Source: Escherichia coli (lineage in GTDB: Bacteria; Pseudomonadota; Gammaproteobacteria; Enterobacterales; Enterobacteriaceae). From it: a DNA stretch of 64,000 nucleotides. This document shows, piece after piece, positions 1 through 64,000 of the stretch. The translations under genes were made by a program, and so were the position numbers. Within the stretch, counting starts at the first letter, position 1. Each line of letters starts with the position of its first letter. The notes under the pieces were generated by a model. It was not told the origin of the DNA, did not search any database, and was given only the letters and a program-made list of their open reading frames with translations. The stretch is taken from assembly GCF_030013205.1 (NCBI RefSeq), contig NZ_CP122648.1; one strand, 5' to 3'.

Positions 1-67
1 GAAGCACGCGTTCATTGAACGATAACCAACTGAGCTCTTTTTCGATGTATAGCTTTTCCTGACCCAT
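1..67 (-). CDS. ppk: polyphosphate kinase, N-terminal ~22 codons only (gene runs off the window start)
   Basis: Reverse complement of 1..67 reads ATG GGT CAG GAA AAG CTA TAC ATC GAA AAA GAG CTC AGT TGG... = MGQEKLYIEKELSWLSFNERVL, the Ppk N-terminus as I recall it; expected position downstream of purN. Confidence 0.8.
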   Translation of the reverse strand, partial: MGQEKLYIEKELSWLSFNERVL

Positions 68-238
68 TACCACTTTTACTCCGTTTTATTCACGGGACAC
101 TGCCAGGATATTATGGCGAGCAATATTGGCAGATGTCCAACTATGCCAGAAAAGGGGGAAAAAAACTGCTGGAGCTTGCGATTTACAGGTGAATTGAAAA
201 ACGCCAGCGGCAGAGCTGGCGCTTTAATTACGGGGGTA

Positions 239-876
239 TTATTCGTCGGCAGCGTAGCCATGCGGCGGCAGACGTTGACCATCCAGCCACGCGGCGTTTT
301 CGTGCATTTTCAGACGACCATCGGCAAACCAGCTAATCACCAGTGGATAAATAGCGTGTTCCTGGGTTTGCACGCGGGCGGTGATGTCATCTTCCGTATC
401 ACCAGCAAATACCGGGACTTTCGCCTGTAAAATAACCGGGCCACCGTCCAGTTCATCGGTGACGAAATGCACCGATGTACCGTGCTCTTCATCGCCATTT
501 TCCAGCGCCTGACGATGGGTGTGTAATCCGGGATATTTCGGCAGCAGAGAAGGGTGAATGTTCAGCAAACGCCCGGCATAGTGGGAGACAAACGCCGGGC
601 TGAGAATGCGCATAAAACCAGCCAGCACGACCACATCGGGTGCGTACATGTCGATTTCATGAATCAACTCCCGGTCATAGGCTTCACGACTGTCAAACGC
701 GCTGGCGATGAGCGTATGCGTTGCAATACCCGCCTGGCGGGCGCGTTCAAGGCCGAACGCGTCGGCCTTATTGCTGAAAACTGCCCGTACGGTGCCTTTA
801 ATTTTATTGGTTTTGCAGGCGTCAATAATTGCCTGCAAATTACTTCCGTTGCCGGAAATAAGCACCACAATATTCA

Positions 877-877
<1 letters not shown>
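239..877 (-). CDS. purN: phosphoribosylglycinamide formyltransferase (GAR transformylase)
   Basis: 212 aa ORF, sequence matches PurN as recalled; start ATG overlaps purM stop (TAATG). Confidence 0.95.
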
Positions 878-1932
<1,055 letters not shown>

Positions 1933-1977
1933 TTACTTGCGGTAGAAAAATAAAATTCGGCGCAATTCTAACAGGGA

Positions 1978-1993
1978 AAGCAAACGTTTGCGA
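1978..1993. promoter_or_regulatory. PurR operator (pur box) in purMN control region
   Basis: Palindrome aaGCAAACGTTTGCga matches the pur-box consensus ACGCAAACGTTTTCGT; lies upstream of purM on its coding strand side. Confidence 0.7.
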
Positions 1994-2189
1994 GACTGCT
2001 TTACACAACCTTTTTGCACGTCTTTTCCCCAGGCGCGCGGCAAAAGAATACTTGTACCAGGGCAAAGGATCGTTTTCGGATGGAATAATCTTCTTCCATA
2101 ACCATTTGAATACAAAATAACTTTATCTCAAACCGTTATCATTTTGACTAAAGTCAACGAAAATAATATTGCCGCCTTGAAGAAAGGAG

Positions 2190-2211
2190 GTATAATCCGT
2201 CGATTTTTTTT
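2190..2211 (+). promoter_or_regulatory. upp promoter -10 (tataat) and initially transcribed GATTTTTTTTG tract (UTP-sensitive reiterative transcription)
   Basis: tataat at 2190..2195 followed by gaT8g at 2201..2211, ~28 nt upstream of upp ATG; matches the described upp start-site selection mechanism. Confidence 0.6.
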
Positions 2212-2238
2212 GTGGCTGCCCCTCAAAGGAGAAAGAGT

Positions 2239-2865
2239 ATGAAGATCGTGGAAGTCAAACACCCACTCGTCAAACACAAGCTGGGACTGATGCGTGAGCA
2301 AGATATCAGCACCAAGCGCTTTCGCGAACTCGCTTCCGAAGTGGGTAGCCTGCTGACTTACGAAGCGACCGCCGACCTCGAAACGGAAAAAGTCACTATC
2401 GAAGGCTGGAACGGCCCGGTAGAAATCGATCAGATCAAAGGTAAGAAAATTACCGTTGTGCCAATTCTGCGTGCCGGTCTGGGGATGATGGACGGTGTGC
2501 TGGAAAACGTTCCGAGCGCGCGTATCAGCGTCGTCGGTATGTACCGTAATGAAGAAACGCTGGAGCCGGTACCGTACTTCCAGAAACTGGTTTCTAACAT
2601 CGATGAGCGTATGGCGCTGATCGTTGACCCAATGCTGGCAACCGGTGGTTCCGTTATCGCGACCATCGACCTGCTGAAAAAAGCGGGCTGCAGCAGCATC
2701 AAAGTTCTGGTGCTGGTAGCTGCACCAGAAGGTATCGCTGCGCTGGAAAAAGCGCACCCGGACGTCGAACTGTATACTGCATCGATTGACCAGGGACTGA
2801 ACGAGCACGGATACATTATTCCGGGCCTCGGCGATGCCGGTGACAAAATCTTTGGTACGAAATAA
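2239..2865 (+). CDS. upp: uracil phosphoribosyltransferase
   Basis: 208 aa starting [24 protein letters not shown] aggaga at 2227..2232; ORF-track N-terminal extension discarded. Confidence 0.95.
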
Positions 2866-2881
2866 AGAATAAAAATAATTA

Positions 2882-2910
2882 AAGCCGACTTTAAGAGTCG
2901 GCTTTTTTTT
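2882..2910 (+). terminator. rho-independent terminator/attenuator between upp and uraA
   Basis: Hairpin aagccgact-ttaag-agtcggctt followed by T8. Confidence 0.6.
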
Positions 2911-2950
2911 GAGTAAAGCGCCTATAACACATAATACAGAGGATAATACT

Positions 2951-4240
2951 ATGACGCGCCGTGCTATCGGGGTGAGTGAAAGACCGCCACTTTTACAGAC
3001 AATCCCGCTTAGTTTGCAACATTTGTTCGCCATGTTTGGTGCAACCGTCCTGGTGCCCGTCTTATTTCATATTAACCCGGCGACTGTACTGTTATTTAAC
3101 GGTATAGGAACACTGCTGTATCTCTTCATCTGTAAAGGGAAAATTCCGGCTTATCTTGGTTCCAGCTTTGCCTTTATTTCACCGGTATTGTTACTGTTGC
3201 CGTTAGGGTATGAAGTCGCGCTGGGCGGCTTTATTATGTGCGGCGTGCTGTTCTGCCTGGTTTCTTTTATCGTGAAGAAAGCGGGGACCGGCTGGCTGGA
3301 CGTGCTGTTTCCACCTGCGGCAATGGGCGCAATCGTTGCCGTCATCGGTCTGGAGCTGGCGGGCGTAGCTGCCGGTATGGCGGGTTTACTCCCGGCTGAA
3401 GGGCAAACGCCAGACTCCAAAACCATCATCATCTCCATTACCACCCTGGCGGTTACGGTTTTAGGTTCCGTGCTGTTTCGTGGTTTCCTGGCAATTATCC
3501 CGATTTTAATTGGCGTGCTGGTGGGCTACGCGCTCTCTTTCGCAATGGGAATTGTCGATACCACGCCGATTATTAATGCTCACTGGTTTGCGCTGCCAAC
3601 TCTCTATACGCCGCGCTTCGAGTGGTTTGCCATTCTGACTATTCTACCAGCGGCGTTAGTGGTTATTGCCGAACACGTAGGGCACCTGGTGGTAACGGCT
3701 AATATCGTCAAAAAAGATCTGCTGCGCGATCCAGGTCTGCACCGTTCGATGTTTGCTAACGGCTTGTCGACCGTGATCTCCGGCTTCTTTGGCTCCACGC
3801 CAAATACCACCTACGGGGAAAACATTGGCGTGATGGCGATCACCCGTGTTTACAGTACCTGGGTTATCGGCGGGGCGGCGATTTTCGCTATCCTGCTTTC
3901 CTGCGTCGGTAAACTGGCTGCTGCTATCCAGATGATCCCATTGCCGGTGATGGGCGGCGTTTCGCTGCTGCTTTATGGTGTCATCGGTGCTTCCGGTATT
4001 CGTGTTTTGATCGAATCGAAAGTGGATTACAACAAAGCACAGAACCTGATCCTGACTTCCGTGATTTTGATCATCGGTGTCAGTGGCGCGAAGGTAAACA
4101 TCGGCGCGGCGGAGCTGAAAGGTATGGCGCTGGCGACCATCGTCGGTATCGGCTTAAGTTTGATCTTCAAACTGATTAGTGTGCTGCGCCCTGAAGAAGT
4201 GGTGCTGGACGCAGAAGACGCGGATATAACAGACAAATAA
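2951..4240 (+). CDS. uraA: uracil:proton symporter (NCS2 family)
   Basis: 429 aa starting [21 protein letters not shown]; multi-TM; RBS at 2937..2944. Confidence 0.95.
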
Positions 4241-4334
4241 TGTACCGACCGGGCAGTGTTGCTGCCCGGTTCAAACATCATGGGATTCTGTGGTAAACTT
4301 CTCGCGATTTTGTGAAATCCTGGTTGAGGTATCT

Positions 4335-5036
4335 CTGAACACACCGGCACAGCTCTCTTTGCCACTTTATCTTCCTGACGACGAAACCTTTGCAAGTTTC
4401 TGGCCGGGGGATAACTCCTCTTTACTGGCCGCGCTGCAAAACGTGCTGCGTCAGGAACATAGCGGTTACATCTATCTCTGGGCACGCGAAGGCGCGGGGC
4501 GCAGCCATCTGCTGCACGCGGCTTGCGCGGAATTGTCGCAGCGTGGCGATGCGGTGGGCTATGTCCCGCTGGATAAACGCACCTGGTTTGTTCCGGAAGT
4601 GCTCGACGGTATGGAGCATTTGTCGCTGGTCTGTATCGACAACATTGAGTGTATTGCAGGCGATGAGTTGTGGGAGATGGCGATTTTCGATCTCTACAAT
4701 CGAATTCTGGAATCGGGCAAAACACGATTGTTGATCACCGGCGATCGTCCACCGCGGCAGTTGAATCTTGGACTACCGGATCTCGCGTCGCGTCTCGACT
4801 GGGGGCAGATCTACAAATTGCAGCCACTTTCTGATGAAGATAAGTTGCAGGCGCTACAGTTACGCGCGCGTTTGCGTGGTTTTGAACTGCCGGAAGATGT
4901 GGGGCGTTTCTTGCTGAAGCGGCTCGACAGAGAGATGCGCACGTTATTTATGACGTTGGATCAGTTGGATCGTGCGTCGATTACCGCGCAACGTAAGCTG
5001 ACCATTCCGTTTGTGAAAGAAATTCTGAAGTTGTAG
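4335..5036 (+). CDS. hda: DnaA-inactivating AAA+ protein Hda
   Basis: 233 aa reading frame beginning at CTG 4335 ([19 protein letters not shown]...); ORF track offers a 248 aa GTG-initiated version at 4290. Confidence 0.85.
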
Positions 5037-5050
5037 ATAAGGTGTTTATT

Positions 5051-5145
5051 GTCGGATGCGGCGCGAACGCCTTATCCGAACTACGCGAAGTTAATCCATA
5101 GTATTCGTAGGCCGGATAAGACGCGGCAAGCGTCGCATCCGGCAA
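5051..5145. repeat. pair of REP (repetitive extragenic palindrome) units in inverted orientation (BIME-like)
   Basis: gtcggatgcggcgcgaacgccttatccgaac ... cgtaggccggataagacgcggcaagcgtcgcatccggca; canonical REP core GCCGGATAAG / CTTATCCG. Confidence 0.8.
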
Positions 5146-5173
5146 TGTGCTTCAACTAGCGATGGACCACTTC

Positions 5174-5533
5174 TTAACCCACGATTTCCAGTACCTGCTC
5201 CGGTGGACGACCAATCCGCGCTTTGCCATTCGCGACCACAATCGGGCGCTCCATTAGCTTCGGATTATCCACCATTGCCTGAATCAGCACCTCTTCGCTA
5301 AGCGAACTGTCAGCCAGGTTCAGTTCTTTATAAAGATCCTCTTTCTGGCGCATCAATTCACGGGCGCTATTCATCCCCAGCATTTTCAGCAAATCACGCA
5401 GCGTTGCCGCATCGGCGGGTGTCTCAAGGTAGAGCACCACTTCTGGCTCCACGCCGTTTTCTTTCAGCAGGTTCAGCGTTTCCCGGCTCTTTGAACAGCG
5501 TGGGTTATGGTAGATTTTTACCTGTTTGGTCAT
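5174..5533 (-). CDS. yfgD: ArsC/Spx-family putative arsenate reductase-like protein
   Basis: 119 aa, N-terminal IYHNPRCSKSR redox motif. Confidence 0.85.
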   Translation of the reverse strand: MTKQVKIYHNPRCSKSRETLNLLKENGVEPEVVLYLETPADAATLRDLLKMLGMNSARELMRQKEDLYKELNLADSSLSEEVLIQAMVDNPKLMERPIVVANGKARIGRPPEQVLEIVG

Positions 5534-5553
5534 TGTTCTTCCTTTAATGCGAA

Positions 5554-7017
5554 TTACATCTTGGTATAAGGCTTAAAGCGTTCCTGCAGCTGGCGCAACT
5601 GGTCGATGCGCGCATCGTAACGTGCTTGTTGCAGGCTGCCTAATTTCACCTGCGAACTGGCGCTACTCAACAAGGAAATAGCCTGATCGAGTCGCCCGGC
5701 GAGCGCATAACCTTCTGCTCGCGCAGCCAGTTCCTGATCGCGGTTATTTAGCGCGGCTTCCGCCTGTGCCAGTAAATCCCAGCCGTTGCTGTCATCTTTA
5801 TTATTAAAGGTGTAGCGATTCAGAATATTGGCCGCTTCTTGTGGTTGGCCGCCTTGTAGATAAGCGTTCGCCAGGTTGAGCTGCAACACTGGATTGGTGC
5901 GCAAATCACGGGCATTTTTCAGGCGATTGATCGCCTCATTGGCTTTGTTTTGCCCAAGATCGATATCAGTAGCCAGATCGAGATACCATGCGTTGCCAGG
6001 TTCTGCCGCCAGTAACGGTTGCAGCGTTTTACGCGCCTCGTCGTATTTATTGGCTTCCATCGCCTGTAAAGCACGACCATATTGTGCTGCTCGTTGCTGA
6101 CGAACGTTTCCTTTCGCCCATTCATCCAGCAAATCACTGGTGAGCTGGTTACGTCCGGAATTATACATCCCCAGTGTGCGCGCTTTCGCCAGATAGAAAT
6201 CTTCCGACGACTGTACCACCATCGGACGCATCTGATTAGCACGGTTGCGGGCATCTGCCAGACGACTTTCCGGCAACGGGTGAGTCAATAAAATTTCCGG
6301 CGGACGCGAGGAGTAACGCGCCTGATCGAGCAATTTTTCGAGGAAGGTCGGCATCGCCTGCGGATCGAATCCTGAGCGTTGCAGCACCTGAATACCAATG
6401 CGGTCCGCTTCCTGTTCATTTTGCTGGGTGAAACTGATCATCCCCTGGCGCGTTCCCGCCAGTGTACCGGTCAGCGCAGCCATCCCCGCCTGCGGACTGG
6501 CCATCGCCAGTAAAATAGAACCTAACGCGCCGACCCAGGTCAGCGGCGCGCTGCGCTGTTGATCTTCCATCGCTCGCGCCAGGTGACGTTGGGTGACGTG
6601 GGAGATTTCGTGCGCCATAACTGAAGCCAGTTGGCTTTCGTTATCGGAATAACGGAACAGGGCAGAGTGCAGCACCACGTTGCCGCCAAAGAAAGCAAAG
6701 GCGTTAATTTCGTCGTTGTTGATCAGAAAGAAATGAAACGGTGTCTTAACCGAATTGGCATGCGAAACCAGACGCATACCCAGCGAATTAATATATTGCG
6801 TTAACAGCGGGTCATTAATTAACGGCGCGCTGCCGCGTAGCTGGCGGACATAATAGTCGCCCATCTGCATTTCCTGACCAATGGAAAGCGTGCTTCCTGC
6901 GGAGGTTCCCATATCCGGCAAGGTGTCTGCGCTGTCGGCAAACGCCGGGGCTACCTGACCAATGGTCATAGCAGCAATGAGGGTTGCAACTAGGTTTTTT
7001 TTCAACTGCCTGAACAT
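5554..7017 (-). CDS. bepA: periplasmic M48 zinc metalloprotease/chaperone with TPR repeats (BepA)
   Basis: 487 aa, signal peptide, HEISH zinc motif, C-terminal TPR-like region. Confidence 0.9.
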
Positions 7018-7229
7018 AACCTCTATCCTGTATTTCTGGAGATAGTCATTTGACCGATACTGTGAAATATCGTTCCCACCGCGCCGCCTTTGAGTGTAAC
7101 GGCGAAGATTAGCCCACTCAAATGACTTTTCAGTTTCCTGAATCCGTCATAAAAAGCGAAGTCTTTTTTGTGACATTTCGATACAATTGCGGATCGCAAT
7201 CCCGCTCTTGAGGTTCAGGGAAGGTCTTT

Positions 7230-8291
7230 ATGCTCGAAATGTTGATGCAATGGTATCGCCGCCGTTTTAGCGACCCGGAAGCGATCGCCTTGCTGGTTAT
7301 TTTAGTTGCCGGATTTGGCATTATCTTTTTCTTTAGTGGCCTGCTTGCTCCGTTGCTGGTGGCTATTGTGCTGGCCTATTTGCTGGAATGGCCAACCGTG
7401 CGCCTGCAATCTATTGGCTGCTCCCGCCGCTGGGCGACGTCGATTGTATTGGTGGTTTTCGTCGGTATATTGCTACTGATGGCGTTCGTGGTACTGCCTA
7501 TCGCCTGGCAACAGGGCATCTACTTAATCCGCGATATGCCGGGGATGCTCAATAAGCTTTCTGACTTTGCCGCCACGTTGCCGCGCCGCTATCCGGCGTT
7601 AATGGACGCGGGCATTATTGATGCAATGGCCGAAAATATGCGCAGTCGGATGCTGACCATGGGCGATTCGGTGGTGAAAATTTCCCTCGCCTCGCTGGTC
7701 GGTTTGCTGACCATTGCCGTCTATCTGGTGCTGGTACCATTGATGGTCTTCTTCCTGCTGAAAGACAAAGAGCAGATGCTGAACGCCGTTCGCCGGGTGC
7801 TGCCACGTAACCGTGGACTGGCAGGACAGGTGTGGAAGGAGATGAATCAACAAATCACCAACTATATCCGCGGCAAAGTGCTGGAGATGATCGTGGTGGG
7901 GATTGCCACCTGGCTGGGATTCTTACTCTTCGGGCTGAACTATTCGCTGCTGCTGGCGGTGCTGGTCGGCTTCTCGGTACTTATTCCGTACATTGGTGCA
8001 TTTGTGGTGACCATTCCGGTGGTTGGCGTGGCGCTATTCCAGTTTGGTGCTGGCACGGAATTCTGGAGCTGCTTCGCGGTGTATCTGATTATTCAGGCGC
8101 TGGACGGCAACCTGTTAGTACCTGTGTTGTTCTCCGAAGCGGTTAACCTGCATCCGCTGGTCATTATTTTATCAGTAGTGATCTTCGGTGGTTTGTGGGG
8201 ATTCTGGGGCGTATTCTTCGCCATTCCATTGGCGACGCTGATCAAAGCCGTGATTCACGCCTGGCCCGATGGGCAAATCGCGCAAGAATAA
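7230..8291 (+). CDS. perM: AI-2E family putative permease
   Basis: 353 aa polytopic membrane protein matching YfgO/PerM. Confidence 0.85.
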   Translation: MLEMLMQWYRRRFSDPEAIALLVILVAGFGIIFFFSGLLAPLLVAIVLAYLLEWPTVRLQSIGCSRRWATSIVLVVFVGILLLMAFVVLPIAWQQGIYLIRDMPGMLNKLSDFAATLPRRYPALMDAGIIDAMAENMRSRMLTMGDSVVKISLASLVGLLTIAVYLVLVPLMVFFLLKDKEQMLNAVRRVLPRNRGLAGQVWKEMNQQITNYIRGKVLEMIVVGIATWLGFLLFGLNYSLLLAVLVGFSVLIPYIGAFVVTIPVVGVALFQFGAGTEFWSCFAVYLIIQALDGNLLVPVLFSEAVNLHPLVIILSVVIFGGLWGFWGVFFAIPLATLIKAVIHAWPDGQIAQE

Positions 8292-8327
8292 TCTTCAGCC
8301 CGACGAACTGTTTCGCCGGGCTGATTT

Positions 8328-9175
8328 TTAGGGTTCCTGACGTAAATAAATAGCCCGATAACAAATACTCACCAGCACTGCACCGCCGATAATATTACCC
8401 AGCATCACCGGGAGCAGATTGGCGGTAATAAAATGGCTGACCGTCAGTGCCGGAAAATTGTCTGCGCTACTGTGCGCCAGTTGCCAGAAGGGGGAGGGGC
8501 GAAATGGCGAATGGCAATGGCGAACGGAATCACAAACAAATTGGCGATACAGTGCTCAAAGCCACTGGCGACAAACAGGGTGATGGGCAAAATCATGGCG
8601 ACGATTTTGTCGCATAATGAACGCCCGCAATAACTCATCCACAGCGCCAGGCAAACCATCAGATTGCACATAATGCCGAGGCTGACAGATTCAGTAAATG
8701 TATGATGCATTTTGCCCTCGGCGCAGTGTAAAACCGCGACTCCCCACATCGCGTTTTCACTCATCACCAGCCCGGAAAACCAGATTAACAAACTGAAACA
8801 GGCAATACCTGCCAGATTACCGCAGGCCACCAGAAGTGCATTAATCAGCCATGTTCGCCAGCTAATAACGCCCCGACTTTTTGCCATCACCGTCATTACC
8901 GACGAGGTGAACAGGCTGGTGCCGCAAACCGCCAGCAAAATAAAGCCGAGTGTAAAGCAAAGGCCACCCACCAGATGGGTTAATGCCTGTGAAGACGGGG
9001 CATCGGCGATAACGGAAAGGTAAAAAGTAAATCCGATCGCCATAAACACGCCAGCGGACATCGCCATTAAAAAGACCGACACTTTGCTGCGGGCAATTTT
9101 ATGGGCGGCAATCCGTTCAGCGATTGCCGCTTTTCTGGCGCTCAACTGCAAGTCGAAAGAGAGTTTGTTTCTCAT
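8328..9175 (-). pseudogene. focB: formate channel FocB (FNT family) with apparent -1 frameshift near 8485..8495
   Basis: ORF stops at 8444 after 243 aa; the conserved FNT C-terminus (FWQLAHSSADNFPALTVSHFITANLLPVMLGNIIGGAVLVSICYRAIYLRQEP) continues in another frame to stop at 8328. Confidence 0.65.
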
Positions 9176-9196
9176 GAATACTCCTGCAAAAGCAGA

Positions 9197-11209
9197 TTAC
9201 AACACCTCGCGAACCGAGATCCCCAGACGCTGCATTCGTGACAGCAGCGTGGTGCGCTTCATCCCTAATCGTGTCGCCGCGCCACGGGGCCCGGCAACAA
9301 TGCCATTGGTTTCTCGCAATACCTGAACAATGCGCTGACGTTCTTCTTCGTCATTCTCTGGCGTCGTCGGATGCAGCAACTGTGCCATTGAACTGCGAAG
9401 CGCTGAATCTTCATTTAGCGTCGGCAGTAAACGGCTTTGTCGGACATTAAGATGTAAATTCAGACTGTTACCGCGAGTCAGTAGTACCGCCCGCTCAATC
9501 ACGTTTTCCAGCTCGCGCACGTTGCCCGGCCAGTCCCACGACATCAACTGGCGTAGCGCCTCGGTCGGGATGGCGTCAATTGCGCGATTCATATGGCGCG
9601 CCATTTTTTGCGTGAAATGTTTTGCTAAAAGAGGGATATCTTCCGGACGGTCGCGTAGCGGGGGCAATTCCAGTGGGAAGACATTCAGGCGATAAAAGAG
9701 ATCGCTGCGAAACTGGCGATCTTCAACCATTTGCCACAAATCACGGTTGGTGGCGGCAATGACTCTGACATTTACCGGGATCGTTCTACTCCCGCCGAGA
9801 CGCTCAATCTCCCGTTCCTGCAATACGCGCAGCAGTTTAGGCTGAAGTTCTAACGGCAGATCGCCAATTTCATCGAGAAACAACGTGCCGCCATCGGCAA
9901 TTTCAAAACGGCCACGATGGGTATTAATCGCACCAGTAAATGCCCCTTTGTCATGACCGAATAACTCACTTTCCAGAAGACTGGCGGGGATGGCAGCGCA
10001 GTTGATTTTGACCAGTGGCTTGTCGCGTCGTGGGCTAAGTTGATGGATCGCTCTGGCGATCACCTCTTTGCCGGTTCCGGTTTCACCACAAATCAACACC
10101 GTACTGTCGCTCTTCGCCACAATATCTACCTGCTGGAGCAAATCTTCCATTGCCTGGCTTTGATAGATAATGTCACCGACGCCCAGATTCGAAAGGAGCT
10201 GCTCGCTAAGCTGGTGGTTTTCTTGCTGCAAGCTTTCCTGCAAATCGGTCATGCTGCGCCAGGCATCGGCATTGCCAACGGCAATAGCGATGCGATCGGC
10301 AATATGTTGTAGTAGCTGGCAGTTTTCCTCACTAAAGAGAGTGGAAGAGGTATGCGCCAGCAACAATGCGCCCGGTGTATGGTTGCCAAAGGTGAGCGGT
10401 ATAAGGAGCGCAGATTCGCAGCCGTTAGATGCAAGTAAGTGTAATAACGGGTCGCGTTGCCAGAGAAACAGATCGTCTGCACGGTGCGTCAAGGTCGGTT
10501 GTCGGGTTTGTAGCGTTTGTGTCAGCAATACACTTTCGCCAGGCATACAGCGTGGCAGACACGCACAATGTGAGGCAGAAAGATCGCTGCACCACAGGCT
10601 GAACTTCTCGTTCTTTCGATGATCGCCCAGTACCATACTGACTGAAGCCAGACCGAAAAAATGATGGATCTCACGAGCGACGTCAGCGATCAGATCGTCG
10701 AGATCAAGATGTGACAACACTGCATTAGTGATATCCACCAGTACCCGATGATGATCGCGATCTTTCTCCAGCAAACGCAGCGCCACCTGCTGTTCTTCAT
10801 CATTGAGCCATGATTGCAGAACCGGAGTGATTATGTGTGCCAGCCAGTTAAACAGTGTGCAATCCTGGGGAGTAAAACGACTGCCGTGGGTGCGAATAAA
10901 GCGTAGCTCCGCCATTCCACTACTGCCGAGAAGGACGGCGTGGCGCGAATAATCGACCATCTCACCCTGATACTCTGTTGTTGCCGTCACATCGCTGCCA
11001 TCATCATGGTAGCGGTAATAGAAGTTGCTTTTGAGAACATGCAGTTCAATAAGTTGTACCGGGCTGAACGGCGGCGGCAGCGGGATGAAGGCGCGTAATA
11101 AAGACGCCTTGCCGTGTTTCTGCGCTAACCGCTCCGCGAGCATTCCGTTTACCGCTTCAATTGTTATTCCTTGCGGCGGGGCAAACATCGCCTCGTCTGA
11201 CATAGCCAT
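9197..11209 (-). CDS. hyfR: sigma-54-dependent transcriptional activator of hyf operon
   Basis: ~670 aa, GAF-like N-terminus, AAA+ with GETGTGKE and GAFTGA motifs, C-terminal HTH. Confidence 0.9.
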
Positions 11210-11238
11210 CAACAGTCCTTATTAATGAGAAATCCTTC

Positions 11239-11652
11239 TCACGCAATTTTTCTGGCCATCAGATAGATGGCCGGTTCCTGCACAATTTCATCCAACAGAT
11301 GAATGAATTGAATGCTACGCGCCTGCCACACAGACGTCGCGTCATCCGCCAGTGGCACGAATGCCCGGGTCAACAGGGCGGTGTGGCTGGTGTCAATAAC
11401 AATCTCACCAAAAGTCATCACCCCCAGCATCTTACGTCGGGCTTGCTCCTCTTCGACCAGTGCAAGCCAATCTTCGTATTCCGTCAGTGGGCAGCGGAAG
11501 GCGACATTCAGACAATCAATCACGCCAACGTGATGGCCGATAGCCAACGAGTAATACATTACCTGGGAGCTGTGTTCCGGCATCTCGTCGCTACTGGCGA
11601 TAAATTTTTTTCGCAGCGTCCAGAAAACAATTTCCCTGCACTCCTCAGCCAT
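11239..11652 (-). CDS. hyfJ: hydrogenase-4 component J (HycH-like maturation/processing protein)
   Basis: 137 aa, position after hyfI. Confidence 0.85.
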
Positions 11653-12403
11653 GTAACCCCCGGAGAACGCGAAAGAGTTGCTGAACGATACTATTGAGAC
11701 GCGGATCGTCGGCTTCGCGCAACCAGGTGTTAACCCGATTTCCTGTGGGATCGTCGCTTAAATGGCGCAGGAGTCGATCGCAAATTTCTCGCCCTTGACG
11801 ATAGCCCGCCAGCCGCCTCGCTTCTCGCTCAATGGCGATACGCTGTGATGGCGGGATCTGCGGCCACAGCGGTTGCATGGTCACCCCGGTGGGATCGCGA
11901 TAATCCACCGCGTGAATCTTCTGTTGCAGCAAACCGAGCGCCACGGCGAAACCGTGAATGGTGGCGGCCGGTGTTGGCGGGCAGCCGGGGATCCAAACAT
12001 CAATGGGGACAATGGTGTCGCTGCCGCCCCAGACGCTGTAGAGATCGTGGAAAATACCGCCGCCGACACCGCACGCGCCGTAGGAAACACAGATTTTATG
12101 ATCGGGGGCAGACTCATACGCCCGAAGTGCAGGCATACGCATCGCCCGGGTGACTGCGCCAGTAAATAACAAAATATCGGCGTGACGCGGTGATGAAACA
12201 ACCTTAATGCCAAAACGTTCTGCGTCGAATACTGGTGTGATGGCGGCAAAAATTTCGATTTCACAGGCGTTGCAGCCGCCGCAATCGACGCGATAAACGT
12301 AGGCTGAGCGACGGATATCCTGTAGCAAATGCCGCTTCATCTTTTGCGTTTGCTCGTCCAGCGTGATGGGCTGGCTGACATGTTGTGTAAGCACTGGACT
12401 CAT
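11645..12403 (-). CDS. hyfI: hydrogenase-4 small subunit (NuoB-like)
   Basis: 252 aa with CxxC...GCPP motifs typical of NuoB/HycG. Confidence 0.9.
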
Positions 12404-12945
12404 AGCTGCTCCTTAGCCACCAGCGGTACATCTGTGTTGTCGTTAATCAGCGTCGCGTGTTGTTTGCATTCCGGGCAGACGCTCACTTGCGCCCGCAACA
12501 TTTCGCGGTTTTGTGGCGCATTTTGTTGCTGTGCCAACAGTTCTGCAGCCAGTGCGACGGTTTTTTGCGGGGCAAACGGGCGTTCGCAACGGCTGCAGCG
12601 TTGTAGATGGAACGTCGCGCGGGTATAGAGATCGGCTTTATTGGTGACGGTCAGTTCAAAGTTATTGGTAAGCTGGATGGCTCTGGTCGGGCACACTTCT
12701 TCACAACGTCCGCAGTAAATACAACGCCCCAGATAGAGCTGCCAGGTGCGCGAATTTTGCTGGTCGTTGGTCTGGATAGTCAGCGCATTTGCCGGACAAG
12801 CACAGGCGCAGGCACCGCAGGCAATACATTGGCTGGGCATCAGGTCCGGTTTCCCGCGAAAGCCTGGGCTGACCTCCAGTGGCGCGAAGGGATATTTCAC
12901 CGTCGCGGTTCCGGCGCGCATAATAGTTTTAAGTAACTTCAGCAT
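12400..12945 (-). CDS. hyfH: hydrogenase-4 ferredoxin-like subunit
   Basis: 181 aa with two CxxCxxCxxxCP 4Fe-4S motifs. Confidence 0.9.
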
Positions 12946-12954
12946 TTTCTGTCC

Positions 12955-24291: not shown

Positions 24292-25326
24292 ATGGCTTAC
24301 TCTGTTCAAAAGTCGCGCCTGGCAAAGGTTGCGGGTGTTTCGCTTGTTTTATTACTCGCTGCCTGTAGTTCTGACTCACGCTATAAGCGTCAGGTCAGTG
24401 GTGATGAAGCCTACCTGGAAGCGGCACCGCTTGCGGAGCTTCATGCCCCGGCTGGAATGATTTTGCCGGTGACCTCCGGTGATTATGCAATCCCGGTGAC
24501 CAACGGTAGTGGTGCTGTCGGTAAGGCGCTGGACATTCGTCCACCAGCCCAGCCGCTGGCACTGGTTTCTGGCGCGCGTACCCAGTTCACGGGCGATACC
24601 GCTTCATTGCTGGTGGAAAATGGTCGTGGCAATACTCTGTGGCCGCAGGTGGTTAGCGTGCTGCAGGCGAAAAACTACACCATCACCCAACGTGATGATG
24701 CTGGTCAGACACTGACCACCGATTGGGTACAATGGAACCGTCTGGACGAAGACGAGCAGTATCGTGGTCGTTATCAAATCTCTGTTAAGCCGCAGGGTTA
24801 TCAGCAGGCGGTTACGGTTAAACTGCTGAACCTGGAACAGGCGGGCAAACCGGTTGCAGACGCGGCTTCCATGCAGCGTTACAGCACGGAGATGATGAAC
24901 GTTATTTCCGCCGGTCTGGATAAATCTGCCACTGACGCCGCGAACGCTGCGCAAAATCGTGCCTCCACCACTATGGACGTACAAAGTGCAGCTGATGACA
25001 CCGGTTTACCGATGCTGGTCGTACGCGGGCCGTTCAATGTGGTTTGGCAACGTCTGCCAGCGGCGCTGGAAAAAGTGGGCATGAAAGTGACCGACAGCAC
25101 CCGTTCGCAGGGCAACATGGCCGTAACTTACAAGCCGCTGTCTGACAGCGACTGGCAGGAACTGGGCGCGAGCGATCCAGGCCTGGCATCCGGTGACTAT
25201 AAACTGCAGGTTGGCGATTTAGATAACCGCAGCAGCCTACAGTTCATCGATCCGAAAGGTCATACTCTGACTCAGAGTCAGAACGACGCGCTGGTAGCTG
25301 TCTTCCAGGCTGCGTTTAGCAAGTAA
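24292..25326 (+). CDS. bamC: outer membrane protein assembly factor BamC (lipoprotein NlpB)
   Basis: 344 aa, lipobox LLAACSS. Confidence 0.93.
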
Positions 25327-25333
25327 AAATACA

Positions 25334-25360
25334 GGGCTGGAGTCATCCGGCCCTTTTTTT
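25334..25360 (+). terminator. rho-independent terminator after bamC
   Basis: Hairpin gggctgg-agtcat-ccggccc followed by T7. Confidence 0.65.
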
Positions 25361-25361
25361 G

Positions 25362-26070
25362 TGCACAGAAAACCCCCAGCTAGGCTGGGGGTTCCGGAAA
25401 GCTTTCAGCTTTGAGCCAGTTATTAAAACCCCTTTTGATTTGTTAAAACACCTTGCGGTCTGGCAACTGCAAGTGTCAAACAAGAAATCAAAAGGGGGTC
25501 CCAATGGGGAACGAAAAGAGCTTAGCGCACACCCGATGGAACTGTAAATATCACATAGTTTTTGCGCCAAAATACCGAAGACAGGTGTTCTACAGAGAGA
25601 AGCGTAGAGCAATAGGCAGTATTTTGAGAAAGCTGTGTGAGTGGAAAAGCGTACGGATTCTGGAAGCTGAATGCTGTGCAGATCATATCCATATGCTTGT
25701 GGAGATCCCGCCCAAAATGAGCGTATCCGGGTTTATGGGATATCTGAAAGGGAAAAGCAGTCTGATGCTTTACGAGCAGTTTGGTGATTTGAAATTCAAA
25801 TACAGGAACAGGGAGTTCTGGTGCAGAGGGTACTACGTCGATACAGTGGGTAAGAACACGGCGAAGATACAGGATTACATAAAGCACCAGCTTGAAGAGG
25901 ATAAAATGGGAGAGCAGTTATCGATTCCCTATCCGGGCAGCCCGTTTACGGGCCGTAAGTAACGAAGTTGGATGCAAATGTCAGATCGTGTGCGCCTGTT
26001 AGGGCGCGGCTGGTAAGAGAGCCTTATAGGCGCATTTGAAAAACCTCCGGCTATGCCGGAGGATATTTAT
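25362..26070 (+). mobile_element. IS200-family (IS200/IS605) insertion sequence, ~0.7 kb; boundaries approximate
   Basis: Perfect palindrome cccccagc-tag-gctggggg at 25373..25391, RBS-occluding pairing ccccttttgatt(25429..25440)/aatcaaaagggg(25486..25497), 152-aa Y1/HuH transposase, subterminal hairpin cctccggc-tat-gccggagg at 26044..26062. Confidence 0.8.
25504..25962 (+). CDS. tnpA: IS200 transposase TnpA (HuH Y1 family)
   Basis: 152 aa MGNEKSLAHTRWNCKYHIVFAPKYRR...HIHMLVEIPP (HuH motif)...catalytic Y region; ORF-track upstream extension discarded. Confidence 0.9.
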   Translation: MGNEKSLAHTRWNCKYHIVFAPKYRRQVFYREKRRAIGSILRKLCEWKSVRILEAECCADHIHMLVEIPPKMSVSGFMGYLKGKSSLMLYEQFGDLKFKYRNREFWCRGYYVDTVGKNTAKIQDYIKHQLEEDKMGEQLSIPYPGSPFTGRK

Positions 26071-26091
26071 TCTGATATGATACGCAAACGT

Positions 26092-26107
26092 GTGCGTCGG
26101 CAGAAAA
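26092..26107. promoter_or_regulatory. PurR operator (pur box) of purC
   Basis: ACGCAAACGTGTGCGT, near-perfect pur box, ~145 nt upstream of purC ATG. Confidence 0.7.
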
Positions 26108-26143
26108 ATGCGATTTTAGCGGTAATTCGCACAAAATTTGTTT

Positions 26144-26198
<55 letters not shown>

Positions 26199-26250
26199 AC
26201 CAGACAGCAAAAGATTTTAAAACGTTAATTCACACCCAGGAGTGATAAAG

Positions 26251-26964
26251 ATGCAAAAGCAAGCTGAGTTGTATCGTGGTAAAGCGAAAACCGTATACAG
26301 CACGGAAAACCCGGACCTGTTGGTGCTCGAATTCCGCAATGATACGTCAGCAGGGGATGGCGCGCGCATTGAGCAGTTTGATCGCAAAGGTATGGTGAAC
26401 AACAAGTTCAACTACTCCATTATGAGCAAACTGGCTGAAGCGGGTATCCCGACTCAAATGGAGCGTCTGCTCTCCGATACCGAATGTCTGGTGAAAAAGC
26501 TGGATATGGTGCCGGTTGAGTGTGTCGTGCGTAACCGTGCTGCTGGATCTCTGGTGAAACGTCTTGGAATCGAAGAAGGTATTGAGCTGAACCCACCGCT
26601 GTTCGATCTGTTCCTGAAAAACGACGCCATGCACGATCCGATGGTCAACGAATCTTACTGCGAAACCTTTGGCTGGGTGAGCAAAGAGAACCTGGCGCGT
26701 ATGAAAGAGCTGACCTACAAAGCGAACGACGTGCTGAAAAAACTGTTCGATGATGCTGGTCTGATTTTGGTCGACTTTAAACTGGAGTTTGGCCTGTACA
26801 AAGGTGAAGTGGTACTGGGCGATGAGTTCTCCCCGGACGGCAGCCGCCTGTGGGACAAAGAAACGCTGGAGAAAATGGACAAAGACCGTTTCCGCCAGAG
26901 CCTCGGTGGCCTGATCGAGGCCTATGAAGCCGTCGCCCGCCGCCTGGGTGTACAGCTGGACTGA
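26251..26964 (+). CDS. purC: phosphoribosylaminoimidazole-succinocarboxamide synthase (SAICAR synthetase)
   Basis: 237 aa starting [28 protein letters not shown]. Confidence 0.95.
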
Positions 26965-27131
26965 TTTTTCTGCTCATCATCTTGCCGTGCAGCTGGCACG
27001 GCAAGACAACCGCTCTCGGAAGATGTGCATTGAACGCTCATTCCTCCGCCATTTCATCCCGCTTTCCTGTGGTAATCTTCCTCTGAACCACCTACGATCA
27101 TTTCTATAATGAATATATTGTTGAGGTATCT

Positions 27132-27995
27132 ATGCGTTGGCAAGGGCGACGTGAAAGTGACAATGTTGAAGACAGGCGCAACAGCTCTGGTGGTCCGTCA
27201 ATGGGCGGTCCAGGTTTTCGCCTGCCAAGCGGTAAAGGCGGGCTGATTTTACTGATAGTCGTGCTGGTTGCAGGTTACTATGGCGTTGATTTAACCGGGT
27301 TGATGACCGGACAGCCGGTTTCCCAACAGCAATCAACACGGTCAATTAGTCCTAATGAAGACGAAGCCGCAAAATTCACTTCGGTGATTCTGGCAACCAC
27401 GGAAGACACCTGGGGACAGCAATTCGAGAAGATGGGTAAAACCTATCAGCAACCGAAGCTGGTCATGTACCGTGGAATGACGCGCACCGGCTGCGGGGCG
27501 GGCCAGTCCATTATGGGACCGTTCTATTGCCCGGCGGATGGCACGGTTTATATCGATCTCTCCTTCTATGATGACATGAAAGACAAACTTGGCGCGGATG
27601 GCGATTTTGCCCAGGGGTACGTTATCGCCCATGAAGTCGGTCATCATGTGCAGAAACTGTTAGGCATCGAGCCGAAAGTTCGTCAACTGCAACAAAACGC
27701 GACGCAGGCGGAAGTGAACCGCTTATCTGTGCGTATGGAACTCCAGGCCGACTGTTTTGCTGGTGTCTGGGGGCATAGTATGCAGCAGCAAGGCGTTCTG
27801 GAAACCGGCGATCTGGAAGAGGCGCTGAACGCGGCGCAGGCCATCGGCGATGACCGTTTACAACAGCAAAGTCAGGGGCGAGTAGTACCAGACAGTTTCA
27901 CTCATGGCACTTCTCAGCAACGCTACAGCTGGTTTAAACGTGGTTTCGACAGCGGCGATCCGGCACAATGCAATACTTTTGGTAAAAGCATTTAA
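27132..27995 (+). CDS. ypfJ: putative neutral zinc metallopeptidase-like protein (uncharacterised)
   Basis: 287 aa, N-terminal TM segment, HEVGHH zinc motif. Confidence 0.85.
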
Positions 27996-28009
27996 CTTCC
28001 GGGGCAGGG

Positions 28010-30025
28010 ATGGCTGAACTAACTGCGCTTCACACATTAACAGCGCAAATGAAACGTGAAGGGATCCGCCGCTTGCTGGTGTTGAGCGGGGAAGAGGGTT
28101 GGTGTTTTGATCATGCGCTTAAGTTGCGTGATGCCTTACCTGGCGACTGGCTGTGGATTTCGCCGCAGCCAGATGCTGAAAACCACTGTTCACCCTCGGC
28201 GCTACAAACTTTACTTGGGCGCGAGTTCCGGCATGCGGTATTCGACGCCCGCCACGGCTTTGATGCCGCTGCCTTTGCGGCACTTAGCGGAACGTTGAAA
28301 GCGGGAAGTTGGCTGGTTTTGTTACTCCCTGTATGGGAAGAGTGGGAAAACCAACCTGATGCCGACTCGCTGCGCTGGAGTGATTGCCCTGACCCTATTG
28401 CGACGCCGCATTTTGTCCAGCATCTCAAACGCGTACTTACGGCGGATAACGACGCTATTCTCTGGCGGCAAAACCAGCCGTTCTCGTTGGCGCATTTTAC
28501 TCCCCGTACTGACTGGCACCCCGCGACCGGCGCACCACAACCAGAACAACAGCAACTCTTACAGCAGCTACTGACCATGCCGCCGGGCGTGGCAGCGGTA
28601 ACTGCTGCGCGTGGGCGCGGTAAATCGGCGTTGGCAGGGCAACTCATTTCTCGTATTGCGGGCAGTGCGATTGTCACCGCGCCCGCAAAAGCGGCAACGG
28701 ATGTACTGGCACAATTTGCGGGCGAGAAGTTTCGCTTTATTGCGCCGGATGCCTTGTTAGCCAGCGATGAGCAAGCCGACTGGCTGGTGGTCGATGAAGC
28801 CGCAGCTATACCTGCGCCGTTGTTGCATCAACTGGTATCGCGTTTTCCTCGAACGTTGTTAACCACTACGGTGCAGGGCTACGAAGGCACCGGACGTGGT
28901 TTTTTGCTGAAATTTTGCGCTCGCTTTCCGCATTTACACCGTTTTGAACTACAACAGCCGATCCGCTGGGCGCAGGGATGCCCGCTGGAAAAAATGGTTA
29001 GTGAGGCACTGGTGTTTGACGATGAAAACTTCACCCATACACCACAAGGCAATATCGTCATTGCCGCATTTGAACAGACGTTATGGCGAAGTGAGCCAGA
29101 AACGCCGTTAAAGGTTTATCAGCTATTGTCTGGTGCGCACTACCGGACCTCGCCGCTGGATTTACGCCGCATGATGGATGCACCAGGGCAACATTTTTTA
29201 CAGGCGGCTGGCGACAACGAGATTGCCGGGGCGCTGTGGCTGGTGGATGAGGGGGGATTATCTCAACAACTCAGTCAGGCGGTATGGGCGGGTTTTCGTC
29301 GCCCGCGGGGTAATCTGGTGGCTCAGTCGCTGGCGGCGCACGGCAGCAATCCTCTGGCGGCGACATTGCGCGGACGGCGGGTCAGCCGGATAGCAGTTCA
29401 TCCGGCTCGTCAGCGGGAAGGCACAGGGCGGCAACTTATTGCTGGTGCTTTGCAATATACGCGTGACCTCGACTATCTTTCGGTGAGTTTTGGTTACACC
29501 GGGGAGTTATGGCGTTTCTGGCAACGCTGCGGTTTTGTGCTGGTGCGAATGGGTAATCATCGTGAAGCCAGCAGCGGTTGCTATACGGCGATGGCGTTGT
29601 TACCGATGAGTGATGCGGGTAAACAGCTGGCTGAACGTGAGCATTACCGTTTACGTCGCGATGCGCAAGCTCTCGCGCAGTGGAATGGCGAAACGCTCCC
29701 TGTTGATCCACTAAACGATGCCGTCCTTTCTGACGACGACTGGCTTGAACTGGCCGGTTTTGCTTTCGCTCATCGTCCGCTATTAACGTCGTTAGGTTGC
29801 TTAATGCGTCTGTTACAAACCAGCGAACTGGCATTACCGGCGCTGCGTGGGCGTTTACAGAAAAACGCCAGTGACGCGCAGTTATGTACCACACTTAAAC
29901 TTTCAGGCCGTAAGCTGTTACTGGTCCGTCAACGCGAAGAAGCCGCGCAGGCGCTGTTCGCACTTAATTATGTTCGCACTGAGCGTCTGCGCGATCGCAT
30001 AACGCAATGGCAATTTTTTCACTGA
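28010..30025 (+). CDS. tmcA: tRNA(Met) cytidine acetyltransferase
   Basis: 671 aa, Walker A ARGRGKSA, C-terminal GNAT-like region. Confidence 0.9.
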   Translation: MAELTALHTLTAQMKREGIRRLLVLSGEEGWCFDHALKLRDALPGDWLWISPQPDAENHCSPSALQTLLGREFRHAVFDARHGFDAAAFAALSGTLKAGSWLVLLLPVWEEWENQPDADSLRWSDCPDPIATPHFVQHLKRVLTADNDAILWRQNQPFSLAHFTPRTDWHPATGAPQPEQQQLLQQLLTMPPGVAAVTAARGRGKSALAGQLISRIAGSAIVTAPAKAATDVLAQFAGEKFRFIAPDALLASDEQADWLVVDEAAAIPAPLLHQLVSRFPRTLLTTTVQGYEGTGRGFLLKFCARFPHLHRFELQQPIRWAQGCPLEKMVSEALVFDDENFTHTPQGNIVIAAFEQTLWRSEPETPLKVYQLLSGAHYRTSPLDLRRMMDAPGQHFLQAAGDNEIAGALWLVDEGGLSQQLSQAVWAGFRRPRGNLVAQSLAAHGSNPLAATLRGRRVSRIAVHPARQREGTGRQLIAGALQYTRDLDYLSVSFGYTGELWRFWQRCGFVLVRMGNHREASSGCYTAMALLPMSDAGKQLAEREHYRLRRDAQALAQWNGETLPVDPLNDAVLSDDDWLELAGFAFAHRPLLTSLGCLMRLLQTSELALPALRGRLQKNASDAQLCTTLKLSGRKLLLVRQREEAAQALFALNYVRTERLRDRITQWQFFH

Positions 30026-30098
30026 CTCCTTCAATTTTCTCCCATGGTCATTGTGAGTCAGCGGCGTAAAATTAATGACATCAGTTAAGGAGTTCGCC

Positions 30099-30797
30099 AT
30101 GAAACATGACCATTTTGTTGTTCAAAGCCCGGATAAACCTGCGCAACAGTTGTTACTGCTTTTCCACGGTGTCGGGGATAACCCGGTGGCAATGGGGGAA
30201 ATAGGTAGCTGGTTTGCACCGCTGTTTCCTGATGCGCTGGTGGTGAGTGTCGGTGGCGTGGAGCCGAGCGGTAATCCGGCGGGGCGTCAGTGGTTTTCGG
30301 TGCAGGGTATTACGGAAGATAATCGCCAGGCACGTGTGGATGCCATCATGCCGACGTTTATTGAAACGGTGCGCTACTGGCAGAAACAGAGCGGAGTAGG
30401 GGCTAACGCCACGGCGCTAATCGGTTTCTCACAAGGCGCGATTATGGCGCTGGAGAGCATTAAAGCCGAACCGGGCCTTGCTTCGCGCGTCATTGCCTTC
30501 AACGGACGCTACGCGAGCCTGCCGGAAACCGCGTCTACAGCCACGACAATTCACCTGATTCATGGCGGTGAAGATCCTGTTATCGATCTGGCGCATGCGG
30601 TTGCGGCGCAGGAAGCGTTAATCAGTGCCGGTGGTGATGTGACGCTGGATATCGTGGAGGATTTAGGCCATGCGATCGACAATCGCAGTATGCAATTTGC
30701 CCTGGATCACTTGCGTTATACCATTCCGAAACATTATTTCGACGAAGCGCTAAGTGGCGGTAAGCCTGGCGATGATGATGTGATTGAAATGATGTAA
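30099..30797 (+). CDS. ypfH: esterase/phospholipase-carboxylesterase family protein
   Basis: 232 aa starting MKHDHFVVQSPDKPAQQ; GFSQGA (GxSxG) nucleophile elbow. Confidence 0.85.
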   Translation: MKHDHFVVQSPDKPAQQLLLLFHGVGDNPVAMGEIGSWFAPLFPDALVVSVGGVEPSGNPAGRQWFSVQGITEDNRQARVDAIMPTFIETVRYWQKQSGVGANATALIGFSQGAIMALESIKAEPGLASRVIAFNGRYASLPETASTATTIHLIHGGEDPVIDLAHAVAAQEALISAGGDVTLDIVEDLGHAIDNRSMQFALDHLRYTIPKHYFDEALSGGKPGDDDVIEMM

Positions 30798-30802
30798 TAA
30801 TA

Positions 30803-30872
30803 GCCGGGTAGGCCTGATAAGACCGTATCAGGCATCATGGCCGGATGCGGCGTTAACGCCTTATCCGGCCAC
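30803..30872. repeat. REP elements (inverted pair)
   Basis: gccgggtaggcctgataagaccgtatcaggc ... gccggatgcggcgttaacgccttatccggcc. Confidence 0.75.
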
Positions 30873-30877
30873 TCAGC

Positions 30878-31078
30878 TTACTTCTTCGGTTGATCCTTTT
30901 TCGGCCAGTCGTCGTCATCGTCCCACTTATCGTTGAAATCACGATGCGGGGGAAGCTCCGGCTTGTTGGCGAGAAATTTCTTATGGTCGACGCGCTTGAG
31001 ATCTTTAATCACGTTCAGCAGGACGCCTACCAAAAAGACAATCACCAGAATCCACCAATATTTAGCCAGCCAGTCCAT
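30878..31078 (-). CDS. ypfN: small membrane protein YpfN (UPF0370)
   Basis: 66 aa [25 protein letters not shown]...acidic/basic tail. Confidence 0.8.
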
Positions 31079-31105
31079 GCTTATTTCCTCTTGCAGAACC
31101 ACTCA

Positions 31106-32233
31106 TCAGGCGACGAGCTGTTCCATGATACGTTGATACATACGGGCAAGTAGCTGCAGGTCGGCAGCGTTCACACATTCATTAATTTTATGAATAGTGG
31201 CATTGACCGGCCCGAGTTCCACCACCTGCGCCCCCATGCGGGCAATAAAGCGCCCGTCGGACGTTCCGCCTGTGGTCAGTAGCTGCGGTTTAATTTCATT
31301 ATAGTGCTCAACCGCGTTAACGACCGCATCCACCAGTTTACCTCGCGCGGTCAAAAATGGCTGCCCGGAAAGCCACCAATCCACCGTATAGCGCAGTTGA
31401 TGTTTTTCAAGCAGGGCAAGTACCTGCGCTTTGATCATCTCATCAGTCAGTTCGGTACTGAAGCGGAAGTTAAACTGCACAAACAGTTCACCCGGAATAA
31501 CGTTGTTACTGCCCGTTCCCGCCTGAATATTGGCAATCTGCATACTGGTCGCCGGGAAGAATTCATTGCCCTGATCCCACTCAATAGCCACTAATTCATT
31601 AAGGAAAGGTGCTGCGCGATGTACCGGATTGTCAGCCAGATGTGGGTAGGCAACATGCCCCTGCACGCCATGAATGGTGAGGTTGCAGGTTAACGATCCG
31701 CGACGACCATTTTTCACCACATCACCAACCACTTCGATACTCGACGGTTCGCCGACCAGGCAGTAATCGAGACGCTCATTACGCGCCATTAACGCTTCGA
31801 CGACTTTTACCGTACCGTTGTGGGCACTGGCTTCTTCATCAGAGGTGATTAGAAATGCCAGTCGACCTGCATGGTTGGGATGTTGTGCGACAAAGCGTTC
31901 TGCCGCTACCACCATCGCTGCCAGCGAGCCTTTCATATCTGCCGCACCGCGCCCGAATAACATACCGTCACGAATGGTGGGTTCAAACGGCGGATTGATC
32001 CAACGATCGGCGTCGCCAGGCGGCACCACGTCGGTATGCCCGGCAAAGGCCAACGTTTCACCTTGCCCACGCCATGCCCAAAAATTCTGCGTATCGGCAA
32101 AATCCATGCGTTCAACGGTAAAACCGATCGCCTGCAAACGTTCAATCAACAAAGCCTGGCATCCTGCGTCATCAGGACTCAGGGAAGGGCGGCGAATAAG
32201 CTGTTGTGTCAGCTCAATAACCGGGCACGACAT
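31106..32233 (-). CDS. dapE: succinyl-diaminopimelate desuccinylase
   Basis: 375 aa M20 peptidase family, matches DapE. Confidence 0.95.
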
Positions 32234-32236
32234 AGA

Positions 32237-32611
<375 letters not shown>

Positions 32612-32973
32612 TTATGAGAATAAATACTCATTTAAGAGTGAAAACATTTTGCCTGCAAATGATTATCAGGAAATATAACATTATCGAAGTATTCAAATTA
32701 ACAACTATTAAATAATATTAAACATTTTTAACGTAAACATTAAGAATATTCATCTTGTTATCTGTCTGTATTTTAACCAGAATTAAATCAGTATTAGATG
32801 CCGTATGAATATCTCGAAATGTTGCTGTGTATCACATACAAATCATCACCGCAGGACCATAGTATTTACATAAGGTTTGTCCCCCGGAGGTAGTCATCGC
32901 AGCAATCGAGTAAATTAGCTTCACCACGGTATATTGTTTCCGTAGAATACCCATAATTATAAGAGAGGTTGTT

Positions 32974-33033
32974 ATGATTGAACGTGAACTGGGGAACTGG
33001 AAAGACTTTATCGAAGTTATGCTTCGTAAGTAA
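32974..33033 (+). CDS. ypfM: small protein YpfM (19 aa)
   Basis: ATG ATT GAA CGT GAA CTG GGG AAC TGG AAA GAC TTT ATC GAA GTT ATG CTT CGT AAG TAA = MIERELGNWKDFIEVMLRK; strong RBS aagagagg 6 nt upstream. Confidence 0.7.
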   Translation: MIERELGNWKDFIEVMLRK

Positions 33034-33098
33034 TTCCTGAGACAAAGTACAAACAGCAAGAACCTGCTGAGCAGGTTCTTAATCGGAAAGTTGAAAAG

Positions 33099-33127
33099 GG
33101 CGACACATTGGCATGTCGCCTTTTTTA
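33099..33127. terminator. bidirectional rho-independent terminator (acrD and ypfM)
   Basis: Hairpin ggcgaca-cattggca-tgtcgcc flanked by A-run upstream and T-run downstream. Confidence 0.65.
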
Positions 33128-33131
33128 TTGC

Positions 33132-36100
33132 TTATTCCGGGCGCGGCTTCAGCGGGAAGCGGCGGCGCACTAGCACAAAGAACAGCGGCACGAAGTAAAT
33201 AGCCAGAATAGTGGCCGAAATCATCCCGCCCATTACGCCAGTACCCACCGCATGCTGACCACCGGAACCGGCACCCGTGCTGGTTGCCATTGGCAATACG
33301 CCGAAGATAAATGCCAGCGAGGTCATCAGAATCGGGCGTAAACGCTGACGGCAGGCGTGGAGCGTCGCTTCAAACAGGTCGTGGCCTTTTTGGTTCATCT
33401 CGTTAGCAAACTCGACGATCAGGATGGCGTTTTTCGCCGATAAACCAATGACCGTTAACAGGCCCACCTGGAAGTAAACGTCGTTTTCCAGCCCGCGCAT
33501 CCAGGTTGCCAGCAGCGCGCCGATAACCCCCAGCGGCACGACCAGCATTACCGAGAACGGCACCGACCAGCTTTCATACAACGCAGCCAGACACAGGAAT
33601 ACCACCAGCAAGGAAATGGCGTACAGCGCCGGAGCCTGCGCGCCGGAAAGTCGCTCCTGATACGACATCGCCGTCCACTCCAGACCAAAGCCGTTTGGCA
33701 ACTGCTTCACTAACGATTCCATAATATCCATCGCCGTACCGGTACTGACCCCCGGTGCGGCTTCCCCAACAATCTCAACCGCAGAATAACCGTTATAGCG
33801 TTCCAGACGCGGCGAGCCTGTTTCCCAGCGTGAGGTCGCGAAAGCAGAGAAGGGCACCATGCCGCCATCTTTATTTCGGACATACCAGAGATTGATGTCA
33901 TCTGGCAGCATGCGATATAGCGCAGCTGCCTGCACATAGACTTTCTTCACGCGACCGCGATCCATAAAGTCATTCACATAGCTCGAACCCCAGGCGGTTT
34001 GCAGTGTGTCGTTAATATCGTCGATAGCAACGCCCAGCGCCTGAGCTTTACGCTGGTCGATATCAATCTGCAACTGCGGACTGTCGTCGAGGCCGTTATG
34101 GCGCACACGGGTTAGCTCCGGGTTTTCCGCCGCCAGCGCCAGCAACTGGTTACGTGCTGCCATCAGCGCATCGTGACCCGCTCCAGCGTGGTCCTGCAAC
34201 TCCATATCAAAACCCGCAGAACTACCAAGACCGCTAATTGCTGGCGGGCTGCTGGCGATAACGCGAGCTTCTTTAATCTTGTTAAACGCCTTCGTTGCAC
34301 GCTCGATAATGGCAAACGAGGTGCCGGTCTTACTGTCGCGTTCGCTCCAGTCTTTCAGGCGGATAAACATTCTCGCCACGTTTTGCCCGTTACCCCCAGG
34401 GCCAGAACCAACGGTGGCAAACACCGACATGATGTTGTCTTTTTCATGGGTGAAGTAGTATTTCTCGATTTGCTCAACGACTTTCAGGGTCTGTTGTTGG
34501 GTTGAACCGCTGGGCAACTGTACCGAGGTAGTAAACATGCCCCGGTCTTCCAGTGGCAAGAACGACGTCGGCAAACGCAGGAACAGGAACACCATGCCGC
34601 CAAGCAGCAGGACATAAATCACAATCCAGCGCAGGCTACGGTGGAGAATTTTCGCCACCCCTTTTTCGTAGCGTTCGGCGTTGCGGTTAAACATCTGGTT
34701 AAACCAGGCAAAAAAGCCTTTTTGCCCGTGATGCTCACCCTTTTTCAGTGGCTTAAGTAGCGTGGCACACAGAGCCGGAGTGAGGATCATCGCTACCAGT
34801 ACTGACAGCACCATCGCCGCAACAATGGTAATAGAGAACTGGCGATAGATGGCACCGGTGGTGCCGCCGAAGAAGGCCATTGGTACAAATACCGCCGAAA
34901 GCACCATCGCAATCCCGACCAGTGCCCCCTGGATCTGCCCCATCGATTTACGTGTGGCTTCGCGAGGAGTGAGTCCTTCCTCACTCATAATACGTTCGAC
35001 GTTTTCCACCACCACGATGGCGTCATCCACCAGCAGACCGATCGCCAGCACCATTGCGAACATGGTTAAGGTGTTGACGCTGTAACCGAAGGCGTAAAGT
35101 ACGGAGAAGGTTCCCATCAACACCACCGGCACGGCGATAGTGGGTATCAGCGTGGCGCGGAAGTTTTGCAGGAACAGATACATAACGAGGAAAACCAGAG
35201 CGATAGCTTCCAGCAGCGTTTTCACCACGTCTTCAATGGAGGCTTTAACAAACGAGGTGGTTTCATACGCCACCTTGTATTCCAGTCCGTGCGGGAAATA
35301 CTGCGCCAGCTCGTCGAGACGATTGAGCACCAGCTCCGCTGTCGCCATTTCGTTCGCGCCGGAGGCCAGTTTTACCCCCAACCCGGAGGCTGGCTTACCA
35401 TTGAAGCGGCTAAGATAATCGTATTTCTCCGCCCCCATTTCGACGGTGGCGACATCGCCCAGCCTTACCTCTGAGCCGTCCTGATTCACCCGCAAGGTGA
35501 TATCGCGGAACTGTTCTGGTGTTTGCAGCAGTGACTGGGCGTTAATGGTGGCGTTGAGCGCCTGCTTATCGACGGAAGGCGTACCACCAAGTTGCCCAAC
35601 CGCAATCTGCGCGTTCTGTGACTCAATGGCATCAGTGACATCTTTAGCCGTCATCTGGAAACTGTTGAGTTTCGCCGGGTCCAGCCAGATACGCATGGAA
35701 TATTGCGAACCATAGGCATCGATATCCCCGACGCCATTCACGCGGCTTAACGGGTCCTGAATATTACTGGCAACATAATCGGCAATATCCTGTTTATCCA
35801 TCGAACCATCGGTAGAGACGAAGGCAATGGTCAGAATATTGGTATCGCCGGTTTTACGCACCGTCACGCCCTGATTTTGCACCGCCTGCGGTAACTTTCG
35901 CATGGCTGATTGCAGCTGGTTTTGTACTTGCTGCACGGCTTCGTCCGGATCGGTGCCTGCTTTAAAACTTAAAGTGACAGATGCCTGGCCGGTGCCACTG
36001 CTCTGAGACGACATATACATGAGATTATCGAGGCCGGTCATATTTTGCTCGATAACCTGGGTCACGGTGTTTTCCAGCGTCTGGGCCGATGCGCCGGGAT

Positions 36101-36245
36101 AGTTAGCGGTCACTCGCACATTCGGTGGCGCGAGATCGGGGTATTGTTCAACGGGCAATGAGAAAATCGCCAGGGTCCCTGTCAGACACAACAGGATTGC
36201 CAGCACCCAGGCAAAAATGGGGCGATCAATAAAGAAATTCGCCAT
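33132..36245 (-). CDS. acrD: RND multidrug efflux pump, aminoglycoside exporter
   Basis: 1037 aa, RND family, matches AcrD. Confidence 0.93.
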
Positions 36246-36315
36246 TAAAAGAGGACCTCGTGTTTCTGCGTATCGTTGTAGGCTTGACTTGCTTCACTGT
36301 AGCGGCAAGGTACGA

Positions 36316-36335
36316 GCCAATCGTGGAGAAAAAAA
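36316..36335 (-). promoter_or_regulatory. BaeR-box-like sequence in acrD promoter
   Basis: Minus strand TTTTTTTCTCCACGATTGGC resembles the reported BaeR box TTTTTCTCCATDATTGGC. Confidence 0.5.
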
Positions 36336-36408
36336 GGAGTTAATGTAAATTATCATGCCCTTTTATACTGAACTTTAAGGGCCAGTATTCTTTGGTCAGT
36401 CGGAGGCA

Positions 36409-38109
36409 TTACATCAGCTGACTTTCCTCACCCTCCGCGGAGCGAAAGCTAATACTCACTAACGTGCCGCCGCCGGAAGGTTGTGAAAAAGTCAGCGTCC
36501 CACCCAGCCGTTCCGCGCGCTCGCGCATGATATTCAGGCCATAATGGCCTTCGGGTTCTTTCGGTTCACCGATGCCAATCCCGTTGTCGCGAATATAGAC
36601 TGTGTGATTGCCATCCGGCGCGGTGACGCAGCTAACGGCGATTTCGCTGGCGTTGGCGTGCTTCATCGCATTCAACACCGCTTCGCGAATAATTTGCAAC
36701 AAATGCACCTGCATTTGCGCATCCAGCGCCAGGGTTGGCAGACGGCAGTCGAGGGTCAGTTTGGCGCTGGTTTGATTTTGTAACGTATCCAGCATTTCCC
36801 TCAACGCGGAGGGGAGATCCGCCTGCTGCAGCGTCAGGCGGAAAGTAGTTAACAGCTCGCGTAACTGCCGATAAGCATCATTCAACGCCTGGGAAAAATC
36901 GGCCATGATACTTTGTGCGGTGGCATTATCTTCCGGTATCGAACGCTTCAGTAACGTCAACTGGATACGTAAGTAAGAAAGTACCTGAGCCAGCGAGTCG
37001 TGCAATTCGCGGGCGATGGTCGCACGTTCTTCCATCAACAATAACTGCTGAAAATGCTTCTGCGCCTGATTAAAGTACAAACCGCGTCCCAGCATCGACG
37101 AAACGCTGTTAAGCAGCGGTTCTGATGATGAAACGTGACTATTTTGCCAGTGCAGTTCGCCGTAAACCGTCTCTTGCATTGTCACCGGTAAAATCTGCAT
37201 CGGCAATTCCGGGTTTGGCTGCCCTTCGCTAATCCGCCAGTTTTCACCGACATTTAACTCCAGATATTCAGCCGCTTCGTTGTCGCGCACAATCTGCAAA
37301 ATATGGCGGAAACAATGCACATCAATCTGGCTGGTGTTCAGCGCCTGCGAACACTGATACAACACCTCCAGGCGACGCTTGGCCTCGTGGAGATCGCGGG
37401 TCTTTTCTTCTACTGACGCCTCCAGCGAACGGTACAATTTATGCAGCTCGCTCGACATCTGGTTAAAGGTTTTGGCAAGCAGGCCAAGCTCATTCGGCAG
37501 GCTGGTATCCAGCGGTGGCGAGTCGAACTGCCCGTGTTCAATACGCTGACTGGCGGTAACCAGCTGATTCAGCGGGGCAACCACCTGATGGCGTATGCGG
37601 CGCAAAGTAAAAAAGACCAGCGTGAAAATACCGATGCCGCCAGCCAGGGAAATTGCCACCACCAGCAGCATTTTGCGTTCAGCGTAGTGCTGTAAAGCCA
37701 GCACGAACAGGTCTATCTGATTAACATAGTTATTAATATTGGCCTGATACCACGGCAAGTCGCCCTTGCTGAGCCGATTATTCATCTCCAGCCAGTTGGC
37801 ATTCAGATGCGCATAGCGGGTTTTTACTGCCTCTGGCACATACCAGACGTTGAGATTGGTTAATACCGGTGAATGCAGTGCCTGCTGAAATAACTGGCGA
37901 TGTGCATTGAGTTGTGGACTGCCACTTTGCAAGTCGTAGCCCAGGCGGTAACTCTGCATACGCAGCGATCCGGCAATATTGATAGCCTCAGCATCGCGCA
38001 AACTGCTCGCCAGAGTTAGCAGAGCGATACCCGTGGAAAGAATCGACAGCAGGACAATGTAAAAAAAGGCCCGGGCCAGACTGGCCGAGACGGGTCGTTT
38101 AACAATCAC
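36409..38109 (-). CDS. narQ: nitrate/nitrite sensor histidine kinase
   Basis: 566 aa from GTG (M)IVKRPVSASLARAFF; two TM, HAMP, H-box ELHDSLAQ, ATPase domain. Confidence 0.92.
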   Translation of the reverse strand: MIVKRPVSASLARAFFYIVLLSILSTGIALLTLASSLRDAEAINIAGSLRMQSYRLGYDLQSGSPQLNAHRQLFQQALHSPVLTNLNVWYVPEAVKTRYAHLNANWLEMNNRLSKGDLPWYQANINNYVNQIDLFVLALQHYAERKMLLVVAISLAGGIGIFTLVFFTLRRIRHQVVAPLNQLVTASQRIEHGQFDSPPLDTSLPNELGLLAKTFNQMSSELHKLYRSLEASVEEKTRDLHEAKRRLEVLYQCSQALNTSQIDVHCFRHILQIVRDNEAAEYLELNVGENWRISEGQPNPELPMQILPVTMQETVYGELHWQNSHVSSSEPLLNSVSSMLGRGLYFNQAQKHFQQLLLMEERATIARELHDSLAQVLSYLRIQLTLLKRSIPEDNATAQSIMADFSQALNDAYRQLRELLTTFRLTLQQADLPSALREMLDTLQNQTSAKLTLDCRLPTLALDAQMQVHLLQIIREAVLNAMKHANASEIAVSCVTAPDGNHTVYIRDNGIGIGEPKEPEGHYGLNIMRERAERLGGTLTFSQPSGGGTLVSISFRSAEGEESQLM

Positions 38110-38314
38110 ACGCGTCTTCTCCACAAAAAATCATTAATGTTCCAGTTCGCTGAAACGCAATTTAGTCAGTGATGGGATTATTTGATCTGCCACAGTTTAT
38201 AGCGAAATAGTTACTTATTCTGGGCACATGAACATTGCCGATTCCCCTGTAAGTCGGGTAATAACAACACTCATATAAAGAATAAGGTTTTTACAACCAA
38301 AAAAGAAGGTCGTT

Positions 38315-40296
38315 ATGAATCGTTTTATTATGGCCAACAGTCAGCAATGTCTGGGTTGTCATGCTTGTGAAATCGCCTGTGTCATGGCTCACAATGATGA
38401 ACAACATGTCTTGAGCCAACACCATTTTCATCCCCGAATTACGGTTATCAAACATCAGCAGCAACGTAGTGCAGTGACCTGTCACCATTGCGAAGATGCG
38501 CCCTGCGCCCGTAGCTGCCCTAATGGCGCAATCAGCCACGTTGATGACAGCATTCAGGTCAATCAGCAAAAGTGTATTGGCTGTAAATCCTGCGTGGTGG
38601 CCTGTCCATTTGGTACGATGCAAATCGTCCTGACACCCGTCGCGGCGGGCAAAGTAAAAGCCACGGCGCATAAATGCGACCTTTGTGCAGGGCGCGAAAA
38701 CGGTCCTGCCTGTGTCGAGAATTGCCCGGCGGACACGCGCTGCAACTGGTCACTGACGCCGCACTCTCTGGCATGGCGAAATCCCGCCGCTTGCGCACCG
38801 CACGTCAGGAGCATCAACCGTGGCATGCCAGTACCGCGGCACAAGAAATGCCGGTAATGAGTAAAGTCGAGCAAATGCAGGCAACGCCCGCGCGTGGCGA
38901 GCCGGATAAACTGGCGATTGAAGCGCGCAAAACCGGTTTTGATGAAATTTATCTGCCATTCCGTGCCGATCAGGCACAACGGGAAGCCTCGCGCTGCCTT
39001 AAGTGCGGCGAGCACAGCGTTTGTGAATGGACCTGCCCGCTGCATAACCATATTCCACAGTGGATTGAACTGGTGAAAGCCGGAAACATCGACGCCGCCG
39101 TCGAGCTTTCTCACCAGACCAACACCCTGCCGGAAATTACCGGACGCGTTTGTCCGCAAGACCGTTTGTGTGAAGGTGCCTGTACTATTCGCGATGAGCA
39201 CGGCGCAGTAACTATCGGCAACATTGAACGCTACATTTCAGATCAGGCGTTGGCGAAAGGTTGGCGTCCTGACTTAAGCCTTGTCACCAAAGTGGACAAG
39301 CGGGTGGCGATTATCGGTGCGGGTCCGGCAGGGCTGGCCTGTGCGGATGTTCTGACCCGCAATGGCGTGGCGGTGACGGTGTACGATCGCCATCCAGAAA
39401 TCGGTGGCTTGCTCACTTTCGGCATTCCTTCTTTCAAACTGGATAAATCCCTGCTGGCACGCCGTCGGGAAATCTTCAGCGCGATGGGGATTCACTTCGA
39501 ACTCAATTGTGAAGTGGGTAAAGATGTCTCTTTGGATTCGCTTTTGGAACAATACGACGCGGTCTTCGTTGGCGTAGGCACTTACCGTTCCATGAAAGCG
39601 GGTTTACCCAATGAAGATGCGCCGGGCGTTTATGACGCCCTGCCGTTCCTCATCGCCAACACTAAACAGGTGATGGGACTCGAAGAGCTACCGGAAGAGC
39701 CGTTTATCAATACCGCCGGACTCAACGTCGTGGTACTGGGCGGCGGCGACACCGCGATGGACTGTGTGCGTACTGCGCTGCGCCACGGCGCGAGTAACGT
39801 CACCTGCGCTTATCGTCGTGATGAAGCTAACATGCCAGGCTCGAAGAAAGAGGTGAAGAACGCCCGCGAAGAGGGGGCCAACTTCGAATTTAACGTCCAG
39901 CCGGTGGCGCTTGAGCTGAATGAACAAGGTCACGTTTGCGGGATTCGTTTCCTGCGTACGCGTCTTGGCGAGCCGGATGCCCAGGGGCGTCGGCGTCCAG
40001 TACCGGTGGAAGGCAGTGAATTTGTCATGCCAGCCGACGCGGTGATTATGGCGTTTGGCTTCAATCCGCACGGGATGCCGTGGCTGGAGTCGCACGGTGT
40101 AACGGTAGACAAATGGGGCCGCATCATCGCGGATGTGGAAAGCCAGTACCGTTATCAGACCACGAATCCGAAAATCTTCGCCGGTGGTGACGCCGTGCGT
40201 GGTGCGGATCTGGTGGTTACCGCAATGGCAGAAGGACGTCATGCGGCACAGGGGATTATTGACTGGCTGGGGGTAAAATCAGTCAAATCTCACTGA
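38315..40296 (+). pseudogene. aegA: anaerobically expressed oxidoreductase AegA (ferredoxin + GltD-like flavoprotein) with apparent 2-nt insertion frameshift near 38733..38737
   Basis: Two overlapping ORFs in different frames (38315..38857 and 38674..40296) together span 1982 nt; N-terminal part has 4 CxxCxxCxxxCP motifs, C-terminal part GltD/NAD(P)-binding; junction reads ...ENCPAD|acac|...ALQLVTDAALSG. Confidence 0.65.
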
Positions 40297-40363
40297 TAGC
40301 CTGCGCAGACAAACCCGGCTTCACAGCGTAAGATAATTGTTCATTTCGCGCTGTGGAGTCGGT

Positions 40364-40939
40364 ATGACGCAACAAATCACCCTCATTAAAGACAAAATTC
40401 TCTCCGATAACTATTTCACCCTGCACAACATTACTTACGATCTCACGCGCAAAGATGGCGAAGTTATCCGCCATAAACGTGAAGTTTACGATCGCGGTAA
40501 TGGTGCGACGATCCTCCTGTACAACGCGAAGAAAAAGACTGTGGTTCTGATTCGTCAGTTCCGTGTCGCTACCTGGGTTAATGGCAATGAAAGCGGGCAG
40601 CTGATTGAAACCTGCGCCGGGCTGCTGGATAACGACGAACCGGAAGTGTGCATTCGCAAAGAAGCGATTGAAGAGACGGGCTATGAAGTGGGCGAAGTGC
40701 GCAAATTATTTGAACTGTATATGTCGCCAGGCGGTGTGACTGAGCTAATCCACTTTTTTATCGCCGAATACAGTGACAATCAGCGCGCTAACGCCGGTGG
40801 CGGTGTCGAAGATGAAGATATTGAAGTGCTCGAGCTGCCGTTCAGCCAGGCGCTGGAGATGATCAAAACCGGCGAGATACGTGACGGTAAGACGGTGTTA
40901 TTGCTTAACTATTTGCAAATGTCACATTTAATGGACTGA
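40364..40939 (+). CDS. nudK: GDP-mannose pyrophosphatase (Nudix hydrolase)
   Basis: 191 aa starting [18 protein letters not shown]; Nudix box [22 protein letters not shown]. Confidence 0.9.
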
Positions 40940-41064
40940 AAAATAACAATAATATTTCGTTGTTTATTATTGGCTCAATCCGACAAATCTGATTGAGCCG
41001 CGCTACCTGCGCAACGAAGATACGACTTGTGCTGTTTGTTTGAACTTCTGGGGTCGTACCGTCC

Positions 41065-42108
41065 ATGCGCTATCGCATTTTCCTTCTCTTTTTTTTCGCT
41101 TTGTTGCCGACGTCTTTGGTGTGGGCGGCACCAGCGCAACGGGCGTTTTCCGACTGGCAGGTCACCTGTAATAACCAAAACTTCTGCGTGGCGCGTAATA
41201 CGGGCGATCATAACGGACTGGTGATGACCCTGAGCCGCAGCGCCGGGGCGCATACCGATGCCGTTTTACGTATTGAGCGCGGCGGGTTGAAGTCGCCGGA
41301 TGCGTCTGAAGGGGAGATAGCGCCACGGCTGCTGTTAGATGGTGAGCCGTTGGCATTAAGTGGTGACAAGTGGCGGATTTCACCATGGTTATTAGTAACG
41401 GATGATCCGGCAACCCTCACCGCGTTTTTGCAGCTGATTCAGGAAGGGAAGGCGATCACCTTACGCGACGGCAATCAGACCATTTCTCTGAGTGGCTTAA
41501 AAGCGGCGTTGTTGTTTATAGATGCTCAGCAAAAGCGCGTTGGCAGTGAAACCGCGTGGATAAAGAAAGGGGATGAACCGCCGCTCAGCGTACCGCCCGC
41601 GCCTGCGCTGAAAGAGGTCGCGGTGGTTAACCCAACGCCGACGCCACTCTCACTCGAAGAACGCAACGATTTGCTGGATTATGGAAACTGGCGGATGAAT
41701 GGTCTGCGCTGCTCGCTTGATCCGTTACGTCGTGAGGTGAATGTCACTGCGCTGACCGATGATAAAGCACTGATGATGATTAGCTGTGAGGCAGGGGCCT
41801 ATAACACCATTGATTTGGCATGGATTGTGTCGCGTAAAAAGCCGCTAGCCTCGCGCCCGGTTCGGTTGCGTTTGCCGTTCAACAATGGTCAGGAGACGAA
41901 TGAACTGGAACTGATGAACGCAACATTCGATGAGAAATCGCGTGAACTGGTGACCTTAGCGAAAGGGCGCGGATTAAGCGATTGTGGCATTCAGGCGCGC
42001 TGGCGCTTTGACGGTCAGCGTTTTCGCCTGGTGCGTTACGCCGCAGAACCCACCTGCGATAACTGGCATGGGCCAGACGCCTGGCCCACGTTATGGATCA
42101 CCCGTTAA
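41065..42108 (+). CDS. ypfG: DUF1176 periplasmic protein of unknown function
   Basis: 347 aa, cleavable signal peptide (LLPTSLVWAAP), several Cys. Confidence 0.8.
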   Translation: MRYRIFLLFFFALLPTSLVWAAPAQRAFSDWQVTCNNQNFCVARNTGDHNGLVMTLSRSAGAHTDAVLRIERGGLKSPDASEGEIAPRLLLDGEPLALSGDKWRISPWLLVTDDPATLTAFLQLIQEGKAITLRDGNQTISLSGLKAALLFIDAQQKRVGSETAWIKKGDEPPLSVPPAPALKEVAVVNPTPTPLSLEERNDLLDYGNWRMNGLRCSLDPLRREVNVTALTDDKALMMISCEAGAYNTIDLAWIVSRKKPLASRPVRLRLPFNNGQETNELELMNATFDEKSRELVTLAKGRGLSDCGIQARWRFDGQRFRLVRYAAEPTCDNWHGPDAWPTLWITR

Positions 42109-42146
42109 ACAAAATCCCAGATGCGCCCCTAAAAAGCGCACGGAGC

Positions 42147-42187
42147 GTCCCCTCGCCCCTCTGGGGAGAGGGTTAGGGTGAGGGGAA
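42147..42187. repeat. GC-rich palindromic intergenic repeat (copy 1), box-C-like
   Basis: gtcccctcgcccctctggggagagggttagggtgaggggaaca; near-identical copy at 55540..55582. Confidence 0.7.
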
Positions 42188-42210
42188 CATACAGCATCCG
42201 GCGATCACCA

Positions 42211-44214
42211 TCAGGCACCTTTCACTCCCAGCACCTTATGCGCTTTTGCCACAATATTCTCGGCGGTAAAGCCAAAGAACGGGAACAGCTTATCCGCCGG
42301 AGCAGATTCCCCATAGCCGGTCATCCCGACAATTGCCCCTTTCAGACCAACATATTTGTACCAGTAATCGGCGATGCCTGCTTCCACCGCCACGCGAGCC
42401 GCAACGTTAGAAGGCAACACCGACTCCCGATATTCCTCATCCTGGGCGTCGAAAATATCGGTCGAGGGCAGCGAAACTACGCGTACATTGCGACCTTCTC
42501 CTGCTAATTTCTCTGCCGCTTGCAGGGTGATTTCCATCTCTGAACCGGTGGCAATCAGAATAATATCCGGCTTGCCGCCGCTGTCTTTCAACACATAACC
42601 ACCACGAGCAATCTCTTTAACCTGATCCGGCGTACGTTCCACCTGGGCCAGATTCTGCCTGGAGAGGATCAGTGCCGTCGGTCCGTTGTGGCGCTCAACC
42701 GCCAGCTTCCAGCCCACCGCTGCTTCCACCTGATCGCACGGTCGCCAGGTGCTGAAATTTGGCGTTAAGCGCAGACTGGCCAGTTGCTCAACAGCCTGGT
42801 GCGTAGGACCATCTTCGCCCAGGCCAATTGAGTCGTGGGTATAAACCATAATCTGCCGCGCTTTCATCAGTGCCGCCATCCGCGCGGCGTTACGGGCGTA
42901 TTCAACAAACATCAGGAACGTCGCGGTATACGGCACAAAGCCGCCGTGGTGCGCAATGCCGTTGGCGATAGCGGTCATGCCAAATTCACGCACCCCGTAG
43001 TGAATGTAGTTGCCCGCCGGATCTTCCTTCAGCGAAACAGAACCTTTCCAGATGGTCAGGTTGCTGGGAGCCAGATCCGCCGAACCGCCGAGCAACTCCG
43101 GTAGCATAGGTCCGTAAGCGTTAAGCGTATTTTGCGAAGCCTTACGGGTAGCGATTTTCGCCGGATTCGCCTGCAATTCATTGATATATTTCTGAGTCGT
43201 TTTCTCCCAGTCCTTCGGCAAACCGCCGCTCATCCGACGGGTAAACTCTTCTGCCAGTTGCGGATGGGCCTTTTTATAGGCGGCAAACTTCTCATTCCAG
43301 CTCTGCTGCGCTTTTTCGCCTTTTTCGCGGGCATCCCAGGCGTGATAAATCTCTTTAGGGATCTCAAATGGCGGATGGTGCCAGCCCAGTTTTTGCCGTG
43401 CCAGCGCCACTTCTTCTTCCCCCAGCGGTGCGCCGTGCGCCTCTTCCTTACCTGCTTTATTCGGCGAACCAAAGCCAATTACTGTGCGGCAGATAATCAG
43501 CGACGGCTTATCTTTCACGCTTTGCGCTTCAAGGATCGCTTTCTTCACCGCCTGCGGATCGTGACCGTCGATTTCATGGATCACATGCCAGTGATAGGCT
43601 TCAAAACGTTTTGCTGTATCGTCGGTAAACCAGCCTTCGGTTTCACCGTCGATGGAAATACCGTTGTGATCGTAAAAACCAATCAGTTTGCCCAGCCCCA
43701 GCGTGCCCGCCAGCGAACAGACTTCGTGGGAAATACCTTCCATCAGGCAACCGTCGCCCATAAACACATAGGTGAAGTGATCGACAATTTCATGATCCGG
43801 CTGGTTAAACTGCGCCGCCAGTGTACGCTCTGCTATCGCCAGCCCGACGGCGTTCGCCAAACCTTGTCCAAGTGGACCGGTGGTGGTTTCAACACCTGGC
43901 GTATAACCAATCTCCGGGTGACCTGGGGTTTTTGAATGCAACTGACGGAAGTTCTTCAGCTCTTCCAGCGGCAGGTCGTAACCGGTCAGATGCAGCAAAC
44001 TGTAGAGCAGCATCGACGCGTGACCGTTGGAAAGAATAAAGCGGTCGCGATCATACCAGGTTGGGTCGGTGGGGTTATGTTTAAGAAAATCGTTCCACAG
44101 CACTTCGGCAATATCAGCCATGCCCATCGGCGCGCCGGGATGACCAGAATTGGCTTTTTGTACCGCATCCATACTGAGTGCGCGAATCGCATTGGCAAGG
44201 TCTTTTCGGGACAT
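42211..44214 (-). CDS. tktB: transketolase 2
   Basis: 667 aa starting [34 protein letters not shown] motif GDGCLMEG. Confidence 0.95.
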
Positions 44215-44233
44215 ATAACACTCCGTGGCTGGT

Positions 44234-45184
44234 TTATAGTTTGGCGGCAAGAAGATCTTCCAGTTTGCGTTGATCAACGGCGAACAGACGAATGCCTTCA
44301 GACAGTTTTTCTACCGCCATCGCATCCTGATTGTGCTCCCAACGGAACTCCGCTTCGCTCATGGGAGCTGGGCGTGGGAACGTCTGAGAAGGTGGGATTA
44401 ATTTACGTACCACTGGCGAAACTTTTTCCTGCAGCTCCTTCAGCAAATTCGGTGCGATAGTCAGTCGATCGCAGCCGGTTAAGGCAAGGATTTGTTCGGT
44501 GCGACGGAAGCTCGCGCCCATCACAATGGTTTCATAGTGGTGTTGCTTATAGTAGTCGTAGATATTGCGCACCGATTTAACGCCCGGATCTTCTTCAACC
44601 ACATACGGGTCCATCGGCTTGCGTGCCTGATACCAGTCATAAATACGCCCGACAAACGGCGAAATCAGAAATACGCCTGCTTCTGCACAGGCCCGCGCCT
44701 GGGCAAAAGAAAACAGCAGCGTCAGGTTGCAGTTAATACCTTCTTTTTCCAGCTCTTCTGCCGCGCGAATTCCTTCCCAGGTCGAAGCCAGTTTGATCAG
44801 AATGCGTGATTTCTCAACGCCTTGTTGCTGATACAAGTCCACCAGATGGCGCGCCTTCTCAATACTCTTTTCTTTATCAAAAGAGAGGCGTGCATCAACT
44901 TCTGTTGACACGCGACCGGGTACGATTTTGAGAATTTCAGCACCGAAATTGACCGCCAGTTTGTCACACGCTGCGACCACCTGTTGTTCCTGGGTCTTGC
45001 CATTTTTTTTACCCCAGGCGATAGCATCGTCTATTAAATGCTCATATTGTGATAATCCGGCAGCCTTGAGTAACAGCGAAGGATTGGTGGTGGCATCCTG
45101 GGGATGATAATGGCGAATGGACTCAATATCGCCGCTGTCTGCCACGACAGTAGTGAACTGTTTGATGCCGTCTAACTCGTTCAT
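44234..45184 (-). CDS. talA: transaldolase A
   Basis: 316 aa transaldolase. Confidence 0.95.
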
Positions 45185-45472
45185 AGGAAATACTCCTTGA
45201 AAAGTAAAGTGTTAGATGAGTGCGTTAATTCACACTTCTGAGAAATTTCGCTAAACGCATCAAAAAAGCATAGCAGACAGGCATGGTATTGCTGGATTAA
45301 GCAGGTAACATCAGTGTTATAGGATTATTACCAAAACATTATATTAATGGTGAGAGTTTGGACTTGCTCAAAGTCTGTAGACTCCGGCAAGGTAATAATG
45401 TGCGCCACGTTGTGGGCAGGGGCTGTTGCCCACACACTTTATTTGTGAACGTTACGTGAAAGGAACAACCAA

Positions 45473-47752
45473 ATGGATGACCAGTTAAAACAAAGTGCAC
45501 TTGATTTCCATGAATTTCCAGTTCCAGGGAAAATCCAGGTTTCTCCAACCAAGCCTCTGGCAACGCAGCGCGATCTGGCGCTGGCCTACTCACCAGGCGT
45601 TGCCGCACCTTGTCTTGAAATCGAAAAAGACCCGTTAAAAGCCTACAAATATACCGCGCGTGGTAACCTGGTGGCGGTGATCTCTAACGGTACGGCAGTG
45701 CTGGGGTTAGGCAACATTGGCGCGCTGGCAGGCAAACCGGTGATGGAAGGCAAGGGCGTTCTGTTTAAGAAATTCGCCGGGATTGATGTATTTGACATTG
45801 AAGTTGATGAACTCGACCCGGACAAATTTATTGAAGTCGTCGCCGCGCTTGAACCGACCTTCGGCGGCATCAACCTCGAAGACATTAAAGCGCCAGAATG
45901 TTTCTATATTGAACAGAAACTGCGCGAGCGGATGAATATTCCGGTATTCCACGACGATCAGCACGGCACGGCAATCATCAGCACTGCCGCCATCCTCAAC
46001 GGTTTGCGCGTGGTGGAGAAAAACATCTCTGACGTGCGAATGGTGGTTTCCGGCGCGGGTGCCGCAGCAATCGCCTGTATGAACCTGCTGGTAGCGCTGG
46101 GTCTGCAAAAACATAACATCGTGGTTTGCGATTCAAAAGGCGTTATCTATCAGGGCCGTGAGCCAAACATGGCGGAAACCAAAGCCGCATATGCGGTGGT
46201 GGATGACGGCAAACGTACCCTCGATGATGTGATTGAAGGCGCGGATATTTTCCTGGGATGTTCCGGCCCGAAAGTGCTGACCCAGGAAATGGTGAAGAAA
46301 ATGGCCCGTGCGCCAATGATCCTGGCGCTGGCGAACCCGGAACCGGAAATTCTGCCGCCGCTGGCGAAAGAAGTGCGTCCGGATGCCATCATCTGTACCG
46401 GCCGTTCCGACTACCCGAACCAGGTGAACAACGTTCTTTGCTTCCCGTTCATCTTCCGTGGCGCGCTGGACGTTGGCGCAACCGCCATCAACGAAGAGAT
46501 GAAACTGGCGGCGGTACGCGCGATTGCAGAACTGGCCCATGCGGAACAGAGTGAAGTGGTGGCTTCAGCTTATGGCGATCAGGATCTGAGCTTTGGTCCG
46601 GAATACATCATTCCAAAACCGTTTGATCCGCGCTTGATCGTTAAGATCGCTCCTGCGGTCGCTAAAGCAGCGATGGAGTCCGGCGTGGCGACGCGTCCGA
46701 TTGCTGATTTCGACGTCTACATCGACAAGCTGACGGAGTTCGTTTACAAAACCAACCTGTTTATGAAGCCGATTTTTTCCCAGGCTCGCAAAGCGCCGAA
46801 GCGCGTCGTTCTGCCGGAAGGTGAAGAGGCGCGCGTTCTGCATGCCACTCAGGAACTGGTAACGCTGGGGCTGGCGAAACCGATCCTTATCGGTCGTCCG
46901 AATGTGATCGAAATGCGCATTCAGAAACTGGGCTTGCAGATCAAAGCGGGCGTTGATTTTGAGATCGTCAATAACGAATCCGATCCGCGCTTTAAGGAGT
47001 ACTGGACCGAATACTTCCAGATCATGAAGCGTCGCGGTGTCACTCAGGAACAGGCGCAGCGTGCATTGATCAGTAACCCGACAGTGATCGGCGCAATCAT
47101 GGTTCAGCGTGGCGAAGCCGATGCAATGATCTGCGGTACGGTGGGCGATTATCATGAACATTTTAGCGTGGTGAAAAATGTCTTTGGTTATCGCGATGGC
47201 GTTCACACCGCAGGTGCCATGAACGCGCTGCTGCTGCCGAGTGGTAACACCTTTATTGCCGATACCTACGTCAATGACGAACCAGACGCAGAAGAGCTGG
47301 CGGAGATCACCTTGATGGCGGCAGAAACTGTTCGTCGTTTTGGTATTGAGCCGCGTGTGGCTCTGTTGTCGCACTCCAACTTTGGTTCTTCTGACTGCCC
47401 GTCGTCGAGCAAAATGCGTCAGGCGCTGGAACTGGTCAGGGAACGTGCACCAGAACTGATGATTGATGGTGAAATGCACGGCGATGCAGCGCTGGTGGAA
47501 GCGATTCGCAATGACCGTATGCCGGACAGCCCTTTGAAAGGTTCCGCTAATATTCTGGTGATGCCGAACATGGAAGCTGCCCGCATTAGTTACAACTTAT
47601 TGCGCGTTTCCAGCTCGGAAGGTGTGACTGTCGGCCCGGTGCTGATGGGTGTGGCGAAACCGGTTCACGTGTTAACGCCGATCGCATCGGTACGTCGTAT
47701 CGTCAACATGGTGGCGCTGGCTGTGGTTGAAGCGCAAACCCAACCGCTGTAA
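45473..47752 (+). CDS. maeB: NADP-dependent malic enzyme
   Basis: 759 aa; malic enzyme domain plus C-terminal phosphotransacetylase-like domain. Confidence 0.95.
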
Positions 47753-47769
47753 TTCATTCTTAACTCTCA

Positions 47770-47804
47770 CGCTTACCCTGAATATTCAGGGTAAGCGGTT
47801 TTCC
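47770..47804 (+). terminator. rho-independent terminator after maeB
   Basis: Hairpin cgcttaccctga-atat-tcagggtaagcg followed by gttttcc. Confidence 0.7.
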
Positions 47805-48044
47805 TGAAATATATTAGTAAAGCTTATTACTGAGTTTACGAATAATAAAAAAAGCAGTATATGAAATATCTCGATATTATTTTATTTATATTCATGCGTC
47901 GCATATGAAAGTTTATTCATAACAGTAAATATCTCTCCATTCTTAGTGATCTACCTCACCTTTTAAACGTACTTGCCGAATTTTGTTATTTACTCTGACG
48001 AAAAATTGTCACGATACACGCAAGTTTTTCACAGGCGGCGACTC

Positions 48045-48380
48045 ATGGATAAAGAACGCATCATTCAGGAATTTGTGCCCGGTAAACAAGTCACGCTGGC
48101 GCATCTCATCGCGCATCCCGGCGAGGAACTGGCGAAGAAAATCGGCGTTCCGGATGCTGGCGCAATCGGCATTATGACGCTAACTCCAGGCGAAACGGCG
48201 ATGATCGCCGGTGATTTAGCGCTGAAAGCCGCTGATGTGCATATCGGTTTTCTCGACCGCTTCAGCGGTGCATTGGTGATTTATGGCTCGGTGGGCGCAG
48301 TAGAAGAAGCATTATCACAAACCGTCAGCGGTTTAGGTCGCTTATTAAATTATACGCTTTGTGAAATGACCAAAAGTTAA
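48045..48380 (+). CDS. eutS: BMC shell protein EutS
   Basis: 111 aa starting [22 protein letters not shown]; first gene of eut operon. Confidence 0.9.
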
Positions 48381-48392
48381 TACGAGGCATTC

Positions 48393-48872
48393 ATGAAACG
48401 AATTGCGTTTGTGGGTACCGTCGGGGCAGGAAAAACAACGTTATTTAATGCGTTGCAGGGGAATTATACCCTCGCCAGAAAAACACAGGCCGTGGAATTT
48501 AATGATAAAGGCGATATTGATACGCCGGGTGAATATTTTAGCCATCCCCGCTGGTATCACGCCTTAATTACCACGCTACAGGATGTGGACATGCTGATCT
48601 ATGTCCACGGCGCGAATGACCCGGAAAGTCGGTTGCCTGCCGGGTTGCTGGATATTGGCGTCAGCAAACGGCAAATCGCCGTCATCAGTAAAACGGACAT
48701 GCCAGATGCTGACGTCGCCGCAACGCGAAAGTTATTGCTTGAGACGGGCTTCGAAGAGCCGATTTTCGAGCTAAACAGCCACGACCCGCAAAGCGTGCAG
48801 CAACTGGTGGATTATCTGGCATCTCTCACCAAACAGGAGGAAGCAGGTGAAAAAACTCATCACAGCGAATGA
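48393..48872 (+). CDS. eutP: ethanolamine utilisation GTPase/acetate-kinase-like protein EutP
   Basis: 159 aa, P-loop GTVGAGKTT. Confidence 0.9.
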   Translation: MKRIAFVGTVGAGKTTLFNALQGNYTLARKTQAVEFNDKGDIDTPGEYFSHPRWYHALITTLQDVDMLIYVHGANDPESRLPAGLLDIGVSKRQIAVISKTDMPDADVAATRKLLLETGFEEPIFELNSHDPQSVQQLVDYLASLTKQEEAGEKTHHSE

Positions 48873-49548
48873 TATTCGCGAAGCACACGCGCGCGGCGAA
48901 CAGGCAATGTCCGTGGTTCTGCGCGCCAGCATTATTACTCCGGAAGCCCGTGAAGTGGCGGATCTGTTGGGTTTTACCATCACCGAATGTGATGAATCGA
49001 CTGCGGTAACGACGTCCGTTCCCGCCAGCGTGCCAGCCGATAAAACCGAAAGCCAGCGCATCCGCGAAACCATCATCGCCCAGCTACCGGAAGGCCAGTT
49101 TACCGAAAGTCTGGTCGCGCAGCTGATGGAAAAAGTGATGAAGGAAAAACAGTTACTGGAGCAGGGTGCAATGCAGCCGAGTTTCAAATCGGTGACCGGC
49201 AAAGGCGGCATCAAAGTTATTGATGGCAGCAGCGTCAAGTTTGGTCGTTTCGACGGCGCACAGCCACACTGCGTCGGATTAACGGATCTGGTCACCGGAG
49301 ACGACGGCAGCAGCATGGCCGCTGGTTTTATGCAGTGGGAGAACGCCTTCTTCCCGTGGACCCTGAACTATGACGAAATCGATATGGTACTGGAAGGGGA
49401 ACTGCACGTTCGCCACGAAGGCGAAACCATGATCGCCAAAGCAGGCGACGTGATGTTTATCCCGAAAGGCTCCAGCATCGAATTTGGTACGACATCCAGC
49501 GTGAAATTCCTGTATGTCGCCTGGCCGGCTAACTGGCAATCCCTATGA
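48847..49548 (+). CDS. eutQ: ethanolamine utilisation cupin-like protein EutQ
   Basis: 233 aa; overlaps eutP 3' end. Confidence 0.88.
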   Translation: MKKLITANDIREAHARGEQAMSVVLRASIITPEAREVADLLGFTITECDESTAVTTSVPASVPADKTESQRIRETIIAQLPEGQFTESLVAQLMEKVMKEKQLLEQGAMQPSFKSVTGKGGIKVIDGSSVKFGRFDGAQPHCVGLTDLVTGDDGSSMAAGFMQWENAFFPWTLNYDEIDMVLEGELHVRHEGETMIAKAGDVMFIPKGSSIEFGTTSSVKFLYVAWPANWQSL

Positions 49549-50348
49549 AAGATTTCATCACCGAAGCATGGCTAAGAGCGAATCATACGCTTAGCGAAGG
49601 CGCAGAGATCCATCTCCCTGCGGACAGTCGCCTGACGCCCTCTGCCCGGGAGTTGCTGGAAAGCCGCCATCTGCGCATCAAGTTTATTGACGAGCAGGGC
49701 CGCCTGTTTGTTGACGATGAACAGCAGCAGCCGCAGCCCGTTCATGGGCTGACCAGTAGCGATGAACATCCGCAGGCGTGCTGCGAACTGTGCCGCCAGC
49801 CGGTGGCGAAAAAGCCGGATACGCTGACTCACCTGTCGGCGGAAAAAATGGTTGCCAAAAGCGATCCGCGCCTGGCTTTTCGCGCTGTTCTCGACAGCAC
49901 CATTGCGCTGGCAGTGTGGCTGCAAATTGAACTGGCGGAACCGTGGCAGCCGTGGCTGGCGGATATCCGTTCGCGTCTTGGCAACATTATGCGTGCCGAT
50001 GCGCTGGGGGAACCGCTGGCCTGCCAGGCGATTGTCGGGCTTTCTGACGAAGATCTGCATCGGCTTTCTCACCAGCCGCTGCGCTATCTTGGTCACGATC
50101 ATCTGGTGCCGGAAGCCAGCCACGGGCGCGATGCGGCGTTACTCAATCTGCTACGCACCAAAGTGCGGGAAACCGAAACCGTAGCAGCGCAGGTATTTAT
50201 CACCCGCAGCTTTGAAGTATTACGCCTGGACATCTTGCAGGCGCTGAACCGCCTTTCCAGCACGGTTTACGTGATGATGATCCTGAGCGTAGCGAAACAA
50301 CCGCTAACGGTGAAGCAGATCCAACAACGACTGGGGGAAACGCAATGA
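49545..50348 (+). CDS. eutT: corrinoid (cobalamin) adenosyltransferase EutT
   Basis: 267 aa; ATGA overlap with eutQ. Confidence 0.9.
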
Positions 50349-51361
50349 TTATTGAACGTTGTCGTGAACTGGCGTTGCGAGCGCCCGCCAGAGTGGTATT
50401 TCCGGATGCGTTAGATCAACGTGTGCTGAAAGCTGCGCAATATTTATATCAACAAGGTCTGGCAACGCCCATTCTGGTCGCTAATCCGTTTGAACTTCGT
50501 CAGTTTGCGCTCAGTCATGGCGTAGCGATGGACGGGCTACAGGTGATTGATCCGCATGGCAACCTCGCAATGCGGGAAGAATTTGCTCATCGCTGGCTGG
50601 CCCGCGCGGGCGAAAAAACGCCGCCGGATGCGCTGGAAAAACTTACCGACCCGCTGATGTTCGCCGCAGCAATGGTCAGCGCCGGTAAAGCGGATGTCTG
50701 TATCGCGGGCAACCTCTCTTCCACGGCGAATGTGCTGCGTGCCGGATTACGCATTATCGGCTTGCAGCCAGGCTGTAAAACGCTCTCATCCATTTTCCTG
50801 ATGCTGCCACAGTACAGCGGTCCGGCGTTGGGTTTTGCCGATTGCAGCGTGGTGCCACAGCCGACGGCGGCGCAGTTGGCGGATATCGCGCTTGCCAGCG
50901 CCGAAACCTGGCGCGCCATCACCGGAGAAGAGCCGCGCGTGGCGATGTTGTCGTTTTCCAGTAACGGCAGCGCCCGTCACCCCTGCGTTGCCAACGTCCA
51001 GCAGGCGACAGAAATGGTCCGTGAGCGCGCGCCGCAGTTGGTAGTCGATGGCGAGTTGCAGTTTGACGCCGCCTTCGTGCCGGAAGTGGCGGCGCAAAAA
51101 GCGCCTGCCAGCCCGCTACAAGGCAAGGCCAATGTGATGGTTTTTCCGTCGCTGGAAGCCGGAAATATTGGATACAAAATCGCACAACGACTCGGCGGAT
51201 ATCGTGCCGTCGGGCCATTGATACAAGGACTTGCCGCGCCGATGCACGATCTCTCTCGTGGTTGTAGCGTGCAGGAAATTATCGAGCTGGCGCTGGTGGC
51301 AGCTGTGCCGCGTCAGACAGAAGTGAACCGCGAAAGCAGTTTACAAACACTGGTTGAATGA
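50345..51361 (+). CDS. eutD: phosphotransacetylase EutD
   Basis: 338 aa PTA family. Confidence 0.92.
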
Positions 51362-51399
51362 ACGGTCCCGTTCTGGACCCTGATAAAGAGGAAAGCACA

Positions 51400-51693
51400 A
51401 TGGAAGCATTAGGAATGATCGAAACCCGGGGCCTGGTTGCACTGATTGAGGCTTCTGACGCGATGGTGAAAGCTGCGCGCGTCAAACTGGTTGGTGTTAA
51501 GCAGATTGGCGGCGGCCTGTGTACTGCCATGGTTCGTGGTGATGTTGCAGCCTGTAAAGCCGCGACCGACGCAGGTGCCGCCGCGGCACAGCGTATCGGC
51601 GAGCTGGTATCTGTACACGTTATCCCGCGTCCGCACGGCGACCTGGAAGAAGTCTTCCCGATCGGCCTGAAAGGCGATAGCAGCAACCTGTAA
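51400..51693 (+). CDS. eutM: BMC-H shell protein EutM
   Basis: 97 aa [28 protein letters not shown]; canonical BMC domain. Confidence 0.93.
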
Positions 51694-51799
51694 TCACCCT
51701 GTGTGACGTCGATTCGGGCGTCACGCTCTCTCCTTTTTCATTTTACCTTCTGCGGAGGGTAGGGGGAGCTTTTACCTGAAATACGCCACGGAGGCGGGT

Positions 51800-52087
51800 A
51801 TGAAACTGGCAGTCGTCACAGGACAAATTGTTTGTACCGTACGCCATCACGGACTGGCGCATGACAAATTGCTGATGGTGGAAATGATTGATCCACAAGG
51901 TAATCCTGACGGGCAATGCGCCGTCGCCATCGACAATATTGGCGCGGGAACCGGGGAGTGGGTGTTGCTGGTGAGTGGCAGTTCTGCCCGCCAGGCGCAT
52001 AAAAGCGAAACGTCACCGGTCGATCTGTGCGTGATTGGCATCGTCGATGAGGTGGTGTCTGGCGGTCAGGTAATTTTCCACAAATAA
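51800..52087 (+). CDS. eutN: BMC vertex protein EutN
   Basis: 95 aa MKLAVVTGQIVCTVRHHGL; EutN/CcmL family. Confidence 0.92.
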   Translation: MKLAVVTGQIVCTVRHHGLAHDKLLMVEMIDPQGNPDGQCAVAIDNIGAGTGEWVLLVSGSSARQAHKSETSPVDLCVIGIVDEVVSGGQVIFHK

Positions 52088-52098
52088 GGCAGAACATC

Positions 52099-53502
52099 AT
52101 GAATCAACAGGATATTGAACAGGTGGTGAAAGCGGTACTGCTGAAAATGCAAAGCAGTGACACGCCGCCCGCCGCCGTTCATGAGATGGGCGTTTTCGCG
52201 TCCCTGGATGACGCCGTTGCGGCAGCCAAAATTGCCCAGCAAGGGTTAAAAAGCGTGGCAATGCGCCAGTTAGCCATTGCTGCCATTCGTGAAGCAGGCG
52301 AAAAACACGCCAGAGATTTAGCGGAACTTGCCGTCAGTGAAACCGGCATGGGCCGCGTCGAAGATAAATTTGCCAAAAACGTCGCTCAGGCGCGCGGCAC
52401 ACCAGGCGTTGAGTGCCTCTCACCACAGGTGCTGACCGGTGACAACGGCCTGACTTTAATTGAAAACGCGCCCTGGGGCGTGGTGGCTTCGGTGACGCCT
52501 TCCACTAACCCGGCGGCAACCGTAATTAACAACGCCATCAGCCTGATTGCCGCGGGCAACAGCGTCATTTTTGCCCCGCATCCGGCGGCGAAAAAAGTCT
52601 CCCAGCGGGCGATCACGCTGCTCAACCAGGCGATTGTTGCCGCAGGCGGGCCGGAAAACTTACTGGTTACTGTGGCCAATCCGGATATCGAAACCGCGCA
52701 ACGTTTGTTCAAGTTCCCGGGTATCGGCCTGCTGGTGGTGACCGGCGGCGAAGCGGTAGTGGAAGCGGCGCGTAAACACACCAATAAACGTCTGATTGCC
52801 GCAGGTGCTGGCAACCCGCCGGTAGTGGTGGATGAAACCGCTGACCTCGCCCGTGCAGCTCAGTCCATCGTCAAAGGTGCTTCTTTCGATAACAACATCA
52901 TTTGTGCCGACGAAAAGGTACTGATTGTTGTTGATAGCGTAGCCGATGAACTGATGCGTCTGATGGAAGGCCAGCACGCGGTGAAACTGACCGCAGAGCA
53001 GGCGCAGCAGCTACAACCGGTGTTGCTGAAAAATATCGACGAGCGCGGAAAAGGCACCGTCAACCGTGACTGGGTTGGTCGCGATGCGGCGAAAATCGCG
53101 GCGGCAATCGGCCTTAAAGTTCCGGAACAAACGCGACTGCTGTTTGTAGAAACCACCGCAGAACATCCGTTTGCTGTGACTGAACTGATGATGCCGGTGC
53201 TGCCCGTCGTGCGCGTCGCCAACGTGGCGGATGCCATTGCGCTGGCGGTGAAACTGGAAGGCGGTTGCCATCACACGGCGGCAATGCACTCGCGCAACAT
53301 CGAAAACATGAACCAGATGGCGAATGCCATTGATACCAGCATTTTCGTTAAGAACGGACCGTGTATTGCCGGGCTGGGGCTGGGCGGGGAAGGCTGGACC
53401 ACCATGACCATCACCACGCCAACCGGTGAAGGGGTAACCAGCGCGCGGACGTTTGTCCGTCTGCGTCGCTGTGTATTAGTCGATGCGTTTCGCATTGTTT
53501 AA
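52099..53502 (+). CDS. eutE: CoA-acylating acetaldehyde dehydrogenase EutE
   Basis: 467 aa aldehyde dehydrogenase family. Confidence 0.93.
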   Translation: MNQQDIEQVVKAVLLKMQSSDTPPAAVHEMGVFASLDDAVAAAKIAQQGLKSVAMRQLAIAAIREAGEKHARDLAELAVSETGMGRVEDKFAKNVAQARGTPGVECLSPQVLTGDNGLTLIENAPWGVVASVTPSTNPAATVINNAISLIAAGNSVIFAPHPAAKKVSQRAITLLNQAIVAAGGPENLLVTVANPDIETAQRLFKFPGIGLLVVTGGEAVVEAARKHTNKRLIAAGAGNPPVVVDETADLARAAQSIVKGASFDNNIICADEKVLIVVDSVADELMRLMEGQHAVKLTAEQAQQLQPVLLKNIDERGKGTVNRDWVGRDAAKIAAAIGLKVPEQTRLLFVETTAEHPFAVTELMMPVLPVVRVANVADAIALAVKLEGGCHHTAAMHSRNIENMNQMANAIDTSIFVKNGPCIAGLGLGGEGWTTMTITTPTGEGVTSARTFVRLRRCVLVDAFRIV

Positions 53503-53512
53503 GGAGTAACAG

Positions 53513-54349
53513 ATGGCGCACGACGAACAATGGCTCACCCCACGTCTGCACATAGCAGCAACGCTGTGTAACCAGACGCCTGCCGCGACGGAATCTCCGC
53601 TGTGGCTGGGGGTGGATCTGGGCACCTGCGATGTGGTGTCGATGGTTGTTGACCGCGACGGTCAGCCGGTGGCGGTATGCCTCGACTGGGCTGATGTGGT
53701 CCGCGACGGCATCGTCTGGGATTTCTTCGGTGCGGTCACCATTGTTCGTCGCCATCTCGACACCCTCGAGCAGCAATTCGGTCGCCGTTTTAGCCATGCG
53801 GCGACCTCTTTTCCTCCAGGTACGGACCCGCGTATTTCCATCAACGTGCTGGAGTCTGCCGGACTGGAAGTGAGTCATGTGCTGGATGAGCCAACCGCAG
53901 TCGCGGATCTGCTGCAACTGGACAACGCCGGTGTAGTGGATATCGGCGGTGGCACTACTGGTATTGCCATCGTGAAAAAGGGCAAGGTGACTTACTCGGC
54001 AGATGAAGCCACCGGCGGACATCATATCTCTCTGACTCTCGCCGGAAATCGCCGTATTTCGCTGGAAGAGGCAGAGCAGTACAAACGCGGTCACGGTGAC
54101 GAGATTTGGCCTGCGGTGAAACCGGTGTACGAAAAAATGGCGGACATTGTCGCCCGGCATATTGAAGGGCAGGGCATTACTGATTTATGGCTGGCGGGCG
54201 GCTCTTGTATGCAACCGGGCGTGGCGGAACTGTTTCGCAAACAATTCCCGGCGTTACAGGTGCATCTACCGCAGCACAGTTTGTTTATGACCCCGCTGGC
54301 GATCGCCAGTAGCGGGCGAGAGAAAGCGGAGGGGATCTATGCAAAATGA
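53513..54349 (+). CDS. eutJ: chaperone-like (actin/Hsp70 fold) protein EutJ
   Basis: 278 aa. Confidence 0.9.
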   Translation: MAHDEQWLTPRLHIAATLCNQTPAATESPLWLGVDLGTCDVVSMVVDRDGQPVAVCLDWADVVRDGIVWDFFGAVTIVRRHLDTLEQQFGRRFSHAATSFPPGTDPRISINVLESAGLEVSHVLDEPTAVADLLQLDNAGVVDIGGGTTGIAIVKKGKVTYSADEATGGHHISLTLAGNRRISLEEAEQYKRGHGDEIWPAVKPVYEKMADIVARHIEGQGITDLWLAGGSCMQPGVAELFRKQFPALQVHLPQHSLFMTPLAIASSGREKAEGIYAK

Positions 54350-55526
54350 ATTGCAGACCGCGCTCTTTCAGGCGTTCGATACCCTGAATCTGCAACGGGT
54401 AAAAACATTTAGCGTTCCACCGGTGACGCTTTGCGGTCCGGGCGCGGTGAGCAGTTGCGGACAGCAAGCGCAAACGCGTGGGCTGAAACATCTGTTCGTG
54501 ATGGCAGATAGCTTTTTGCATCAGGCAGGGATGACCGCCGGGCTGACGCGTAGCCTGGCCGTTAAAGGTATCGCCATGACGCTCTGGCCATGTCCGGTGG
54601 GCGAACCATGCATCACCGACGTGTGTGCAGCCGTGGCGCAGTTGCGTGAATCAGGCTGTGACGGGGTGATTGCGTTTGGCGGCGGCTCGGTGCTGGATGC
54701 AGCAAAAGCCGTGGCGTTGCTGGTGACGAACCCGGATAGCACGCTGGCAGAGATGTCAGAAACCAGCGTTCTGCAACCGCGCCTGCCGTTGATTGCCATT
54801 CCAACTACCGCCGGAACCGGTTCTGAAACCACCAACGTAACGGTGATTATCGACGCGGTGAGCGGGCGCAAGCAGGTGTTAGCCCACGCCTCGCTGATGC
54901 CGGATGTGGCGATTCTCGACGCTGCGCTGACCGAAGGCGTGCCGTCGCATGTCACGGCGATGACCGGTATCGACGCGTTAACCCATGCTATTGAAGCGTA
55001 CAGCGCGCTGAACGCCACACCGTTTACCGACAGTCTGGCGATTGGTGCCATTGCGATGATTGGCAAATCGCTGCCGAAAGCGGTGGGCTACGGTCACGAC
55101 CTTGCCGCCCGCGAGAGCATGTTGCTGGCTTCATGTATGGCGGGAATGGCGTTTTCCAGTGCGGGGCTTGGGTTGTGCCACGCGATGGCGCATCAGCCAG
55201 GGGCGGCGCTGCATATTCCGCACGGTCTGGCGAACGCCATGTTGCTGCCAACGGTGATGGAATTTAACCGGATGGTTTGTCGTGATCGGTTTAGTCAGAT
55301 TGGTCGGGCACTGCGAACTAAAAAATCCGACGATCGTGACGCTATTAACGCGGTAAGTGAGCTGATTGCGGAAGTCGGGATTGGTAAACGACTGGGCGAT
55401 GTTGGTGCAACATCTGCGCATTACGGCGCATGGGCGCAGGCCGCGCTGGAAGATATTTGTCTGCGCAGCAACCCGCGTACCGCCAGCCTGGAGCAGATTG
55501 TCGGCTTGTACGCAGCGGCGCAATAA
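54339..55526 (+). CDS. eutG: iron-containing alcohol dehydrogenase EutG
   Basis: 395 aa Fe-ADH family. Confidence 0.92.
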   Translation: MQNELQTALFQAFDTLNLQRVKTFSVPPVTLCGPGAVSSCGQQAQTRGLKHLFVMADSFLHQAGMTAGLTRSLAVKGIAMTLWPCPVGEPCITDVCAAVAQLRESGCDGVIAFGGGSVLDAAKAVALLVTNPDSTLAEMSETSVLQPRLPLIAIPTTAGTGSETTNVTVIIDAVSGRKQVLAHASLMPDVAILDAALTEGVPSHVTAMTGIDALTHAIEAYSALNATPFTDSLAIGAIAMIGKSLPKAVGYGHDLAARESMLLASCMAGMAFSSAGLGLCHAMAHQPGAALHIPHGLANAMLLPTVMEFNRMVCRDRFSQIGRALRTKKSDDRDAINAVSELIAEVGIGKRLGDVGATSAHYGAWAQAALEDICLRSNPRTASLEQIVGLYAAAQ

Positions 55527-55539
55527 AAGTGTACGGACA

Positions 55540-55650
55540 GTCCCCTCGCCCCTTTGGGGAGAGGGTTAGGGTGAGGGGAACAGAGTCGCGCCGGTGCAAA
55601 CAATTACCCTCACCCCGGCCCCTCGGCTTCCAGAGTGAGGGAAAAACCCA
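55540..55650. repeat. GC-rich palindromic repeat (copy 2) plus inverted partial copy, in the eutG-eutH spacer
   Basis: gtcccctcgcccctttggggagagggttagggtgaggggaaca (1 mismatch to copy 1) then ...ttaccctcaccccggcccctcggcttccagagtgagggaaaaaccc. Confidence 0.7.
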
Positions 55651-55695
55651 CTTTCAGCATTGGCAATAAATAACAACTAACAGGGAGTAAAGGCG

Positions 55696-56922
55696 ATGGG
55701 AATTAACGAAATCATCATGTACATCATGATGTTCTTTATGCTGATAGCTGCCGTAGACAGGATCCTGTCGCAGTTCGGCGGTTCTGCTCGTTTCCTCGGT
55801 AAGTTCGGTAAAAGTATCGAAGGATCCGGCGGTCAGTTCGAAGAAGGCTTTATGGCAATGGGCGCACTGGGCCTGGCGATGGTCGGTATGACCGCGCTGG
55901 CACCGGTACTGGCCCACGTACTCGGACCGGTGATTATCCCGGTTTACGAAATGCTCGGCGCAAACCCGTCAATGTTCGCCGGAACACTGCTGGCGTGCGA
56001 TATGGGCGGCTTCTTCCTCGCCAAAGAGCTGGCGGGCGGCGACGTAGCAGCGTGGCTATACTCTGGGTTAATTCTCGGGTCGATGATGGGGCCAACGATT
56101 GTGTTTTCCATTCCGGTGGCGCTCGGCATTATCGAACCTTCTGACCGTCGTTATCTGGCGCTCGGCGTGCTGGCGGGCATTGTGACCATTCCGATTGGCT
56201 GTATTGCCGGTGGTCTGGTGGCTATGTATTCCGGTGTGCAGATCAACGGTCAGCCAGTGGAATTCACCTTTGCCCTGATCCTGATGAACATGATCCCGGT
56301 ACTTATCGTCGCGGTACTGGTGGCGCTGGGGCTGAAATTCATCCCGGAAAAAATGATCAACGGCTTCCAGATCTTCGCCAAATTCCTCGTTGCATTGATC
56401 ACCCTCGGTCTTGCCGCTGCGGTAGTGAAATTCCTGCTCGGTTGGGAACTGATCCCCGGTCTGGATCCGATCTTCATGGCTCCAGGCGACAAACCCGGTG
56501 AAGTGATGCGCGCCATTGAAGTTATCGGTTCTATCTCCTGTGTTCTGTTAGGGGCGTACCCGATGGTATTGCTGCTGACCCGCTGGTTTGAAAAACCGCT
56601 GATGAGCGTCGGTAAAGTGCTGAATATGAACAATATCGCGGCAGCTGGCATGGTGGCAACGCTTGCCAACAACATCCCAATGTTTGGCATGATGAAGCAG
56701 ATGGATACCCGCGGCAAAGTCATCAACTGCGCCTTCGCCGTTTCCGCTGCTTTCGCCCTGGGTGACCACTTAGGCTTCGCCGCTGCCAACATGAACGCCA
56801 TGATTTTCCCGATGATTGTCGGCAAGTTGATCGGCGGCGTAACGGCGATTGGCGTGGCGATGATGCTGGTGCCAAAAGAAGACGCGACCGCGGCCAAAAC
56901 CGAAGCGGAGGCACAATCGTGA
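55696..56922 (+). CDS. eutH: ethanolamine permease EutH
   Basis: 408 aa polytopic membrane protein. Confidence 0.92.
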   Translation: MGINEIIMYIMMFFMLIAAVDRILSQFGGSARFLGKFGKSIEGSGGQFEEGFMAMGALGLAMVGMTALAPVLAHVLGPVIIPVYEMLGANPSMFAGTLLACDMGGFFLAKELAGGDVAAWLYSGLILGSMMGPTIVFSIPVALGIIEPSDRRYLALGVLAGIVTIPIGCIAGGLVAMYSGVQINGQPVEFTFALILMNMIPVLIVAVLVALGLKFIPEKMINGFQIFAKFLVALITLGLAAAVVKFLLGWELIPGLDPIFMAPGDKPGEVMRAIEVIGSISCVLLGAYPMVLLLTRWFEKPLMSVGKVLNMNNIAAAGMVATLANNIPMFGMMKQMDTRGKVINCAFAVSAAFALGDHLGFAAANMNAMIFPMIVGKLIGGVTAIGVAMMLVPKEDATAAKTEAEAQS

Positions 56923-58322
56923 ACACTCGCCAGCTACTGAGCGTCGGTATCGATATCGGCACCACCACCACCCAGGTGATCTTCTCCCACCTGGAGCTGG
57001 TTAACCGTGCGGCGGTGTCGCAGGTGCCGCGCTACGAATTCATCAAACGCGAAATTAGCTGGCAAAGCCCGGTGTTCTTTACCCCTGTCGATAAACAGGG
57101 TGGTTTAAAAGAAGCGGAACTGAAATCGCTGATTTTAGAGCAATATCAGGCTGCGGGCATTGCGCCGGAAAGCGTTGATTCTGGTGCCATCATCATCACC
57201 GGTGAAAGCGCGAAAACCCGCAACGCTCGCCCGGCGGTGATGACGCTCTCCCAGTCGCTGGGCGATTTTGTCGTCGCCAGCGCCGGGCCGCATCTCGAAT
57301 CCGTGATCGCCGGTCACGGTGCCGGGGCGCAAACCCTTTCTGAACAACGGCTGTGTCGGGTACTGAATATCGACATCGGCGGTGGCACCGCGAACTACGC
57401 CCTGTTCGATGCCGGAAAAATCAGCGGCACTGCCTGCCTCAACGTCGGTGGTCGCCTGCTGGAAACTGACAGCCAGGGGCGCGTGGTTTACGCTCATAAA
57501 CCGGGGCAGATGATTGTGGATGAGTGCTTCGGTGCAGGCACTGACGCCCGTTCGCTGACCGGCGCGCAGCTGGTGCAGGTTACCCGCCGGATGGCAGAGC
57601 TGATTGTCGAAGTGATTGACGGAACGCTCTCGCCGCTCGCGCAGGCATTGATGCAAACCGGTTTGCTGCCCGCAGGTGTTACGCCCGAAATCATTACGCT
57701 TTCTGGCGGCGTGGGCGAATGTTATCGCCACCAGCCCGCCGACCCGTTCTGTTTTGCCGATATCGGCCCGCTTCTGGCAACGGCGCTGCATGACCATCCG
57801 CGCCTGCGTGAGATGAACGTGCAGTTTCCGGCGCAAACCGTACGCGCCACGGTGATTGGCGCGGGTGCACATACCCTTTCGCTCTCTGGCAGCACAATCT
57901 GGCTGGAGGGCGTACAACTGCCGCTGCGCAATTTGCCGGTGGCGATCCCAATTGATGAAACGGATCTGGTGAGTGCCTGGCAACAGGCGCTGATTCAGCT
58001 GGATCTTGATCCCAATTCTGACGCGTACGTGCTGGCGCTTCCCGCCTCGCTGCCTGTGCGTTACGCCGCGGTACTGACGGTCATCAACGCGCTGGTCGAT
58101 TTCGTCGCGCGTTTTCCGAATCCGCATCCCCTGCTGGTGGTGGCCGGGCAGGACTTTGGTAAAGCTCTGGGCATGTTGTTGCGCCCACAGCTACAACAAC
58201 TCCCGTTGGCAGTCATTGACGAAGTGATTGTCCGCGCGGGGGACTATATCGACATTGGTACGCCTCTTTTTGGCGGATCGGTTGTGCCGGTGACGGTGAA
58301 ATCACTCGCATTTCCTTCCTGA
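56919..58322 (+). CDS. eutA: ethanolamine ammonia-lyase reactivase EutA
   Basis: 467 aa. Confidence 0.92.
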   Translation: MNTRQLLSVGIDIGTTTTQVIFSHLELVNRAAVSQVPRYEFIKREISWQSPVFFTPVDKQGGLKEAELKSLILEQYQAAGIAPESVDSGAIIITGESAKTRNARPAVMTLSQSLGDFVVASAGPHLESVIAGHGAGAQTLSEQRLCRVLNIDIGGGTANYALFDAGKISGTACLNVGGRLLETDSQGRVVYAHKPGQMIVDECFGAGTDARSLTGAQLVQVTRRMAELIVEVIDGTLSPLAQALMQTGLLPAGVTPEIITLSGGVGECYRHQPADPFCFADIGPLLATALHDHPRLREMNVQFPAQTVRATVIGAGAHTLSLSGSTIWLEGVQLPLRNLPVAIPIDETDLVSAWQQALIQLDLDPNSDAYVLALPASLPVRYAAVLTVINALVDFVARFPNPHPLLVVAGQDFGKALGMLLRPQLQQLPLAVIDEVIVRAGDYIDIGTPLFGGSVVPVTVKSLAFPS

Positions 58323-58333
58323 GGGAACGACTT

Positions 58334-59695
58334 ATGAAACTAAAGACCACATTGTTCGGCAATGTATATCAGTTTAAGGATGTAAAAGAGGTGCTGGCTA
58401 AAGCCAACGAACTGCGTTCTGGGGATGTGCTGGCAGGCGTTGCAGCGGCAAGTTCACAGGAGCGCGTGGCGGCAAAGCAGGTGTTGTCGGAAATGACCGT
58501 AGCGGACATCCGCAATAATCCGGTGATTGCCTATGAAGATGACTGCGTGACGCGGCTGATTCAGGACGATGTTAACGAAACGGCCTACAACCAGATTAAA
58601 AACTGGAGCATCAGCGAACTGCGTGAGTATGTGCTGAGCGATGAAACCAGCGTGGACGACATTGCCTTTACCCGCAAAGGGCTGACCTCGGAAGTGGTCG
58701 CGGCGGTAGCGAAGATTTGCTCCAACGCGGACCTGATCTACGGCGCGAAGAAAATACCGGTGATCAAAAAGGCCAATACCACCATCGGTATTCCGGGCAC
58801 CTTCAGCGCCCGCTTGCAGCCAAACGACACCCGTGACGACGTGCAAAGTATCGCCGCGCAAATCTACGAAGGGCTTTCCTTCGGGGTGGGCGATGCGGTG
58901 ATCGGCGTTAACCCGGTGACTGACGACGTGGAAAACTTAAGCCGCGTGTTGGACACCATCTATGGCGTGATCGACAAATTCAACATTCCGACCCAGGGCT
59001 GCGTGCTGGCGCACGTCACCACCCAGATTGAAGCGATCCGTCGCGGCGCGCCTGGCGGACTGATTTTCCAGAGTATCTGTGGCAGCGAAAAAGGGCTGAA
59101 AGAGTTTGGCGTGGAACTGGCGATGCTCGACGAAGCGCGCGCAGTGGGCGCAGAGTTCAACCGTATCGCCGGGGAAAACTGCCTCTACTTCGAAACCGGA
59201 CAAGGCTCTGCGCTGTCCGCTGGCGCGAACTTCGGCGCAGACCAGGTGACGATGGAAGCGCGTAACTATGGGCTGGCGCGTCATTACGATCCGTTTATCG
59301 TCAACACCGTGGTCGGCTTTATTGGGCCGGAGTATCTCTACAACGACCGCCAGATTATCCGTGCGGGCTTAGAAGATCACTTTATGGGTAAGCTGAGCGG
59401 CATCTCTATGGGCTGTGACTGCTGCTACACCAACCACGCTGACGCTGACCAGAACCTCAACGAAAACCTGATGATCCTGCTCGCCACCGCAGGCTGCAAC
59501 TACATCATGGGGATGCCGCTGGGCGATGACATCATGCTCAACTATCAGACCACCGCATTCCACGACACTGCCACTGTGCGTCAGTTACTCAACCTGCGCC
59601 CGTCACCGGAGTTTGAACGCTGGCTGGAAAGCATGGGCATTATGGCAAACGGTCGCCTGACCAAACGGGCGGGCGATCCGTCACTGTTCTTCTGA
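58334..59695 (+). CDS. eutB: ethanolamine ammonia-lyase large subunit
   Basis: 453 aa. Confidence 0.95.
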   Translation: MKLKTTLFGNVYQFKDVKEVLAKANELRSGDVLAGVAAASSQERVAAKQVLSEMTVADIRNNPVIAYEDDCVTRLIQDDVNETAYNQIKNWSISELREYVLSDETSVDDIAFTRKGLTSEVVAAVAKICSNADLIYGAKKIPVIKKANTTIGIPGTFSARLQPNDTRDDVQSIAAQIYEGLSFGVGDAVIGVNPVTDDVENLSRVLDTIYGVIDKFNIPTQGCVLAHVTTQIEAIRRGAPGGLIFQSICGSEKGLKEFGVELAMLDEARAVGAEFNRIAGENCLYFETGQGSALSAGANFGADQVTMEARNYGLARHYDPFIVNTVVGFIGPEYLYNDRQIIRAGLEDHFMGKLSGISMGCDCCYTNHADADQNLNENLMILLATAGCNYIMGMPLGDDIMLNYQTTAFHDTATVRQLLNLRPSPEFERWLESMGIMANGRLTKRAGDPSLFF

Positions 59696-59715
59696 TGACG
59701 CGGAGATAACACATC

Positions 59716-60603
59716 ATGGATCAAAAACAGATTGAAGAAATTGTACGCAGCGTGATGGCGTCAATGGGACAAGCGGCCCCCGCGCCGTCAGAAGCAAAGT
59801 GCGCCACCACCACCTGTGCGGCACCGGTGACCTCGGAAAGCTGCGCGCTGGATTTAGGCTCTGCGGAAGCAAAAGCGTGGATTGGCGTTGAAAACCCGCA
59901 TCGCGCAGACGTATTAACAGAACTGCGTCGCAGCACCGTGGCCCGCGTTTGTACCGGTCGTGCCGGTCCGCGTCCGCGTACCCAGGCGCTGCTGCGTTTC
60001 CTGGCCGATCACTCTCGTTCGAAAGATACCGTACTGAAAGAAGTGCCGGAAGAGTGGGTGAAAGCGCAGGGCTTGCTGGAAGTCCGCTCTGAAATTAGCG
60101 ACAAAAATCTCTACCTGACTCGTCCGGATATGGGCCGCCGCCTGTGTGCAGAAGCTGTAGAAGCGCTGAAAGCACAGTGTGTTGCTAATCCGGACGTACA
60201 GGTCGTTATTTCTGATGGCCTGTCAACTGATGCGATCACCGTGAACTACGAAGAGATCCTGCCACCGCTGATGGCGGGCCTGAAACAGGCCGGGCTGAAA
60301 GTCGGTACGCCATTCTTTGTTCGTTATGGTCGCGTGAAGATTGAAGATCAGATCGGTGAGATCCTCGGCGCGAAAGTGGTGATCCTGCTGGTGGGGGAAC
60401 GCCCGGGATTAGGGCAGTCAGAAAGTCTCTCCTGCTACGCCGTTTACTCGCCGCGTATGGCGACCACCGTTGAGGCCGATCGCACCTGCATCTCTAACAT
60501 TCACCAGGGCGGCACGCCGCCGGTTGAAGCCGCAGCCGTCATTGTGGATTTGGCGAAACGTATGCTGGAGCAGAAAGCATCCGGCATCAACATGACCCGA
60601 TAA
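59716..60603 (+). CDS. eutC: ethanolamine ammonia-lyase small subunit
   Basis: 295 aa. Confidence 0.95.
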
Positions 60604-60612
60604 GGAGGCATC

Positions 60613-61272
60613 ATGCCAGCTTTAGATTTGATTCGACCGTCGGTCACCGCCATGCGGGTGATTGCCTCTGTTAACGCCGAATTTGCGCGTGAACTGAAAT
60701 TGCCGCCGCATATTCGTAGCCTCGGGCTGATTTCTGCTGATTCCGATGACGTCACCTACATTGCGGCTGACGAAGCGACCAAACAGGCGATGGTCGAAGT
60801 GGTGTATGGTCGCTCGCTGTATGCGGGCGCTGCACACGGACCGTCACCGACTGCCGGTGAAGTGCTGATTATGCTTGGTGGGCCAAACCCGGCGGAAGTG
60901 CGTGCAGGTCTGGATGCGATGGTTGCGCATATTGAAAATGGCGCTGCTTTCCAGTGGGCTAATGACGCAGAAAATACAGCCTTCCTGGCACATGTAGTTT
61001 CGCGTACCGGTTCTTATCTCTCATCAACCGCCGGGATCACGCTTGGCGATCCGATGGCGTATCTGGTGGCACCGCCGCTGGAAGCGACCTATGGCATTGA
61101 TGCAGCCCTGAAATCTGCCGACGTACAGCTGGTGACCTATGTCCCGCCACCGTCTGAAACCAACTACTCGGCAGCATTTTTAACCGGTAGCCAGGCAGCG
61201 TGTAAAGCAGCCTGTAACGCCTTTACCGATGCAGTGCTGGAAATCGCGCGTAATCCAATCCAGCGTGCGTAA
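60613..61272 (+). CDS. eutL: BMC-T (tandem) shell protein EutL
   Basis: 219 aa. Confidence 0.92.
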
Positions 61273-61284
61273 CGGAGGTTGCCG

Positions 61285-61785
61285 ATGATCAATGCACTGG
61301 GATTGCTGGAAGTGGACGGCATGGTCGCCGCGCTAGATGCTGCGGATGCCATGCTCAAAGCAGCTAACGTTCGTCTGCTCAGTCACGAAGTGCTTGACCC
61401 TGGTCGCCTAACGCTGGTGGTGGAAGGCGATCTGGCGGCGTGTCGTGCGGCGCTGGACGCAGGTTGTGCTGCCGCGATGCGTACCGGGCGTGTCATCAGC
61501 CGCAAGGAGATCGGTCGGCCAGACGATGACACCCAGTGGCTGGTTACTGGCTTTAACCGCCAGCCTAAGCAACCCGTAAAGGAACCCGACGCGCCAGTTA
61601 TCGTCGCGGAATCTGCTGACGAGTTGTTGGCGCTGTTAACATCAGTACGTCAGGGAATGACGGCAGGAGAAGTGGCTGCCCACTTTGGCTGGCCGCTGGA
61701 AAAAGCCAGAAATGCGCTCGAACAGCTCTTTTCTGCCGGGACGTTACGTAAACGCAGTAGTCGTTATCGTCTCAAGCCCCATTAA
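61285..61785 (+). CDS. eutK: BMC shell protein EutK with C-terminal helix-turn-helix extension
   Basis: 166 aa MINALGLLEVDGMVAALDAADAMLKAANV... BMC domain then basic HTH-like tail. Confidence 0.9.
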   Translation: MINALGLLEVDGMVAALDAADAMLKAANVRLLSHEVLDPGRLTLVVEGDLAACRAALDAGCAAAMRTGRVISRKEIGRPDDDTQWLVTGFNRQPKQPVKEPDAPVIVAESADELLALLTSVRQGMTAGEVAAHFGWPLEKARNALEQLFSAGTLRKRSSRYRLKPH

Positions 61786-61830
61786 CCTGTCGGAGGTGCC
61801 GGGTGTCCTACAACACCCGGCATTAACATC

Positions 61831-63790
<1,960 letters not shown>

Positions 63791-64000
63791 TTACCGCTTT
63801 CTCGAGTGTGCTTTCTGGTTGTCAAACCAGTGAAAATAACTGATCACGCCTTCGGCAATCGCTGTGGCGATTTTCTGGCGAAATGCCGCCGTGCCTAACA
63901 GCCGCTCTTCTTCCGGATTGGTGATAAACGAGGTTTCCACCAGCACCGAAGGAACCGACGGCGATTTCAACACCACAAACGCGGCTTGTTCGGTGTTGCG
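63791..64000 (-). CDS. amiA: N-acetylmuramoyl-L-alanine amidase, C-terminal part (gene continues beyond window end)
   Basis: C-terminal ...SFITNPEEERLLGTAAFRQKIATAIAEGVISYFHWFDNQKAHSRKR; reading frame open to the window edge. Confidence 0.8.
   Translation of the reverse strand, partial: RNTEQAAFVVLKSPSVPSVLVETSFITNPEEERLLGTAAFRQKIATAIAEGVISYFHWFDNQKAHSRKR

Follow-up and report, generated by a model that had tools for sequence, protein, structure and literature searches.

A conserved RNA structure in the eutM-eutN spacer of the Escherichia coli ethanolamine utilization operon

Genes and features of the eutM-eutN junction

The window analyzed here (the whole stretch of 64,000 nucleotides of E. 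coli DNA) contains the chromosomal eut (ethanolamine utilization) operon on its plus strand. A 743-base region covering eutM and eutN matched 5408 of 5426 complete E. coli genomes with 95 to 100% identity, and both genes are annotated in RefSeq. The eutM stop codon (TAA, 51691-51693) and the eutN ATG at 51800 enclose a spacer of exactly the extent given in a preliminary description of this sequence (Table 1). The two genes are also 106 nt apart in K-12, where the spacer is without any annotated feature. Junctions between eut genes are overlaps or gaps of 9 to 20 nt, except for D-M (38 nt), K-R (45 nt), M-N (106 nt), and G-H (169 nt). The tight spacing that the preliminary description ascribed to most eut genes therefore held in outline, but M-N is not the sole large gap; it is the second largest in the operon, after G-H. 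The value of 38 nt for the D-M spacer applies only to the shorter form of eutM. Translation could also start at ATG 51358 (111 aa) instead of the K-12 annotated ATG 51400 (97 aa, after AGAGGAAAG), and a published table for strain LF82 gives eutM as 335 bp, matching the longer form (PMC6379400).

Table 1. Features of the eutM-eutN junction (window coordinates)
Feature	Position	Strand	Description	Basis
eutM	51400..51693	+	97 aa major hexameric shell protein (K-12 annotated start)	ORF list and RefSeq (identical E. coli DNA, K-12)
eutM-eutN intercistronic spacer	51694..51799	+	106 nt, single-copy in E. coli	
Hairpin 1	51701..51726	+	10-bp stem GUGUGACGUC / GGCGUCACGC, two U.G pairs, 6-nt loop	Fold energy
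G-free pyrimidine-rich tract CUCUCUCCUUUUUCAUUUUACCUUCU	51726..51751	+	26 nt	Sequence and fold
Hairpin 2	51728..51768	+	-17.3 kcal/mol, z -2.4	Covariation
A/U-rich linker CUUUUACCUGAAAUAC	51769..51784	+	Predicted single-stranded, low pairing probability	
eutN Shine-Dalgarno (SD) GGAGG	51790..51794	+	5 nt before ATG, CGCC/GGCG flanks	
eutN	51800..52087	+	95 aa pentameric vertex protein	ORF list and RefSeq

A scan of positions 47000-56000 with the Rfam 15 covariance models (E <= 10) gave no match in 51694-51799. A small ORF or leader peptide in the spacer was rejected, there being no plus-strand ORF of at least 20 aa. Two minus-strand ORFs at the spacer were also rejected; they read the strand opposite eutM and eutN, and the reading frame is broken among relatives by indels in the loop of hairpin 1. 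The literature searched on eutM and eutN yielded no paper on the spacer or its hairpins.

Fold and conservation of the spacer

Hairpin 1 begins 7 nt past the eutM stop codon, and its core is GUGACG/CGUCAC (51703-51708 and 51719-51724). The preliminary description had recognized this core as gtgacgtcgattcgggcgtcac and placed it at 51705..51726; the string exists, but its true position is 2 nt to the left, at 51703..51724. The RNA fold prediction proposed there as a check confirmed the hairpin and enlarged it to a 10-bp stem with G.U pairs, a G+C-rich stem-loop in which six of the 10 pairs are G-C. Significance of folding was assessed against 200 dinucleotide shuffles, none of which folded as well as hairpin 1 (-17.4 kcal/mol, z = -4.28). 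The second stem-loop was absent from the preliminary description. Its lower stem joins 51728-51734 to 51762-51768, its upper stem joins 51744-51750 to 51755-51761 around a 4-nt UGCG loop, a 9-nt bulge (51735-51743) lies on the 5' side, and the 3' arm is GGAGGGUAGGGGGAG. The T-rich tract said to follow the first hairpin is present (51726..51744), but it is no free tail, since hairpin 2 uses it as its 5' arm and 9-nt bulge.

Taken together, the two hairpins gave z -4.5, again with none of 200 shuffles as stable. Folding of both strands gave -43 kcal/mol for the sense strand against -31.8 kcal/mol for the antisense strand, owing to the G.U pairs; several of these lie in hairpin 2, which consequently forms on the sense strand only. 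That the sense strand folds far better, with many G.U pairs, points to RNA-level structure on the eut mRNA. A DNA palindrome for a dimeric regulator was rejected on the same grounds, the G.U pairs making the structure specific to sense RNA, and because the half-site spacing ranges from 4 to 20 nt. Two further helices, one closing the spacer start against the region before the ATG and the other pairing UACCU with GGGUA, were discarded; they have low probability and are broken in Citrobacter spacers with GCGCGT.

Relatives were sampled by scanning one genome per species with EutN, which gave 48 loci, 42 of them with adjacent eutM and eutN. A spacer of 52 to 211 nt separates the genes in all 42 of these proteobacterial relatives. 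It is more structured than its dinucleotide shuffles in 41 (z -1.7 to -6.3), the exception being locus L046 (z -0.1), and the first helix of at least 5 bp starts 0 to 24 nt (median 9) past the eutM stop. Three loci (L019, L033, and L044) lie on contigs of 269 to 466 bp in assemblies labeled Gemelliphila, Prolixibacteraceae, and Caballeronia; their EutN is 87 to 100% identical to that of E. coli, and they most likely represent enterobacterial contamination of those assemblies.

By sequence, the relatives' spacers form three classes. Class A combines both hairpins with the linker and the SD and is found in Escherichia, Klebsiella spallanzanii, the Citrobacter freundii group, and some further Citrobacter. 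Buttiauxella, Entomohabitans, and Yokenella make up class C, which has hairpin 1 with other sequence, including the motif TACCTGAA except in Yokenella. Class B, found in Salmonella, other Klebsiella, Citrobacter koseri, Citrobacter amalonaticus, Pseudocitrobacter, and others, has REP/BIME-type palindromes instead. The Salmonella spacer matches each E. coli genome at 7 unannotated places (median) and is therefore a dispersed repeat; the corresponding median for the E. coli spacer is 1. In C. amalonaticus S646 and C. koseri (L015 and L018), the first ~25 nt past the eutM stop contain ACGTCGGATCG/ACGTCTGATCG, which look like hairpin 1 of E. coli in its 5' arm and loop (ACGTCGATTCG); REPs come next. 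Judging from this resemblance, the post-stop sequence may be a decayed remnant of hairpin 1 left after REP insertion.

Conservation was quantified by comparing E. coli with 12 class A spacers from Citrobacter and Klebsiella. Identity was 0.95 in the stems and 0.13 in the loop of hairpin 1, 0.88 in the stems and 0.70 in the bulge of hairpin 2, 0.92 in the SD region, and 99% in the linker, although the linker is unpaired. Fourfold-degenerate sites of eutM and eutN, used for comparison, were 57 to 68% identical. The stem core of hairpin 1 is invariant in five genera and carries a compensatory change in Yokenella (ATGACG/CGTCAT), so that six genera in all preserve the stem, by conservation or by compensation; it always starts 5 to 9 nt past the stop codon. 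Pairs beside the core vary by genus (G-C, C-G, U.G, or A-U), the seventh pair is U.G, C-G, or U-A, and the loop ranges from 4 to 20 nt across relatives with wholly different sequence. In the alignment of hairpin 2, 98.8% of cells are paired, and three pairs (nine cells) have changed on both sides, with AU to GC and CG to UA replacements in the upper stem and a CG to GC replacement at the base. The hairpin 2 pairing surpassed all 500 column shuffles, both in paired cells and in covariation score, and all slid registers. Only about six independent lineages are represented, and the covariation evidence for the hairpins is therefore rated as moderate.

The spacer is found, once per genome (median 1 place), in 5407 of 5426 E. 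coli genomes. At 41 of 60 evenly spaced ranks of the E. coli match list, it was 100% identical over 136 nt. Among the variants fetched, two fall in loops (51751 T>C and 51741 T>G) and one (51718 G>A) converts a U.G pair of hairpin 1 to U-A; 51733 C>A (O157:H7 among others) and 51766 G>C each disrupt one pairing of the hairpin 2 lower stem. In E. coli strain 90-1 (NZ_CP050047.1, L057 1594-2870), an IS911-family element lies in the spacer at window position ~51771, just after hairpin 2 and between GGGGGAGCTT and TTTACCTGAAAT; this insertion should be polar on eutN and the downstream genes.

Directly 3' of the major shell gene, there is a real, selected RNA structure that is conserved and unannotated. 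The alternative is that the spacer has no function of its own and is a tolerated gap that gathers hairpins or REPs, its conservation reflecting low divergence or hitch-hiking. REPs do insert preferentially into intergenic gaps, one strain tolerates IS911, two variants that break hairpin 2 pairs segregate in E. coli, and few independent lineages underlie the covariation. Against a functionless gap stand stems and a linker that are 88 to 99% identical, above the fourfold sites, beside a hairpin 1 loop at 13%. It is likewise at odds with the compensatory changes, with retention of the gap in every relative with adjacent genes while other eut junctions are tight, and with the near-universal presence and frequent complete identity of the spacer in E. 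coli. This alternative is considered improbable.

The core of the linker (UACCUGAA) also occurs in Buttiauxella and Entomohabitans. At the boundary between hairpin 2 and the linker, the sequence GC|UUU (51768-51772) fits the motif RN|WUU, at which RNase E cuts unpaired RNA (PMC5927463). An 8-nt complement to the linker is found within the eutN codons for GQV (52066-52073). It is lost in Citrobacter L023 and L024 and in Buttiauxella while the linker is kept, and this long-range pairing was therefore taken as chance. Elsewhere in the window, the tail after the maeB terminator hairpin (GTTTTCCTGAAATAT, 47770-47812) is nearly identical to the linker that follows hairpin 2 (CTTTTACCTGAAATAC); the two align with one gap and 13 matches. 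Both segments lie directly 3' of a stable hairpin, and a rough estimate of the probability of such a likeness arising by chance in the window is about 0.02.

Local partition-function folding identified the eutN ribosome-binding region as the least accessible among 17 eut genes. The predicted opening energy is 6.8 kcal/mol for the eutN SD and 10.2 kcal/mol for the whole site, compared with 1.4 and 4.2 kcal/mol for eutM and 1.8 kcal/mol for the eutE SD. The predicted partners of the eutN SD are a CGCC/GGCG mini-hairpin or eutN codons 12-21. At related loci, the eutN site is less accessible than that of eutM in 38 of 38 cases and than that of eutE in 37 of 38, with any spacer class; because the genomes are related rather than independent and the SD is G-rich, this ranking is only suggestive. 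The sequence CGGAGG occurs twice, at 51754-51759 and 51789-51794, and the second copy can lie within the CGCC/GGCG mini-hairpin with a probability of 0.36.

These conserved elements, namely the GUGACG/CGUCAC stem, the linker UUUUACCUGAAAU, and the two CGGAGG motifs (one in the small hairpin loop over the eutN SD), could be sites for a trans-acting regulator of eutN translation or processing, with CsrA, Hfq/ProQ, an sRNA, or a specific RNase as candidates. In Salmonella, effects of CsrA on the expression of eut and pdu have been reported. A trans-acting factor would suit a linker that is so highly conserved though unpaired and a stem core that is invariant against a background of fourfold sites with 43 to 68% identity, as well as the GGA presented in the mini-hairpin loop and again at 51755-51757. 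However, every GGAGG-type SD contains GGA, and since the eutN SD is itself GGAGG, the CsrA-like motifs are not specific. Lineages of the REP type are without both hairpins and the linker and still keep the operon, the Rfam search returned no match, and the sole long-range partner of the linker is not conserved. Control by a trans-acting factor was thus regarded as scarcely likely.

Published expression levels and transcription termination

Published data were used to compare expression across the junction. In the proteome of E. coli K-12 on ethanolamine and B12, the relative values were EutQ 100, EutM 96, EutL 39, EutB 37, EutE 27, EutC 24, EutS 11, EutD 10, EutK 8, EutG 7, EutP 7, and EutN 1 (PMC11334477). 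The ratio of EutM to EutN protein is near 100:1 in E. coli, from adjacent genes on one mRNA (PMC11334477). Transcript levels (RPKM) in induced cells of strain LF82, given in operon order, were S 76, P 166, Q 192, T 83, D 357, M 177, N 62, E 149, J 147, G 168, H 514, A 223, B 358, and C 286; uninduced values were D 108, M 55, N 5, E 14, J 13, G 35, and H 106 (PMC6379400).

A drop in RNA after eutM had been predicted, and these values contain one, from 177 to 62 RPKM in induced and from 55 to 5 in uninduced cells (PMC6379400). The corresponding eutM excess is 2.9-fold and 11-fold, values taken from one table and involving a short gene, eutN. Under both conditions, eutN RNA is below that of both neighbors, eutM and eutE. 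The accompanying proposal that the block eutSPQTDM is overexpressed relative to all downstream genes did not agree with the data, as induced eutE, eutJ, and eutG (149, 147, and 168 RPKM) are near eutM and the genes from eutH to eutC are higher. The proposal also failed at the protein level, where the upstream products EutS, EutP, and EutD (11, 7, and 10) can be set against EutE, EutB, and EutL (27, 37, and 39) from downstream. Because abundance is not uniformly higher upstream than downstream, any stabilization must be local, between eutM and eutN. The depression of eutN below both neighbors, with distal genes not depressed as a block, argues against both overexpression of the block and an efficient terminator.

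The spacer had been described as a weak terminator or a stabilizing 3' structure. The second of these fits better, and the first is weakened by a poor and unconserved U tail, although a weak terminator is the main rival to the barrier and insulator reading developed below. In that rival, one or both hairpins would be partial intrinsic (Rho-independent) terminators that end some transcripts after eutM. A generic consensus scan flagged 51701-51726, but it found 25 sites against 21.4 +/- 4.5 in shuffles; as the count is not above that in shuffles, the hit has no weight by itself. In a TransTermHP-style scoring of tails, hairpin 1 (-3.15) and hairpin 2 (-3.11) equaled the hairpin that ends maeB (-3.16), and they are among the most T-rich 5% of window positions. 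Compared with an ideal tail (-7.15), both are nevertheless poor, with 4 U in the first 8 nt (tails UCUCUCCUUUUU and CUUUUACC for hairpins 1 and 2), and the first uninterrupted U run begins 8 nt past the extended stem of hairpin 1.

In Buttiauxella, hairpin 1 runs directly into UUUCUUUAA, and UUUU after hairpin 2 is invariant in the spacers of Escherichia, Citrobacter, and K. spallanzanii, but no U tract follows the hairpin in Yokenella, Entomohabitans, or any REP-type lineage; it is the hairpin that is conserved, not the tail. Uninduced RNA falls about 4-fold from eutM to eutE, as partial termination would predict, but induced eutE, eutJ, and eutG RNA amounts to 83 to 95% of that of eutM, and a terminator could not place eutN below eutE. 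A ribosome terminating 7 nt upstream would also overlap the 5' arm of hairpin 1. On balance, partial intrinsic termination is judged possible but rather unlikely. Among published maps of transcript ends, the term-seq supplement of Adams et al. 2021, for which the operon was uninduced, has no sense-strand 3' end for eutM, only an antisense end, and no eut entry was found in the SMRT-Cappable-seq supplement.

Termination by Rho was assessed separately. The G-free pyrimidine tract (51726-51751) could be a Rho loading site causing Rho-dependent polarity on eutN and the downstream genes when translation is poor. It is a C/U-rich run of 26 nt inside an untranslated stretch of 106 nt that precedes a poorly initiated gene, and REP/BIME elements, which occupy the equivalent site in other genera, have been cited as transcriptional attenuators (PMC12306157). 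Against this, rut sites are longer than the tract, most of the tract is paired within hairpin 2, and the downstream genes are well expressed in the induced operon. A role for Rho is considered highly improbable.

The G-H spacer, the one gap wider than M-N, was also inspected. It occupies 55527-55695 (169 nt; 216 nt in K-12) and contains a dispersed repeat, palindromic and G/C-rich (GGGTGAGGG...CCCTCACCC), for which the median number of places per E. coli genome is 17; the version in the window occurs in only 303 of 5426 genomes. The rise of about 3-fold in RPKM from eutG to eutH hints at an internal promoter or a stabilizer in this spacer.

Proposed role of the spacer and comparison with known systems

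The favored, though tentative, reading is that the spacer acts in cis as an RNA module of the polycistronic eut mRNA, an exonuclease barrier combined with a translational insulator that parts the expression of eutM from that of eutN. Its layout would serve this purpose, with two adjacent stem-loops right after the eutM stop codon, then the unpaired A/U-rich linker, then the eutN ribosome-binding site. In the first step, the structured gap of roughly 100 nt would keep ribosomes leaving the heavily translated eutM from reinitiating at eutN. With reinitiation blocked, eutN would have to start from its own partly occluded site and would be translated poorly. Endonucleolytic decay would then begin in the poorly translated segment of linker and eutN, plausibly through RNase E at GC|UUU after hairpin 2. 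By analogy with the malE-malF REP and with protective 3' structures (Dar and Sorek 2018), the hairpins would stop 3'-to-5' exonucleases. The upstream RNA containing eutM would survive, and eutN RNA would be depleted. The net outcome would be much EutM and very little EutN, as needed for a closed microcompartment shell, which has many hexamers and only 12 pentamers. Deletion of eutN yields elongated shells (PMC12487888).

The observed and computed basis for the barrier and insulator proposal comprises the structures, their conservation and covariation, their replacement by REPs elsewhere, and the occlusion predicted for the eutN site. Decay starting in eutN and halted upstream of it would be expected to make eutN RNA the lowest of the three (eutM, eutN, and eutE), as in the published values. 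Poor translation of eutN is suggested by predicted structure and by iBAQ values for a small protein, and it must be weighed against a near-ideal GGAGG at 5-nt spacing. The two E. coli variants that break hairpin 2 pairs (51733 C>A and 51766 G>C) are counterpoints to a barrier. The 99% conservation of the unpaired linker exceeds what a generic barrier needs and counts against the barrier model as well.

A more elaborate possibility, which is speculative and distinctly unlikely, is that the spacer serves as a sequence-specific device dedicated to setting shell stoichiometry. Here, the ribosome terminating on eutM would melt the base of hairpin 1, and a specific nuclease or RNA-binding factor would read the invariant stem and linker, so that processing and eutN translation would be tuned to translation of eutM; REPs would be a convergent replacement elsewhere.

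For a barrier and insulator, the closest known kind of element is an intercistronic mRNA stabilizer. The malE-malF intercistronic REP is reportedly such a stabilizer (Newbury et al. in 1987). About 12% of E. coli operons have been found to carry protective 3' structures at their boundaries, and the stabilized genes have more ribosomes (Dar and Sorek 2018; PMC5927463). The eut hairpins share with these elements their stability and their location at the 3' boundary of the most needed cistron, followed by a cistron that, in the case of eutN, is lower in the published RPKM values and is predicted to be less translated. Like protective 3' structures, they are conserved in relatives and adjoin an unpaired stretch with an RNase E-type motif. 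They differ from the malE-malF type in being two hairpins of unique sequence, not REP, and in that only the next gene (eutN) is depleted rather than the whole distal operon; the eut case is known from sequence and published levels.

REP hairpins act as attenuators and ribonuclease barriers and are able to stall ribosomes near stop codons (PMC12306157; barrier role also in PMC5927463). The eut hairpins are likewise near a stop codon, and REP-type palindromes hold the same site in Salmonella, most Klebsiella, C. koseri, C. amalonaticus, and Pseudocitrobacter. The E. coli spacer itself was rejected as a REP/BIME because it is single-copy and contains no REP consensus, making it an analogue and not a member. 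A further parallel is provided by the hairpins of Rhodobacter capsulatus pufBA-LMX (PMC5927463), which are also intercistronic, follow genes for abundant structural subunits, and are associated with an excess of these over rarer partners from one operon; sequence, organism, and operon are unrelated to eut, and the comparison is by analogy alone. With intrinsic terminators, the spacer shares G+C-rich stem-loops followed by a pyrimidine- or U-rich stretch and a tail score equal to that of the maeB terminator. Unlike in terminators, its U tracts are short or interrupted and unconserved across lineages, and downstream RNA is not cut as termination requires.

The eut loci of Firmicutes have EutV/ANTAR sites consisting of two hairpins with hexanucleotide loops that overlap a terminator (PMC5821096). 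The E. coli spacer is similar in having two hairpins in a eut locus ahead of a downstream gene. Assignment as an ANTAR (EutV) dual-hairpin site was rejected, as the loops are of 6 and 4 nt in E. coli and the hairpin 1 loop varies from 4 to 20 nt in relatives; in addition, and unlike the ANTAR loci, the E. coli operon is of the EutR type.

Within-operon control by hairpins has not previously been described for the eut operon in the literature searched, although control of this kind is itself familiar. Because the probable mechanism is already familiar, the finding adds to known within-operon control and leaves the accepted view unaltered. No explanation was found in the same literature for how the ratio of ~100 EutM per EutN is set, and the conserved hairpin module at the eutM-eutN junction offers a concrete, mutable handle on shell stoichiometry. 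It is also relevant for moving eutM-eutN cassettes into synthetic shells, which can be done with or without the native spacer.

The antisense end in the Adams et al. 2021 term-seq supplement is a low-count RNA 3' end opposite the 3' part of eutM, at window position ~51633 on the minus strand (K-12 2572217, plus strand). A -10-like sequence, TAAAAT, is found on the minus strand at 51746..51741, inside the spacer, and a short antisense RNA across hairpin 1 is possible.

Follow-up and report, generated by a model that had tools for sequence, protein, structure and literature searches.

What is the GC-rich palindromic repeat that fills the spacer between eutG and eutH in Escherichia coli, and does it do anything for the operon in which it sits? 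The question arises in the 64,000-nt stretch of DNA analysed here (the window), which carries a complete eut operon, eutS through eutR. Gene ends from the ORF list, 55526 for eutG and 55696 for eutH, leave a spacer of 169 nt (55527-55695), just as a sequence-only reading of the window had described it. That reading had also noticed a 43-nt repeat recurring 13 kb away with one mismatch, and the repeat is real: by pattern match, GTCCCCTCGCCCCT[C/T]TGGGGAGAGGGTTAGGGTGAGGGGAACA occurs twice, at 42147-42189 and 55540-55582, with a one-base difference, and 100 dinucleotide-preserving shuffles of the window gave 0 matches. For the copy outside eut, the start that had been given (42147) holds and the end (42187) was two bases short of the correct 42189; its placement in the ypfG-tktB spacer is right, and the flanking genes are convergent. 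The inverted partial copy said to follow the eut repeat exists as well, since 55607-55641 is its reverse-strand partner, though decayed, and the arms at 55569-55580 and 55604-55615 are 92% complementary. Further short direct and inverted repeats also join the two halves of the spacer. Both loci, eutG-eutH and ypfG-tktB, are 100% identical to those of E. coli strain CFSAN018748, and RefSeq annotates no repeat features at the identical eut locus (NZ_CP028192.1) or in the K-12 region. Small ORFs overlapping the spacer (e.g., 55430-55669) are out of frame with eutG and lie in repeat sequence, and were dismissed.

Judged by its sequence, the eut spacer repeat is BoxC, a known dispersed non-coding family of E. 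coli with roughly 15-30 copies per genome. The motif was first described as BoxC, found again as the PIT element (Hoyne and Maher) and named TMECO by Holder et al. 2015 (PMC4666352), in a literature that includes Bergler 1992, Bachellier in the 1990s and Hoyne and Maher 2000, 2002; Petrillo et al. 2008 (PMC2267715) list it as an E. coli family of 50-56 bp and 22-32 copies. The TMECO consensus, CCCTCNCCC-N3-6-GGGNGAGGG-N3-GGGNGAGGG (PMC4666352), is matched exactly at 55543-55577 and at 42150-42184. Moreover, the eut core is identical to K-12 TMECO nos. 7, 11 and 15 and the ypfG-tktB core to nos. 9, 16, 19 and 22 (Table 1, PMC4666352), and all seven entries are, like the eut core with its TTA loop, type A with one mismatched triplet. 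The box-C class, which the sequence-only reading had offered as a guess, was thus the right one. Had the two copies been the only ones in the genome, this would, by its own account, have counted against that reading; a sensitive search with a 57-nt unit over 5,426 complete E. coli genomes instead found a median of 15 BoxC places per genome (range 1-29), with BoxC present in 5,425/5,426. At the gathering threshold, Rfam 15 gave nothing at the eut spacer, and a permissive scan returned chance matches only (E = 0.24-0.49); the supplements of PMC4666352 name neither the eut nor the tktB locus, either of which may still be among its 63 catalogued TMECO loci. Elsewhere in the window, Rfam matched STnc490, an Hfq-binding sRNA, at 25371-25494 (+) with 146 bits against a gathering score of 56, over the full model length.

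An important aspect of the eut copy is its architecture. Five K-12 loci carry type A and type B units in inverted orientation (PMC4666352), and the eut element aligns colinearly, over its full length, with four K-12 pairs of this kind: left extension (AAAAGTGYWCGGWCAG), type A unit, 28-nt linker, inverted type B unit and GAAAA tail follow one another in the same order. Because this colinearity includes the left extension, linker and tail, we read the spacer, from the alignments, as a single composite of ~120 bp, a BoxC element whose partner arm has decayed, and not as loose palindromes. The left extension aligns with 9 K-12 copies, and an alignment with six single-copy K-12 loci, which gives a family unit of ~61 bp, finds it in both window copies. 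Membership among the inverted pairs comes with a qualification, in that the order of parts is shared with the four K-12 pairs, yet the type B unit lies outside the family consensus, which it does not match even with four substitutions allowed; we thus describe the element as a decayed pair. The parts are collected in the table below. As a separate observation, the linker segment at 55583-55598 (AGTCGCGCCGGTGCAA) is closer to the inter-unit linker of BIME-2 (AGTGGCGCGGTGCAA) than the linkers of K-12 BoxC pairs are, a likeness that could be chance or the trace of a hybrid origin.

Table. Features of the eutG-eutH spacer, its flanks and the second BoxC copy, in window coordinates.
Feature	Position	Strand	Details and basis
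eutG coding sequence (context)	54339..55526	+	stop TAA 55524-55526; ORF list and RefSeq annotation NZ_CP028192.1
Left 8-nt direct repeat GCAATAAA	55520..55527	+	includes the eutG stop; 100% identical to 55663-55670
BoxC unit left extension AAAGTGTACGGACA	55526..55539	+	moderate conservation in the family; K-12 pair and single-copy alignments
43-mer	55540..55582	+	pattern match; holds the BoxC/TMECO type A 'mm' core 55543-55578
Type A core arms	55543-55578	+	pyrimidine CCCTCGCCCC, central purine GGGGAGAGGG, TTA loop, third GGGTGAGGGG
Composite linker AACAGAGTCGCGCCGGTGCAAACAATTA, 28 nt	55579..55606	+	colinear with K-12 A+B linkers, consensus AACAGGCCRGCACTGGTGCGAAWAWTTA
Decayed inverted type B unit	55607..55641	-	aligned with K-12 pairs; pairs with 55569-55580; outer arm CCCTCACCCC and CCG-type loop retained, inner hairpin disrupted
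GCTTCC in the decayed B arm	55626..55631	+	predicted pairing with the eutH Shine-Dalgarno in mRNA
Composite tail AAAAACCCACTTT, then CAGCATTG	55642..55662	+	BoxC-versus-BIME allele alignment
Right 8-nt direct repeat GCAATAAA	55663..55670	+	repeat search
Conserved minimal spacer ATAACAACTAACAGGGAGTAAAGGCG	55670..55695	+	eutH Shine-Dalgarno GGGAGT at 55683-55688
eutH coding sequence (context)	55696..56922	+	ORF list and RefSeq annotation
Second BoxC copy	42129..42189	+	single type A unit with left extension, core 42150-42185, between convergent ypfG/tktB

The BoxC spacer turns out to be a minority allele. It is found in 305/5,426 complete E. coli genomes, a frequency of about 6% that mirrors the sampling of RefSeq complete genomes, and an independent query made only of the linker and B arm recovered the same 305 genomes at >=95% identity. 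Among the 5,426 genomes, that query detected no extant donor copy, the best paralogue being ~80% identical. All other sampled E. coli genomes (~94%) carry a REP/BIME-2 element in the same place, built from 100-bp tandem units in 1, 2, 3, 5 or 6 (or more) copies, with spacers of 116 to 616 nt; O157:H7 has a partly deleted BIME form of 99 nt. The GTDB representative of E. coli, for instance, has a spacer of 578 nt, and Escherichia sp. MOD1-EC7003 one of 474 nt. Common to every E. coli allele is the 26-nt stretch next to eutH, which includes the Shine-Dalgarno. What the sequence-only reading missed is precisely this minority status and the replacement of a BIME array by the BoxC allele.

Beyond the species, a degenerate eutH-start pattern located 33 loci among species representatives, and with the conserved C-terminus of EutG as anchor the spacer was readable in 31 of them. 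BoxC was present in 0/31 of these spacers. REP-type words occurred in 23/31, another GC-rich palindrome in 1, and the remaining 7 were minimal spacers of 27-32 nt. The carriers of REP-type words include E. whittamii, two Escherichia sp., Citrobacter, Salmonella diarizonae, Klebsiella and Pseudocitrobacter, with palindromes that are genus-specific; Salmonella, whose spacer had been singled out for comparison, has a single REP and not BoxC. In a MAG labelled Citrobacter sp. HRGM_Genome_0066, the eutG end and the 116-nt spacer resemble no Citrobacter and are identical to those of the common BIME allele of E. coli; its contig is probably mis-binned E. coli.

These distributions suggest a direction of change. 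Given that BIME occupies the spacer in the outgroups E. whittamii, Escherichia sp. E1V33 and MOD1-EC7003, REP/BIME is the ancestral state in Escherichia, and BoxC a derived allele that replaced it within E. coli. Furthermore, three strains that differ from one another at several sites in the eutG flank share exactly the same BoxC spacer, which indicates a single origin of the allele. From the outgroups, together with a weak possible REP remnant, we infer that the BoxC allele arose once inside E. coli by displacing BIME; the putative remnant is CAGCATTG, which agrees at 6/8 bases with GCATCCGC, the 3' REP end in BIME alleles, and the likeness is a weak one. No allele intermediate between BIME and BoxC was found among the genomes searched. 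On either side of the BoxC insert stands a copy of the 8-nt direct repeat GCAATAAA (55520-55527 / 55663-55670); the bracket of BIME alleles is CAATAAAT. Taking away the insert together with one repeat copy leaves a 26-nt spacer that closely matches the minimal spacer of Citrobacter, and the slot therefore lies two bases past the eutG stop codon. The minimal spacer (55670..55695) is itself identical in BoxC and BIME alleles and matches the whole 27-nt spacer of several Citrobacter species. The bracket could be a target-site duplication or chance, with ~0.3 such repeats expected per 200 nt by our estimate.

Does BoxC alternate with REP more generally? The ypfG-tktB BoxC allele is also in the minority (832/5,426 genomes), and K-12 has REP instead of BoxC at that place. 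Insertions of boxC at polymorphic BIME loci were reportedly described by Bachellier et al. in 1997 (Genetics 145:551). On the other hand, two loci at which K-12 carries BoxC show that such alternation is not universal: strains without the K-12 form have a collapsed hairpin or unrelated sequence at alx-sstT, and at ygfF-gcvP they have lost the whole left region. Two of the alx-sstT alleles can be described more closely. In E. coli 258E, ~400 nt of unrelated sequence with a GC-rich palindrome (GGGGGTGCAGGGGGCGGCGGCGATTGGCCGCCCCCTGCGC) replaces the K-12 BoxC pair, and in E. coli TL20 the A+B pair has collapsed to a single hairpin by deletion between two CCCTCTCCC arms, a type of collapse that fits the 'palindrome effect' of PMC4666352.

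One could go further and propose that BoxC spreads by targeting, or recombining into, sites occupied by REP/BIME. K-12 has REP where the two window copies lie; the copy in eut took the place of an ancestral BIME, kept the same 8-nt bracket and possibly a REP 3' remnant, and has a linker that resembles that of BIME-2. We regard such targeting as a long shot. If true, it would make BoxC a second family using the REP insertion machinery or REP-induced breaks, and the post-eutG slot a natural experiment in which unrelated palindromes functionally substitute for one another.

The first alternative to a passive repeat is an action of the element as DNA. Here the type A core, when single-stranded, would fold into an intrastrand triplex of the purine motif, stall replication or repair and create a rearrangement hotspot, and the presence of the element would be a by-product or a cause of local instability rather than a matter of RNA function. 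The same core does give a stable triplex in vitro as single-stranded DNA (PMC4666352; CD and NMR), and variation among strains is greater at BoxC loci than in the intergenic regions taken as controls (PMC4666352). Polymorphism is high in the eutG-eutH spacer, and the existence of a collapsed-hairpin allele of a K-12 BoxC pair in other strains offers a form of erosion that the decay of the B arm here would fit. However, the triplex went undetected by in vivo DMS footprinting and did not form in double-stranded DNA (PMC4666352). Most of the polymorphism at the slot is a change in BIME-2 copy number, for which BoxC is not needed, while the BoxC allele is invariant across backgrounds, unlike a locally unstable sequence. 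We therefore consider this explanation unlikely, although it retains some appeal.

The second alternative is the one from which the sequence-only reading started: a functional RNA element inside the operon, either an mRNA stabiliser or a partial terminator, which would fix the stoichiometry of eutS...eutG relative to eutHABCLKR. An extended stable stem-loop had been predicted, and folding agrees, since the composite (55540-55650) reaches -49.8 kcal/mol, directly after eutG; the 43-mer region gives a hairpin of -23.7 kcal/mol. The energy of the composite is only modestly beyond composition-matched shuffles (z = -2.4), and the whole spacer, at -57.2 kcal/mol, stays within what its composition would give (z = -1.26); for the BIME allele with one unit the values are -47.5 kcal/mol and z = -3.6. 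With energies so similar, the replacement swapped one strong stem-loop for another. That two unrelated E. coli families supply stem-loops of such similar energy could reflect selection for structure, as could be argued from the slot at large, which nearly always holds a strong palindrome (24/31 enterobacterial spacers are structured). REP/BIME elements, moreover, are reported as mRNA stabilisers and attenuators (PMC2267715), and REP/BIME is what most strains carry at eutG-eutH.

Against this stands a series of observations. A promoter and terminator scan of 55527-55695 yielded no hairpin-plus-T-run and no sigma-70-like site; the nearest terminator-scan matches lie inside eutH (55713-55731), and the composite is followed by AAAAACCCAC. 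With neither a hairpin-plus-U-tract nor a promoter in the spacer, the proposed role as stabiliser, partial terminator or setter of stoichiometry found no support. Published tests of PIT elements for promoter activity, terminator activity and an effect on RNA polymerase were all negative, as far as the summary in PMC4666352 goes. Seven species manage with an unstructured spacer of 27-32 nt, and the variation in BIME copy number between strains, 1 to 6 or more, speaks against finely adjusted dosage control. A better candidate for an attenuator is at hand within the same operon: the eutM-eutN spacer (51701-51745, +), the only other sizeable one, contains a terminator-like hairpin of 10 pairs (6 G-C) with a T-rich tail. 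Because it lies directly after the shell gene eutM, this hairpin is the more plausible intra-operon attenuator of the two. Taken together, we find a dedicated regulatory role for the eutG-eutH element distinctly improbable.

Translation deserves a separate comment, in that the two kinds of allele might differ there. According to PMC12306157, in its account of Liang et al. 2015, REPs reduce translation of the gene before them only if the distance to the stop codon of that gene is <16 nt. BIME starts 1-2 nt after the eutG stop and the first BoxC stem 14-16 nt after it, and by this rule the BoxC allele is predicted to relieve the stop-proximal down-regulation of eutG by REP; a distance of 14-16 nt sits exactly at the 16-nt threshold, and the rule was established for REPs, not BoxC. 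At the other end of the spacer, partition-function folding pairs the eutH Shine-Dalgarno (55683-55688) with GCUUCC (55626-55631) with a probability of 0.86-0.89, and its mean unpaired probability is 0.06 in the BoxC allele versus 0.43-0.54 in four BIME alleles. The pairing is stable across flank lengths and is lost when a consensus B arm is substituted; compared with shuffled inserts, however, the occlusion is not significant, with 9% doing as well. In these models the decayed B arm may thus occlude the eutH Shine-Dalgarno in an allele-specific way, which we take only as a lead.

How does the element compare with known repeat systems? It shares with BoxC/PIT/TMECO not only its core and, in decayed form, the inverted type B unit beyond a linker of ~28 nt but also its intergenic position, its multiple copies and its strain-dependent presence. 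It differs from the K-12 set in that K-12 has no BoxC at eutG-eutH, in a B partner decayed beyond the consensus, and in its place on the coding strand of a long operon. A BoxC within an operon is also present in K-12, in the pstA-pstB spacer. That copy, no. 19, sits in the pstSCAB-phoU operon (spacer 3908367-3908548), antisense to the operon. An intra-operon BoxC is thus not new in kind, the family is a known one, and strain-to-strain presence and absence of BoxC has been published before, with 63 loci documented across 56 strains (PMC4666352).

With REP/BIME-2 the element has in common the identical post-eutG slot, GC-rich palindromes, a similar folding energy, strain variation and the same short bracket. 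The two sequence families are unrelated, however, and BIME-2 amplifies in tandem whereas the eut BoxC is a single composite. The roles documented for REP (stabiliser, attenuator, gyrase/IHF binding sites, stop-proximal down-regulator of translation) have none documented for BoxC beside them, and REPs have an associated transposase, RAYT/TnpA_REP (Ton-Hoang 2012, PMC3333891; also Gilson, Bachellier, Hofnung). The REP palindrome GCCGGATG...CATCCGGC, with its GTAG/CTAC end, is absent from the window spacer and present in the alternative alleles and in K-12 tktB-ypfG. That the eut repeat is itself a REP/BIME variant and not a separate family, as its sharing of a position with the REP/BIME of other strains at both loci and the resemblance between AGTCGCGCCGGTGCAA and AGTGGCGCGGTGCAA might suggest, is refuted by the sequence comparison and has practically no chance of being right, given the lack of REP words, arms that are homopurine/homopyrimidine instead of the REP type, an exact match to the BoxC consensus and an alignment with BoxC pairs throughout. 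Finally, the element resembles MITEs of the ERIC/IRU type as a short non-coding imperfect palindrome of ~120 bp that lies within mRNAs, here with an 8-nt direct repeat. It departs from them in that the other BoxC copies examined lack an obvious flanking duplication and the BIME allele has the same bracket as BoxC. To our knowledge, BoxC has neither a cognate transposase nor a consistent target-site duplication.

The account that we favour is accordingly that of a composite BoxC element in a recurrent post-eutG slot, a derived allele of single origin whose action is most likely passive, and we hold this account as a whole with considerable confidence. As for what such an element would do, it would be transcribed within the eut polycistronic mRNA and fold into stem-loops totalling about -50 kcal/mol; since these come without a U-tract, transcription would not be terminated by them. 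At most, the element would do what its REP/BIME predecessor did and form a structured barrier past the end of eutG. As single-stranded DNA in vitro, its type A core is also able to form an intrastrand triplex, a property that has been linked with local instability of BoxC loci. Most likely, then, it is a passive and possibly selfish repeat, which may show the 3' barrier behaviour of the REP type.

What the analysis mainly settles is how the repeat is to be classed, namely as BoxC, a family described in the 1990s and revisited between 2000 and 2015. Beyond the name, the eutG-eutH junction emerges as a place where palindromic repeats have landed time and again in enterobacteria, in a long metabolic operon that is involved in gut colonisation. 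Its natural alleles (BoxC, BIME x1 to x6 or more, and a partial deletion) are usable for testing the effects of such repeats on eut expression, and the same alleles could show whether BoxC has any activity at the level of RNA.

Follow-up and report, generated by a model that had tools for sequence, protein, structure and literature searches.

In Escherichia coli K-12, the eut operon is split between eutA and eutB by a cryptic prophage, CPZ-55. The question raised by the locus described here is whether the operon is uninterrupted at that point, as a first-pass annotation had proposed, and whether its genes are intact. We addressed this question in the window, by which we mean the whole 64,000-nucleotide stretch of DNA that was analyzed, and in comparisons of the window with K-12 and with other E. 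coli genomes.

Gene content of the eut operon

The window contains 17 eut genes, eutSPQTDMNEJGHABCLKR, all on the plus strand and in canonical order at 48045-62904. Projection of the K-12 proteins onto the window by tblastn gave one match for each protein; 17/17 were full-length and gap-free, with identities of 97.4-100%. The genes and the region upstream of them are listed below, with identities given relative to the K-12 proteins unless otherwise stated.

47753..48044, plus strand: maeB-eutS intergenic region; aligned with K-12, strain 746 and ECONIH5 at a mean column identity of 97%
47770-47797: maeB terminator hairpin, within the maeB-eutS intergenic region
48045..48380, plus strand: eutS, shell protein, 111 aa; 100% identical; Pfam BMC
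48393..48872, plus strand: eutP, 159 aa; 98.1%, full length, gap-free
48847..49548, plus strand: eutQ, 233 aa, GTG start; 97.4%; exact allele on 248 contigs
49545..50348, plus strand: eutT, corrinoid adenosyltransferase, 267 aa; 98.1%; exact allele on 238 contigs
50345..51361, plus strand: eutD, phosphotransacetylase, 338 aa; 99.1%; exact allele on 228 contigs
51400..51693, plus strand: eutM, major hexameric shell protein, 97 aa; 100%; Pfam BMC
51800..52087, plus strand: eutN, pentameric vertex protein, 95 aa; 100%; Pfam EutN_CcmL
52099..53502, plus strand: eutE, acetaldehyde dehydrogenase, 467 aa; 98.7%; exact allele on 760 contigs
53513..54349, plus strand: eutJ, 278 aa; 98.6%
54339..55526, plus strand: eutG, alcohol dehydrogenase, 395 aa; 99.0%
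55696..56922, plus strand: eutH, ethanolamine permease, 408 aa; 99.3%; Pfam EutH
56919..58322, plus strand: eutA, ethanolamine ammonia-lyase reactivase, 467 aa, GTG start, TGA stop at 58320-58322; 98.1%, gap-free; Pfam EutA (1.1e-179); exact allele on at least 1000 contigs
58334..59695, plus strand: eutB, ethanolamine ammonia-lyase large subunit, 453 aa, ATG start, M141I; 452/453 residues as in K-12; exact allele on 39 contigs
59716..60603, plus strand: eutC, ethanolamine ammonia-lyase small subunit, 295 aa; 99.7%; Pfam EutC
60613..61272, plus strand: eutL, tandem-BMC-domain shell protein, 219 aa; 97.7%; two BMC-domain stretches; exact allele on at least 1000 contigs
61285..61785, plus strand: eutK, shell protein, 166 aa; 98.8%; Pfam BMC and EutK_C
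61831..62904, plus strand: eutR, AraC-family activator, 357 aa; 350-aa core 99.1%; distal end of the operon

EutB, EutC and EutA match their Pfam families over the full length. The shell set is represented by BMC (PF00936) in EutS, EutM, EutL (two stretches) and EutK, and by EutN_CcmL (PF03319) in EutN. Neither tblastn nor inspection of the per-residue differences from K-12 revealed a frameshift, internal stop or truncation in any of the 17 genes. The first-pass annotation had named inactivating mutations in eut genes as a possible objection to its view; closer alignment to the K-12 proteins found none, the differences being conservative substitutions only. Ten eut protein alleles were searched for elsewhere, among them every allele with a lineage-specific change, and each was present on further contigs, from 39 to at least 1000 of them; the near-identical operon of P15-25 carries no pseudogene flags from the NCBI annotation pipeline (PGAP).

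The gene-order result is a description, to which a chance test is inapplicable. The earlier claim that the 17 genes are contiguous, co-oriented and full length holds, with two refinements: a 169-nt gap containing a repeat separates eutG from eutH, and eutR is longer than in K-12. We conclude that 48045-62904 is very probably the standard EUT1-type eut operon with 17 genes, in the uninterrupted state that is common in E. coli, and no observation speaks against this structural reading.

The eutA-eutB junction as a probable integration site

The stop codon of eutA had been placed at 58322 and the start of eutB at 58334, with 11 nt between them that contain only a ribosome binding site. The open reading frames and the sequence itself agree with these positions exactly. 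The junction has the following elements.

58315..58322, plus strand: CTTCCTGA, single unoccupied 8-bp core (empty attachment site), from comparison with the K-12 and ECONIH5 junctions
58323..58333, plus strand: eutA-eutB spacer, GGGAACGACTT, 11 nt; the same in K-12 beside eutB

The only feature of the spacer is a Shine-Dalgarno-like GAGGG (58321-58325), which overlaps the eutA stop codon and lies 8 nt upstream of the eutB ATG. A site scan of the spacer returned 0 promoter-like sites and 0 terminator-like sites on the plus strand. We regard the junction as an 11-nt translational spacer, with the high confidence that we place in the standard-operon explanation as a whole.

The K-12 MG1655 RefSeq record annotates a ‘cryptic prophage CPZ-55’ at 2558691..2565480, between eutB (b2441) and eutA (b2451). 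This element is 6,790 bp long and comprises intZ and yffL-yffS, transcribed opposite to the eut genes. Compared base by base, K-12 and the window match as far as the stop of eutA, and the match resumes from CTTCCTGAGGGAACGACTTATG onward. Because identity breaks and resumes at these two points, CPZ-55 lies exactly at the eutA-eutB junction. The MG1655 annotation and these breakpoints support the statement, in the first-pass annotation, that CPZ-55 splits eutA from eutB in K-12, and the comparison with MG1655 that it recommended places the prophage at this junction and not elsewhere.

The octamer CTTCCTGA spans the last codons of eutA together with its stop codon. In K-12 and in ECONIH5 the junction breaks right after it, and in both the octamer is repeated beside eutB; the window has one copy only, and no duplicated octamer flanking an insert. 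The same 8 bp have been reported as the reverse complement, TCAGGAAG, in a study that placed the CPZ-55 insertion, which duplicates 8 bp, directly behind the stop codon of eutA and found the prophage in ~8% of strains (PMC6379469). Elsewhere the site has been named a ‘prophage insertion hot spot’ (PMC6652756). Such elements place intZ, which encodes a tyrosine integrase, and cargo between the two eut genes; the window has just 11 nt there, and a megablast search of the whole window with the K-12 prophage segment found no CPZ-55 remnants. The last 8 bp of eutA are, in all likelihood, an unoccupied integration site for CPZ-55 and related elements with IntZ-type tyrosine integrases, a reading that shares the confidence given to the explanation as a whole. 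We also considered that a prophage might have been collapsed out of the assembly, and rejected this, as the identical junction recurs in independent complete genomes from this lineage.

Across identity bands, eutA and eutB are contiguous in 4963/5426 complete E. coli genomes (91.5%). An intZ-type element adjoins eutB in 407 genomes of this set (n=5426), and the K-12 (yffS) end of CPZ-55 adjoins eutA in 244 of the 5426. The eut operon was found to be conserved in 47/47 UPEC strains (PMC6652756). The window is ~100% identical to porcine O139:H1/ETEC strains, and the ~18 near-identical porcine relatives among the matches listed all have the same contiguous operon. An empty site could nevertheless be secondary rather than ancestral, if the junction once held an IntZ-type element that was later excised precisely; site-specific excision by a tyrosine recombinase is scarless, and different elements use this site repeatedly. 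The uniformly contiguous operon of the porcine relatives and its predominance among complete genomes in all identity bands argue against such a history, which we consider extremely improbable. The simplest reading is that the junction was never occupied in this lineage.

The uninterrupted operon is the norm in E. coli, and K-12 with its prophage is the exception. Because the junction is uninterrupted in 91.5% of complete genomes, it indicates no special property of this strain; the observation of an intact junction is correct, but it is ordinary and already published.

Lineage features of EutB, EutR and the eutG-eutH spacer

Exactly two differences separate the operon in the window from that of its nearest relatives, one at nucleotide 58756, which gives EutB M141I, and one in a G tract in eutR. 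A further feature distinguishes it from K-12.

55527..55695, plus strand: eutG-eutH spacer, 169 nt, with a G-rich boxC-like repeat, from the alignment

These two differences, and a eutG-eutH spacer whose content is unrelated to that of K-12, allow for an operon that is structurally intact yet functionally impaired, whether by EutB M141I, by the EutR extension and its overlap with hemF, or by a polar effect of the boxC-like repeat. The exchange of methionine for isoleucine is conservative, however, and 452/453 residues of EutB are the same as in the solved E. coli enzyme (3ABO). We did not judge M141I to be harmful, and rejected it as such, because Listeria EutB (2QEZ) has a native isoleucine aligned with position 141; the allele also recurs on those 39 contigs.

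The eutR gene lacks the K-12 stop codon and continues for 7 codons, encoding 357 aa versus 350. Loss of the stop (T to G) creates a G7 tract; the tract in the window has 6 G, one fewer. The end of eutR overlaps hemF, a convergent gene, at the 3’ end of the latter, and the longer EutR reading frames (357 and 374 aa) both extend into hemF. The HTH_18 and HTH_AraC domains occupy residues 250-341, and the 7-aa C-terminal tail begins only after residue 350. EutR forms of 350, 357 and 374 aa each occur on at least 1000 contigs, the exact 357-aa protein of the window among them. The extension was rejected as harmful, being a common allele that lies outside the HTH domains. There is a very slim prospect that this length polymorphism tunes EutR activity or eutR/hemF expression; if it did, inducibility would vary from lineage to lineage among eut operons that are ‘intact’.

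In the alignment, the G-rich repeat of the eutG-eutH spacer, which we take to be ‘boxC’, is unrelated to the repeats found there in K-12 (REP/BIME units), ECONIH5 and 14EC029. Strain 746 and P15-25 share the spacer of the window. A site scan found no terminator-like site inside it, and its predicted RNA fold is unexceptional (z = -1.7). To judge from sequence, none of the three features looks inactivating, and we consider a functionally impaired operon improbable; the standard, uninterrupted operon is the reading that we carry forward. In a separate Rfam scan, the whole window yielded a single match, STnc490, which is part of an IS200 copy unrelated to eut; an IS200C marker lies at 25360-26065.

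Expected function and comparison with known systems

The main eut promoter (PI), which is EutR-dependent, would lie upstream of eutS within 47753..48044, judging by the operon description in PMC7617246. A sigma-70 consensus scan found nothing upstream of eutS, a result that is expected because the promoter is activator-dependent. With nothing inserted at the junction, a transcript from this promoter could run through eutA into eutBCLKR, and with such read-through the lyase EutBC, the EutL and EutK shell proteins and the EutR activator would be made in step. We infer transcription across the eutA-eutB junction, microcompartment assembly and growth in this strain.

The suggestion in the first-pass annotation that this strain probably has a functional ethanolamine microcompartment system is well backed by experiments on other strains. 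Growth on ethanolamine as a nitrogen source returns once K-12 BW25113 has been freed of the prophage without a scar (PMC11334477). Nissle 1917, whose operon is uninterrupted, forms Eut microcompartments; BW25113 with the prophage forms none, and its eutB is uninduced (PMC7617246). The operon in the window is uninterrupted and intact, so that, if B12 is supplied, this porcine O139:H1/ETEC-type strain would be expected to utilize ethanolamine, as a source of nitrogen at the very least. The genes for B12 uptake and salvage lie outside the window. An intact eut operon is no guarantee of growth on ethanolamine as sole carbon source; W3110 does not grow under this condition (PMC11334477), and PMC7617246 cites such growth for only 3/35 commensals.

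The main use of these results is correct annotation, as the reference strain K-12 is atypical at the eut locus. Because K-12 is atypical (Eut-negative), metabolic models and expectations built on it should not be carried over to this strain. Ethanolamine use has been tied to E. coli fitness in the gut and urinary tract (PMC6652756), and it is therefore plausible and expected that a pathogenic lineage from pigs has the complete operon. Earlier publications already describe where the prophage inserts, the 8-bp duplication, the view of the site as a hot spot and the regained use of ethanolamine once the prophage is removed, and the intact junction raises no new question.

The K-12 MG1655/BW25113 locus resembles the window in having all 17 genes, proteins that are 97-100% identical, and the same eutB leader and eutA stop. 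It differs in the 6,790 bp inserted after CTTCCTGA, with duplication of the octamer; in the window the octamer is single and nothing is inserted. IntZ-type elements in ECONIH5 and 14EC029 sit at exactly this insertion point behind the stop of eutA, which is unoccupied in the window; genomes of this type have 8-9 kb of integrase and variable cargo at the site, whereas the window has none. A ‘novel prophage’ was described at the same site in UPEC U71 (PMC6652756). The EUT1 locus of Salmonella enterica LT2 and the uninterrupted loci of Nissle 1917, UPEC isolates, the W3110 eut+ stock and BW25113 eut+ are described with the 17 genes, order and orientation seen in the window, with eutA and eutB adjacent and EutR last (PMC7617246, PMC11334477). 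From these uninterrupted loci, the window differs in allelic detail only: EutB M141I, 7 additional residues in EutR, and a eutG-eutH spacer that contains a boxC-like repeat instead of REP.

The eutA–eutB junction in the window and in K-12

The first-pass annotation held that eutA and eutB are separated by 11 nt containing only a ribosome-binding site, at a junction that K-12 fills with the cryptic prophage CPZ-55. Our ORF list and the sequence itself bear out the description of the junction:

56919..58322, + strand, eutA, GTG start, 467 aa
58334..59695, + strand, eutB, ATG start, 453 aa

The junction reads ...GCATTTCCTTCCTGA GGGAACGACTT ATGAAACTA..., with a spacer of exactly 11 nt between the eutA stop at 58322 and the eutB start at 58334. 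Apart from a Shine-Dalgarno-like GAGGG (58321-58325), which overlaps the stop codon of eutA and lies 8 nt 5’ of the ATG, the spacer has no recognisable signal; neither a promoter-like site nor a + strand terminator-like site was found within it.

The MG1655 RefSeq record places ‘cryptic prophage CPZ-55’ (2558691..2565480, 6,790 bp; intZ, yffL to yffS) between eutB (b2441) and eutA (b2451), with the prophage genes read opposite to eut. Alignment of both K-12 junctions to the window matched through the eutA stop codon, where prophage DNA follows, and the match starts again at CTTCCTGAGGGAACGACTTATG on the far side of CPZ-55. These breakpoints leave one copy of the octamer CTTCCTGA in the window (58315-58322) and two in K-12. 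No CPZ-55 DNA was present in the window. Annotation and alignment thus agree with the first-pass annotation: the K-12 prophage sits exactly at the eutA/eutB boundary. Both the uninterrupted junction and the K-12 prophage are already known from the literature and the reference annotation.

To gauge how common the empty site is, complete E. coli genomes were searched with a 601-bp probe that has the junction at its centre, requiring contiguous coverage of >=80%. The junction was uninterrupted in 4963/5426 genomes (91.5%). The K-12 eutB/intZ junction was found in 407 of the 5426 and the eutA/yffS junction in 244, so that an IntZ-type element occupies the site in ~7.5% of genomes and CPZ-55 proper accounts for roughly 60% of these; other junction states make up ~1%. 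The ~7.5% is consistent with the roughly 8% reported in a survey of 638 genomes (PMC6379469). An uninterrupted eutA-eutB is therefore the rule in E. coli, and K-12 the exception. That the site is secondarily empty, after precise excision of an element, is an unparsimonious reading, since nothing occupies the site in any of the close relatives or in most E. coli. Assembly collapse of an inserted element is contradicted by independent complete genomes from the same lineage.

Integrity of the operon

The earlier claim that all 17 eut genes are contiguous, co-oriented and full length also held. In tblastn searches of the window, every one of the 17 Eut proteins of K-12 gave one full-length, gap-free match on the + strand between 48045 and 62904, in the order eutSPQTDMNEJGHABCLKR and at 97.4-100% identity; a per-residue list showed that the differences from K-12 are substitutions only. 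Pfam identified BMC domains in EutS, EutM, EutL and EutK, EutN_CcmL in EutN, full-length family matches for EutA, EutB, EutC and EutH, and an AraC-type HTH in EutR. Gene spacings range from -26 to +45 nt, except at eutM-eutN (106 nt) and eutG-eutH (169 nt). Within the former gap, directly 3’ of the eutM stop codon, a 10-bp GC-rich hairpin (51701-51726) may stabilise or attenuate the transcript and lift EutM output above that of downstream genes. The eutG-eutH spacer (55527-55695) carries a G-rich palindromic repeat, which we take to be boxC-like; at the same position there are two REP/BIME units in K-12 and one in strains ECONIH5 and 14EC029. Given this variation in repeat content, the gap is a swap site for distinct repeat families. 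No terminator-like site was found in this spacer (fold z-score, -1.7).

The nearest complete genomes were ~18 porcine O139:H1/ETEC strains with ~100% identity across the 15.2-kb operon. One of these, P15-25, has 17/17 eut genes without pseudogene flags in its PGAP annotation and differs from the window at two points, nt 58756 and the eutR 3’ end. At nt 58756 the window has A and P15-25 has G (ATG to ATA), so that EutB residue 141 is Ile in the window, unlike in K-12 or the nearest porcine relatives. This exact M141I allele occurs on 39 contigs.

The eutR 3’ end is the sole slightly unusual item at the locus. K-12 eutR ends in GGGGG-TGA (350 aa); in P15-25 and strain 746, a T to G change abolishes the stop codon, so that the tract becomes G7 and EutR is 374 aa long. 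At 62868-62904 the window has G6, yielding 357 aa, the core plus EGVTPNP, with its stop at 62902-62904 and the frame overlapping the 3’ end of convergent hemF (62888..) by 17 nt. The one-G difference from otherwise identical relatives may reflect either genuine slippage or a sequencing error in the homopolymer. The 350-, 357- and 374-aa forms each occur on at least 1000 contigs, and the stop-loss and G-tract polymorphism is common in the population and probably neutral.

These two differences raise the question of an operon that is structurally intact yet impaired, which we consider unlikely. Comparison with K-12 (tblastn and per residue) and with P15-25 revealed no inactivating mutation in the eut genes; M141I is conservative, the aligned residue in the solved Listeria EutB (2QEZ) being Ile; and the EutR extension, a common allele, begins past residue 341, where the HTH domains end.

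Elsewhere in the window, an IS200C copy (25360-26065) lies in the bamC-purC spacer, with a Y1 transposase ORF ending at 25962 and an Rfam STnc490 match at 25371-25494. Strain 746 lacks it, just 19/5426 complete E. coli genomes have it at this position, and all 12 carriers listed of the 19 are porcine O139:H1/ETEC; it is therefore a clonal marker for the window’s source. The hda-arsC spacer (5061-5095) holds ~35 bp of REP-like sequence (GCCGGATGCGGCG...CTTATCCG type) additional to strain 746.

Expression and function

With nothing inserted between eutA and eutB, a single transcript from a promoter upstream of eutS may run on into eutBCLKR, and the predicted ribosome-binding site of eutB lies at the stop codon of eutA. 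Conservation of the maeB-eutS regulatory region relative to K-12 and other strains is 97%; a consensus scan did not locate the eut promoter upstream of eutS. In BW25113, which carries CPZ-55, eutS and eutR were induced and eutB was not, no microcompartments formed, and the strain did not grow on ethanolamine (PMC7617246). The observation and interpretation in the first-pass annotation are correct, and we infer, on good grounds and with experimental support from other strains, that the operon is functional in this one. It does not follow that the strain can live on ethanolamine as its sole carbon source: W3110 failed to grow in this way (PMC11334477), and only 3/35 commensals did so, as cited in PMC7617246.

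Other elements at the same site

Two strains carry elements other than CPZ-55 between eutA and eutB:

L004 (ECONIH5 locus), 12223-20032, non-CPZ-55 element at the eutA/eutB site
L006 (14EC029 locus), 20302-29608, non-CPZ-55 element at the eutA/eutB site

The ECONIH5 element has the identical breakpoint, with the octamer likewise repeated; its integrase is truncated, and it has been broken down by IS1 and IS3 and has gadC/gadB fragments aboard. The 14EC029 element (~9.3 kb) contains a full intZ, HTH regulators and a 2.2-kb hypothetical gene. Given how small they are, these elements may belong to a family of satellite-like islands. Both elements agree with the labelling of the site as a ‘prophage insertion hot spot’ (PMC6652756), and both resemble CPZ-55 at their integrase-proximal ends but differ from it in cargo.

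Follow-up and report, generated by a model that had tools for sequence, protein, structure and literature searches.

The hairpin that separates eutK from eutR in Escherichia coli and its close relatives is, on balance, probably the middle of a split translation initiation region for eutR. The only strong Shine-Dalgarno (SD) sequence of the junction, GGAGG (61792-61796), ends 34 nt ahead of the eutR ATG, a distance that would be too long on a linear RNA, and the stable hairpin would fold out between the SD and the AUG and draw the two together. With the 24-nt hairpin folded, the spacing would fall from 34 nt to 10 nt (8 nt if a flanking U-A pair is counted), and the AUG would then effectively be about 8-10 nt, and the breadth of the helix foot, away from a 30S subunit bound at the SD. 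That ribosomes use this distal SD, and that EutR synthesis needs the folding, we infer from sequence comparison. The window denotes the whole 64,000-nt stretch of E. coli DNA that was analysed, and the parts of the junction lie in it as follows.

61285..61785, plus strand: eutK coding sequence (BMC shell protein with the EutK_C domain), from the open reading frame list and the RefSeq annotation of identical or near-identical E. coli records.
61783-61785, plus strand: eutK stop codon TAA, from the open reading frame list.
61786..61791, plus strand: 6-nt linker cctgtc from the eutK stop to the SD, which differs among genera.
61792..61796, plus strand: distal SD GGAGG, the sole strong anti-SD site upstream of eutR.
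61798-61806, plus strand: 5' arm of the hairpin, gccgggtgt, from sequence, fold and covariation.
61807-61812, plus strand: hexaloop cctaca, free to vary even inside Escherichia (catata, tatgta, cgtaca).
61813-61821, plus strand: 3' arm of the hairpin, acacccggc, from sequence, fold and covariation.
61822..61830, plus strand: A/U-rich single-stranded spacer attaacatc, 9 nt from stem to ATG, without SD-like sequence.
61831..62904, plus strand: eutR coding sequence (AraC-type activator of the eut operon), from the open reading frame list and RefSeq annotation.

The eutK start was placed at the ATG at 61285 because eutK of K-12 comprises 501 nt, while the eutR ATG (61831-61833) is the first possible in-frame start after the preceding stop and its position is common to all aligned genera. 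The segment 61300-62300 is 100% identical to E. coli strain 746, and the eutK/eutR region, annotated as eutK and eutR, was found in 5420 of 5426 complete E. coli genomes. Furthermore, the 45-nt junction is single-copy with at least 99% identity in 5365 of 5390 E. coli records, and the K-12 junction (NC_000913.3, 2,555,183-2,555,227, minus strand) has the same sequence as that in the window. The EutR product is 357 aa long in this strain as against 350 aa in K-12, the latter length being shared by a large E. coli cluster (P0003, 8947 member sequences). The 7-residue C-terminal extension (62881-62904) overlaps the convergent hemF, whose 3' end lies at 62888, by 17 nt; in K-12, eutR and hemF are separated by a 5-nt gap.

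A preliminary description of this junction had reported a perfect 9-bp stem with a 6-nt loop (61798..61821) between the eutK stop and the eutR start, and both the structure and its position are confirmed: the stem starts 12 nt past the eutK stop and ends 9 nt short of the eutR ATG, with a tenth pair (T61797/A61822) possible outside the perfect stem. The distal GGAGG, 1 nt 5' of the stem, was absent from that description and is the key feature here. RNA spanning 61783-61850 has a fold energy of -26.3 kcal/mol (z = -4.33), equalled by none of 200 shuffles, and the hairpin with two flanking pairs (61796-61823) accounts for approximately -20 kcal/mol. A perfect 9-bp hairpin is, by itself, unexceptional in this window, which holds 17 matches at about 10 loci (2.0 ± 1.9 in dinucleotide shuffles); since such hairpins are not rare here, the case for the eutR hairpin rests on cross-genome conservation. 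Further perfect hairpins or palindromes of 9-15 bp occur at 47770-47797, 4248-4270, 25371-25393 and 33058-33080. A search of the window at up to three mismatches found no second copy of the element, and a weak match to the junction covariance model at 4238-4285 (E = 0.27) is at chance level. Membership of an Rfam family was rejected, as a scan at a permissive threshold returned only sub-threshold chance matches, the best overlapping ones reaching 15-16 bits (E 3.7-7) against gathering thresholds of 37-39.

For the comparison across genomes, 19 EutR proteins were aligned and 77 loci were taken, one genome per species, with 11 further lineages added via exact-protein look-ups. The same layout, namely stop codon, about 6 nt, GGAG(G), 0-1 nt, hairpin, 8-10 nt and start codon, recurs in Escherichia, Salmonella, Citrobacter, the Klebsiella oxytoca group and a K. 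pneumoniae-like lineage, as well as in Phytobacter, Pseudocitrobacter, a Pluralibacter MAG, ESL0689 and other lineages. The conservation check proposed at the outset for eutK-eutR junctions of Enterobacteriaceae was thus passed, with compensatory and G·U changes over 33 junctions. In these 33 distinct junctions, all lacking a proximal SD, the hairpin is kept at this position, while at least 15 versions of the stem sequence exist among the lineages. The linker between stop codon and SD likewise varies across genera (ccagtc, cctttc, cccgcc, cctgcc, tgaacc), with the adjoining GGAG constant.

Pairing was counted over 30 unique sequences, lined up at the helix foot in a table that is not fitted to structure. 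In this table, levels 1-5 (GCCGG/CCGGC) are nearly invariant, and levels 6-12 are paired yet variable, with up to four pair types each (UA, CG, AU and GU at level 7). Levels 1-9 total 227 Watson-Crick pairs, 35 G·U, 6 A·C and 2 other combinations. Compensatory changes reach even the lower stem, from G-C to A-U at level 5 in lineage L088 and at level 1 in L089, and from C-G to U-A at level 2 in Phytobacter. In a covariance-model alignment, which unlike the table is fitted to the structure, 92.8% of the cells are paired versus 84.1% in shuffles and 33 cells carry double changes versus 13.2, neither value being reached in any of 500 shuffles, and a control with partners slid by 1-3 columns gives at most 51% paired. 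A G·U pair on this strand would read A·C on the other strand; therefore, the excess of G·U over A·C assigns the selected structure to RNA of the sense strand and not to a DNA operator. The substitution pattern hence indicates that the hairpin is an evolutionarily maintained RNA structure on the eutR-sense strand. The relatedness among the sampled taxa is fairly close, and a part of the flank conservation may just be inherited. Two early products of the alignment work were set aside: a 5-bp helix GUCGG/CCGGC from plain MAFFT and RNAalifold was spurious, with the C. freundii group out of register, and the alignment from a first covariance-model search (E <= 1), into which weak minus-strand or unrelated matches had been drawn, was discarded.

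The same counts bear on the view that the palindrome works as DNA, be it as the operator of a dimeric regulator, as part of the promoter P2 or as an intrinsic terminator or attenuator. A perfect palindrome close to the reported position of P2, a weak constitutive promoter 'preceding eutR', would suit such a role, but the arms differ between genera and yet stay complementary, with G·U combinations far outnumbering A·C. As a palindromic DNA operator the element was rejected, its half-sites not being conserved and its upper-stem sequences varying while remaining complementary. The suggestion that the hairpin marks an internal eutR promoter finds no support either, since the variation follows sense-strand RNA structure and a consensus scan for sigma-70-like promoters (-35/-10 hexamers with 16-18 nt spacing) returned none in 61000-62000. 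A weak non-consensus promoter may lie inside eutK; the working Salmonella P2 fusion spans -454 to +104, so P2 may sit anywhere inside that gene. The preliminary description was right that the hairpin lacks a T-run and is no classic terminator: a terminator scan of 61000-62000 was empty, and no U-run follows the hairpin on either strand (3' flank AUUAACAUC). Its further proposal, that the hairpin could limit transcriptional readthrough into the regulator gene, is not supported, given the missing U-run and the reported co-induction of eutR mRNA with eutS and eutB (12.7-30-fold in E. coli Nissle; PMC7617246). This co-induction with the operon also counts against the terminator and, more broadly, against any DNA-level reading (PMC7617246), which we regard as highly improbable.

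Further evidence for a split initiation region comes from where the SD sequences lie. Duplexes with the 3' end of 16S rRNA were scanned within 100 nt upstream of the start codon, and in E. coli the distal site (at -41/-40) reaches -10.8 kcal/mol versus -1.7 kcal/mol for the best proximal one, its extended complementarity GGAGGUG covering 61792-61798. The distal GGAG(G) is the only good anti-SD site in all 33 core hairpin junctions (-5.6 to -10.8 kcal/mol), where the best proximal value is -3.4 kcal/mol or weaker. Its position is -39 to -46, or -92 to -94 for Intestinirhabdus, and its GGAG is invariant in all 30 unique sequences of the foot-anchored table. An SD beyond the functional linear distance is thus combined with the lack of one at the normal distance.

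The distribution among lineages falls into four arrangements. The hairpin with a distal SD only characterises the 33 unique core junctions, E. coli included, with a junction of 45-50 nt (97 nt in Intestinirhabdus) and a spacer of 8-10 nt. The hairpin is accompanied by both SDs (distal GGAG plus a proximal SD) in L082, L087 and Yokenella, the last with a degenerate hairpin. It is accompanied by a proximal SD only in L086, in which the distal GGAG is lost and GGUGGAG is gained in a 13-nt spacer. Finally, Buttiauxella, L090 and Hafnia have no hairpin, and their junctions of 18-26 nt carry AGGAG beside the ATG (-11 to -15 kcal/mol). No lineage is therefore without an SD, and wherever the distal one is the sole SD, it stands at the foot of the stem. 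Compensatory conservation in the relatives that have the hairpin is accordingly matched by a contiguous site in Buttiauxella, Hafnia and L090. Entomohabitans teleogrylli (L031:2441-2500) has a different, larger GC-rich hairpin (gcgcggcc...ggccgcgc) in a 60-nt junction, with GGAGAG in its loop and a weak proximal SD following; this may be a version of the element that arose independently or has diverged far.

The geometry of the junction is constrained in the same sense. In the 30-sequence table the SD-to-stem gap is 0-1 nt and the stem-to-AUG distance 9-10 nt for hairpins of 22-28 nt; with the 8-nt spacer of L089, the range over the 33 distal-SD-only junctions becomes 8-10 nt. In Intestinirhabdus alba, the hairpin of about 77 nt (L028:2415-2491) is still set 1 nt behind GGAGG and 10 nt ahead of the AUG, its loop having received a second palindrome, GUCAGGCAA...UUGCCUGAU, which makes the junction 97 nt instead of 45-50 nt. 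The flanks stay constant despite the variable hairpin length; therefore, insertions and deletions are tolerated within the hairpin, not in its flanks. The junction minus its hairpin (45-50 less 24-28 nt) approximates the Buttiauxella junction of 18-22 nt, and the palindrome thus looks as though it had been inserted between SD and AUG. Both of these elements lie outside the stem, at an effective spacing of 8-11 nt. The 8-10 nt, plus the helix foot, fall at the long end of the workable range. In most non-Escherichia genera, a GATC (Dam methylation site) abuts the eutR ATG (aGATCATG, -4 to -1), for instance in L005-L029 and L078, and Escherichia has CATC in its place.

An effect of the hairpin on eutR translation had been envisaged in the preliminary description as a limiting one. 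Since the hairpin stands between the only SD and the AUG, an enabling effect is more likely than a limiting one, and the latter is retained here as a rival in which the hairpin acts as a negative insulator that holds the SD off the AUG, blocks reinitiation after eutK and limits the positive-feedback loop. Such an arrangement would fit a low-level activator in a positive-feedback operon (PMC5821096), the lack of any SD within 20 nt of the eutR AUG and the high stability of the hairpin (-15 to -25 kcal/mol). However, a non-functional SD would not stay invariant amid varying neighbours, nor would it need to lie 0-1 nt from the stem, and with the AUG and the spacer outside the structure, nothing masks the start site. 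The sole predicted masking helix, which pairs CUGUCGG (61787-61793) with CCG·ACAG (61842-61849) and would join the 5' edge of the SD to eutR codons 4-7, partly masking the SD, is not conserved. It is predicted in E. coli, Salmonella and some Citrobacter. As a conserved element it was rejected, self-pairing (mean -5.2 kcal/mol) being matched by cross-species pairing (-5.3 kcal/mol), and it is also broken in the C. freundii group and Klebsiella. Insulation of this kind is accordingly judged unlikely. Two further points weigh against bridging. In some species the SD is predicted to be poorly accessible, its mean unpaired probability being 0.10-0.11 in Citrobacter and Salmonella when 110 nt of upstream context are included; and EutR, as a low-abundance regulator, might be made by SD-independent translation or by ribosomes that reinitiate after eutK.

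Bridging cannot be the sole reason for the hairpin, because L086 carries the proximal SD only and L082, L087 and Yokenella carry both. Its persistence in L086 makes probable a second, older role at the junction, such as mRNA stabilisation or an effect on eutK termination. Taken alone, this becomes a further rival, namely a stop-proximal hairpin resembling REP elements that stalls ribosomes terminating on eutK and so reduces EutK output, blocks 3'-to-5' exonucleases and/or defines the processed end of the eutR mRNA. By hand count, the stem begins 8-13 nt past the eutK stop in each of the hairpin lineages, L086 included. According to the summary of Liang, Rudd & Deutscher (2015) in PMC12306157, a REP that follows a stop codon by less than 16 nt is reported to stall ribosomes, so that the upstream gene is translated less, and REPs stabilise transcripts. 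The eutR hairpin is indeed extragenic and within 16 nt of a stop codon, its lower stem GCCGG/CCGGC resembles REP (GCCGGATG...CATCCGGC in ESL0689), and the eutR transcript is a reported RNase E substrate, which would suit a role in mRNA fate. Nevertheless, a stop-proximal role leaves unexplained why the GGAG at the stem foot is invariant, why the stem-to-AUG distance holds at 8-10 nt and why distal and proximal SDs are distributed in a complementary way. Moreover, a terminating ribosome probably reaches the stop codon, 11-12 nt off, without melting the stem, as judged from the size of the mRNA channel. We hold this explanation to be possible, though only tentatively; it is compatible with the split initiation region and may describe an additional or ancestral role.

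Membership of the REP family itself was rejected. By copy number, the element has a median of one place per E. coli genome (E <= 10, 11-nt words), and being single-copy it is not a family member; against the REP consensus of about 35 nt (GCCGGATGCGGCG...CGCCTTATCCGGCCTAC), the 5-bp foot GCCGG/CCGGC is all that matches. For this comparison, the canonical REP element at 30838-30871 of the window, TGGCCGGATGCGGCGTTAACGCCTTATCCGGCCA, was used. The annotation of NC_000913.3 has nothing at the junction.

Binding of a regulator to the RNA provides another explanation. The candidates are CsrA, for which the site would be the GGA within the distal SD, and EutK through its nucleic-acid-binding C-terminal domain. 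When CsrA was overproduced, expression of a Salmonella P2-eutR'-'lacZ translational fusion fell unexpectedly, and the distal SD contains the GGA closest to the eutR start codon. Typical CsrA targets, however, have at least two GGA motifs, as a rule one in a hairpin loop and another across the SD, whereas the junction has one, in the distal SD, and no GGA is common to the variable loops. CsrA is reported to act through eutS, and the site bound by MavR lies in the 3' part of the eutR coding sequence, away from the junction. The helix-turn-helix C-terminal domain of EutK has no assigned function (PMC5821096) and EutK_C is present at every hairpin locus checked, but it also occurs in the hairpin-less, Buttiauxella-like L090, and the co-occurrence is thus not exclusive. 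A dedicated protein-binding site is, in our estimate, very improbable.

A variant of the split initiation region, which we consider improbable, would make EutR synthesis hang on the folding state of the junction, as set by events at the eutK stop or by a bound factor. Terminating ribosomes would cover the SD on the induced polycistronic mRNA from P1, while transcripts from P2 would give free access to it; CsrA and the C-terminal domain of EutK would again be the candidate bound factors. If this were true, the hairpin would exert post-transcriptional control within the positive-feedback loop of EutR, and translation or assembly of the shell genes would be coupled to the output of the regulator.

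EutR controls the use of ethanolamine and, in EHEC and Salmonella, also virulence-linked genes, and its level is set by a positive-feedback loop together with post-transcriptional inputs (MavR, CsrA). If the ribosome binding site is bridged by the hairpin, the latter would be a previously overlooked determinant of EutR dosage; neither a split eutR ribosome binding site nor a junction hairpin is mentioned in the searched literature, which describes P1 and P2, MavR and CsrA. The split site would then be among very few chromosomal examples of a kind known mainly from genes 25 and 38 of phage T4. The translation of eutR would be altered in reporter constructs or deletions with an end point within the 45-nt junction, and calculators that use the linear SD-AUG spacing would under-predict it. 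Gene callers have been misled at this junction: in the K. pneumoniae-like EutR cluster P0013 (357 aa, 2937 member sequences), the start was called at a TTG that lies in the loop of the hairpin, 21 nt ahead of the conserved ATG (L079:1501-1524), probably a mis-call, since the distal GGAGG happens to stand at a normal distance from the TTG. The series of lineages with distal SD only, both SDs, proximal SD only and no hairpin would, furthermore, illustrate how a palindrome inserted between SD and AUG is tolerated and then maintained.

Among known systems, intrinsic terminators and attenuators resemble the eutR hairpin in being GC-rich stem-loops at the end of a cistron, but no U-run follows the eutR hairpin and transcription proceeds into eutR. 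REP elements share with it a GC-rich, extragenic nature, a place close behind a stop codon (12 nt here), the GCCGG...CCGGC foot and a potential effect on upstream-gene translation and mRNA stability; unlike them, it is single-copy, 24 nt instead of about 35 nt long, without the remainder of the REP consensus, and fixed at the same orthologous position across genera. In E. coli thrS and rpmE, as is proposed for eutR, a stable stem-loop inside the ribosome binding region separates two elements that initiation requires (PMC3936740, PMC7297116), and the ribosome is reported to accommodate the hairpin of the split thrS site without unfolding it (PMC3936740). The hairpins of thrS and rpmE, however, part a single-stranded or AU-rich enhancer from a normally spaced SD-AUG pair and are operators for an autoregulatory protein, whereas that of eutR parts the SD from the AUG and has no known binding protein.

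The closest counterparts are T4 genes 38 and 25, in which a hairpin cuts the SD-AUG spacing from 22 to 5 nt and from 27 to 11 nt, respectively, the latter being functional at 11 nt (PMC3014915). These cases were confirmed by mutagenesis, stem-destabilising mutations lowering initiation (Nivinskas et al. 1999; Malys & Nivinskas 2009; PMC3014915), and the structure is kept in close relatives and replaced by a contiguous site in distant ones (PMC3014915). Unlike these mutationally tested phage genes, eutR is a chromosomal regulatory gene of Enterobacteriaceae whose arrangement is known here from comparing sequences, whose hairpin is longer and more stable, and some of whose lineages carry both SDs or, with the hairpin kept, the proximal one only. 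In the features that matter for bridging, the two systems nevertheless agree: the linear distance from SD to AUG is long (22 and 27 nt in T4, 34 nt at eutR) and the hairpin reduces the effective spacing (5 and 11 nt in T4, a predicted 8-10 nt at eutR). As at the gene 26-25 junction of T4, the hairpin is intercistronic, and, as in both phage genes, close relatives keep the arrangement while distant relatives have a contiguous ribosome binding site.
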